32,000 bases of DNA, from assembly GCF_016908565.1 (NCBI RefSeq), contig NZ_JAFBED010000004.1, positions 307,798 through 339,797 on the forward strand. Reading direction: 5' to 3'. The stretch is from Sutcliffiella tianshenii. Its GTDB lineage: Bacteria; Bacillota; Bacilli; Bacillales; Bacillaceae_I. The translations under genes were made by a program, and so were the position numbers. Shown piece after piece: positions 1 to 32,000 of this stretch. The notes beneath the pieces were generated by a model, which had not been told where the DNA came from, did no database searches, and saw nothing but the letters and a program-made list of their open reading frames with translations. Every line of letters begins with the position of its first letter. The first letter of the stretch is position 1.

Positions 1-1154
1 TGTTCAGCCAGTAGCTTTGAAAAGACAATCGCCTCCAACAGAGAGTTGCTGGCCAGCCTATTTGCACCGTGTACCCCGTTGCATGCTGCTTCCCCGACTG
101 CATACAACCCTTTTAGCGACGTTTCACCATTGGCGTCGGTTTTGATTCCTCCCATAAAAAAGTGAGCGCCGGGGACCACAGGTAGTAGTTTTTTTTCAAT
201 AGAAATGCCATGTTTGCGGCACATAGTTGAAATGGTAGGAAAACGTTCTTCGAAATTCATTACGTTCTCAATGTTCAGGAATACTTTGCCGCCCTGCTCC
301 AGCTCGTGAAAAATTGCACGTGAGACTATGTCCCTTGGTGCCAGATCTTCTTGCGGATGTATGCCCTGCATGATCCTTTTCCCATGACCATTGACCAGGA
401 AGGCGCCTTCTCCGCGGACGGCCTCTGAAACCAAACCGACCACCAGGTTATTTACATGTAGCATGGTCGGATGAAACTGCATGAACTCAAGGTCTGTAAG
501 GATTGCACCTGCTTGGTGGGCAAGTGCAAGCGCCATGCCGTTTACACTGGGATCGTTGGATGTATAGGAATACATTGCGCCTGCTCCACCTGTTGCAAAA
601 ATGATATGTGAGGCGTAATAGGTTTTTCTTTCTTCGAAACGATTGATCGTTTTTATCCCATAGCAGCGATCATCCCGTGTGAGAATGTTGACGACAGTTT
701 CCTGCTCCACGACATGTACAGAATGGGAGACCTGGGAATGGAGCCACTGCATGATCCTTCTGCCGGTCTGGTCTCCGCCTGCATGTAAGATCCTCCTGTG
801 GGAATGTGCCCCCTCCATACCGAGCGAAATCCTGCCTTGTTCATCTTTGTCAAAATTCAATCCTTCATCGATCAGTTCCTGAAGCAAACCGGGACCAAGC
901 TTCGTCAAAAGCTCCACGGTATCTTGTTGATTATGATTGCAACCGGCAAGGATCGTATCATGAAAATGCTCCTGCCATGTATCTGTATCAGCTATCGCAC
1001 TGGCAACTCCACCTTGTGCCAGAAAAGAATTATTTTCATATTTATCAGACTTTGTGAAAACCATCACATTCATATGCTTGCTTAAGTGTTTTGCCGTCAA
1101 CAAAGCAGATAAACCGCTTCCGACAACAATGACATCACCATAGTGTGGAGACAC
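1..1154 (-). CDS. nadB: L-aspartate oxidase NadB, N-terminal ~385 codons; the 3' end runs off the left window edge
   Basis: The reverse frame is open from the window edge to GTG at 1154..1152, preceded by an AGGGGG SD. The translation reads VSPHYGDVIVVGSGLSALL (FAD GxGxxA) ... GMEGAHSHRRILHAGGDQTGR ... GANRLASNSLLEAIVF, which is typical of NadB/flavoprotein oxidases. It is absent from the ORF track only because it is not closed within the window. It lies divergent to nifS-niaR, as in B. subtilis. Confidence 0.9.
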   Translation of the reverse strand, partial: MSPHYGDVIVVGSGLSALLTAKHLSKHMNVMVFTKSDKYENNSFLAQGGVASAIADTDTWQEHFHDTILAGCNHNQQDTVELLTKLGPGLLQELIDEGLNFDKDEQGRISLGMEGAHSHRRILHAGGDQTGRRIMQWLHSQVSHSVHVVEQETVVNILTRDDRCYGIKTINRFEERKTYYASHIIFATGGAGAMYSYTSNDPSVNGMALALAHQAGAILTDLEFMQFHPTMLHVNNLVVGLVSEAVRGEGAFLVNGHGKRIMQGIHPQEDLAPRDIVSRAIFHELEQGGKVFLNIENVMNFEERFPTISTMCRKHGISIEKKLLPVVPGAHFFMGGIKTDANGETSLKGLYAVGEAACNGVHGANRLASNSLLEAIVFSKLLAE

Positions 1155-1174
1155 AAAAAAACCCCCTGTATACA

Positions 1175-1192
1175 TAAGTGTCTTGACACCTA
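1175..1192. promoter_or_regulatory. Probable NiaR (YrxA) operator in the nadB / nifS divergent promoter region
   Basis: An imperfect 18-bp palindrome, TAAGTGTC-TT-GACACCTA, has a perfect GTGTC-TT-GACAC core. It overlaps a TTGACA -35-like hexamer (1183..1188) facing nifS. It lies just downstream of a candidate nadB promoter on the minus strand (TTGTCA 1215..1220, 16-nt spacer, TAAATA 1193..1198). The repressor gene niaR is encoded in the adjacent operon. The match to the published NiaR motif is from memory only. Confidence 0.5.
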
Positions 1193-1303
1193 TATTTACA
1201 TAAATTTAAACTAATGACAAGAAATATTTTTAAGAGAAACCTAGACTGTAAGATTTATTTGCGTTTAAGCATCATAAACGCCTATTCTGAAGGGAGTTTA
1301 CCT

Positions 1304-2437
1304 ATGATTTATTTAGACTACGCTGCGACTACGCCGATGAGTGCTGAATCGTTGGAAGTTTTCAACCATGTAAATCAGCATTATTTCGGCAACAGCCGCA
1401 GCTTACATGATATCGGCACCTCAAGTCAGCAGCTCCTCGAAACATGCAGATCTGAAATGGCTGCCATGATCAAAGGAAAAAAAGAAGGGATCTATTTTAC
1501 AAGCGGTGGCAGTGAATCGAATTACCTTGCTATCCGGAGCCTTTTAGACGGAAACAGGGAAAAAGGAAATCATATCATTACGACAAGGACGGAACATTCA
1601 TCAATCCATCATCTTATCGGACAACTCGAGGATGCTGGCTATCATGTCACCTTCCTGGAAGTGGACCACAACGGATTAATCTCGCTGCAGCAATTAAAAG
1701 AGGAAATCAGAGAAGAAACATGCCTTGTCTCGATCCACCATGCCAACTCGGAAACAGGGATCATCCAGCCGTTGGAGGCCGTTGGGAAAATTCTTCATGA
1801 GAAGAATATCCTCTTTCATAGTGATACTGTACAAACTTTTGGTAAAATACCTATAGATGTGGAAAAGCTGCGTCTATCCAGCCTGTCCATTTCTTCACAT
1901 AAAATTTATGGGCCAAAAGGCGTTGGCGCATTGTATATCGATCCTTACCTTTCCTGGAAGTCCCAATATGCGGGAGCGAGCCATGAACGCGGAATGCGAC
2001 CGGGCACAGTGAATGTACCAGGGATCGCCGCTTTTACAGCCGCTGCACAATCCTTGCATGCTAATATGAAAATCATAAGAGCAAAGCATGAGAGCCTGCG
2101 CGGTGCTTTTTTTGAAAAACTTAAACAGCACTGGCTTCCTGTTCATATCGAAGCAGAACAAGCCAATACTCTGCCACATATCATCGGACTCCGCCTGAAG
2201 GGGCTGGAAGGCCAGTATGTGATGCTTGAGTGCAATCGCAGACAGATTGCGATCTCTACTGGCAGTGCATGCCAGGTTGGCTCTCAAGAACCGTCACGCA
2301 CGATGCTTGCCACCGGAAAATCTGCCGAAGAAGCACGGGAATTCATCCGGATTTCTTTTGGCAAGGACACTTCACTTAAGGAATTGGATATAGCGGTGAC
2401 TGCTTTAAAGGAAATTGTAGAGGAAACCTATGGGTAA
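1304..2437 (+). CDS. nifS: Cysteine desulfurase (class V aminotransferase) of the NAD operon
   Basis: ORF 1214..2437. The start is most likely ATG 1304 (MIYLDYAATTP, the canonical desulfurase N-terminus) after a GAAGGGAG SD. Motifs present are SGGSESN, HHANSETG, SSHKIYGPKG (PLP lysine) and STGSAC (catalytic Cys loop). Position next to nadB and niaR is as in B. subtilis. Confidence 0.9.
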   Translation: MIYLDYAATTPMSAESLEVFNHVNQHYFGNSRSLHDIGTSSQQLLETCRSEMAAMIKGKKEGIYFTSGGSESNYLAIRSLLDGNREKGNHIITTRTEHSSIHHLIGQLEDAGYHVTFLEVDHNGLISLQQLKEEIREETCLVSIHHANSETGIIQPLEAVGKILHEKNILFHSDTVQTFGKIPIDVEKLRLSSLSISSHKIYGPKGVGALYIDPYLSWKSQYAGASHERGMRPGTVNVPGIAAFTAAAQSLHANMKIIRAKHESLRGAFFEKLKQHWLPVHIEAEQANTLPHIIGLRLKGLEGQYVMLECNRRQIAISTGSACQVGSQEPSRTMLATGKSAEEAREFIRISFGKDTSLKELDIAVTALKEIVEETYG

Positions 2438-2453
2438 GAAGGAGCGAAAACAG

Positions 2454-2990
2454 ATGAACCAAGAAAAAAAAGTACTCGGCTCAGAACGGAGAGAACTCCT
2501 TTTACACTGGCTGCAGACAGAAGACAAGCCATTGACGGGAGGGGAGCTTGCCAGCCGCACCAATGTAAGCCGGCAGGTGATTGTCCAGGATATCTCCCTG
2601 TTAAAGGCTAAAAACGAGCCGATCCTTGCGACAAGTCAAGGCTATGTCTACTTAAAGCCCCCTGGGGAACAGAGGAAAAAGGAGCGTATCATCGTCTCTT
2701 TTCATCCACCAGAAAAAACGGAGGAAGAGCTTTATATCATCGTGGATCACGGCGTGACCATCAAGGATGTGAAAATCGAGCATCCCGTATATGGGGACCT
2801 CACCGCTTCCGTGATGGTAAGCACCCGCTCGGAAGTGGACGATTTCATAAAGAAAATCCACGAAACGAAAGCTGCATATTTATCCCAATTGACCGATGGG
2901 ACGCACTTGCATACCCTTGAAGCGGAATCGGAGGAAAAGCTGGACGCAGCCTGCAAGGCGCTGAAGGATGCCGGGATGCTGATAGAATAA
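2454..2990 (+). CDS. niaR: NiaR/YrxA transcriptional repressor of NAD biosynthesis (HTH plus 3H domain)
   Basis: ORF 2430..2990. ATG 2454 is preferred because GAAGGAG (2438..2444) lies 9 nt upstream. The N-terminal HTH (LTGGELASRTNVSRQVIVQDISLLK) is followed by a His-containing ligand domain (IVDHG ... IEHPVYG ... GTHLHT). It sits immediately downstream of nifS. Confidence 0.85.
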   Translation: MNQEKKVLGSERRELLLHWLQTEDKPLTGGELASRTNVSRQVIVQDISLLKAKNEPILATSQGYVYLKPPGEQRKKERIIVSFHPPEKTEEELYIIVDHGVTIKDVKIEHPVYGDLTASVMVSTRSEVDDFIKKIHETKAAYLSQLTDGTHLHTLEAESEEKLDAACKALKDAGMLIE

Positions 2991-2995
2991 AAAAA

Positions 2996-3034
2996 GGAGC
3001 AGATTCCTATATTAGATAGGAACTTGCTCCTTTT
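2996..3034. terminator. Bidirectional intrinsic terminator between convergent niaR and pheA
   Basis: Interrupted hairpin GGAGCA(2996-3001)/TGCTCC(3025-3030) encloses TCCTAT(3005-3010)/ATAGGA(3016-3021). It is flanked by AAAAA on the left and TTTT on the right. Confidence 0.6.
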
Positions 3035-3037
3035 CAC

Positions 3038-3907
3038 TTATTTCAGCAAATAGCTTGTATAGCTTCCCAAGACCTTGACCGAACAGCCTAATGCCTCCAG
3101 TTCACCGACTGCTCCTGGCAGAAGCACCTCGTCCATATGTTGGTTGATGTCGATGATGAAGAAATAGTTGCCAAGTCCCGTTTTCATCGGGCGGGATTCA
3201 ATTTTCGAAAGATTCAGCTTTCTCCAGGCGAAAGCGGACAGCACCTGATGAAGCGCCCCGGATTGATCGCTTGGCAATGTCACCACAAGGGATGTTTTCT
3301 CACTATCAACATGGTGTGAAGCGTGATTGTCTGTGATCATTGCCTCATCTCTATGCAGGACAATGAACTTTGTATGGTTATTTTCATAATCATGGATGTC
3401 CTCGGCAAGCACCGAGAGCTTATATTCTTTTGCCGCCAAGCTGTTGGCTATGCATGCAGAGCGCTTTGATAGGCGGTGCTCCGAAACCAGCTTTGCCGCT
3501 GATGCCGTGGAGGACGTCGTCTCATAAACAGCATTCGGATATTTCTTATGTAAAAACTTATGGCACTGTGCTATCGCATGGGAATGCGAATAGATCACTT
3601 CAATCGGATCGCCGTTTTTTAATTGGTCGGGATGCACCAGGAGATGCTGGCTGATTGGTACAATCAACTCTGCAACTATGGGCAGGGGGCAATCATGAAT
3701 CAAATAATCGAGTGTGACGTTAACGGAGCCTTCTATTGCGTTTTCCAATGGTACAACGGCATAATCCACTTCCCCATTCAAGACGGCATCCATACATGCC
3801 GGTATCGTGGAATAAGCTTTTTTCTCTCCCTGCGGAAAAAAACTGGTTACTGCCATATCTGTAAAAGTTGCCTTCGGTCCTAAATATCCAATTCTGTCCT
3901 TCATCAT
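3038..3907 (-). CDS. pheA: Prephenate dehydratase
   Basis: 289-aa ORF with MMKDRIGYLGPKATFTDMA at the N-terminus, a PDT domain and a C-terminal ACT domain (GALHQVLSAFAWRKLNLSKIESRP). Position after pheB is as in B. subtilis. Confidence 0.9.
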   Translation of the reverse strand: MMKDRIGYLGPKATFTDMAVTSFFPQGEKKAYSTIPACMDAVLNGEVDYAVVPLENAIEGSVNVTLDYLIHDCPLPIVAELIVPISQHLLVHPDQLKNGDPIEVIYSHSHAIAQCHKFLHKKYPNAVYETTSSTASAAKLVSEHRLSKRSACIANSLAAKEYKLSVLAEDIHDYENNHTKFIVLHRDEAMITDNHASHHVDSEKTSLVVTLPSDQSGALHQVLSAFAWRKLNLSKIESRPMKTGLGNYFFIIDINQHMDEVLLPGAVGELEALGCSVKVLGSYTSYLLK

Positions 3908-3948
3908 TGCGCCTCTCCTCTGCTAGTCTCTGTGTGTGAAATCTAAGC

Positions 3949-4392
3949 TTATGCCCCGGTTCCGAGGATCTCTACTTTATCTACAAATTCTAATCTCTTG
4001 AGCATGGAAAGTAAAGCATGTATATCCCCTTTTAAACCTGACATATCCAGGGACAATGTGACATTGGCCTTTCCTTGGAGCGGAATGGTCTGATGTATCG
4101 TCAGGACATTGCAGCCTACGGAAGCAACGGTGGCCAGAAGCTCTGATAGTGCCCCTGTCTGGTCTTCCAAGTGAAAAAACAAGGTCATGATTTTTTCTTT
4201 TACCATCGTATGAAATGGAAAGACGGTATCGCGATACTTATAAAAGGCACTCCGACTGAGATCGACACGCTGTACCGCCTCCGCAATGGAATCGGCCTTT
4301 CCCCTTGCAAGCATTTCTTTTACATCAAGGGCCTTTTTCATCGCTTCAGGTAATACATCCTCCCTCACTAAATAAAACTTCTCCTCGAGCAT
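3949..4392 (-). CDS. pheB: ACT-domain protein PheB (UPF0735 family)
   Basis: 147-aa ORF, the same length as the B. subtilis protein and in the same position between obg and pheA. The ACT-like C-terminal half reads [32 protein letters not shown]. Confidence 0.85.
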
Positions 4393-4428
4393 CTACCATC
4401 TCTCCTCATTCCACATGGATTTTACTAT

Positions 4429-4460
4429 GTAAAGAAAGAGGGGGTGCTTTCTCCCCCTCT
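4429..4460 (-). terminator. Intrinsic terminator or attenuator downstream of obg
   Basis: On the minus strand: AGAGGGGG-agaaagca-CCCCCTCT (perfect 8-bp GC-rich stem, 4437..4460) followed by TTCTTTAC. It starts 12 nt after the obg stop. Confidence 0.5.
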
Positions 4461-4471
4461 AAGTAATCACT

Positions 4472-5755
4472 CTATTCTACAAACTCGAATTCATACTCAA
4501 GCAGTCGTACCAAGTCGCCATCCTGGGCACCGCGTTCCCTTAGTGCCTCATCGACTCCCATACCACGTAGCTGACGGGCAAAACGCTTGATCGACTCTTC
4601 ATGGTTGAAGTTGGTCATCACAAACAGCTTTTCAATGTCTGCACCGGAAAGAACAAAGGCACCATCCGGATCTCTCGTGATGCGGAAGCCCTTCTCTTCT
4701 TTCTCATGCTTGTACACAACGCGCTGTTCGATTGCCTCTTCCTCATATAGAGGGAATTCCGGCGCGTGCTCCAGCTCATCTGCCACTGCATATAAAAGGT
4801 CACGTAGACCGCTGCGGGTAAGAGCCGAAATCGGGAATACCTTCACATCATCGCCAAGCTTCTCTTTAAAGGAGGCAAGATTCTCTTCTGAATCCGGCAT
4901 ATCCATTTTATTCGCAACTACAATCTGCGCACGTTCAGTCAAGCGCATGTTGTATTCCTTCAATTCCTCGTTGATCGTCACATAATCGTCATACGGGTCA
5001 CGACCTTCAAGACCGCCCATGTCGACTACATGGATGATGACCCTTGTACGTTCAATATGACGAAGGAACTGATGTCCAAGCCCCACACCCTGATGGGCAC
5101 CTTCAATCAGTCCAGGAAGATCGGCCATGACAAAGCTTCGGCCATCTTCCGTTTCCACCACCCCAAGGTTCGGTACGATGGTAGTAAAATGATATTCGGC
5201 AATTTTCGGTTTTGCCGCGGATACTACAGATAGAAGCGTGGATTTCCCAACACTCGGGAATCCAACTAGCCCTACATCAGCAAGCACCTTCAGCTCAAGT
5301 ACAATATAGCGCTCCTGACCTGGTTCACCGTTCTCGGCAACTTCCGGAGCAGGGTTTCTAGGGGTTGCAAATCGCGTGTTTCCGCGTCCCCCACGTCCAC
5401 CTTTAGCCACGACATATTGCTGGCCATGCTCGGTTAAGTCTGCCAACGTCTCTTTTGTATCATCATCCATGACGACCGTTCCAGGCGGAACCTTGACAAT
5501 CATGCTTTCGGAATTTCTTCCGTGCTGGTTTTTGGACATCCCGTGCTCACCACGGTTTGCTTTAAAGTGACGCTTATAACGGAAATCCATCAGTGTGCGA
5601 AGTCCTTCTTCCACTTGAAGGATGACGTCGGCACCTTTACCGCCATCCCCTCCGGCTGGTCCACCGTCCGGTACATATTTCTCACGACGGAATGCTACCA
5701 TACCATTCCCGCCGTCTCCACCTTTTACATAAATCTTGACCTGATCGACAAACAT
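4472..5755 (-). CDS. obg: GTPase Obg/CgtA
   Basis: 427-aa [30 protein letters not shown] is the glycine-rich Obg fold. G motifs are [13 protein letters not shown] and NKMD. A C-terminal OCT domain is present. Confidence 0.95.
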
Positions 5756-5891
5756 TGATTTTCACTCCGATCTAAAATGCAAAGCCATCATTCGGCCTGC
5801 GATACATTATCTTATACGTTAACGCTATAAAAGAAAACTGCCCTTGCTGGTATTGTTTTCGTTGTTATCGTTTATTATTGTGGCTTTCTTC

Positions 5892-6425
5892 TCAGGAAAA
5901 GCGGATCTGCATCTCGCAACCCTCTTTTGAGACTTGGCTGTCTTCAACCAAAAAGCCATTTGGCTGATTTTTTATCCAGGTGGATAATCCTTCTGTGCTT
6001 TCTATTATTCCACTTAATTCGAAAAAGAAACGAATTTCCTTTTCCTCTATATGCATGCTTAAAAACAAATGGTTTTCCGCCTTTTTATCCACAGCCGTCT
6101 CAATCTGTGAAAAAAGGGACGTCACCCATTTGTAAAGCGAATGATCATAATCGGATAAATTTAACCCAGCTTCCCCTATCACTTCATATTCCATCGAAAA
6201 TAAACGCGGTTCCCAATGAAAAGTGATAAGATATTCCGCAAACATAGAAGCATGCAGGTTGGTTAAACCGGACTCATGATTGGATTCCAGTACAATTTCA
6301 TCTATTAAATTGTTTACCCGGTCCCAACGCCCAAGCGACATATTAGCCTTAATCAGCTGCAGCCGATTCAGCCAATCATGACGGGAATGGCGCAGAACCT
6401 CCAACGTGCTTCGTTTTTTCATCAT
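5892..6425 (-). CDS. spo0B: Sporulation initiation phosphotransferase Spo0B
   Basis: ORF 5892..6452. Start ATG 6425 (or 6422) is preferred because a GGGAGTAGGA SD lies just upstream. LRHSRHDWLNRLQLIKANMSL matches the phospho-His helix of Spo0B (B. subtilis GHSRHDWMNKLQLIKGNLSL, from memory). Position upstream of obg is conserved. Confidence 0.85.
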   Translation of the reverse strand: MMKKRSTLEVLRHSRHDWLNRLQLIKANMSLGRWDRVNNLIDEIVLESNHESGLTNLHASMFAEYLITFHWEPRLFSMEYEVIGEAGLNLSDYDHSLYKWVTSLFSQIETAVDKKAENHLFLSMHIEEKEIRFFFELSGIIESTEGLSTWIKNQPNGFLVEDSQVSKEGCEMQIRFS

Positions 6426-6472
6426 TTTTCCTACTCCCAGCAAAAAATCCATATCTTTCTTATATGTATAAG

Positions 6473-6481
6473 ATTATAGCA
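6473..6481 (-). promoter_or_regulatory. Candidate extended -10 element for spo0B-obg
   Basis: The minus strand reads TGCTATAAT (TGn + TATAAT) about 45 nt upstream of the preferred spo0B start. No good -35 hexamer was found. Confidence 0.3.
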
Positions 6482-6597
6482 TATAAATTTCGTTGAGGGG
6501 CCAGACCCCAGAAGGAATTCGACAAAAGATGTAGAATCCATAATAGTTTGTTGGTCGATGATGAACTGCTGTTTATTTTGGTGTACCCTCATCCGTA

Positions 6598-6632
6598 ATA
6601 AAAAAACTCTAACCTAATGTCAGGCTAGAGTT
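6598..6632 (-). terminator. Intrinsic terminator after rpmA
   Basis: Minus-strand RNA forms CUCUAGCCU-gacauu-AGGUUAGAG (9 bp including one G-U pair) followed by U7. It lies 12 nt after the rpmA stop. Confidence 0.65.
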
Positions 6633-6642
6633 TTTTCTGGAA

Positions 6643-6933
6643 TTATGCTTCTTGAGCAACAGGATATACGCTAACTTGTTTGCGGTCACGGCCTAGACGC
6701 TCGAAACGAACGATTCCGTCAACCTTCGCGAATAACGTATCATCTCCACCACGTCCAACGTTTAGTCCAGGGTAGATTTTAGTACCGCGTTGACGGTATA
6801 AAATTGAACCACCAGAAACTTGTTGACCGTCTGCACGCTTAGCGCCAAGACGCTTAGACTGTGAGTCACGACCGTTTTTAGTAGAACCTACTCCCTTTTT
6901 GGAAGCAAAGAACTGAAGATCTAATCTTAACAT
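6643..6933 (-). CDS. rpmA: 50S ribosomal protein L27, with the N-terminal propeptide typical of Firmicutes
   Basis: The ORF track starts at GTG 6942, but ATG 6933 follows an AGGAGGTGG SD. It gives [24 protein letters not shown], that is, the MLxLxLQFFA propeptide followed by the conserved mature N-terminus. Confidence 0.95.
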
Positions 6934-6945
6934 GTATTCCACCTC

Positions 6946-7275
6946 CTATTTAGAAATGGTTATATAATTTCCATAATCACGTTCAATCGTCTCTAAAGAT
7001 ACGACCATACCTTCGAGTAAAAGCTGCACCTTCTCCTGTACCGCCTCTTCTATGTCAGAAGGGATTGTACAGCGCAGAAAGCCGCCTTCTGCCCCCTGCT
7101 CAATGTCGGGTGTAAAGGATAAAAGTTTGATGATGGAGTTGATTGCACCATAAGATACAGCGGAAACCCCCGCACAAACTATGTCCGAACCCCTCTTGGC
7201 AAAGTTGGCATGTCCAGTTATGGTAAACGAATCGATAGCATGTTGATCGTTTCGTTTAATTGTAACTTTAATCAT
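6946..7275 (-). CDS. prp: Ribosomal-processing cysteine protease Prp (YsxB), which cleaves the L27 propeptide
   Basis: 109-aa ORF between rplU and rpmA. It carries TITGHANFAKRGSDIVCAGVSAV, the His/Cys dyad region of the Prp family. Confidence 0.9.
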   Translation of the reverse strand: MIKVTIKRNDQHAIDSFTITGHANFAKRGSDIVCAGVSAVSYGAINSIIKLLSFTPDIEQGAEGGFLRCTIPSDIEEAVQEKVQLLLEGMVVSLETIERDYGNYITISK

Positions 7276-7292
7276 ACGATCACACCTTAAAA

Positions 7293-7601
7293 TTATAGGT
7301 TGATTGCATCAACAGTAACTTTAGTGTAAGGTTGACGATGACCTTGTTTTTTACGGTAGTTTTTCTTAGCTTTGTATTTGAATACAGTAATCTTCTTCGC
7401 ACGGCCTTGCTTTTCAACTTTAGCCGTAACAGTTGCTCCTGCTACTAGTGGGCTACCAACTTTAACATTGTCGCCACCAACGAAAAGAACTTTGTCGAAA
7501 GTTACAGTATCGCCTTCAGCTGCACCAAGTTTTTCGATGTAGATCGCTTGACCTGCTTCAACCTTGATTTGCTTACCACCTGTTTCAATAATTGCGTACA
7601 T
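7293..7601 (-). CDS. rplU: 50S ribosomal protein L21
   Basis: The true start is ATG 7601 ([18 protein letters not shown]) after a GAGGAGGTG SD. The 45-codon upstream extension in the ORF track lies in the leader RNA. Confidence 0.95.
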
Positions 7602-7720
7602 TCTCTTGCACCTCCTCAATAGACTCAGACTCGCCAGTGTCAGGTATATGTAACGAAAAACGCCCATATTTATACGGAACCTGGACTGTGCGGTTGTAGC
7701 ACGGGTGCTACAAACTAACA
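7602..7720 (-). ncRNA. Structured 5' UTR of rplU, probably a ribosomal protein L21 leader
   Basis: A ~120-nt untranslated leader lies between the promoter (7727..7756) and the rplU start. It contains a perfect hairpin GTAGCA-cccg-TGCTAC (7696..7711) and a longer CAGGT...ACCTG pairing. An L21 leader element is known upstream of rplU in Bacillales. Family membership was not verified with a covariance model. Confidence 0.45.
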
Positions 7721-7726
7721 AAGAAC

Positions 7727-7756
7727 ATCTTAGCATACTCCAAAGCCTGATGTCAA
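7727..7756 (-). promoter_or_regulatory. SigA-type promoter of the rplU-prp-rpmA operon
   Basis: On the minus strand: TTGACA (7751..7756, overlapping the rng stop codon), an 18-nt spacer, then TGC-TAAGAT (extended -10, 7727..7735). Confidence 0.6.
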
Positions 7757-9231
7757 TAAGGTTCCAGCGATTTTAGACGATCTTTTGCATCAATCGCCGA
7801 ACCTGTAAAAACAATCTCATAACCCGGCTTGCCATCTGATCTTACATAATATATTTCCACACCTGTCCGCTCAACCAGGTCTGGCAAGGCATCCATGATT
7901 CTTTTCACATCCTCTGTAAGATCGACGATGATTGCCTCCACATCCGAACGATAGTATTCAAGAAGCTTTCTTTCAAGTTGAAAGGCGATCGTTTCGGGGG
8001 AATATACCGTACCTTTACCAAGGCATGGGTCACACTTTTGCAGAAGCATCCGAGTCAAAGGCTCCCTGATTTTTTTCCGTGTCAGCTGCAGTAGATGCAA
8101 CTCGGTGAATCCGATGATCCGGACAACAGAACGGTCCTTCCGCACTTCGTTCCGCACTATCTTCAGCACCTGCTCCTGCTCCTCCACACTCGACATATCA
8201 ATGAAATCGACAATGACAATGCCTCCGATCTCCCTCAACCGAAGCTGCCGTGCCACTTCTTTCGCCGCTTCAAGATTGGTCTTCAGAGCCGTCTCTTTCA
8301 ACCCGGTCTTTCCGACGAATTTGCCTGTATTGACATCCACAACCGTCATCGCTTCCGTATGCTCGATGATGATATAGCCCCCACTCGGGAGCCAGACGAT
8401 CCGCTTTAACGCTTTTTCAAGTTCCTGATCGATCCCTCTGCGTGCAAAGATATCTTCCTTCCCATCATAAAAGCGCACCGGATAGCCCTGCTTCTTCAGG
8501 AGTTGAAAGGTTGGAGCATCGTCCACTTCCATTAGCTTGATCTCAGCTTTAGGCATTTCCCTGAGCAGTTTTGCGAGAAAATGATCCTCTTTATGCAAGA
8601 GTGCTGGAACCTGGGAGGAGGACATTTTTCCCTGTACATCGAGATACTGCTGCTGCAGCGCGGATAATTCCTCCTCCACCACCTCAACGAGGACGTGCTC
8701 ACCAGCAGAACGGAGTATCACGCCCTCTTCCTCGGTACACCAGCTGTATAGATGCTCCCTCCACTCTTTACGGCTTTCCTCTTTCATCTTTTTAGAAATG
8801 CTCTTGAATTTTCCGAACGGCTGATACACGATATGTATTCCCGGAAACTCGATGAGCCCGGTCAGTTTTGGACCTTTAGTTCCTTCTCCTTCTTTTGCCA
8901 CCTGCACTAGGATCGCTTCTCCCTGATGGACAAAATGCGAAATGCCCCGCTTTTCCTTTTCAGGTTTGGATAGCGGCGATAATTGATAGGACGACAATTG
9001 GTCGCGGTGAAGATACCCGGGCTGCTTTTGTCCAATATCGACAAAGGCTGCCTGCATCCCGGGCAAGACATTCACAACGCGACCATAATAAATATTTCCT
9101 TCTATATGTTCAGTAGTAGGCCTTTCAATCAGGAGCTCTACTATCTTATCCTGCTCTTTCACGGCAACCCGCTTTTCCGTTGCACGCAGATTCATTATAA
9201 GCTCGGTCAATGGAATAGCCTCGACTTTCAA
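7753..9231 (-). CDS. rng: Rne/Rng-family ribonuclease (RNase G-like)
   Basis: 492-aa maximal ORF starting at TTG 9231. Alternative starts are TTG 9210 (GAGG 8 nt upstream, which best matches homolog N-termini as I recall them) and ATG 9195. The S1 domain reads [23 protein letters not shown]. The catalytic core includes VDVNTGKF and [11 protein letters not shown], the DNase-I-like Mg site of RNase E/G. Confidence 0.85.
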
Positions 9232-9234
9232 TAT

Positions 9235-10104
9235 TTAGTATGAGTAAAGGATATCCCCAATATCGATTGTCGTCAACTTCTCTTTGAAATACGCATGCAA
9301 AAGCTCATTTTCATCCAGCGGCGCCTGCTTTTTATTGCCTTTCATCACGATGATGCTATGCTTGCAATCCCGCTTGAACCTTTGCAGAACCTGATGGATC
9401 TTTTCCGTTTCATCCACGATGATCGGCGTGATTTTCGAAACGGAATTCGTCTTTCCATAGTACCTCTCCAGTAAAAAGCGGATGAATACAAAATGACGCT
9501 GCTTCCATTCCGAGAATAGGGAGTAAAAGAGAAACAGGGAGATGATCCACATATTCAAATGCAGGGGATCTATCACCAGGTAAACCAGGAAAAAGACACC
9601 TAAAGAAACAAACGAATATTTCAAGGTCCGTTCATGGGAAGTCGCAAAAGATGAAAATTTACTCAGTGCGATACTCATCAGCCTGCCCCCATCAAGCGGC
9701 CAGATCGGGAGTAGGTTTACAAGAAAAATCATCAGGTTGAACGAAAAAAACAGCTCCCACATTTCCGGAGATAGGATGTTCATTTTATAAAGGAGGTAGC
9801 CAGCACCTGCGAGCCATATATGCTGCAACGGTCCAGCCAGGGTTACGATCAGTTCCTCCTTCAAAGGGCGGTTTCCATGCTCCTCCATTTCCGCCACCCC
9901 TCCAAATGGAAGAATCAGCACCTGCTTGATTCGCCATGAAAAATAAGTAGCTGCGAGACTATGCCCAAGTTCGTGCACCAATACAATAATGAAGAGAATG
10001 AGCAGCTCCCAGAAATTTGCCGTCAGGATGGCAAGGCCGATCATCAGCCAGAATATCGGATGTATATGGATTTTTTGAAATAGCCTGAGCCATTTATTAT
10101 TCAA
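9235..10104 (-). CDS. spoIVFB: Stage IV sporulation intramembrane metalloprotease SpoIVFB (site-2 protease for pro-sigmaK)
   Basis: TTG start at 10104 overlaps the spoIVFA stop. The N-terminus NNKWLRLFQKIHIHP resembles B. subtilis MNKWLDLILKIHVHP. It has HELGH zinc and NLLPIWPLDGG motifs, multiple TM helices and a C-terminal CBS-like region. Confidence 0.9.
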   Translation of the reverse strand: MNNKWLRLFQKIHIHPIFWLMIGLAILTANFWELLILFIIVLVHELGHSLAATYFSWRIKQVLILPFGGVAEMEEHGNRPLKEELIVTLAGPLQHIWLAGAGYLLYKMNILSPEMWELFFSFNLMIFLVNLLPIWPLDGGRLMSIALSKFSSFATSHERTLKYSFVSLGVFFLVYLVIDPLHLNMWIISLFLFYSLFSEWKQRHFVFIRFLLERYYGKTNSVSKITPIIVDETEKIHQVLQRFKRDCKHSIIVMKGNKKQAPLDENELLHAYFKEKLTTIDIGDILYSY

Positions 10105-10870
10105 ATGAAATCACCTGCATGGGATCGATAAAATCATTGCCTTTTTGTATGGCGAAATAAAACATTCCCTTTGAGCCGTCTTCAAGTGTTGTCGTACGCC
10201 CTATCACCTGTCCGGTCTTGACGTAATCATAAAGCTTGATTTCCACTTCCCCAAGCTGCCCATACCAAGTATAGGTATCATCGTTATGCTGGATAATCAC
10301 TGTCTTGCCTGTATCTTCCTTCTTTCCAACAAACGTCACACGTCCCCCGTCCATCGCCTCCACACTCGAATTCGCCATCGTTTCTACCATGACCCCTTGT
10401 CCATTCGCCTCGAAGCTTTCATACACCTTCGCAGATGCCGGCATCACATATTCCTCACCGCCCTGCACCTTTTCTGTATTCTGCGGCAAAGGAAGCAAGG
10501 CCAATGACTTGCCGAACTGCCCCTCATACCAGGATGAGAAAGCTGTAAATTGAAAGCTCTGCTTCATCGTACTTGTCACAAATTCGCGCGGCTTTTCAAG
10601 AACAGGCGACTGATTTTGAAACATGATGCCCACAACCAGCACCAAAATGGCGGAAGCTAAAATCTTGAATAGAAAGAGCTCTTTATTGAAAAGCGGATGC
10701 TCCTTGTTTCCATCAGGACCACTCTCATAGGAGGTATAGCTTGCATTTCCGTACTTTTCCTCATCGCGCATCACATACGAGGACACCTGATTGCGCTTGG
10801 TGTGCTGTGTTTGCCTTGCCTTTTTTCTCCTTGCAGCCCTTCTTCTTATCTCATCCAACCGATCATTCAT
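10097..10870 (-). CDS. spoIVFA: Stage IV sporulation protein SpoIVFA (degenerate LytM/M23 domain, regulator of SpoIVFB)
   Basis: 257-aa ORF with a basic N-terminus, one TM segment (LFLFKILASAILVLVVGIMF) and a C-terminal LytM-like domain (VTFVGKKEDTGKTVIIQHNDDTYTWYGQL ... GMFYFAIQKGNDFIDP). It is translationally coupled to spoIVFB. Confidence 0.85.
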   Translation of the reverse strand: MNDRLDEIRRRAARRKKARQTQHTKRNQVSSYVMRDEEKYGNASYTSYESGPDGNKEHPLFNKELFLFKILASAILVLVVGIMFQNQSPVLEKPREFVTSTMKQSFQFTAFSSWYEGQFGKSLALLPLPQNTEKVQGGEEYVMPASAKVYESFEANGQGVMVETMANSSVEAMDGGRVTFVGKKEDTGKTVIIQHNDDTYTWYGQLGEVEIKLYDYVKTGQVIGRTTTLEDGSKGMFYFAIQKGNDFIDPMQVISFE

Positions 10871-11096
10871 ACAAACACCCTTCCCCCTATTATGTTTGTA
10901 CCATTTTATGACTTGTCCTTTTGGGATATGACGATGTGGGTGAGATTTTTGGAAGGAGGGAAGAATGGTAACATGAAAACTTGAGCAATTGTGGAACCGC
11001 TATAAGACTGGCTATTATCGCTAGAAGTAGACTTTCTGGCAGGGCTCAGCTAAAGAAAATACCGCTTCTTCCAGGCTGAATGACGTTGTTACGGCG

Positions 11097-11243
11097 TCTA
11101 TTGAACTTTTTTGAATGTCTATCGAACTTTTTTCAGTTCCTATTGTACTTTTTTTGACTTCTATCGAACTTTTTTGAGGTTCTATCGACGTTTTTCCTGA
11201 TTCTATCGAACTTTTTCCATTTTGATCCAACTTTCAACTCCAC
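11097..11243. repeat. Tandem array of seven ~21-bp repeats, consensus TCTATCGAACTTTTTTnnnnn
   Basis: Units are 11097-11117, 11118-11137, 11138-11159, 11160-11180, 11181-11201, 11202-11222 and 11223-11243 (the last is degenerate). The total is 147 bp, or 7 x 21. Each unit carries a T5-7 run, so the runs are in phase with two helical turns. Confidence 0.85.
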
Positions 11244-11263
11244 ATCCGCTCCAGAATCACAAT

Positions 11264-11293
11264 AAAAAAACAGGCGGGAACATCCCCGCCTGC
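11264..11293 (-). terminator. Intrinsic terminator after the glycerophosphodiesterase gene
   Basis: Minus strand: GCAGGCGGG-gatgtt-CCCGCCTG followed by T7. It begins 8 nt after the stop codon. Confidence 0.7.
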
Positions 11294-11300
11294 TTCTAGT

Positions 11301-12287
11301 TTATTCCCCGTCCTTCATCGCAGGGCCGATCAGGTCGATCCTGTTTGTCCAGATATAACCGGTAAAACGCTCAGGTATGCGCTTGAGATCCTCGACTTTG
11401 TCAAAGCCTTCAGAGAAGCCCCCATCACCGGCGACGATGATGACCCTTGTGTCCACTTTATCCATGCGCTCGTAGAATTTCCCTGTCCAGCCCCAGAGCC
11501 ACGGCCCGATTTTCTCGGGAATATGAAGCTGGGTGTTTTCACAGGATTCAGGAACATAGCCTGTCCAGCCGATTGCAATGTATGGATACATGCAGCTTTT
11601 CATCGTTGCCATGGACATGACACGGATCACAGGCATCTCTTCCTTTAAGGCAGCGATCGGTTTATCCCCGCCGTAAACACTGATATTCGCGCTATTTCCA
11701 ACAAAATCATAATCCTTCAGATACTTTGCAAGAAGCCTGCCTTCTTCCGGGTCATCACTTTTAATATGAATCAGCAGTTCTTTATCAGGGAATGCCTGAA
11801 GCACCTGTCCGAGTGTCGGCATTAGGCCTACTCCTTTTCCACGGAACGGATAGGTTTTGCCATTGTCGGCAGTATAGCCGTATCCGATATCCAATGCCCG
11901 GAGTTCTGCCATCGTATGCTCTCTTGTCACACCTTTCCCATCTGTCCGGCACTCCAAGGTCCAGTCATGAAAAACGGCAAACTCCCCATCGGTTGTCGGC
12001 TGCACATCAAGCTCCACGATATCCGCCCCGGCTTCAAAGGCCGCTCTCATCGACGGGATTGTATTCTCCAGATACTCATGCTCAGGTTCAAAGATCCGCT
12101 CGGCGGTACAAGTATCATTTTCAATCCCCTCCATACTGAACGTCTGATGGACTCCGCGATGGGCCAATAATAGCGGCTCCTCCTCGACAGGTCCTGAGAA
12201 GATCGAAGTATTGGTGATGAAAAACAGGATGCCCAACAGGAAAAGTGCCAGCAAAATATTCCTAGATACCTTTTTTCTTGCTTTCAT
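11301..12287 (-). CDS. Membrane-anchored glycerophosphodiester phosphodiesterase (GDPD) family protein
   Basis: 328-aa ORF with an N-terminal TM anchor (ILLALFLLGILFFI). GDPD signatures are LLAHRGV, ENTIPSMRAAFEAGADIVELDVQPTTDGEFAVFHD and LLIHIK. A GGAAGGAG SD lies upstream. Confidence 0.8.
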   Translation of the reverse strand: MKARKKVSRNILLALFLLGILFFITNTSIFSGPVEEEPLLLAHRGVHQTFSMEGIENDTCTAERIFEPEHEYLENTIPSMRAAFEAGADIVELDVQPTTDGEFAVFHDWTLECRTDGKGVTREHTMAELRALDIGYGYTADNGKTYPFRGKGVGLMPTLGQVLQAFPDKELLIHIKSDDPEEGRLLAKYLKDYDFVGNSANISVYGGDKPIAALKEEMPVIRVMSMATMKSCMYPYIAIGWTGYVPESCENTQLHIPEKIGPWLWGWTGKFYERMDKVDTRVIIVAGDGGFSEGFDKVEDLKRIPERFTGYIWTNRIDLIGPAMKDGE

Positions 12288-12361
12288 GTATGTATAATGC
12301 TCCTTCCAAGCGCCTTGTTTTTGATATGTATATATTTTACACCAATCTTAGCAAAAACTTC

Positions 12362-12403
12362 CGAAAAACAAAAGAAACCGCCCCTTTCTGTTTAAGGGCG
12401 GCT
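12362..12403 (-). terminator. Intrinsic terminator after minD
   Basis: Minus strand: GCCGCCCTT-aaacaga-AAGGGGCGG (one bulged G) followed by TTTCTTTTGTTTTT. Confidence 0.65.
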
Positions 12404-12414
12404 TCTCACCTGGA

Positions 12415-13212
12415 TTAACGAACTCCAAAGAATTTCTTGATTTTAAACATGACACCCTTGTTTTCCTCTTCCAAGGATTGCAATGGAACCGACTCACCAA
12501 GGATGCGGCGGGCGATGTTGCGATATGCGATGGATGCTTTGCTTGTAGGATCCATGACAATCGGCTCTCCGCTATTGGAAGCCCGGATCACGCTGTCGTC
12601 ATCTGCAACGATTCCGATGATATCAATGGCAAGTATCGATACGATCTCATCCACATCCAGCATTTCCCCGTTTTTCACCATATGGTTGCGAATGCGGTTG
12701 ACTACTAATCTAGGCGGCTCGATAGCTTCTTTTTCCAAAAGCCCGATGATGCGATCTGCATCACGCACCGATGAAATTTCCGGTGTAGTGACGACGATGG
12801 CACGATCGGCACCGGCGATTGCATTCTGGAAGCCTTGCTCGATCCCTGCCGGGCAGTCGATGATGATGTAATCGTAATCCTGCTTCAGTTCGTTTATAAG
12901 CTTTTTCATCTGTTCCGGCTTAACAGCTGTTTTATCACTTGTTTGTGCAGCTGGAAGGAGCTTCAGGCATTCAAAGCGTTTATCATTGATTAAGGCTTGA
13001 TGTGTTTTGCAACGTCCTTCAACAACGTCAACTAAATCATAAATGATGCGGTTTTCAAGTCCCATTACGACATCCAGATTTCTGAGTCCAATATCTGTAT
13101 CTACTAAACATACACGTTTTCCTGCTAAGGCAAGAGCGGTTCCTATATTTGCAGAAGTTGTCGTTTTGCCGACTCCACCTTTACCAGACGTAATTACGAT
13201 AGCCTCTCCCAC
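12415..13212 (-). CDS. minD: Septum site-determining ATPase MinD
   Basis: 265-aa ORF with the deviant Walker A SGKGGVGKTT, DTDIGLRNLD and a C-terminal amphipathic membrane-targeting helix (GVMFKIKKFFGVR). Confidence 0.95.
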   Translation of the reverse strand: MGEAIVITSGKGGVGKTTTSANIGTALALAGKRVCLVDTDIGLRNLDVVMGLENRIIYDLVDVVEGRCKTHQALINDKRFECLKLLPAAQTSDKTAVKPEQMKKLINELKQDYDYIIIDCPAGIEQGFQNAIAGADRAIVVTTPEISSVRDADRIIGLLEKEAIEPPRLVVNRIRNHMVKNGEMLDVDEIVSILAIDIIGIVADDDSVIRASNSGEPIVMDPTSKASIAYRNIARRILGESVPLQSLEEENKGVMFKIKKFFGVR

Positions 13213-13215
13213 TTA

Positions 13216-13902
13216 TTACATTCTCCTTTCAAGCCTTGTTAACATTGGTCTTAGATGTGAAAGCAACTGTAAGCGATCTATGATAATTTGTTCATTCTTA
13301 TCAATATAGGCGCATTCCATTTCATTGCTCCCCTCAAGCTGTTCACTTAAGTCCGGGGCACGGTTTATCGTTTCGGATATGGAAAGCAGCGTAGGTCTCA
13401 TAAGACTTGCAGCGATGACAGCCTCATTGTTTCCCAAAAGACCCGCATATGCATTTCCACGCAGGGCCCCCAATACGAAAATATTGCCGCCCGCCTTCAC
13501 CGTCCCACCTGGGTTCACATCACCAATCAAGAGAAGATCTCCTTTAACTTCGAGGACTTGTCCTGAGCGAACCATCCTTGCTACTGGGACAATTTCATTT
13601 TCTTCTTTCCACTGTATGGCCTGTTCTTTTGTGATGACATTACTTTCAATCTCTTCGACAATAAAATTCTTTTTACTGCGGATGACATTGCGTAATTTCT
13701 CTTGTTGCTTATTGGTTAAAAAACGATTCCCGACCTTCAGGCGTACACCAAGTAAAGGCGAATCATCCGGATTGCTATTCGACGCTAATTTTGCTTCTAT
13801 TTCAGCTAAAAGCTCTTGAAACGAGCATGTATCATCGAGATGCAGAGTTAGGCCCTCTTTCGTGCCCTTAATGGTTACATACTGTTGTTTTTGTCTATTC
13901 AC
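13216..13902 (-). CDS. minC: Septum site-determining protein MinC
   Basis: ORF track 13216..13935. GTG 13902 is preferred because GAGGTGA lies 5 nt upstream and the product starts [24 protein letters not shown], aligning with the B. subtilis N-terminus [24 protein letters not shown] (from memory). The C-terminal beta-helix includes GDVNPGG and GNIFVLG. Confidence 0.9.
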
Positions 13903-14032
13903 GACGTTCACCTCAACAAGTATATAATTCGACATAGTCCTTCTATTTCCTTTTTCCTATGCGCATAAAAAATAAAAAAAGATTACTAGATTCATTATGT
14001 AGAACAAAAGCTGACTGAATCAGACAGCTTTC

Positions 14033-14554
14033 TTAGAGTTCATCCTTTTGTTCATATGCCAGCTTTTCCATGAACAATTTCAATGGAAAGATAAAGATCA
14101 ATGTGAAAATGGCATTGAAGATCAAGGTCGGCACAAGTCTGCCGGTCAGATAATCCTGATGCAGGATATTCGTGGTACCGATCAGGGTATGGATGCTGTA
14201 CACCAGATATTCCACTCCTGCAACTGCCAAGACAATCATAAAGAAAGCAATGAATATATTAGCCTGCAGCGCCTTCATCAGCTTCGATACAAAATAGGAG
14301 GCAACAGGATAGGCAAATAGATATACTCCCAATACTTCCGTATAGACAATATCGTAAAGAAGTCCGAATACCATGCCGAAAATGATCCCGATATAGGAAC
14401 CTGTATAGATTGTGCAAAGAATCAAGGTAATAAGCACATACCTCGGGACTATCACCCAATCCTCCTTGATGTTCCCCAGGAATAATATGTCGACCGTCAT
14501 GCTTTCCAAGACAAACAAGCAAAGAATAAGGGCTGGCAAGACATACTTCCTCAC
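14033..14554 (-). CDS. mreD: Rod shape-determining protein MreD
   Basis: 173-aa polytopic membrane ORF. It overlaps the mreC stop by 4 nt and sits in the conserved mreBCD position. Confidence 0.9.
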   Translation of the reverse strand: MRKYVLPALILCLFVLESMTVDILFLGNIKEDWVIVPRYVLITLILCTIYTGSYIGIIFGMVFGLLYDIVYTEVLGVYLFAYPVASYFVSKLMKALQANIFIAFFMIVLAVAGVEYLVYSIHTLIGTTNILHQDYLTGRLVPTLIFNAIFTLIFIFPLKLFMEKLAYEQKDEL

Positions 14555-15450
14555 TCAGAATCCCCCTCTTCTGTTGCTTCTTCAACAGGCTCATCCACTG
14601 GTTCTTCGTCTCCGGAAATCAACGTGCGTTTCACTATCATCACTTGACTGATATCATAGAAATTTGCTGCCGGCTTTATGTAGGCCATCTGTGTAAGCCC
14701 ATATTCGTCCGGAACGACCTCCGTGACTTCCCCGATGATAAGGCCTTCCGGGAAAATCCCGCCAAGTCCGGAGCTCAATACAGTCTGCCCTTCTTTTACT
14801 TCCGCCTGATGAGGGATCCTTTTCAGTAATAAAGCACCCTTTTCATCATCATAGCCTTCTATCAATCCGAAGATGCTTTCATCTCCCTGGATATAGGCCG
14901 AGATGCGGTTTTTCGGATCAAGGGAGCTTAAAAGCTGTACGGAGGAAGTAAATGGATTAGCATGCTTAACCTTACCGATCAAGCCGCCTGCTGTGATGAC
15001 AGCCATGTCCTTTTCCACACCGTCCTGCTTCCCTTTATTCAATATGATCTGCTCGCGCCACTGATCCGGATTTCGTCCGATGACCGTAGCAGGCAGTGGA
15101 TCGTAATCCCTGAGCGAATCGAGTTCACCGATCACTTCTCTTATTTCTGCGTTTTCCTGTTCAAGCTTGTGCGCTTTTGTCTCGAGCATTGCGTATTCTT
15201 CTAGTCTAGCACGCAAAAGTTTATTTTCCTCATACGTATTCTTCAAGTACTCAACATTCTCAAAGAAACCCGCAACATAATGTGCGGGCCGATAGAAAAT
15301 GGATTGCACAAAGCCTGTCGAGTCTTTTACAAACTGTTCAGGCCATGTCAATTGGTCCCGTTCTTTCAAGGAGAAACCAATCAATGCCACTAGAATAATT
15401 AAGCTCACCAACAAAATGATCAACCTCTTATTGAGGAAAAATTGCGGCAT
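14551..15450 (-). CDS. mreC: Rod shape-determining protein MreC
   Basis: 299-aa ORF with an N-terminal TM segment, a coiled coil (LLRARLEEYAMLETKAHKLEQENAEIRE) and beta-barrel domains (VITAGGLIGKV, VLSSGLGGIFPEGLIIGEV). Confidence 0.9.
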   Translation of the reverse strand: MPQFFLNKRLIILLVSLIILVALIGFSLKERDQLTWPEQFVKDSTGFVQSIFYRPAHYVAGFFENVEYLKNTYEENKLLRARLEEYAMLETKAHKLEQENAEIREVIGELDSLRDYDPLPATVIGRNPDQWREQIILNKGKQDGVEKDMAVITAGGLIGKVKHANPFTSSVQLLSSLDPKNRISAYIQGDESIFGLIEGYDDEKGALLLKRIPHQAEVKEGQTVLSSGLGGIFPEGLIIGEVTEVVPDEYGLTQMAYIKPAANFYDISQVMIVKRTLISGDEEPVDEPVEEATEEGDSE

Positions 15451-15467
15451 GACTTAACACCTTCTTT

Positions 15468-16484
15468 TTAGCGATAATCTCTTGATTTCTTCTTAAATTC
15501 GTCAATATAATCCAAAGCTTTACCTGTTCCGATTGCCACACAATCCAAAGGATTTTCCGCAATGATGACAGGCATTTTCGTTTCATCACTAATCACTTTA
15601 TCCAGATTGCGAAGCAAAGCCCCTCCACCTGTCAGGACAATTCCGCGGTCCATGATATCTGCGGCAAGCTCTGGCGGCGTACGCTCCAAAGTCGCCTTGA
15701 CAGAATCAACGATTGCAGTAACTGTATCCTTCAGTGCCTCTTCCACTTCTTTAGCAGAAATCTCGACTGTTTTCGGAAGACCTGTCAACAAGTCGCGGCC
15801 GCGGATATCCATCGGTTCGATAGATTCAGAATCACCGGCAGATCCAACTTCAAGCTTCAGCGCTTCAGCCGTTCTTTCCCCGATCATCAAGTTGTAATTT
15901 TTACGGATATAAGCAATGATGGCATCGTCCATTTCATCCCCTGCAACACGGATGGATTGGCTTGTCACAATTCCCCCTAAAGAAATGATTGCAACTTCTG
16001 TCGTTCCGCCACCGATATCCACAACCATGGAACCTGTTGGCTCCCAAACAGGAAGATTTGCACCGATTGCCGCTGCAAATGGCTCTTCGATCGGATACGC
16101 ATCGCGTGCACCGGCTTGGCGTGTCGCATCGATAACCGCTCTTTCCTCAACTGCGGTAATCCCTGATGGCACACACACCATCACATATGGCTTACGGGAA
16201 AAAGCGCTCTTATTGCGCAATGCCTGCTTGATGTAGTATTTCATCATCGTCGCCGTTGTTTCATAATCAGCGATGACCCCATCCTTCATCGGACGAAGCG
16301 CCACCACATTACCAGGTGTACGACCGATCATATTTTTCGCATCGTTCCCTACAGCAACAATCTGCTTTGTGTCGGTCTGAAGTGCCACAACCGACGGCTC
16401 GCGCACAACAATCCCTTTTCCTTTAATAAAAACTAGTGTATTGGCTGTTCCCAAGTCAATACCAAGATCTCTCGTTCCAAACAT
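15468..16484 (-). CDS. mreB: Actin-like rod shape-determining protein MreB
   Basis: 338-aa ORF with [31 protein letters not shown] and [11 protein letters not shown] motifs. Confidence 0.95.
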
Positions 16485-16677
16485 AAATGTGTATCTCCCT
16501 TTCTGAAACTAAATGCTTAATTGGTGTGGTTAAAAGTGATAAAAGCGGACAGCTTGCCCTCATTTATTTCATTAACATGTGGATAATGTAGTTTTAAGAA
16601 GATAAAGCTTGGAAAGAAAAGTCCCTTCCAAACTCATGAGTAATATTATAGCGTAGGATAAGAAAAAAGCATAGTAC

Positions 16678-17373
16678 TTACACATAGCCTTTTTCTTTTA
16701 AACTGATGAATTTCTGATCGCCGATGATTAAATGGTCCAAAAGCTCTATTCCGATCAGTTTGCCGCATTCATTGAGCCTTTTTGTCACATCAATATCCTC
16801 ACGGCTTGGCGAAGGATCTCCCGAAGGATGGTTATGAAGGCAAATAAAGGAAGCGGCTGAACGACGAAAAGCTTCTTTGAACACCTCGCGGGGATGCACG
16901 ATGCTGGCATTCAGGCTTCCGATGAAGATGGTCTGCTGATGGAGCACTTGATTTTTTGTATTGAGGTAAAGACAAACAAAATGCTCCTGCGTCAAAAAAC
17001 GCATATCTTCCATCACATAATTGGCTGCATCCTCCGGCGACCGGATCACATAGCGGTCTTCATACTGAAGCCGGTGGATGCGCCGACCAAGCTCGACTGC
17101 AGCCATGATCTGGACTGCCTTGGCACTGCCGATCCCTTTGATGCTCATCATTTCATCAACGGATGCATCCTTCAGCAACCGCAATCCCTCAAACGAGGTC
17201 AACAGGCGATTTGCAAGCTGCAGGACGGATTCTTCCTTCGAGCCTGTACGGAGCATGATCGCCAAAAGCTCATGATTGGACAGGCTTTGCGGCCCGTCTT
17301 GAATCAGTCTTTCCCTTGGGCGTTCGTCTTCAGGATAGTCCCTTATCATTAAAGAAGTAGTTGGTGCTGTCAT
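16678..17373 (-). CDS. radC: RadC-like JAMM-motif protein
   Basis: ORF track 16678..17418. ATG 17373 is preferred because an AAAGGGGGA SD lies just upstream. It has an N-terminal HhH region (SNHELLAIMLRTGS ... IKGIGSAKA) and the JAMM motif HNHPSGDPSPSREDI. Confidence 0.9.
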   Translation of the reverse strand: MTAPTTSLMIRDYPEDERPRERLIQDGPQSLSNHELLAIMLRTGSKEESVLQLANRLLTSFEGLRLLKDASVDEMMSIKGIGSAKAVQIMAAVELGRRIHRLQYEDRYVIRSPEDAANYVMEDMRFLTQEHFVCLYLNTKNQVLHQQTIFIGSLNASIVHPREVFKEAFRRSAASFICLHNHPSGDPSPSREDIDVTKRLNECGKLIGIELLDHLIIGDQKFISLKEKGYV

Positions 17374-17427
17374 TTTTATCCCCCTTTGCTTTATTCCATT
17401 ACAAAAGCAAGAGGGCAATCTACCGCA

Positions 17428-17985
17428 TTAAAAGAAGCTCTTCAGTTCACGAACCGTTTTAGACAAAGGCAGTCCGACCACAGAGAAATAATCACCATGG
17501 ATCTCTTTCACAAACAAGGCTCCAACTTCCTGGATGCCATAGCTACCGGCCTTATCCATCGGTTCTCCTGATTTGATGTAATATTCGATTTCCTCATCCG
17601 TCAGCTCCCAAAACGTAACCGCTGTCTTTTCAAAAAATGTCACATGCCTATCTCCGCTCACAATCGCAACCCCGCTTATTACATAATGAGTATTGCCACT
17701 CAGCATCTTTAACATGTATGTTGCTTCGTCTACATCTTTGGGTTTGCCAAGAACCAAACCGTCATGGACCACTATCGTATCTGCGCCGATGATGACAGAT
17801 TCCCTATTATCCCTGGCAACATCTTCAGCTTTCTGAAGAGCCAGGTTCATGGCAATTTCTTCTGGATTCATTTTGGGGTCAAAGGTCTCTTCGATCGTAC
17901 TGACCTTCACTTCAAAGGAGAGTTTTACTTGTTGGAGGAGCTCCTTTCTTCTGGGGGATCCTGAGGCTAAAATTAGAGGCTTCAT
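17428..17985 (-). CDS. maf: Maf nucleoside-triphosphate pyrophosphatase (septum formation protein)
   Basis: 185-aa ORF with LILASGSPRRKELL, GADTIV and AGSYGIQ motifs. Confidence 0.9.
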   Translation of the reverse strand: MKPLILASGSPRRKELLQQVKLSFEVKVSTIEETFDPKMNPEEIAMNLALQKAEDVARDNRESVIIGADTIVVHDGLVLGKPKDVDEATYMLKMLSGNTHYVISGVAIVSGDRHVTFFEKTAVTFWELTDEEIEYYIKSGEPMDKAGSYGIQEVGALFVKEIHGDYFSVVGLPLSKTVRELKSFF

Positions 17986-18100
17986 GCATTATCACCTTTT
18001 CCTGGAATTTTTCAAACAAGAGAGATACAAGGTTATCGTAACACATAAATCAGCCTTGTAACAAACAAATACCAAACAGAATCAAAACATGCATTTCTAC

Positions 18101-18138
18101 ATAAAAACAGGCCCCAAAACATTGTTTTGGGAACCTGT
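18101..18138 (-). terminator. Intrinsic terminator after the spoIIB-like gene
   Basis: Minus strand: ACAGG-tt-CCCAAAAC-aat-GTTTTGGG-g-CCTGT followed by TTTTAT. It lies 15 nt after the stop. Confidence 0.65.
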
Positions 18139-18152
18139 TTTCATTGAATATT

Positions 18153-19286
18153 TTACTGGTACAGAAAAGCGGTCGCTTCCAATAATTTCTGTTGTGCCCC
18201 CCACAATTCCGAGGAGTCTTTGGATGTTTGATATTGCTGAATGTGCTGATATGCACCAACAAGAAGGTCTTTCCACTGTTTAGGACCATCTGTCATTTCT
18301 TCCGCTTTGACTGCCGAGATCTTCTCAAAATGTCCGTTCATTTTTTCCACTGCACTGCTATCAAGTGTTCCTCCCTGGAGCAATGAGGAGGAGGTTGCAG
18401 CCAATTCCTTGTATAGACTTTGACCTTCTTGAAGAACTGCCGCATCCTGAGCATTCAAAGAATTGAACGTCCTTTCAGGGATCGCAAACTCCTTCGCATA
18501 GGTTTCCAGTCCTTTATCGCTTGCCATTGTACCGAGACTTTTCATTCCTTCTACCGTCTGTCCGATTCCCACCAATACATAAATGGTATCCTTGCCGACA
18601 GCAACAGCTGAAAATCCCTGGCTTTTGAACGAATCTATCGTCGCATTTGCAGCTTCCATACTCGATAATGCCCCACCCTGCAGGACAGCTACTCCTAGCG
18701 CAGGTATGGTGACACTCTGCCCGTCGCTGTTCCCAGCTGTTCCGGTATTTTCATTTTCCGCCTGGTCTGATACCGAGCCCGCAACAGGCTGGTTAGGATT
18801 CAATGGATTATCAGAAGAGATATTCATGATTGCGAGAATAATAAAGCCTAAACAAGTCCCAATGCCGACAGCCATCACAATGGATACAATAAGTTGTTTC
18901 GAAAAGGACGGAGGGGCCAATTTCTTCTTTTTTAATGAGTGGGGAAGCGATTTCTTCCCTTTTGGTTTATTGATTTGACGCAAATCTTCTATATAAGAAG
19001 TTTTTTCAGATGTTGTTTCCTTATTCTCCGGCTTCACCGGCTCTTTAGGAAGAACCCATTCGAAATCTTCTTCCTCTTTCTTTTCTGCTGCTGCAGCCGT
19101 CTCATCCACGATGATCAAGGGCAGGTCGTCCTCTTCGATTGGCGTTTCCCGCTCTGGATTTTGATAGTCTTCCATGGATGTCCCGTGACGATTTTTCCCT
19201 TTCTTTTTCTTTGAGTTTCGATGATATGATTTTTCCACCCCGTTAATGCGGATTTTCACTTCATGGGAATGATTCTTGTCCAACAT
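18153..19286 (-). CDS. spoIIB: SpoIIB-like SPOR-domain sporulation or septal peptidoglycan-binding protein
   Basis: ORF 18153..19298. ATG 19286 is preferred because a GGAGGTG SD lies upstream. It has a lysine-rich N-terminus, one TM segment (LIVSIVMAVGIGTCLGFIILAI) and a SPOR-like domain (GVAVLQGGALSSMEAANATIDSFKSQGFSAVAVGKDTIYVLVGIG). It occupies the spoIIB position next to maf. The assignment rests on synteny plus architecture. Confidence 0.6.
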   Translation of the reverse strand: MLDKNHSHEVKIRINGVEKSYHRNSKKKKGKNRHGTSMEDYQNPERETPIEEDDLPLIIVDETAAAAEKKEEEDFEWVLPKEPVKPENKETTSEKTSYIEDLRQINKPKGKKSLPHSLKKKKLAPPSFSKQLIVSIVMAVGIGTCLGFIILAIMNISSDNPLNPNQPVAGSVSDQAENENTGTAGNSDGQSVTIPALGVAVLQGGALSSMEAANATIDSFKSQGFSAVAVGKDTIYVLVGIGQTVEGMKSLGTMASDKGLETYAKEFAIPERTFNSLNAQDAAVLQEGQSLYKELAATSSSLLQGGTLDSSAVEKMNGHFEKISAVKAEEMTDGPKQWKDLLVGAYQHIQQYQTSKDSSELWGAQQKLLEATAFLYQ

Positions 19287-19352
19287 GTCCACCTCCATTT
19301 ACCTTGACAAAATATGTCTGCAATTGATTTGTTTCATCCTATCATAGCGCAT

Positions 19353-19385
19353 AAAAAAAAGAACAAGACTTTTGTCGTCTTGTCC
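19353..19385 (-). terminator. Intrinsic terminator closing the pil operon, after pilO
   Basis: Minus strand: GGACAAGAC-gacaaaa-GTCTTGTTC (9 bp with one G-U pair) followed by T8. Confidence 0.65.
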
Positions 19386-19447
19386 TAAATGTTTTCCGAC
19401 ACAATCCCCTATGTATTAGGGCTTTCGACTGTTTCCCCGGAAATAAA

Positions 19448-20173
19448 TTATTCATTGTCGAGAAAAGGATTTGTCTTATTGCTCGGTTCCGGCGCTGAGA
19501 TCGGAGGAAGGTCCTCAATCAGATCTGCTAGCTCCGGATGGTAAAATGCTGATAATTGAACTGAATATGATAGTGACGTCAATTCCTGGGCAATGGAAGT
19601 CAGCTCGGGAAGTCCGGTGAAAGCAACCGATTCAATTTGGGTGATCCGGGTCAAACCTTCCAGTTCCTCAAGGAAAGCTGTAAGGTCTTCATAGTTCTCG
19701 GACTCTACGGATAAATTGACGGTCACCTTTTTTAACCCTTCAGGCAGGTAGGCTTGTTCTGTCTGCTGTTCCGCTGTTCCCTCTGTGTCAGTCGAACTGT
19801 TTGTTTCCACATACTCTTCCAAAGTGGTTGTTGCCACGGAAAAGTCCGCATCCCCGAATGTCATATTCATGATCCTGGAATTGGAGACCACTTCCGCTTT
19901 CTCGAGTTCCAGGATCAGCTGTTCCACATAGGACGTTACAGGAATCTTCCGCTGAAGTTCCATGGTATTTCCCAGGCTTGCCCCAGCTGATTCCTGCTGC
20001 TGATCCAACACTTGAATCAATTGCTCCTCGATTTCGATCTCCTGCTTTTTTTGCTCCACCATCGTCTGTTTCGGCGCATAGCTTAAATAGTAGAATAGGA
20101 TGATTCCCAGTACGAGAAATGCTACAACAGAGGCAAAGATGAAGTAGTGTTTTCTCTGCAGTTCAATGTTCAT
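19448..20173 (-). CDS. pilO: Type IV pilus inner-membrane alignment protein PilO
   Basis: 241-aa ORF whose ATG overlaps the pilN stop (ATGA). It has a short cytoplasmic N-terminus, one TM segment (YFIFASVVAFLVLGIILFYY), a coiled coil and then a ferredoxin-like region. Position after pilM-pilN is conserved. Confidence 0.75.
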   Translation of the reverse strand: MNIELQRKHYFIFASVVAFLVLGIILFYYLSYAPKQTMVEQKKQEIEIEEQLIQVLDQQQESAGASLGNTMELQRKIPVTSYVEQLILELEKAEVVSNSRIMNMTFGDADFSVATTTLEEYVETNSSTDTEGTAEQQTEQAYLPEGLKKVTVNLSVESENYEDLTAFLEELEGLTRITQIESVAFTGLPELTSIAQELTSLSYSVQLSAFYHPELADLIEDLPPISAPEPSNKTNPFLDNE

Positions 20174-20844
20174 AGACCCTCGCCTCCATCCTCTGATTCC
20201 GTATCCGGCCCGGTTTCAGTATCCTCTTCATCCGATACGGTTTCTTCACCTTCAGTTTCCGGAGTTTCCTGTTCCTCTGCCTTTATGGCAGCCTTGTCAA
20301 ATTCGAGGCTGTACTGCGCGATATAACGAGGCAATACATCAGCGTCCTCTTCCTCACCGACAATTGCTGTGGAAACACTTGATAGGTTGACATTCTGGAA
20401 ATAGCCGTTACCGTTCAGATGATACAAATAATATGCCGCGTCTTTGGATTGATCGAACTGGACCGTTACATTTAATGCCCCGCTTTCTGCATAGGAAAAG
20501 CTCTGCACAAACCCGCGATCCGGAAGCATCCTGACAAGCTCCTGCATGACAGGGACCATTTCCACGGGATATTCCTCTGCCCATTGAACCGTATTCTCCA
20601 AACGCTGTGCGGAGGATGAATTTTGGGGTGTCCGTATCGCTTCTTCTTTGGCCGCACGCAACGCCTGGACATTTTCAAGGCCTCTTTCAGCCCTTGCGAC
20701 ATCCTCGCTGACAAGATGCTGAAAGATGACTAGAAGGACGACCACAAATAGTATAAAGAACCCGCAAATTCCGTAAACAAGAGGAGTCGTAATGTCACGC
20801 GCCTGTTTTCTTGGCAATAGGTTTATATCTACTAACGTTTTCAT
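20170..20844 (-). CDS. pilN: Type IV pilus alignment protein PilN, with an unusual acidic C-terminal tail
   Basis: The N-terminus carries the INLLP signature (MKTLVDINLLPRKQ) that binds PilM. It is followed by one TM segment and a periplasmic-type domain. The last 35 residues are Glu/Asp/Thr-rich. Confidence 0.8.
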   Translation of the reverse strand: MKTLVDINLLPRKQARDITTPLVYGICGFFILFVVVLLVIFQHLVSEDVARAERGLENVQALRAAKEEAIRTPQNSSSAQRLENTVQWAEEYPVEMVPVMQELVRMLPDRGFVQSFSYAESGALNVTVQFDQSKDAAYYLYHLNGNGYFQNVNLSSVSTAIVGEEEDADVLPRYIAQYSLEFDKAAIKAEEQETPETEGEETVSDEEDTETGPDTESEDGGEGL

Positions 20845-20846
20845 TC

Positions 20847-21827
20847 CTACACCTCTTTTAACGCCAACCCGAGTGGGAAATAAAATTTCGGGTCAACAAC
20901 CTCTTGATCTTGTGTATAGACTTCCTGCTCATATGTATCGACCGGTACAGTAATCCGCTCCCTTAACTTTGCCAAAACCAATGGGAAATTCGGATGATCT
21001 CCGTGCAATAGTACTCTCTTCACTTCATCCGTTCCTTGATTCAAGGAATAGCGGAAGAAGTTCATGATCCGCTCCACTTCCTTGATGAAGTCCTCCAAAA
21101 ACACGTTAAACTGAATGATATCCCCGGCCCACTCCATTCTCGTATTCGTCTCGGACACTTCCCATGTCTTAATGTCTGCTGGGATTGCGATGGTCCTGAC
21201 GAATACAGGAGCATGCTTCATAAAGATACTAAGGGTGATACAGCTGATATCAAAATGAATGATCAGTAGATGGTCATTTTCATTCCGTTGACCGAATTCA
21301 TAATAAAGTCGGTATAGGCAAAGGGAGGACACATCCGCCACCGTCGGCTTCATTTTGTTTTCTTCGAAGATGGAAGACACCTGAGTGACCATTTCTTCCG
21401 GCGAAGCAAAAAGGACAAGGTCCGTTTTTTCGGAGCGTTGCAGAACATGCACGTCAAATACCGGATCTTCAAATGGAAGGTGAATGGTCGAACCGAGCTC
21501 CAGATACAGGTGACCGATGATCTCATCATCCATCACATTCGAGGGGATGCTGAGCTTTCTCGTCACCACAAACTGATCTGGAACGACAAACCTGACATGC
21601 TTCCTCTTCAATCCCCATTCTTCCACACATTCCTCGAAAATGAGACGAAAGATATTTTCATCGACAATTTTCCCATCACGCACGATGTTCGGCGGCAAAA
21701 ATCTCTCCCTTGTCCGTTTGACCGTCAAAGGATTCAAACTCTTCAACTCTACCATTCTAATAACATGGTCACGAAACGTAATATTTATAAAATTATTATG
21801 TTTTGGCTGTAAAAATGAAAATTCCAT
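20847..21827 (-). CDS. pilM: Type IV pilus assembly protein PilM (actin-like ATPase fold)
   Basis: 326-aa ORF with an AAAGGAG SD. Its size and position immediately upstream of pilN-pilO fit PilM, and the sequence has an FtsA/MreB-like fold pattern. Confidence 0.8.
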   Translation of the reverse strand: MEFSFLQPKHNNFINITFRDHVIRMVELKSLNPLTVKRTRERFLPPNIVRDGKIVDENIFRLIFEECVEEWGLKRKHVRFVVPDQFVVTRKLSIPSNVMDDEIIGHLYLELGSTIHLPFEDPVFDVHVLQRSEKTDLVLFASPEEMVTQVSSIFEENKMKPTVADVSSLCLYRLYYEFGQRNENDHLLIIHFDISCITLSIFMKHAPVFVRTIAIPADIKTWEVSETNTRMEWAGDIIQFNVFLEDFIKEVERIMNFFRYSLNQGTDEVKRVLLHGDHPNFPLVLAKLRERITVPVDTYEQEVYTQDQEVVDPKFYFPLGLALKEV

Positions 21828-21851
21828 TGAGTAGAACTCCTTTTTGATTTA

Positions 21852-22610
21852 CTAGAAGAGTAGGGAAAAGTACAGGTTCAAAATTTGCTCGCCTGCAAAA
21901 TAACCGATGAGTGCCGCCACTGCAATCGAAGGACCAAACGGAAACGGCACACCCCTCTTCACCTTGCCGAAAAGCATGCCAATTAGGGCAGCCATCATTC
22001 CGATCAAGGAGGAGAGAAAGAATGTGAGAATGACCATCTTCCACCCTAATACAAACCCGAGGACCGCAAACAGCTTAATATCCCCTCCACCCATGCCACC
22101 TTTGCTAAGCAAGGCAACAAGTGCTGGAATGGCAAAACCTACCGCCAGTCCGATAAGATGATTCGGTAGCGTCTGATAAGGAATGAAAAATCTTTCAAAG
22201 ATGAATAAAAGAAAGAAAAATAGCAGTATCTTGTTTGGAATGAGCATATAGTGAATATCAGTAATGACGATGATGATCAGCATCGATATGAGGGTCCAGG
22301 CAATTACCAGTTCGTAAGTCCAACCCATCAAAAATGGCGCAAGGACAAACAGCACAGCCGTCAAAAGCTCGAATAATGGATAAATAGGAGACACGGCCTG
22401 TTTACAGTACCGACATCTCCCCTTGGAAAATACATATGAAAGGACGGGAATCAAATCAATCCCCGTCAATGTCTGCTTACAGCTTGTACAATGTGACCTC
22501 GGCGCCACGATTGACATGCCCTTTGGTATTCGAAGGCCGACTACGTTGTAGAAGGAGCCTAGGAGGAGGGCTAGTGTAAATAATTGAACATAGTAATACA
22601 TCATAATCAA
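21852..22610 (-). CDS. pilD: Prepilin peptidase / N-methyltransferase (A24 family; PilD/ComC)
   Basis: Maximal ORF from TTG 22610; ATG 22604 or 22601 are also possible. The CTSCKQTL...CRYCKQ zinc motif marks the methyltransferase region. Catalytic Asp contexts are VITDIHYMLIPN and GGMGGGDIKLFAVLG. It aligns by eye with B. subtilis ComC. Confidence 0.9.
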   Translation of the reverse strand: MIMMYYYVQLFTLALLLGSFYNVVGLRIPKGMSIVAPRSHCTSCKQTLTGIDLIPVLSYVFSKGRCRYCKQAVSPIYPLFELLTAVLFVLAPFLMGWTYELVIAWTLISMLIIIVITDIHYMLIPNKILLFFFLLFIFERFFIPYQTLPNHLIGLAVGFAIPALVALLSKGGMGGGDIKLFAVLGFVLGWKMVILTFFLSSLIGMMAALIGMLFGKVKRGVPFPFGPSIAVAALIGYFAGEQILNLYFSLLF

Positions 22611-22613
22611 TTG

Positions 22614-23099
22614 TTAATTATTTGTAACACTACTTTTATTAATAACTAAATTTCCACCTGTATTTGCAGTAGCTTTTACACTTCTATTTTCCCCGACTAA
22701 ATTTACACCAATGACTTTCCCGTCTAATAATTGAACATATGAATGAGTATCAGCTATAGTATCTACAGCAGCGTTAGATTTATTTCCTTGTTTGTAGGAT
22801 TTATTTTTATCGTCTGGATCTTGGATTTGCTCTAGGAATCCTTTTGAAATTAAATACTCTAAAGATACAAACTTTGAACCAACACTAATGGAAGAGTCAG
22901 ATGTAGCAGCAAGTCTAGCAGCACTTACTACTTGTTCGGCATTAGCAACGTGCGCATCAACTTTAGAATTATCAATCAGTTTACCAATACTCGGTACCGC
23001 AATCGCAGCAATAATACCCAAAATAACAACTACCGCTAAAAGCTCGATCAGCGTCAAGCCTTTTTCATTTTTTAACATACTTCTGAATTTTTGTAACAT
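22614..23099 (-). CDS. pilA: Major type IV pilin (PilA-like)
   Basis: ATG 23099 follows a GGGAGGA SD; the ORF-track TTG start at 23135 is unlikely. The class III signal is MLQKFRSMLKNEKG / LTLIELLAVVVILGIIAAIAVP (Gly-1, Leu+1, Glu+5). The mature protein is ~147 aa and has no cysteines. It lies between pilC and pilD. Confidence 0.85.
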   Translation of the reverse strand: MLQKFRSMLKNEKGLTLIELLAVVVILGIIAAIAVPSIGKLIDNSKVDAHVANAEQVVSAARLAATSDSSISVGSKFVSLEYLISKGFLEQIQDPDDKNKSYKQGNKSNAAVDTIADTHSYVQLLDGKVIGVNLVGENRSVKATANTGGNLVINKSSVTNN

Positions 23100-23144
23100 C
23101 TTTAATATTCCTCCCATTTTGGAAATAAGTAACAATTATTTTAT

Positions 23145-23172
23145 ACTATAATTCTATTATACTATCTTACAA
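23145..23172 (-). promoter_or_regulatory. Candidate dedicated pilA promoter
   Basis: On the minus strand: TTGTAA (23167..23172), a 16-nt spacer, then TATAGT (23145..23150). An alternative TATAAT lies at 23156..23161. It sits in the 97-bp AT-rich pilC-pilA gap. No experimental support. Confidence 0.35.
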
Positions 23173-23196
23173 ATTTCAATAAGATTTTACAGCATT

Positions 23197-24405
23197 CTAT
23201 GACTGAATGTGGTTAAAAATATCGAACATTGGAACTAGTATGGATGTGACTATAGTCCCTACTATAACTGCGAGCACAACAATCATTAATGGCTCTATCA
23301 GACTCTTTAATCTGTCGGTTGCGTGGTCTACTTCTTTTTCATAGAATTCCGCTATTTTATCCAGCATCGAATCCAGTGATCCAGTGCTTTCCCCGATGGA
23401 GATCATTTGTGTTACAAGGGGCGGGAATGCCCAGTGCCCTTTCATTGGTCCAGTCATGCTTTCCCCTTTTTCCAGGGATAGCTTGCTGTCTGCAAGTACT
23501 TTTGCAATTACCTCATTTTCGACAATCTTCTCCACGATGCTTACCGCCTGCAGGATTGGGACTGAACTTGTGAACAATGAACTCAATGTCCTGGTAAACC
23601 TTGCAATGACTGCCTTTTGCAGCAATGGGCCAAAGATAGGCAATCGTAACACTAAGTAATCCAAATAGTACTTTGTTTCCTTCTTTGACTTTAATGCCAT
23701 CACTCCTACTACCAATGCCAGTATCATCAACAGGAACAGCCACCAGAATGATTGCATCCACTCACTTGCTCCAAGGACGAATCGGGTGATGAGTGGAAGC
23801 TGTGCGCCAAAGTCACTGAACATGGCGACAAAGGTAGGAACAACCCCAACAAGCAGGAAGATGACCACCCCAATGGCAATCACACCAAGCACCATCGGAT
23901 AGGTCAAGGCCGAAACGATTTTGGATCTTGTTTCACTTTGTTTCTCAAATTGCATGGCAAGCCTGTCAAGCGTGTCATCGAGTGCACCGCTTGCTTCCCC
24001 TGCCTTGATCATATTGATGAACATGGTGGAGAATACTTTCGGATGCTTTGCGGCAGCCGCTGAGAGCGCGTTACCCTGCTTCAACTCTTCCTCTACATCA
24101 AACAGCACCCTCTTCAAGGCCTTGCTTGATGTCTGGTTTGCCAGGACATTTGTCGCTTCCACAACAGAAATGCCTGCCCGTATGAGTGTAGAGAATTGGC
24201 GAAGGAATATAACAAAGTCCCTAAGCTTAACAGGATTTCCTATGCTGATATCCTTAGTGAAGATCGACTCCGGTATCTCCTCAATCCTGACTACGCGTAT
24301 TCCTTTTTCCTTCAATTGTACAATTGCCTCTCGACGGGATGCGCTGGTGATGGAGCCGTCCTTCTTCCCAGCTGTATCCCGGCCTGTATAAGTAAATCTT
24401 GGCAT
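23197..24405 (-). CDS. pilC: Type IV pilus platform protein PilC (GspF family)
   Basis: 402-aa ORF with duplicated GspF-type cytoplasmic domains (LSTLIRAGISVVEA ... and LSSLFTSSVPILQAV ...) and three TM segments. Confidence 0.9.
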   Translation of the reverse strand: MPRFTYTGRDTAGKKDGSITSASRREAIVQLKEKGIRVVRIEEIPESIFTKDISIGNPVKLRDFVIFLRQFSTLIRAGISVVEATNVLANQTSSKALKRVLFDVEEELKQGNALSAAAAKHPKVFSTMFINMIKAGEASGALDDTLDRLAMQFEKQSETRSKIVSALTYPMVLGVIAIGVVIFLLVGVVPTFVAMFSDFGAQLPLITRFVLGASEWMQSFWWLFLLMILALVVGVMALKSKKETKYYLDYLVLRLPIFGPLLQKAVIARFTRTLSSLFTSSVPILQAVSIVEKIVENEVIAKVLADSKLSLEKGESMTGPMKGHWAFPPLVTQMISIGESTGSLDSMLDKIAEFYEKEVDHATDRLKSLIEPLMIVVLAVIVGTIVTSILVPMFDIFNHIQS

Positions 24406-25446
24406 CTAATTCACCGTCTCCTGCAGGAAGCTCTCTGCTGATACTCTACTAATCTCACTATTCTGGATGAGCTGCCTGATGCTCATTTCCAAGGTGTGCA
24501 TACCTAAGGCCCTGCTTGTTTGCATCACGTTTTGAATCTGATGTATTTTCTCGTTTCGGATCAGGTTCGCAACCGCCGGGGTGTTGACCAAAATTTCGGT
24601 CGCCACTTTCCTTCCCTGTCTATCCAATGACGGGAAAAGCCTCTGAGAGATGATCGATACAAGGACAGAAGCTAGCTGGATCCGAATCTGCGCCTGCTGT
24701 GGTCCTGGAAATACGTCAATGATCCGGTCGATGGTTGATGGCGCACTTGTCGTATGCAAGGTACCCAAAACAAGATGACCGGTTTCTGCTGCAGTGATGG
24801 CAGTCTGGATGGTCTCGAGGTCACGAAGCTCCCCTACGAGGATAACATCCGGATCCTGCCTAAGGGATGCCCTCAGTCCGGTAGCAAAGCTTTTGGTATC
24901 GAATCCTACCTCACGCTGATCGATCATGCACTGATTATGGCGATGAAGATACTCAATCGGATCTTCCAAGGTAATGATATGCTTCTTCATCGTGCGATTC
25001 ATATAGTCGATCATGGAAGCAAGTGTAGTCGACTTCCCGCTCCCCGTTGGACCAGTAACAAGGATCAGCCCCTGCGGCTTATCTACAAGACTATTTAATA
25101 TAGACGGCAGCGAAAGCTCTTCAAGGGATGGAACCCTGCTCGGTATAATACGTATGGCAATCGCAACGGATGTTCTTTGGCGGTAGGCGTTCACACGGAA
25201 TCTTGATATCCCCGGGACACTGTAGGAAAAGTCCAGTTCCCCTTTTTCATCAAATGTCTGCCACATAAATTCAGGTATCATCTGTTTGGCAATCGTATGG
25301 GTGTCCTCAGGAGTGAGAATATCCTTCCCATAGCTCTTGAGCTCCCCGTTTATGCGGAAAACCGGCGGAACTCCTACAGATAGATGGATATCGGATGCTT
25401 TATATTCATAGGCTGCATGGAGCCAGTCATTCATTTTATCCAGCAT
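24406..25446 (-). CDS. pilT: Type IV pilus retraction ATPase PilT
   Basis: ORF track 24406..25458 (GTG). ATG 25446 is preferred because GGTGAG lies 7 nt upstream. It has ASDIHL, Walker A GPTGSGKST, Asp box, Walker B ILVGELRD, His box TLHT and AIRNLIRE-like VANLIRNEKIHQ, the PilT signature. Confidence 0.9.
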   Translation of the reverse strand: MLDKMNDWLHAAYEYKASDIHLSVGVPPVFRINGELKSYGKDILTPEDTHTIAKQMIPEFMWQTFDEKGELDFSYSVPGISRFRVNAYRQRTSVAIAIRIIPSRVPSLEELSLPSILNSLVDKPQGLILVTGPTGSGKSTTLASMIDYMNRTMKKHIITLEDPIEYLHRHNQCMIDQREVGFDTKSFATGLRASLRQDPDVILVGELRDLETIQTAITAAETGHLVLGTLHTTSAPSTIDRIIDVFPGPQQAQIRIQLASVLVSIISQRLFPSLDRQGRKVATEILVNTPAVANLIRNEKIHQIQNVMQTSRALGMHTLEMSIRQLIQNSEISRVSAESFLQETVN

Positions 25447-25458
25447 GCTTTTTCTCAC

Positions 25459-27126
25459 CTACTCTTGAAGGGCAACACGCAGAATCTCTTCGGTTGTGGT
25501 AAGCCCTTTTTTTACTTTTAACAAACCATCATCTATCAAGAAGACTGTATCCTGTTCATGTGCGTATTCCCTCAATCGGGAAATCGGCTCGTTGTTCATG
25601 ATCATCTTTTTCATCTGATCGTTGATGACAAGCAGTTCATGGATGGCGATACGACCTTTATAGCCTGTCATATTGCACGTGCCACAGCCTTTTCCTCGCA
25701 TCACCTTATCAATCTCAAGGCCGCGTTTAGCGAATATCTCTTTCTCTCTTAAGGTCGGTTCCTCCGGTTTAGCACAGTCCCGGCATACTTTCCTTACTAG
25801 ACGCTGTGCGAGCACACCATTAATGGAAGATCCTACAAGGAACGGCTCCACCTTCATATCTACAAGTCTAGTAATGGTACTGATTGCGTCATTGGTATGA
25901 AGTGTGCTCAGTACAAGGTGACCGGTCAATGATGCACGGATGGCAATCTCGGCAGTCTCCCGGTCACGGATTTCTCCTACCATGATGACATTCGGATCCT
26001 GACGTAGGATGGCACGAAGACCTTTGGCAAACGTCATCCCTACATTCGTGTTGACCTGGATCTGATTGATGCCTTCCAATTGATATTCCACAGGATCTTC
26101 AACCGTGATGATGTTTACTTCCTCACTGTTCAGATGGTTCAACGCCGCGTAAAGAGTGGATGATTTCCCTGAACCTGTAGGACCGGTTATGAGGATGATC
26201 CCGGTCGGCTTATGTATGAGATCGGTAAAGCGTTCATAGTTCTTTTCATTGAAACCAAGCTGCGTGATATCATTCAACGCACTGCTCATATCCAATATCC
26301 GCATAACGATTTTTTCGCCAAAAACGGTAGGAAGCGAGGAAACACGGACATCGACTGGATGGAAGTCAACGTTCGTCTTGATTCTTCCATCCTGTGGGAC
26401 ACGATGCTCGGTGATATCCATCTGCCCCAGGATCTTGATGCGTGCAATAAGAACATTTTGGGTATGTTTTGGCAAGACCCTTTCTGTCCGTAGTACGCCA
26501 TCTATACGATATCTAACAACAACTTTGGTTTCCTGTGGATCGATATGGATATCACTTGCCCGCTGCTGGACAGCGTTTTGCAATAGTTGATTTACCAATC
26601 TGACAATTGGTGAATCCTCTTCGGTAATCCGCTCATCCTCCACCTTGACCTGAACATTCGGTTCAAAGCCTTCTAGCAGCTCATCCATGGAATCGGCCGT
26701 TTCATAATATTTATTGATGGATCGTAGAATATCGTCTTTGGTGGAAATGACCGGTTCGATCTCAAAACCGGTGGACAGCCTCAGGTCATCCATGGCAAAG
26801 AAGTCCATAGGGTCTGCCATGGCAACGAACAACCGATCATGTTCTTTTTTCAGTGGAATTAAGATATTGCGTTTTGCAAACTCTTTGGACACGATATGCA
26901 TCAGCTTATCATCAAAAGGATAGCGGAATAAGCTTACATGCGGAATACCTAGCTGGAATTCCAACACTTCAATAAGTTGCTGTTCCGTGATGAATCCCTT
27001 TTGGAGCAGAACATCCCCAAGCTTCTGTTCACGTGTTTTCTCCTTCAGAGCACTTTTCAACTGACTTTCGGTAATAATGCCGGCTTCGACCAATAAGTCC
27101 CCAAGCCTCTTTCTTGTCTGCACCAT
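25459..27126 (-). CDS. pilB: Type IV pilus assembly ATPase PilB (GspE family) with an MshEN-like N-terminal domain
   Basis: ORF track 25459..27135 (GTG). ATG 27126 is preferred because AAGGTGA lies 5 nt upstream. It has Walker A GPTGSGKSS, Walker B IMVGEIRD and the tetracysteine motif CRDC...CGTC. The N-terminus has tandem RLGDLLVEAGII... / KLGDVLLQKGFI... motifs. Confidence 0.92.
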   Translation of the reverse strand: MVQTRKRLGDLLVEAGIITESQLKSALKEKTREQKLGDVLLQKGFITEQQLIEVLEFQLGIPHVSLFRYPFDDKLMHIVSKEFAKRNILIPLKKEHDRLFVAMADPMDFFAMDDLRLSTGFEIEPVISTKDDILRSINKYYETADSMDELLEGFEPNVQVKVEDERITEEDSPIVRLVNQLLQNAVQQRASDIHIDPQETKVVVRYRIDGVLRTERVLPKHTQNVLIARIKILGQMDITEHRVPQDGRIKTNVDFHPVDVRVSSLPTVFGEKIVMRILDMSSALNDITQLGFNEKNYERFTDLIHKPTGIILITGPTGSGKSSTLYAALNHLNSEEVNIITVEDPVEYQLEGINQIQVNTNVGMTFAKGLRAILRQDPNVIMVGEIRDRETAEIAIRASLTGHLVLSTLHTNDAISTITRLVDMKVEPFLVGSSINGVLAQRLVRKVCRDCAKPEEPTLREKEIFAKRGLEIDKVMRGKGCGTCNMTGYKGRIAIHELLVINDQMKKMIMNNEPISRLREYAHEQDTVFLIDDGLLKVKKGLTTTEEILRVALQE

Positions 27127-27146
27127 ATGATTCACCTTTTCATTTC

Positions 27147-28586
27147 TTATTTCCCAGTGTTATCCGTTCCAGAACCTGGCTCGTTGCCTGAATCGTTATC
27201 GTTATCATTATCGTTATTGTTGTTTGTATTTGTGTTACCGGAGTTGTTTTCTCCATTATTTGAGGTGTTTCCACCTGTGTTGTTAGAGTTTCCGGTATTT
27301 GTACCACCCGTGTTTGTGCCGCCAGTATTAGTACCACCTGAGTTTGAACCACCATTATTGCTGGAACCTGAATTACTGGTGTTCCCTGGAGTCGTTCCTG
27401 AATTTGTATCTGTATCAATATCAGGGTTCGTTGCAACTGTATTTCTGATAAGACTATGTTGTTCAATCCTGTGAATTGGTGGATAAAAGTCTTCACTATA
27501 CGATACCGTCTCCATTACCGCACCAGAGGCATCCTTAGCAACACGTTGAAGCTTAATAAACACCCCGTCCTTGCCTTCCTCTTTGACTTTCTTTTGATTA
27601 TTCAAAAGGGATGCCGAATATTGAACAATCGTTTTTGGAGTATAGGATTCTTTATTTTCCTCTTCAATGCTGTATACATAAGGCAATGCAGGACCGCTCA
27701 TCGTTCCAAGCACCGTAGAAGAATCGATGGAAAAAGTAACAATAAAGTCGCTATTATTTGGGTTCTCTATCACAAGGTCCATCTTGCCTCGTTCCATTTT
27801 TGCCTCATATCCAGCTACAGCCCATTCAGGCAGCTCTGTAGAGATATGCCTTTCCAATACTGCAAAGTTTGTAGAAGCCAAAAGTTGATAAATCATGGAA
27901 GCAACGACGCTTGAAGCTTCATCCGATAACATGATATTTTCCTTTAGTAGCCAATCATGCACAGAGAACGCTTGACCCGCAGGAACAGGAACTTCTTTAT
28001 TTGATAGACCTGCTTTTAGTTCATCTAAAACTTTTTTATCAGACACCTTAAGAATGGAATCAATCGAGGTTTTCTCGATCAAAGTATCATCCAAAAGATA
28101 ATCAGCAATGAAAAATGTTTGATTTCCCCCTTTAAGCATGGTCGCAACCTCTATCAAGTCATTTAAGAGTTTTTCAGAATCCAATGCAGCAAAAATATCA
28201 GGACTATTTGTTAAAGCTTCTATTTCGGCCAATAAAATACTGGATTCCAATTCTACATTTAAGGAATTGGTAGTGGAGTCCTGCGCATAATCAACGGATT
28301 CCGGTATATAGAAAATAAAATGGTTTTTATCAAAAGGTCTAAGTTCGCCGGACCATTCAAAAAAAATGGTTCCATCCGTAAGCCATGCATCTCTTGCGGC
28401 TTCCAACTTTTTCACAACTTCGTCTTTTGACTTGTTGCTTACCTCTTCATTGGCTATTAGCGTCTTCTCGGAAAACGCACTTTTATGAGGAAGCCAATTG
28501 TCTGTAATCATGGAACCGACAAAAGAAAAGGTAAATATAAAAGCTGTACAAACAAGCAATGCAAGCAATGTCTTTAAACTTTGCAT
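27147..28586 (-). CDS. Membrane-anchored extracytoplasmic VanW-family-like protein with an Asn/Thr/Gly/Ser-rich C-terminal tail
   Basis: 479-aa ORF with a GGGGGAG SD and an N-terminal signal-anchor (LLALLVCTAFIFTFSFVG). The central region aligns by eye with the VanW domain (FSVHDW ... VVASMIYQLLASTNFAVLERHISTELPEWAVAGYEAKMERGKMDLVIENPNNSDFIVTF). It is preceded by a PG_binding_4-like segment and followed by a G5-like beta segment (KKVKEEGKDGVFIKLQRVAKDASGAVMETV). It ends 20 nt before pilB. The CDS itself is secure; the family call is moderate. Confidence 0.6.
   Translation of the reverse strand: MQSLKTLLALLVCTAFIFTFSFVGSMITDNWLPHKSAFSEKTLIANEEVSNKSKDEVVKKLEAARDAWLTDGTIFFEWSGELRPFDKNHFIFYIPESVDYAQDSTTNSLNVELESSILLAEIEALTNSPDIFAALDSEKLLNDLIEVATMLKGGNQTFFIADYLLDDTLIEKTSIDSILKVSDKKVLDELKAGLSNKEVPVPAGQAFSVHDWLLKENIMLSDEASSVVASMIYQLLASTNFAVLERHISTELPEWAVAGYEAKMERGKMDLVIENPNNSDFIVTFSIDSSTVLGTMSGPALPYVYSIEEENKESYTPKTIVQYSASLLNNQKKVKEEGKDGVFIKLQRVAKDASGAVMETVSYSEDFYPPIHRIEQHSLIRNTVATNPDIDTDTNSGTTPGNTSNSGSSNNGGSNSGGTNTGGTNTGGTNTGNSNNTGGNTSNNGENNSGNTNTNNNNDNDNDNDSGNEPGSGTDNTGK
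27150..27443 (-). repeat. Low-complexity coding repeat encoding the 98-aa N/T/G/S/D tail of the VanW-like protein
   Basis: It encodes GGTNTGGTNTGGTNT, NNNNDNDNDND and similar runs. At DNA level there are imperfect 15-bp units (ggtatttgtaccacc / cgtgtttgtgccgcc / agtattagtaccacc) and (gttatc)n-like runs. The region is open in several frames, which generates spurious ORFs. Confidence 0.75.
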
Positions 28587-28614
28587 TTTTTCTCCCCCAT
28601 TTTATAAACTCCCA

Positions 28615-29010
28615 TCATTTTTTCTCTGTTATTTGATCGGAAAGTTCTTCTAATACCAGTTTTCTTCTATGTATATCCTTTTGTTCATAAGCATCTGAAT
28701 CTAGGAATGTAGTATTCTGTTTGTTGTCTCTTGCAGTTCTGGTAGTTTCTTCTTTAATTGAAGTATTCGCTAGGAATAGACGTTGTCTTTGAAGTAGTAA
28801 AGCAGTAAGAAGTAGAAGTAAAATCATAAATATAATGCTGTGCCATATTGTTAAAGTCTTCAGCACGAAAATACCCAAAGTGGAGATAAGAAATGATATT
28901 AGCGGGATGATCCATTTACCCTTAGAGGTGAATTTCATCCTGACAAGAAAAAATAATGGCAACAATAACGCTGTAGCCAAGACTGCAAAAACGTAATTCC
29001 CCAAAATCAC
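28615..29010 (-). CDS. Hypothetical small membrane protein (about three TM helices plus a charged C-terminus); possible first gene of the pilB operon
   Basis: 131-aa ORF from GTG 29010 with a weak SD. Hydrophobic segments are VFAVLATALLLPLFFLV, WIIPLISFLISTLGIFVL and IIFMILLLLLTALLL. It is on the same strand as the VanW-like gene and 28 nt upstream of it. I recognise no family. Confidence 0.45.
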   Translation of the reverse strand: MILGNYVFAVLATALLLPLFFLVRMKFTSKGKWIIPLISFLISTLGIFVLKTLTIWHSIIFMILLLLLTALLLQRQRLFLANTSIKEETTRTARDNKQNTTFLDSDAYEQKDIHRRKLVLEELSDQITEKK

Positions 29011-29106
29011 ACCACATTTCTTTATATTTTTACAAAATTTGTAGAACGAAGTAGACTATTGTTATTGTATAATAAACATAGGTATTTTGAAATAGGAGAT
29101 TACAAG

Positions 29107-29823
29107 ATGAAACAAATTATTGAAAAAAATGGTGGTTTCACATTAATTGAAGTTTTAGTATCCATAACAATTTTCTCAATCATCTTGCTTGGCATGATGA
29201 CCTTCTTTACCAATGGTCTAACCTATGTAAAGGAAAACGAATCTAAAACAGTAGCAACACAGGTGGCACGGAATGTCATGAATTATATGGAGAAGCAGGA
29301 TTTCGGAACGTTCGAGGCGTTTACTAATCAAAAAATGATGGATTTGGATCCTACGGTTAATTTTGATTCTCCTTTTTCAGTTACAATTAATCTCTCTTCA
29401 TGCGCTAAGGTGCATAACCTTATGATTAAGCCTTATCCAAATTCACTAGAATCTGACCGCTTGCAATACAACAACGTTAAACTCTTCTCCAATGAAATTC
29501 AGTGTAATTCGATTTTTAATCCAATAATCAATAATGTTACCTTAGGGAGCAGCAGTATAAATGTCTATGTCATGAAGTATTATGATCAACAACTTGAAGA
29601 AGAACTAAATGATAATCCCGAAATAATAAATTTACCTTCTTCAGTTAAGAAAGCGTATCTGAATCAAATCGATATTTTAACACTAAAAGATAGTCAGGAT
29701 AAATTAGACCCTGATAGTGATATAGCACAACATCTTTTGAGAATTTTTGTCGTGGTAGATTGGACAGATAATCGTGATGAAATCATGTTACAAGGAGTTA
29801 TCGCACATGAATCTATTCGCTAA
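29107..29823 (+). CDS. Minor pilin, prepilin-type N-terminal cleavage/methylation domain protein (PilV-like)
   Basis: ATG 29107 lies 8 nt after an AGGAG SD; the ORF-track TTG 29059 is unlikely. The class III signal is MKQIIEKNGG / FTLIEVLVSITIFSIILLG (Gly-1, Phe+1, Glu+5). Two Cys residues are present in the globular part. Confidence 0.8.
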   Translation: MKQIIEKNGGFTLIEVLVSITIFSIILLGMMTFFTNGLTYVKENESKTVATQVARNVMNYMEKQDFGTFEAFTNQKMMDLDPTVNFDSPFSVTINLSSCAKVHNLMIKPYPNSLESDRLQYNNVKLFSNEIQCNSIFNPIINNVTLGSSSINVYVMKYYDQQLEEELNDNPEIINLPSSVKKAYLNQIDILTLKDSQDKLDPDSDIAQHLLRIFVVVDWTDNRDEIMLQGVIAHESIR

Positions 29824-30457
29824 GGTATTTAGAGATGAACGTGGCGTTACACTCCTTGAATTACTTGCAGTTCTAGTAATCAGTAGCATCATATTAGGAA
29901 CCATGTATAGCTCTTTCATTATGGGAGTTAATTTGTACAAGAAAATAGGCATCGAAAGTCAATTACGCGATGAAGCTGATATTATTCTGGCAACCATGCT
30001 AAATGATTTGAATAGAATTCAACCAGAAGCGATACTTTATAATAGCGATGAGTCCTACATTGAATTATACAGTGTTAAGACGCTAATAAAGAATGACTAC
30101 TATTACAAGAATGAAGATCTTCTAGATATAATACAAAACAGTGCATCCATTCAATTTGTCTTAAAACCTAAAGCAAACGATAACACCAAATATGACCTTT
30201 ATAAAACCTATTTCGATCCCACAGTAAAACAAGTGAAAATTAATAGTGATTCAGTATATCTCATGCCAATTAATGAAGGTGGCAACATAATGAGTTATGA
30301 ATGTACGAATAAAAAAGTTTCACTATCTAATATTGAAAAGGTTTGTGATTCCGGTGTAATTACTACAAAGTTTAAACTGGGACATCTTGAATATTCAGAA
30401 ACTGATAATAAACTGTTCGTAGAACCATTGGAATTTATTAGTGAATTTGGTTATTAG
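29807..30457 (+). CDS. Minor pilin, prepilin-type N-terminal domain protein (PilW-like)
   Basis: ATG 29807 lies 9 nt after an AAGGAG SD and overlaps the upstream gene by 17 nt. The signal is MNLFAKVFRDERG / VTLLELLAVLVISSIILG (Gly-1, Val+1, Glu+5). A Cys pair is present near the C-terminus (YECTNKKVSLSNIEKVCDSG). Confidence 0.8.
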   Translation: MNLFAKVFRDERGVTLLELLAVLVISSIILGTMYSSFIMGVNLYKKIGIESQLRDEADIILATMLNDLNRIQPEAILYNSDESYIELYSVKTLIKNDYYYKNEDLLDIIQNSASIQFVLKPKANDNTKYDLYKTYFDPTVKQVKINSDSVYLMPINEGGNIMSYECTNKKVSLSNIEKVCDSGVITTKFKLGHLEYSETDNKLFVEPLEFISEFGY

Positions 30458-30469
30458 AGAGGTATTTAT

Positions 30470-32000
30470 ATGAACGAAAAAGGCTCTACGTTAATTTTAG
30501 TTCTCATCATTTCTACAGTATTTATGATATTAGGCTTGAGTATTCTTGCTGTCGCTTTAAATGGAAGCACCAGAACACAATTGAGAACCGAAACTATAGG
30601 AGAATTGTATGAAGGAAAAGAAGAAATCGAGTTACTTACGGCATCATTTAAAGAAGAAGTAGAGTATGCCAGTTCCAATTTATTAAGTATTTCATTGCCT
30701 AGTGAGTATAACAGCGCTTATATTCCTGAACTGAATAAATTAATTTCCAATACTATAGAAACATTTCCAGCTTTAAAATCAAAAGGGCTGACAATTAATG
30801 ATATCACCGATGAATATATCGATGAAGTGACAGACTTAGATAAAACATATACCCGGGTTTTCGAGATATCCATTCCTCTTGATACAGGTAAAAGAGTTAA
30901 TAAACGTCTCATAATAACACCAGCGCCAAGCTTTCTGGATTATGCTTTAGGCTCATATGGCTCTGGTCCTGACGATGGGAAACTATACCTGAATGGGTCA
31001 TCAAATATATTAGGCAGTATTATTGCAAATGATTTATCCGTAAGCAGTAAAGCGAAGCTACGTGATAAACTAACTGTTACAAGTAGTGCGGTTAAAAGAG
31101 AAGAAGACAGCCTATTTCCTGCAATTAAAGGAAATGGATTTGTACAAAATCAATTAACTTTAAAGCATTCTGGCTTTCCAAACATTCCAGGATCTACAAG
31201 TACAACAGACTTAAAGAGCTTACCAGATTTAAGTGAATATTTTTATCTCGGTGCAGCCCCTAGCTTTGAAAGGCTGAATGAGGAATTTATTGAAGTACAA
31301 TTCAATACTACTTTCCTGAATAAATTTAATGAGCTGACTTCTGCCTATGTAAGTCAAGGTATCGCTGATATTAGTAACATTCCTAAGGCAACTGACAACC
31401 TTATCAATGTTATCAATCTAGAGAATACGTACCTGCAAAATAATAATATACTGATGATTGAAAAGTGGTTAGCTGACAAGCCAAATACACGACTTACGCA
31501 TAATAACAACCTCTATATTAGATCACTAATAAAGAATCCTCACATTACTAATGGAGTCACTTTCTCTGAAGATATTATCGTTACTGGTGATTTAGAAATA
31601 TCTGCAGTTGATAGACCTATTACATCGGACGGCAATACAATTATTGTTGGTGGGGACCTGAATATTACAGCATTGTCAGGAAATGAAATAGAATTAAATA
31701 GTAATATTGTTGTCCTTGGCGATTTAGAAATTAATACTATTACTACACCTATTCACCATAGGGGGACAATAGTTGTCTATGGTGAAGTAAGAATTAATGG
31801 TTCAGATTCCATAGGACTAAGTGAAATGGAATTTGACCAAAACTCTATTTACTTTGACAGTACAATTTACAGTTTTAGAAAAAGTCACATCTCAAATGTC
31901 AACGTCAGAGGAAGAGATGGCAATCAATTGGTTCTGTTGGCTAATGAAGATATTATTATCACCAGGATAAACGACTTATTCGAGTTTAAGGAAAAGCAAT
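30470..32000 (+). CDS. Large PilX-N-like (GspK-type, no Glu5) minor pilin fused to a beta-helix-like repeat domain; partial, continues beyond the window
   Basis: ATG 30470 lies 7 nt after a GAGAGG SD. I translated the frame by hand and it stays open to nt 32000 (at least 510 codons), so it is absent from the closed-ORF track. The N-terminus is MNEKG / STLILVLIISTVFMILGLSILAVAL. The C-terminal part has ~22-aa repeats (IIVTGDLEISAVD..., IIVGGDLNITALS..., IVVLGDLEINTIT..., IVVYGEVRINGSD...). Confidence 0.75.
   Translation, partial: MNEKGSTLILVLIISTVFMILGLSILAVALNGSTRTQLRTETIGELYEGKEEIELLTASFKEEVEYASSNLLSISLPSEYNSAYIPELNKLISNTIETFPALKSKGLTINDITDEYIDEVTDLDKTYTRVFEISIPLDTGKRVNKRLIITPAPSFLDYALGSYGSGPDDGKLYLNGSSNILGSIIANDLSVSSKAKLRDKLTVTSSAVKREEDSLFPAIKGNGFVQNQLTLKHSGFPNIPGSTSTTDLKSLPDLSEYFYLGAAPSFERLNEEFIEVQFNTTFLNKFNELTSAYVSQGIADISNIPKATDNLINVINLENTYLQNNNILMIEKWLADKPNTRLTHNNNLYIRSLIKNPHITNGVTFSEDIIVTGDLEISAVDRPITSDGNTIIVGGDLNITALSGNEIELNSNIVVLGDLEINTITTPIHHRGTIVVYGEVRINGSDSIGLSEMEFDQNSIYFDSTIYSFRKSHISNVNVRGRDGNQLVLLANEDIIITRINDLFEFKEKQ

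What the first reader, a model, noticed from the sequence alone, without database searches (positions are those of the whole stretch)
27147..28586. VanW-family-like envelope protein apparently co-transcribed with pilB: a candidate cell-wall-crossing accessory of a Gram-positive T4P
Seen: a 479-aa signal-anchored ORF ends 20 nt before the pilB start, with no terminator between them. Its centre aligns by eye with the VanW domain (VVASMIYQLLASTNFAVLERHIS ... GKMDLVIENPNNSDFIV). The glycine/cysteine stretch I recall as conserved in VanW proteins (GGGxCQ before the xSSTLYNA helix) is replaced by DEASSV, so there is no Cys. A PG_binding_4-like segment lies upstream and a G5-like segment downstream, followed by a 98-aa N/T/G/S tail. 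Established: VanW is a domain of unknown function, often combined with peptidoglycan-binding and G5 modules. Monoderm T4P lack a secretin, and how the fibre crosses the thick wall is unresolved. Inference: this protein could organise or hold open a passage through the peptidoglycan, or anchor the machine to the wall. I am not aware of a described VanW-T4P link.
Basis: partly seen in the sequence, partly recalled or inferred. Interest (0 to 1): 0.7.

Follow-up and report, generated by a model that had tools for sequence, protein, structure and literature searches.

The report
Dead cell-wall enzyme in pilus operon
The gene just upstream of pilB encodes a membrane-anchored relative of VanW-type cell-wall cross-linking enzymes that has lost its catalytic residues, and because it always sits in the type IV pilus gene cluster of Bacillus relatives it is a concrete candidate for how these pili are tied to, or pass through, the thick Gram-positive wall.

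Summary
ORF 27147-28586 (-) encodes a 479-aa signal-anchored protein. It ends 20 nt before the pilB ATG, with no terminator between. The window matches Bacillus tianshenii.

The protein is a very divergent VanW + G5 protein with a 91-aa disordered tail. It is collinear with YoaR/Ldt4-type enzymes (profile-profile 99.2%, E 2e-19).

Here GGGxCQ is DEASSV (Cys to Ser226) and the His is Ser249. None of 164 family representatives has either residue.

The gene lies directly upstream of pilB in 78 of 80 species genomes. In the other two it is about 2.6 kb upstream; minor-pilin genes fill that gap in the one inspected. It is also directly upstream in 3 of 3 Bacillaceae-like metagenomic pilB loci. It is absent from about 76 distant pilB loci. 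No paper searched links VanW or G5 to type IV pili.

Best reading: a non-catalytic, wall-interacting accessory of the Bacillaceae pilus machine.

New here: 68-75% of members end in a C-terminal lysine. This recalls Lpp and OutB, which L,D-transpeptidases attach covalently to peptidoglycan.

Function remains inferred.

The parts
27147..28586 (-). ORF of the dead-VanW/G5 protein (479 aa plus stop)
   Evidence: 100% identical to B. tianshenii JOC95_002318.
28506..28574 (-). N-terminal signal anchor (aa 5-27). Only 5 cytoplasmic residues, so N-in/C-out.
   Evidence: Hydrophobic stretch KTLLALLVCTAFIFTFSFVGSMI read from the sequence. AF2 models a helix at aa 2-30.
27990..28481 (-). N-terminal ectodomain (aa 36-199). 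Collinear with the PG_binding_4 region of YoaR-like proteins but shortened.
   Evidence: pLDDT above 85. hhalign is collinear. No Pfam PG_binding_4 hit in 0 of 106 members.
27687..27989 (-). Degenerate VanW domain (aa 200-300)
27906..27923 (-). DEASSV (aa 222-227) in place of the catalytic GGGxCQ. Ser226 sits at the Cys position.
   Evidence: hhalign. Across the family the position is S115/N30/T8/G4 with 0 Cys.
27840..27842 (-). Ser249 at the position of the catalytic His (canonical N-H-S)
   Evidence: Across the family the position is S127/G34/T3 with 0 His.
27453..27677 (-). G5 domain (aa 304-378)
   Evidence: Pfam G5 in 91 of 106 relatives. Foldseek 4fzq E 8e-7, also SasG, Aap, IgA1 protease and RpfB G5 domains.
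27150..27422 (-). Disordered N/T/G/S tail (aa 389-479)
   Evidence: pLDDT 30-35. A 6-nt repeat lies at 27192-27221.
27150..27152 (-). C-terminal Lys479, the only Lys or Arg in the 91-aa tail
   Evidence: Terminal K in 111 of 163 representatives and 59 of 79 species genomes.
27127..27146 (-). 20-nt spacer to pilB. It contains most of the pilB ribosome-binding site AAAGGTG (27133-27139). No terminator.
25459..27126 (-). pilB (extension ATPase with MshEN domain), followed by pilT, pilC, pilin, pilD, pilM, pilN and pilO down to 19448
28615..29010 (-). 131-aa membrane protein, the first gene of the operon. It ends 28 nt before the dead-VanW gene and is a short homologue of longer membrane + acidic proteins at this position in other genera.
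29064..29091 (-). Promoter-like site upstream of the 131-aa gene (weak consensus match only)

Best explanation
The gene encodes a bitopic membrane protein: 5 cytoplasmic residues, one membrane helix and a large ectodomain. It descends from the YoaR/Ldt4-type L,D-transpeptidases (membrane helix, PG4, VanW, G5, disordered tail) but has lost catalysis. The GGGxC nucleophile loop, the catalytic His and a 13-residue loop near the active site are gone in every family member.

It has become a fixed, co-transcribed gene of the Bacillaceae type IV pilus operon, directly ahead of pilB.

Most likely it is a non-catalytic, wall-interacting accessory subunit.
- The remodelled VanW cleft and the G5 module hold on to peptidoglycan.
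- The long disordered tail threads into the wall meshwork.
- Together they tie the PilMNO/PilC platform in the membrane to the wall and position it under a usable gap, in a system with no secretin or outer membrane.

Shown: homology, loss of the Cys and His, domain order, strict synteny, lineage restriction.

Inferred: peptidoglycan binding, contact with the pilus platform, and any effect on piliation.
For: Homology and architecture:
- hhalign, family against canonical PG4-VanW: 99.2%, E 2.3e-19, 336 columns from the membrane helix to the G5 region.
- VanW hit in 106 of 106 and G5 in 91 of 106 relatives.
- G5 fold confirmed against the PDB.
- High-confidence AF2 model for aa 40-385, with a disordered tail.

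Loss of catalysis: 0 of 164 representatives carry the Cys and 0 of 164 carry the His. Flanking structural positions are kept (S208, R246, G259, D270, N275). The Cys is required for transpeptidation in Ldt4 and Ldt5 (PMC11348318).

Operon:
- 20-nt spacer containing the pilB ribosome-binding site, and no terminator.
- In Anoxybacillus the stop codon overlaps the pilB start.

Synteny:
- Directly upstream of pilB in 78 of 80 genomes spanning many Bacillaceae genera. In the other two it is about 2.6 kb upstream; in the one inspected (L057) minor-pilin genes fill the gap.
- Same arrangement at rank 150 of the representative search.
- Reverse test: 3 of 3 Bacillaceae-like pilB loci have it, and about 76 distant pilB loci do not.

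Evolutionary rate: 26-50% identity, like PilN and PilO, against 63-89% for PilB. This fits an extracytoplasmic structural partner.

Context:
- How monoderm T4P cross or anchor to peptidoglycan is an acknowledged open question (PMC6916266).
- C-terminal disordered regions of PBPs are proposed to target wall gaps (cited in PMC11348318).
Against: - There is no experimental datum on this family.
- Peptidoglycan binding by PG4 or G5 has not been demonstrated even for canonical members (PMC11348318).
- PG_binding_4 is not detectable by HMM here.
- The VanW cleft is heavily remodelled, so it may bind something other than stem peptides.
- Synteny shows functional linkage, not mechanism.
- I could not test whether every Bacillaceae pil operon carries the gene. 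Geobacillus, for example, was not among the loci returned.
Confidence: 0.55

Rival explanations
1. The protein is covalently tethered to peptidoglycan through its C-terminal lysine by a bona fide L,D-transpeptidase (YkuD- or VanW-type). Lpp and the T2SS scaffold OutB/GspB are attached this way in Gammaproteobacteria. That would make it a membrane-to-wall strut that anchors the pilus motor. This is a more specific version of the main explanation.
For: - Lys is the very last residue in 111 of 163 family representatives and 59 of 79 species genomes. Lys makes up only 4.8% of the tail body. A further 26 have a Lys within the last 6 residues.
- In the window protein K479 is the only Lys or Arg in 91 tail residues.
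- About 48 members share a D-L-W-G-K-P-N-E-x-P-K-COOH motif.
- Canonical PG4-VanW control: 25 of 121 end in K.
- OutB has the same layout: N-terminal membrane segment, folded domain, C-terminal extension ending in Lys. It is attached to DAP by LDTs (PMC12274547).
Against: - Covalent protein-to-peptidoglycan attachment by LDTs is so far described in Gram-negative bacteria, not in Bacillota.
- A C-terminal Lys is fairly common in exported proteins in general (over 20% in E. coli periplasmic proteins, PMC12274547).
- A quarter to a third of members lack a terminal Lys. Anoxybacillus keeps the motif Lys but adds about 8 residues after it.
- The control set is phylogenetically narrow.
- The motif could equally be a protein-binding linear motif.
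Confidence: 0.13
2. The domain keeps a residual or altered enzymatic activity, such as L,D-carboxypeptidase or endopeptidase using Ser226. It locally trims or un-crosslinks peptidoglycan to open a channel for the fibre.
For: - Cys-to-Ala mutants of Ldt4 and Ldt5 still produced some tripeptide, so carboxypeptidase activity survives loss of the Cys (PMC11348318).
- The Cys position is Ser in 70% of members.
- A wall hydrolase (LytF) promotes Com-pilus extrusion in S. sanguinis (PMC13192262).
Against: - The Ser is not conserved: Asn, Gly, Thr, Gln and Asp occur in 30% of members.
- The catalytic His is absent in all 164 representatives.
- The GGG oxyanion-type loop and a 13-residue neighbouring loop are lost.
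Confidence: 0.1
3. It is a protein-protein adaptor of the alignment subcomplex (for PilN, PilO, minor pilins, or the upstream PRC-barrel and membrane + acidic proteins). The old enzyme fold serves merely as a scaffold, with no peptidoglycan contact.
For: - The cleft is strongly remodelled.
- It evolves at the rate of PilN and PilO.
- It is flanked in most genera by two other conserved accessory genes.
Against: It retains the full wall-enzyme architecture, including G5 and a long disordered tail that could span the wall. These would be unnecessary for a membrane-proximal adaptor.
Confidence: 0.12
4. It is a general wall-homeostasis gene that merely shares a neighbourhood with the pil cluster, next to mreBCD/minCD and sporulation genes. 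It has no role in piliation.
For: - The region is a conserved cell-envelope neighbourhood: maf, radC, mreBCD, minCD, spoIVF-like genes.
- Databases name the protein only as a VanW family or G5 domain protein.
Against: - It lies directly upstream of pilB in 78 of 80 genomes and about 2.6 kb upstream in the other two, even where upstream gene order changes.
- Stop and start codons overlap in Anoxybacillus.
- It is absent from distant pilB loci and present only with this operon type.
- Loss of catalysis argues against a housekeeping enzyme.
Confidence: 0.07

Closest known systems
C. difficile Ldt4 (CDR20291_1285) and B. subtilis YoaR-type VanW L,D-transpeptidases (Pfam PF04294; PMC11348318)
   Same: Same domain order: N-terminal membrane helix, N-terminal ectodomain, VanW, G5, C-terminal disordered region. 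Homology is supported at 99.2% by profile-profile comparison. Shared structural positions: F-S, E-R, G-x-[DE]-A, D...N.
   Different: The catalytic Cys (here Ser226) and His (here Ser249) are absent family-wide. The GGG loop and a 13-residue loop are lost. The Pfam score is 20-36 bits against 128-164 for canonical members. PG_binding_4 is not detectable. The gene is fixed in a pilus operon, which canonical members are not reported to be.
OutB/GspB of the Dickeya T2SS, and Braun lipoprotein Lpp (PMC12274547)
   Same: OutB is an inner-membrane-anchored accessory of a type IV filament-class machine that connects it to peptidoglycan. It has a C-terminal extension ending in Lys.
   Different: There is no sequence or fold relationship. 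OutB scaffolds a secretin, and none exists here. Covalent attachment is proven for OutB and only hypothesised here.
Peptidoglycan-binding accessories of diderm T4P/T2SS (PilQ AMIN domains, TsaP and FimV LysM, GspA/ExeA). From my own knowledge; PMC12274547 lists AMIN, LysM, SPOR and OmpA-like modules.
   Same: The proposed role is the same: non-catalytic tethering of a trans-envelope filament machine to the wall.
   Different: The folds are different, the organisms are diderm, and those proteins act together with a secretin.
Extended PilO of Streptococcus sanguinis, and LytF (PMC6916266, PMC13192262)
   Same: These are the other candidates proposed for helping monoderm type IV filaments cross or anchor to thick peptidoglycan.
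   Different: The PilO extension is a different protein and its role is speculative. LytF is an active CHAP hydrolase outside the pil operon. The present protein is a dead transpeptidase homologue inside the operon.

Membership tests
VanW family (PF04294) L,D-transpeptidases | Significant match to the VanW profile / homology to the VanW domain | tested here: met
   This protein is below the Pfam gathering score (20 against 27 bits). Orthologues reach 29-36 bits, and 106 of 106 relatives hit at E<=0.01. hhalign gives 96.3% and 99.2%. Only the C-terminal half of the HMM (positions 45/61-129) ever matches.
VanW family (PF04294) L,D-transpeptidases | Catalytic cysteine in the GGGxCQ motif (required for transpeptidation, PMC11348318) | tested here: not met
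   The position aligns to Ser226 within DEASSV. 0 of 164 family representatives have Cys there.
VanW family (PF04294) L,D-transpeptidases | Catalytic histidine (invariant N-H-S after the E-R motif) | tested here: not met
   The position aligns to Ser249. Across the family it is S127/G34/T3. His247, two residues earlier, is present in only 92 of 164.
VanW family (PF04294) L,D-transpeptidases | Catalytic aspartate | tested here: inconclusive
   The paper text available to me does not give the residue. The two conserved canonical Asp positions align to Glu261 (E in 157 of 164) and Asp270 (D in 158 of 164).
VanW family (PF04294) L,D-transpeptidases | L,D-transpeptidase activity | not testable with these tools
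   Needs a TetraRh or muropeptide assay.
G5 domain (PF07501) | Profile match and G5 fold | tested here: met
   This protein scores E 0.004, 17.8 bits against a gathering score of 23. 91 of 106 relatives hit, best E 4e-12. The AF2 model matches the solved G5 domains 4fzq, 3tiq, 6oh1 and 5e27 at E 8e-7 to 1e-4.
PG_binding_4 (PF12229) | Profile match | tested here: not met
   0 of 106 members hit at E<=0.01. The canonical control L083 hits at 1.9e-12.
PG_binding_4 (PF12229) | Homologous position and fold | tested here: inconclusive
   The hhalign alignment runs collinearly through the PG4 region of YoaR-like proteins, but with many gaps. The structure libraries that might show the fold were unavailable.
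Type IV pilus machinery (accessory component) | Encoded in, and co-oriented with, the pil operon | tested here: met
Type IV pilus machinery (accessory component) | Conserved co-occurrence with pil genes across taxa | tested here: met
   All 80 species genomes carry it upstream of pilB, 78 of them directly. 3 of 3 Bacillaceae-like metagenomic loci have it and about 76 distant pilB loci do not. A Pontibacillus-type locus shows the same arrangement.
Type IV pilus machinery (accessory component) | Required for pilus assembly or function | not testable with these tools
   Needs genetics.
Lpp/OutB-type peptidoglycan-tethered proteins | C-terminal lysine on a flexible extension in the wall compartment | tested here: met
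   K479 is terminal and is the only Lys or Arg in the tail. 68% of representatives and 75% of species genomes end in Lys.
Lpp/OutB-type peptidoglycan-tethered proteins | Covalent Lys-to-DAP bond made by an LDT | not testable with these tools
   Needs sacculus MS. The LDT repertoire of the genome is outside the window.

The most novel reading that the evidence does not exclude
Bacillaceae type IV pili carry a dedicated wall strut. It is a dead L,D-transpeptidase paralogue that has switched from enzyme to substrate. Its long disordered tail threads through the wall, and its conserved C-terminal lysine (motif LWGKPNExPK-COOH) is covalently cross-linked to meso-DAP by an active LDT. This fixes the secretin-less pilus motor to the sacculus. 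It would be the first LDT-mediated protein-to-peptidoglycan attachment in a monoderm, and a mechanical answer to how monoderm T4P resist retraction forces.
Probability: 0.12. Interest if true: 0.85.

Novelty: new variant of a known kind. Interest (0 to 1): 0.62.

Why it matters
How type IV pili cross and brace against the thick peptidoglycan of monoderm bacteria, without a secretin, is an explicitly stated open question (PMC6916266). So far only speculative candidates exist: the PilO extension, and LytF for Com pili.

This gene gives Bacillaceae a specific, operon-encoded, universally syntenic candidate with a wall-enzyme ancestry.

It also provides a clear natural example of a catalytically dead VanW domain. 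That family received an enzymatic function only in 2024, and its "non-LDT homologues" are flagged as unexplained (PMC12729407).

The conserved terminal lysine suggests a directly testable covalent-anchoring hypothesis.

Tried and rejected
- The PDB holds no VanW relative by sequence or by Foldseek. Only the G5 domain matched.
- A word-indexed homologue search with the 106-sequence profile returned almost nothing new, probably because the low-complexity tail dominated candidate selection.
- The PG_binding_4 call could not be confirmed by HMM.
- Papers matching "VanW" together with T4P terms were either an author named VanWagoner or unrelated vanW resistance genes.
- I considered that the small ORFs 27127..27474 (+) and 27140..27496 (-) might be real. 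They are frame artefacts of the low-complexity tail region.
- I considered a cleaved signal peptide instead of a signal anchor. This cannot be decided with these tools, and the AF2 model shows one long helix at aa 2-30.
- I considered Ser226 as a replacement nucleophile. I rejected it as the main reading because the position varies and the His is missing.
Full report
**What is there**

The window matches Bacillus tianshenii. The ORF product is 100% identical to JOC95_002318, which is annotated only as "hypothetical" or "G5 domain-containing".

ORF 27147..28586 (-) encodes 479 aa. On the same strand it is preceded by a 131-aa membrane protein (28615..29010, 28-nt gap). It is followed by:
- pilB, pilT, pilC, a pilin gene, pilD, pilM, pilN and a PilO-like gene;
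- a 381-aa unknown;
- maf, radC, mreBCD and minCD.

Minor-pilin genes lie divergently upstream.

The ORF's Lys479 codon and TAA stop (27152-27147) are followed by AAAGGTG and, 6 nt later, ATG 27126. The GTG at 27135 given by the ORF lister lies inside the ribosome-binding site. No terminator-like site on the minus strand separates the genes.

**Domain identity**

On this protein alone Pfam gives only sub-threshold hits:
- VanW: E 5e-4, 20 bits against a gathering score of 27, aa 228-294 = HMM positions 61-127 of 130.
- G5: E 0.004.

The call becomes solid through relatives:
- Orthologues pass the VanW threshold at 29-36 bits, and one passes G5.
- All 106 scanned family members hit VanW, and 91 hit G5.
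- A profile of the family aligns to canonical PG4-VanW (YoaR-like) proteins with 99.2% probability, E 2.3e-19, over 336 columns from the membrane helix to the G5 region. A first comparison with four canonical sequences gave 96.3%.

An AlphaFold2 model is confident (pLDDT mostly above 90) for aa 40-385 and disordered for aa 389-479. Foldseek against the PDB recovers solved G5 domains (HP0197-G5 at 8e-7, plus SasG, Aap, IgA1 protease and RpfB) and nothing for the VanW part. No VanW relative is found in the PDB by sequence either.

PG_binding_4 is not detected in any of 106 members, although it is detected in a canonical control. The N-terminal ectodomain is collinear with that region but shortened.

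VanW is no longer a domain of unknown function. Bollinger et al. 2024 (PMC11348318) showed several things:
- VanW domains are L,D-transpeptidase catalytic domains with a Cys-His-Asp triad.
- Ldt4(C286A) and Ldt5(C298A) cannot cross-link.
- C. difficile Ldt4 has the architecture membrane helix, PG4, VanW, G5, disordered region.

That is the same order as the protein here.

In the profile alignments the canonical G-G-G-V-C-Q aligns residue for residue with D222-E223-A224-S225-S226-V227. The invariant N-H-S histidine aligns with Ser249. A 13-residue conserved loop (HGYKxAPVIxxG) is deleted.

Across 164 representatives of the family (clusters at 50% identity or less), one search gives:

| Position (canonical role) | Residues in the family |
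|---|---|
| Cys | S115 / N30 / T8 / G4 and others; no Cys |
| His | S127 / G34 / T3; no His |
| S208 | kept in 164 |
| R246 | kept in 155 |
| G259 | kept in 164 |
| D270 | kept in 158 |
| N275 | kept in 164 |

The family is therefore an old, stably maintained, catalytically dead branch of VanW.

**Is the pilB adjacency more than chance?**

A scan of one genome per species found 125 relatives. The 80 best loci span Sutcliffiella, Cytobacillus, Anoxybacillus, Mesobacillus, Peribacillus, Robertmurraya, Rossellomorea, Bhargavaea and others.
- In 78 of 80 loci the gene is directly upstream of pilB on the same strand, followed by pilT-pilC-pilin-pilD-pilM-pilN-pilO.
- In the other two (L057, L077) pilB lies about 2.6 kb downstream. 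In L057, the one I inspected, minor-pilin genes fill the gap.
- In Anoxybacillus the stop overlaps the pilB start.
- A representative ranked 150th in an exhaustive HMM search has the same context. That search found 439 representatives at E<=1e-30, and the top 150 were all full length.

Reverse test: I retrieved 80 metagenomic pilB loci with the window's PilB. Only the three Bacillaceae-like loci that include upstream DNA (PilB 63-90% identical) carry the gene, each directly upstream of pilB. None of about 76 distant pilB loci carries this family or a canonical VanW ORF in its flanks.

The protein diverges as fast as PilN and PilO (26-50% identity) while PilB stays at 63-89%.

In most genera two further genes precede it: a longer membrane + acidic protein, and a PRC-barrel protein. 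The window keeps only a 131-aa remnant of the first.

The tails are hypervariable in length and composition, yet the last residue is Lys in 111 of 163 representatives and in 59 of 79 species genomes. Another 26 have a Lys within the last six residues. Lys is only 4.8% of the tail body.

Many members end in D-L-W-G-K-P-N-E-x-P-K. The window's clade ends in P-G-S-G-x-x-x-x-G-K, and K479 is the only Lys or Arg in its 91-residue tail. A phylogenetically narrow control of canonical PG4-VanW proteins ends in Lys in 25 of 121.

This recalls Lpp and the T2SS scaffold OutB. OutB has an N-terminal membrane anchor, a folded domain and a C-terminal extension ending in Lys. Its terminal Lys is covalently attached to DAP by L,D-transpeptidases (PMC12274547).

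**How it most likely works**

Shown:
- It is an extracytoplasmic, membrane-anchored, non-catalytic descendant of a wall cross-linking enzyme.
- It is encoded as a fixed gene of the Bacillaceae pil operon.

Inferred:
- It interacts with peptidoglycan through the remodelled VanW cleft, the G5 module and the disordered tail.
- It thereby anchors or positions the secretin-less pilus platform relative to the wall, possibly at wall gaps. C-terminal disordered regions of PBPs are proposed to target such gaps (cited in PMC11348318).

I give this general reading about 0.55.

Rivals:
- covalent tethering via the terminal Lys, a sharper version of the main reading (about 0.13);
- residual carboxypeptidase or endopeptidase activity that opens the mesh (about 0.10);
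- a pure protein-protein adaptor (about 0.12);
- a hitch-hiking wall gene with no pilus role (about 0.07).

**Novelty**

Databases already label relatives "VanW family protein" or "G5 domain-containing protein", so the domain call is not new.

I found no paper linking VanW or G5 to type IV pili.
- The 2011 survey of Gram-positive T4P operons (read) did not appear among the listed results of the VanW + type IV pili search, so it probably does not discuss VanW.
- The 2025 LDT review notes that VanW proteins without transpeptidase activity have unknown roles.
- Pelicic 2019 lists wall crossing as an open problem, with only PilO as a speculative candidate.

I rate this a new variant of a known kind: a dead VanW paralogue recruited to a pilus operon. 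Interest is moderate to high because it makes an open question testable. All functional claims remain inferential.

Noticed in passing
window 27150-27152 (K479); family-wide in P0002-P0168 and L001-L080: The hypervariable disordered tails end in Lys in 68-75% of family members. Many share a C-terminal D-L-W-G-K-P-N-E-x-P-K motif. In Anoxybacillus the motif Lys is followed by about 8 extra residues (...EQIKGNEDETS).
   Followed up: partly
window 28615-29010 (-); L017 5970-7229 and 7217-7972; L085 5424-7977: The 131-aa membrane protein ahead of the dead-VanW gene is a short homologue of 331-606-aa membrane + acidic proteins at the same position in other genera. Most genera also have a PRC-barrel protein between it and the VanW-like gene, and this is missing in the window. 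Both look like further lineage-specific pil-cluster accessories with no known function.
   Followed up: partly
window 25459-27135 (-): The longest-ORF start of pilB (GTG 27135) lies inside its own ribosome-binding site. ATG 27126 is the likely start. PilB carries an MshEN domain (Pfam 4.6e-22). GGDEF genes flank the pil cluster in L057 and L085. This hints at c-di-GMP control of this pilus.
   Followed up: partly
window 18153-19298 (-): A 381-aa ORF lies between the PilO-like gene and maf and has no Pfam or NCBIfam hit. From memory, B. subtilis has comC and spoIIB at the corresponding position next to maf-radC-mreBCD-minCD. If so, the lone comC of B. subtilis may be a remnant of such a pil operon.
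   Followed up: no
window 24000-31000: GC content falls from 0.44-0.50 over pilC, pilT and pilB to 0.35-0.41 in the dead-VanW gene and 0.30-0.36 in the 131-aa gene and the divergent minor-pilin genes. The drop parallels their much faster protein divergence.
   Followed up: no
L057 9284-11632; L077: In Bacillus salitolerans (L057) and B. suaedaesalsae (L077) about 2.6 kb separates the VanW-like gene from pilB. In L057, the one inspected, the gap holds minor-pilin genes and a 447-aa gene on the opposite strand.
   Followed up: partly
window 27127-27474 (+), 27140-27496 (-), 27192-27221: Two ORFs of over 110 aa overlap the tail-coding region in other frames. They are artefacts of its low-complexity composition. 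A 6-nt repeat (ATCGTT x5) encodes the NDNDND stretch, which suggests the tail evolves by slippage.
   Followed up: no
window 29059-30457 (+) and L017 3132-4985: The divergent minor-pilin genes (N_methyl motif) overlap each other. In other genera a roughly 617-aa protein with no family hit follows them, possibly a tip adhesin. The window may hold its start beyond 30466.
   Followed up: no

Follow-up and report, generated by a model that had tools for sequence, protein, structure and literature searches.

A PilX/GspK-like pilin candidate with a predicted beta-solenoid in the type IV pilus locus of Bacillales

At the edge of a type IV pilus locus of Sutcliffiella tianshenii, two minor pilin genes are followed by a long reading frame whose product is labelled only as hypothetical. 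The locus thus raises the question of what this product is: a subunit of the pilus, and if so of which kind, or a surface protein that merely stands beside it. To our knowledge, the type IV pili of the Bacillaceae have hardly been studied. A pil operon in this group was first noted in 2011 (PMC3244431).

The pilus locus and the third gene of the minor-pilin operon

We analysed a stretch of 32,000 nucleotides (the window), which holds a complete set of type IV pilus machinery genes, including that for the PilD peptidase. The genes relevant to our question are the following.

19448..21827, minus strand: PilM, PilN and PilO alignment-complex genes (PilM_2 and PilN above cut-off, PilO below)
21852..22610, minus strand: prepilin peptidase PilD (A24_N_bact and Peptidase_A24)
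22614..23135, minus strand: major pilin PilA, ..KNEKG/LTLIE (N_methyl, E=2e-7)
23197..24405, minus strand: PilC platform protein (T2SSF)
24406..25458, minus strand: PilT retraction ATPase
25459..27135, minus strand: PilB extension ATPase (T2SSE and MshEN domains)
27147..28586, minus strand: VanW/G5-like protein with a low-complexity tail (Pfam VanW and G5 below cut-off)
29107..29823, plus strand: minor pilin 1, PilV/GspI-like, MKQIIEKNGG/FTLIE, Glu5 present (N_methyl PF07963, E=3.2e-8, above cut-off)
29807..30457, plus strand: minor pilin 2, in the PilW/GspJ position, MNLFAKVFRDERG/VTLLE, Glu5 present (N_methyl, E=3.3e-6)
30470..32000, plus strand: the PilX/GspK-class pilin-like protein studied here, codons 1-510 of 626, running off the window

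The gene starts with an ATG at 30470, with a GAGAGG ribosome-binding site 8 nt upstream, and its frame contains no stop across 510 codons, up to nt 31999, so that the open frame reported in the preliminary description was confirmed. A database search returned the complete protein, a "hypothetical protein" of Bacillus tianshenii with 626 residues, 100% identical over the 510 codons; the last 116 residues, including a conserved C-terminal strand, are missing from the window. The homologous family comprises 563 clusters at 50% identity and spans Bacillaceae, Anoxybacillus, Paenibacillus, Exiguobacterium and Haloplasma. One homologue search gave an identical set of 11 proteins whether the 95-sequence alignment or the single sequence was used. 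Because the complete protein has 626 residues, and its relatives 507-819, the earlier wording "giant" was an overstatement.

The gene is, as had been described, the third of a plus-strand operon, and the last of its three genes. No plus-strand terminator-like sites were found between these genes, the first two of which overlap by 17 nt (the AAGGAG ribosome-binding site of minor pilin 2 lies at 29792-29797), and in the locus of the closest relative the gene after the homologue is convergent. Below cut-off, minor pilin 1 also matched the PilV model TIGR02523 (E=9.4e-11) and GspI (E=1.2e-6). Two Glu5 pilins, the first of them PilV/GspI-like, followed by our protein represent the canonical I-J-K gene order. 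The gene-order trait of the GspK class is, then, present: the gene comes last after GspI/PilV- and GspJ/PilW-like pilins, with pilus machinery nearby. This arrangement is widely kept. Among 68 genomes sampled from many Bacillales genera, minor pilin 1 was found upstream of the homologue in 66 loci and minor pilin 2 directly upstream in 64, while the homologue was divergent from VanW-like-pilB-pilT-pilC in 64-67; the VanW/G5-like gene, the first of the divergent machinery operon, was retained in 64 of the 68. In the operon of the third gene we recognised nothing resembling PilY1/PilC. The true start of PilA is probably internal to its open reading frame, and PilD would presumably process the four pilin-like proteins alike.

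The N-terminus and its pilin-like features

Two elements make up the beginning of the protein.

30470..30484, plus strand: putative class III leader MNEKG, with predicted cleavage after Gly5
30485..30559, plus strand: hydrophobic alpha1-N segment, aa 6-30 (mean Kyte-Doolittle hydropathy 2.6), with Leu at +5

The N-terminus reads MNEKG/STLILVLIISTVFMILGLSILAVAL, with Gly5 followed by Ser at +1 and Leu at +5; the MNEKG/STLIL start, with Gly at -1 and no Glu5, had been correctly recognised before. These features are shared by the family. The Gly before the hydrophobic helix was invariant in the aligned members (95/95), the leader consensus was [RK]-N-E-[RK]-G/S-A-L, and position +5 was occupied by L/M/T/V/I/A and by Glu in none of the 95; Exiguobacterium and Haloplasma members likewise lacked Glu at +5. 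AlphaFold2 places the N-terminal helix at aa 4-71 (68 residues). Two traits of the GspK/PilX/PilK class are, therefore, present: a short hydrophilic leader ending in Gly that precedes a hydrophobic helix of ~20 residues, and the absence of Glu from mature position +5. Together with the synteny with minor pilins, the invariant Gly and the consistent lack of Glu at +5 bear out the assignment of a PilX/GspK-type, pilin-like anchor.

Profile searches with the N-terminus pointed towards the same class at scores below threshold. Pfam PilX_N (PF14341) scored the protein at 12.4 bits (E=0.16; gathering threshold 25.5 bits), and was the commonest Pfam match of the family N-termini (20 of 48 at E<=1, best E=0.0018), with none of the 48 reaching the gathering score. 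The PilFind rule for pilins is (A/G)x4(D/E) (PMC3244431). Rule-based finders miss our protein because Glu5 is absent, and would reject the family protein because it has Ser or Tyr at +1 and no Glu5. A scan of our own with a Glu5-type regular expression matched solely a second, internal GGAxRTE motif, which is not the cleavage site.

The same N-terminus could be read differently, as that of a membrane-anchored accessory protein, and not of a filament subunit, in which the helix is an uncleaved signal anchor and the beta-helix (see below) stands on the surface or in the wall next to the base of the pilus, where it might be a tapirin-like adhesin or a wall-spanning pilus guide. The missing Glu5 and the failure of N_methyl and PilX_N to match above threshold would agree with this, as would the fact that ComZ, the closest structural match discussed below, is not predicted as a PilD substrate (PMC6561018). 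However, all 95 members have Gly at the prepilin cut position with a short basic leader before it, and a plain signal anchor would need neither; moreover, the gene is strictly third behind two true prepilins. We therefore regard the accessory-protein reading as unlikely.

Repeats and the predicted fold

The preliminary description had reported ~22-residue repeats of the type I(I/V)V-x-G(D/E)(L/V)-x-I, and four such repeats were confirmed. The motif [IVL][IVL][IV]xG[DE][LVI]x[IV] occurs at aa 369, 391, 413 and 434 (nt 31574-31795), that is, with a spacing of 22, 22 and 21 residues, and the stretch of I[IV]VxG[DE][LV]xI repeats covers aa 369-442. Shuffling the fragment 20,000 times gave a mean motif count of 0.0023 and a maximum of 1, for a pattern that was picked after the data had been seen.

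We then considered an AlphaFold2 model of the full protein, built with 95 sequences (pLDDT 86.5, pTM 0.87). The predicted order of elements was helix 4-71, sheet 108-150, solenoid 160-246 and 363-581, and terminal strand 617-625, which corresponds to the following segments in the window.

30791..30919, plus strand: small beta-sheet, aa 108-150, taken as the pilin-domain sheet (AlphaFold2 secondary structure, couplings)
30947..31207, plus strand: beta-solenoid segment 1, aa 160-246 (AlphaFold2, pLDDT mostly >88)
31208..31555, plus strand: helical excursion between the solenoid segments, aa 247-362 (AlphaFold2)
31556..32000, plus strand: beta-solenoid segment 2, aa 363-581, containing the four repeats (AlphaFold2; the window edge falls at aa 510)

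The solenoid makes up most of the protein (strands 160-246 and 363-581, pLDDT mostly >85), and the solenoid domain of the preliminary description was thus recovered as a beta-solenoid predicted with high confidence for the C-terminal two thirds. Segment 1 carries a conserved PSFLxYAxGS...LNG motif. The helical excursion includes an insertion of ~43 residues that is specific to this protein and is of low confidence (pLDDT <50 at 332-360).

A conserved final strand (617-625) lies C-terminal to the solenoid in both the model and the alignment. Residue couplings obtained by reduced mean-field DCA connect this end of the protein with its beginning: of the 20 strongest, 4 join aa 129-151 to aa 612-618, a block that accounts for ~1.3% of scored pairs. 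Coupling enrichment between solenoid segments 1 and 2 was, by the same reduced DCA, no better than chance. Because the order of secondary structure elements and the couplings indicate so, the solenoid appears to be inserted into the pilin fold ahead of the last C-terminal strand, as in ComZ, and not appended to it; the earlier expression "fused to", as it would apply to the modular pilins of Streptococcus sanguinis, is accordingly not supported. That the C-terminal segment couples with the sheet near the N-terminus, as it does in GspK-like pilins that carry an inserted domain, also argues against a mere accessory protein.

Sequence searches did not place the solenoid in a known family. When the fragment, the full protein and its homologues were scanned with Pfam and NCBIfam, no model was matched above threshold; for Bactofilin (PF04519, gathering threshold 27.9 bits) the protein itself was unmatched and three homologues scored 11-19 bits, below threshold. 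Sub-threshold matches to G8, MinC_C, DUF7305, Bactofilin and WcaB were treated as generic beta-helix noise. Family profiles compared with solved chains revealed no sequence similarity to ComZ, tapirin or GspK, even at E<=10, the best matches being the T4 gp5 beta-helix (E=0.08) and the geopilin N-terminus (E=2), neither of which is relevant.

The fold search against 350,542 PDB chains ranked ComZ (6QVI) first, with E=2.5e-3, probability 0.54 and TM-scores of 0.17-0.20; the alignment comprised 608 columns, though the match is weak by these TM-scores. Behind it came tapirin 4WA0 and ice-binding proteins, again as weak matches; the top matches were all beta-helices, viral structures gave nothing better than E=0.085, and no chain matched at E<=0.001. 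Tapirins were third and ninth among the fold matches (E>=0.024, not significant), and first with a shallower model (E=0.034). Their presence among the top matches, and the description of the Caldicellulosiruptor tapirins as cell-surface beta-helix proteins adjoining the pilus locus (bioRxiv 10.1101/359786), would suit the accessory-protein reading.

A beta-helix may also be an enzyme, here a polysaccharide lyase or hydrolase of the pectate-lyase/tailspike type that cuts matrix or wall polymers at the surface. This proposal can draw on a weak similarity in fold to family 3 pectate lyases and a PL6 alginate lyase, and on the sub-threshold G8 matches. The lyase matches, however, all had E>1 and probability <=0.03 and ranked below ComZ and tapirin, no enzyme family model was matched, and such matches are usual for any beta-helix, which makes an enzyme highly improbable.

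Proposed role and relation to known solenoid and capping pilins

Taken together, we think it probable that the protein is a PilX/GspK-class capping pilin whose solenoid acts as a tip plug or adhesin. From the features described above we infer that it is cleaved, sits at the tip, primes the filament and serves in adhesion. PilD, encoded 8 kb away, would cut the five-residue leader after Gly5, and the hydrophobic N-terminal helix would anchor the protein in the membrane. Because Glu5 is absent, the protein would require no subunit above it and would be the first to enter the filament. The two Glu5 minor pilins encoded upstream would dock beneath it to give an I-J-K-type initiation complex, on which PilB, PilC and PilMNO would polymerise PilA. 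In such a filament the beta-solenoid of ~400 residues, inserted before the last strand of the pilin fold, would end up at the pilus apex. As the operon offers no recognisable counterpart of PilY1/PilC, the role of tip plug would fall to the solenoid, which would probably also be the surface contacting the substrate. The tip location put forward in the preliminary description coincides with the one argued in the literature for ComZ, the closest structural match (PMC6561018).

The same architecture and tip location could, alternatively, serve DNA capture for natural transformation, and not adhesion or plugging. The best fold match, ComZ, binds DNA and is required for transformation and not for piliation (PMC6561018). 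Against this, sequence similarity to ComZ was not found, and the cluster contains pilT and resembles that of a general motility/adhesion pilus. DNA uptake in Bacillales normally proceeds by a separate ComG system, which is not in the window. A role in DNA capture thus seems to us quite unlikely, and a capping pilin with a plug or adhesin remains the preferred reading.

On this reading, a large family that is now labelled "hypothetical protein" and has no Pfam or NCBIfam model would gain a name and a role open to testing. It would also extend to monoderm Bacillales the design of ComZ and cyanobacterial PilX, with a solenoid at the tip and no recognised PilY1, and such an extension would support the solenoid cap as a general alternative to PilY1. 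The result is helpful for annotation and makes the protein a sensible choice for work on adhesion; it brings no new principle. A bolder proposal, which we hold only tentatively and consider somewhat doubtful, is that ComZ, cyanobacterial PilX, tapirins and the Bacillales family form one ancient class of solenoid-capped PilX pilins that, wherever a pilus system has no PilY1/PilC, stand in for it as tip plug and adhesin. If so, tapirins would be pilus-tip subunits and not free surface proteins, and the Bacillales proteins would be the substrate-binding, possibly polysaccharide-binding, tips of an unstudied Bacillus type IV pilus.

With the GspK/PilX/PilK capping pilins our protein shares the leader ending in Gly, the lack of Glu5 and the position after I- and J-type pilins; as in these pilins, its sheet may be interrupted by an additional domain. 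The inserted domain of GspK, however, is alpha-helical and has another insertion point (PMC6561018), and proteobacterial PilX, unlike our protein, is small. In the modular pilins PilB and PilC of S. sanguinis, the class III signal peptide is canonical and includes Glu5, and a short linker joins the module (vWA or lectin), which matches known domain families, to the C-terminus (bioRxiv 10.1101/2021.01.27.428410). They resemble our protein in combining a pilin module with a bulky module, presumably exposed at the end of the type IV pilus of a monoderm, whereas our protein lacks Glu5, carries its module apparently as an insertion and has no Pfam or NCBIfam domain match. In tapirins (4WA0, 6N2B, 6N2C), a conserved N-terminal part precedes a C-terminal beta-helix whose ends are bridged by a long loop, and their genes, like ours, adjoin a pilus locus (bioRxiv 10.1101/359786); they share no sequence match with our protein, and they bind cellulose.

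Closer in design are the cyanobacterial PilX homologues, all of which are reported to have an inserted beta-solenoid. Their hosts lack PilY1/PilC, and it is proposed that they take the place of PilY1 as a plug or adhesin at the tip (bioRxiv 10.64898/2026.02.12.705559). The plug/adhesin logic proposed there is the same as ours, the likeness being one of description, and phylum and gene neighbourhood differ. In ComZ of Thermus thermophilus, the structure of which (6QVI) was solved in 2019, a beta-solenoid is inserted into a GspK-like pilin (PMC6561018). ComZ and our protein are alike in size (~550 versus 626 residues), in the hydrophobic N-terminal helix, joined in ComZ to a small GspK-like pilin domain, in the large beta-solenoid that forms the bulk of the protein, in the long, helix-containing loop linking the parts of the solenoid, and in being encoded beside minor pilins. 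They differ in that sequence similarity is not detectable and the structural match is numerically weak (E=2.5e-3, TM ~0.2). ComZ, moreover, belongs to a competence locus of a diderm host, where the tip must cross a secretin, and has a DNA-binding role, whereas our family occurs in monoderm Bacillales, where its gene closes a three-gene operon beside pilB-pilT-pilC. Because ComZ and cyanobacterial PilX both show an inserted beta-solenoid, the earlier suggestion that this architecture may be undescribed does not stand: the Bacillales family most likely represents a known type of solenoid pilin that has so far gone without annotation, and not a new architecture.

The pilin-like gene and its surroundings

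The reading frame of the third gene in the plus-strand operon begins at the ATG at 30470, with a GAGAGG ribosome-binding site ahead of it, and remains open for 510 codons up to the window edge. The N-terminus of the encoded pilin-like protein, MNEKGSTLILVLIISTVFMILGLSILAVAL, has Gly at -1, Ser at +1 and Leu at +5, counted from the predicted cleavage behind this Gly. Four copies of the motif I[IV]VxG[DE][LV]xI are found at aa 369, 391, 413 and 434 (nt 31574-31795), spaced by 22, 22 and 21 residues. The pattern was set post hoc; when the fragment was shuffled 20,000 times, its relaxed form had a mean count of 0.0023, and no shuffle contained it more than once. The preliminary description was correct on the start, the open frame, the Gly, Ser and Leu positions and the four repeats. 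It had also called the protein giant, which was not borne out: a 100% identical database entry ('hypothetical protein', Bacillus tianshenii) is 626 aa long, and the C-terminal 116 residues fall outside the window.

The three-gene operon runs divergent from a full set of type IV pilus machinery genes on the minus strand.

Genes of the pilus cluster in the window
25459-27135, minus: PilB, with T2SSE and MshEN domains
27147-28586, minus: VanW/G5-like protein, 479 aa, directly upstream of pilB; Pfam matches below cut-off
minus: PilT, PilC, PilM, PilN and PilO, pilus machinery
minus: PilD, prepilin peptidase
minus: PilA, major pilin, N-terminus ..KNEKG/LTLIE
29107-29823, plus: minor pilin 1, ..KNGG/FTLIE; N_methyl above cut-off, PilV and GspI likeness below cut-off
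29807-30457, plus: minor pilin 2, ..DERG/VTLLE; N_methyl match
30470 to window edge, plus: the pilin-like protein

No plus-strand terminator-like site was found between the three operon genes. Since the homologue is followed by a convergent gene both in the nearest relative (Sutcliffiella) and in Cytobacillus firmus, the operon ends with the pilin-like gene and contains no PilY1-like gene. The convergent neighbours encode proteins of 514 aa (Sutcliffiella, L001 9790-11334, minus) and 955 aa (C. firmus, L014 10019-12886, minus), each starting with a hydrophobic segment; a Pfam scan of the 514-aa protein matched Big_2. The two divergent operons are separated by a 131-aa multi-pass membrane protein (28615-29010, minus), the position of which is taken in many relatives by two proteins, one of 418 aa in the membrane and one of 244 aa (L014 4758-6774, minus); this intergenic content is therefore variable.

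The VanW/G5-like protein ends in a low-complexity tail rich in N, G, T and S (GGTNTGGTNTGGTNTG...NDNDNDND) and possibly has a role in wall passage. MshEN is a known c-di-GMP-binding module, and two genes downstream of the homologue in the closest relative lies a membrane GAF-GGDEF protein (L001 11519-13255, minus); together with the N-terminal MshEN of PilB this hints at c-di-GMP control of the pilus.

The cluster is flanked by two conserved gene blocks (window 1-19300; L001 9790-17389), one being maf-radC-mreBCD-minCD-spoIVFA/B-like...obg-pheA and the other, in the closest relative, folC-valS. At the same position of its chromosome B. subtilis is not known to have more than the prepilin peptidase gene comC, which suggests that the remainder of the cluster was lost there. 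The gene between pilO and maf (18153-19298, minus), presumably at the position of B. subtilis spoIIB, encodes 381 aa with a single membrane segment and no Pfam or NCBIfam match.

An unannotated family with a Glu5-less N-terminus

A word-indexed search returned only 11 relatives of the pilin-like protein. Exhaustive profile search gave 563 clusters at E<=0.001, with 165 at E<=1e-30, nearly all matching over their full length (507-819 aa). The named members belong to Bacillus, Sutcliffiella, Cytobacillus, Rossellomorea, Neobacillus, Niallia, Anoxybacillus, Parageobacillus, Aeribacillus, Domibacillus, Ectobacillus, Paenibacillus, Exiguobacterium and Haloplasma. Nearly every one carries the label 'hypothetical protein', those of Exiguobacterium being called 'type II secretion system protein', and no Pfam or NCBIfam model scored above threshold in scans of this protein and of homologues. 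Of 68 genome loci, 66 have minor pilin 1 and 64 have minor pilin 2 directly ahead of the homologue, which stands opposite PilB in 67, PilT in 66 and the VanW-like protein in 64. The family is a constant part of the pilus cluster in Bacillales and not an oddity of one genome; the VanW/G5-like protein, with its 64 of 68 loci, looks like another.

The N-terminal consensus of 95 aligned members is [RK]-N-E-[RK]-G / S-A-L-[LV]-[LMT]-V. The Gly before the hydrophobic helix is invariant, +1 is Ser in 73 and Tyr in 13, none of the 95 has Glu at +5, and distant members show the same pattern. When residues 1-80 of 48 members were compared with Pfam, PilX_N (PF14341) was the commonest match (20 of 48, best E 0.0018), the gathering score never being reached. 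The GspK/PilX/PilK class is defined by three such features, a Gly that never varies where prepilins are cut, a short leader of basic character and the lack of Glu5 (table in PMC13533445). That the protein instead stays uncleaved and anchored in the membrane, as an accessory or surface protein, we consider unlikely. The protein has stayed unannotated because PilFind-type rules demand (A/G)x4(D/E) (PMC3244431). A second motif conserved throughout the family, GGAxRTExRE, lies directly behind the hydrophobic helix and in this protein reads NGSTRTQLRT (aa 31-40, window 30560-30589).

Predicted fold and structural neighbours

With ten sequences AlphaFold2 gave a pLDDT of 71; with 95 sequences it rose to 86.5 (pTM 0.87).

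Segments predicted by AlphaFold2
aa 4-71: helix
aa 77-98: helix
aa 108-150: strands
aa 160-246: beta-helical strands
aa 247-362: helical excursion, containing a low-confidence insertion of ~43 aa
aa 363-581: beta-helical strands
aa 617-625: last strand, conserved

The insertion (aa 317-361, window 31418-31552; pLDDT below 50) is peculiar to this protein and missing from its closest homologues, which are 583 aa long. In a reduced mean-field coupling analysis of 185 sequences (~172 effective), 4 of the 20 strongest couplings join aa 129-151 to aa 612-618, a block of ~1.3% of the scored pairs. This suggests that the chain comes back at its C-terminus to pair with the N-terminal sheet, in which case the solenoid would be inserted in the pilin fold rather than appended to it.

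Foldseek against 350,542 PDB chains placed ComZ of Thermus thermophilus first (6QVI; E=2.5e-3, probability 0.54, 608 aligned columns, TM 0.17-0.20), followed by 4WA0, the C-terminal domain of a tapirin (E=0.024), then by ice-binding proteins and by pectate lyases (E>1), none of these matches being significant alone; with the shallower model the tapirin came first. Viral structures gave nothing better than E=0.085, and no sequence-level similarity was found between the family and any solved chain. The ranking is still informative: no other solved pilin than ComZ has been described with a large beta-solenoid inserted, and the tapirins, beta-helix proteins too, have their genes next to a pilus locus in a Firmicute. 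That the protein is a beta-helix enzyme, as the pectate lyases lower in this ranking might suggest, appears very improbable.

Comparison with solenoid-bearing pilins

The most likely reading, which we regard as probable, is a capping pilin of the PilX/GspK class with an inserted beta-solenoid. Such a pilin would be cut by PilD after Gly5 and be the first subunit incorporated into the filament, with the two upstream Glu5 pilins beneath it priming PilA polymerisation; its solenoid, placed at the pilus apex, would serve as a plug and probable adhesin. In systems without PilC/PilY1, a PilK-type pilin gives a terminal beta-strand for tip-complex assembly (2026 PNAS, PMC13533445).

The structural intuition of the preliminary description was good; its suggestion that the architecture may be undescribed does not hold, inserted solenoids being known from ComZ (PMC6561018) and cyanobacterial PilX (10.64898/2026.02.12.705559). 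ComZ combines a GspK-like pilin domain with a ~380-residue solenoid resembling ice-binding proteins, inserted ahead of the last strand and behind the penultimate one, the solenoid ends being joined by a long loop with a helix; its tip position was argued from sterics, and it binds both DNA and PilA2, a neighbouring minor pilin (PMC6561018). A ComZ-like DNA-receptor role for the same architecture seems to us quite improbable here. All cyanobacterial PilX homologues are reported to share the insertion seen in ComZ, proposed as a tip plug in place of PilY1 (2026 preprint, 10.64898/2026.02.12.705559). Tapirins, the genes of which adjoin the pilus locus, are conserved in their N-terminal half and bind cellulose with a beta-helix whose two ends are bridged by a long loop (10.1101/359786). 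The modular pilins of S. sanguinis, in contrast to the capping pilin proposed here, do have Glu5, and a linker attaches their module, which is of a recognisable type (10.1101/2021.01.27.428410). A more speculative reading, which we regard as less likely than not, is that the family, ComZ, cyanobacterial PilX and tapirins all belong to a single ancient class of tip pilins with a solenoid cap that stands in for PilY1. The family is probably an unannotated, sequence-distinct addition to a known kind of solenoid pilin, and would bring that design into the monoderm Bacillales.
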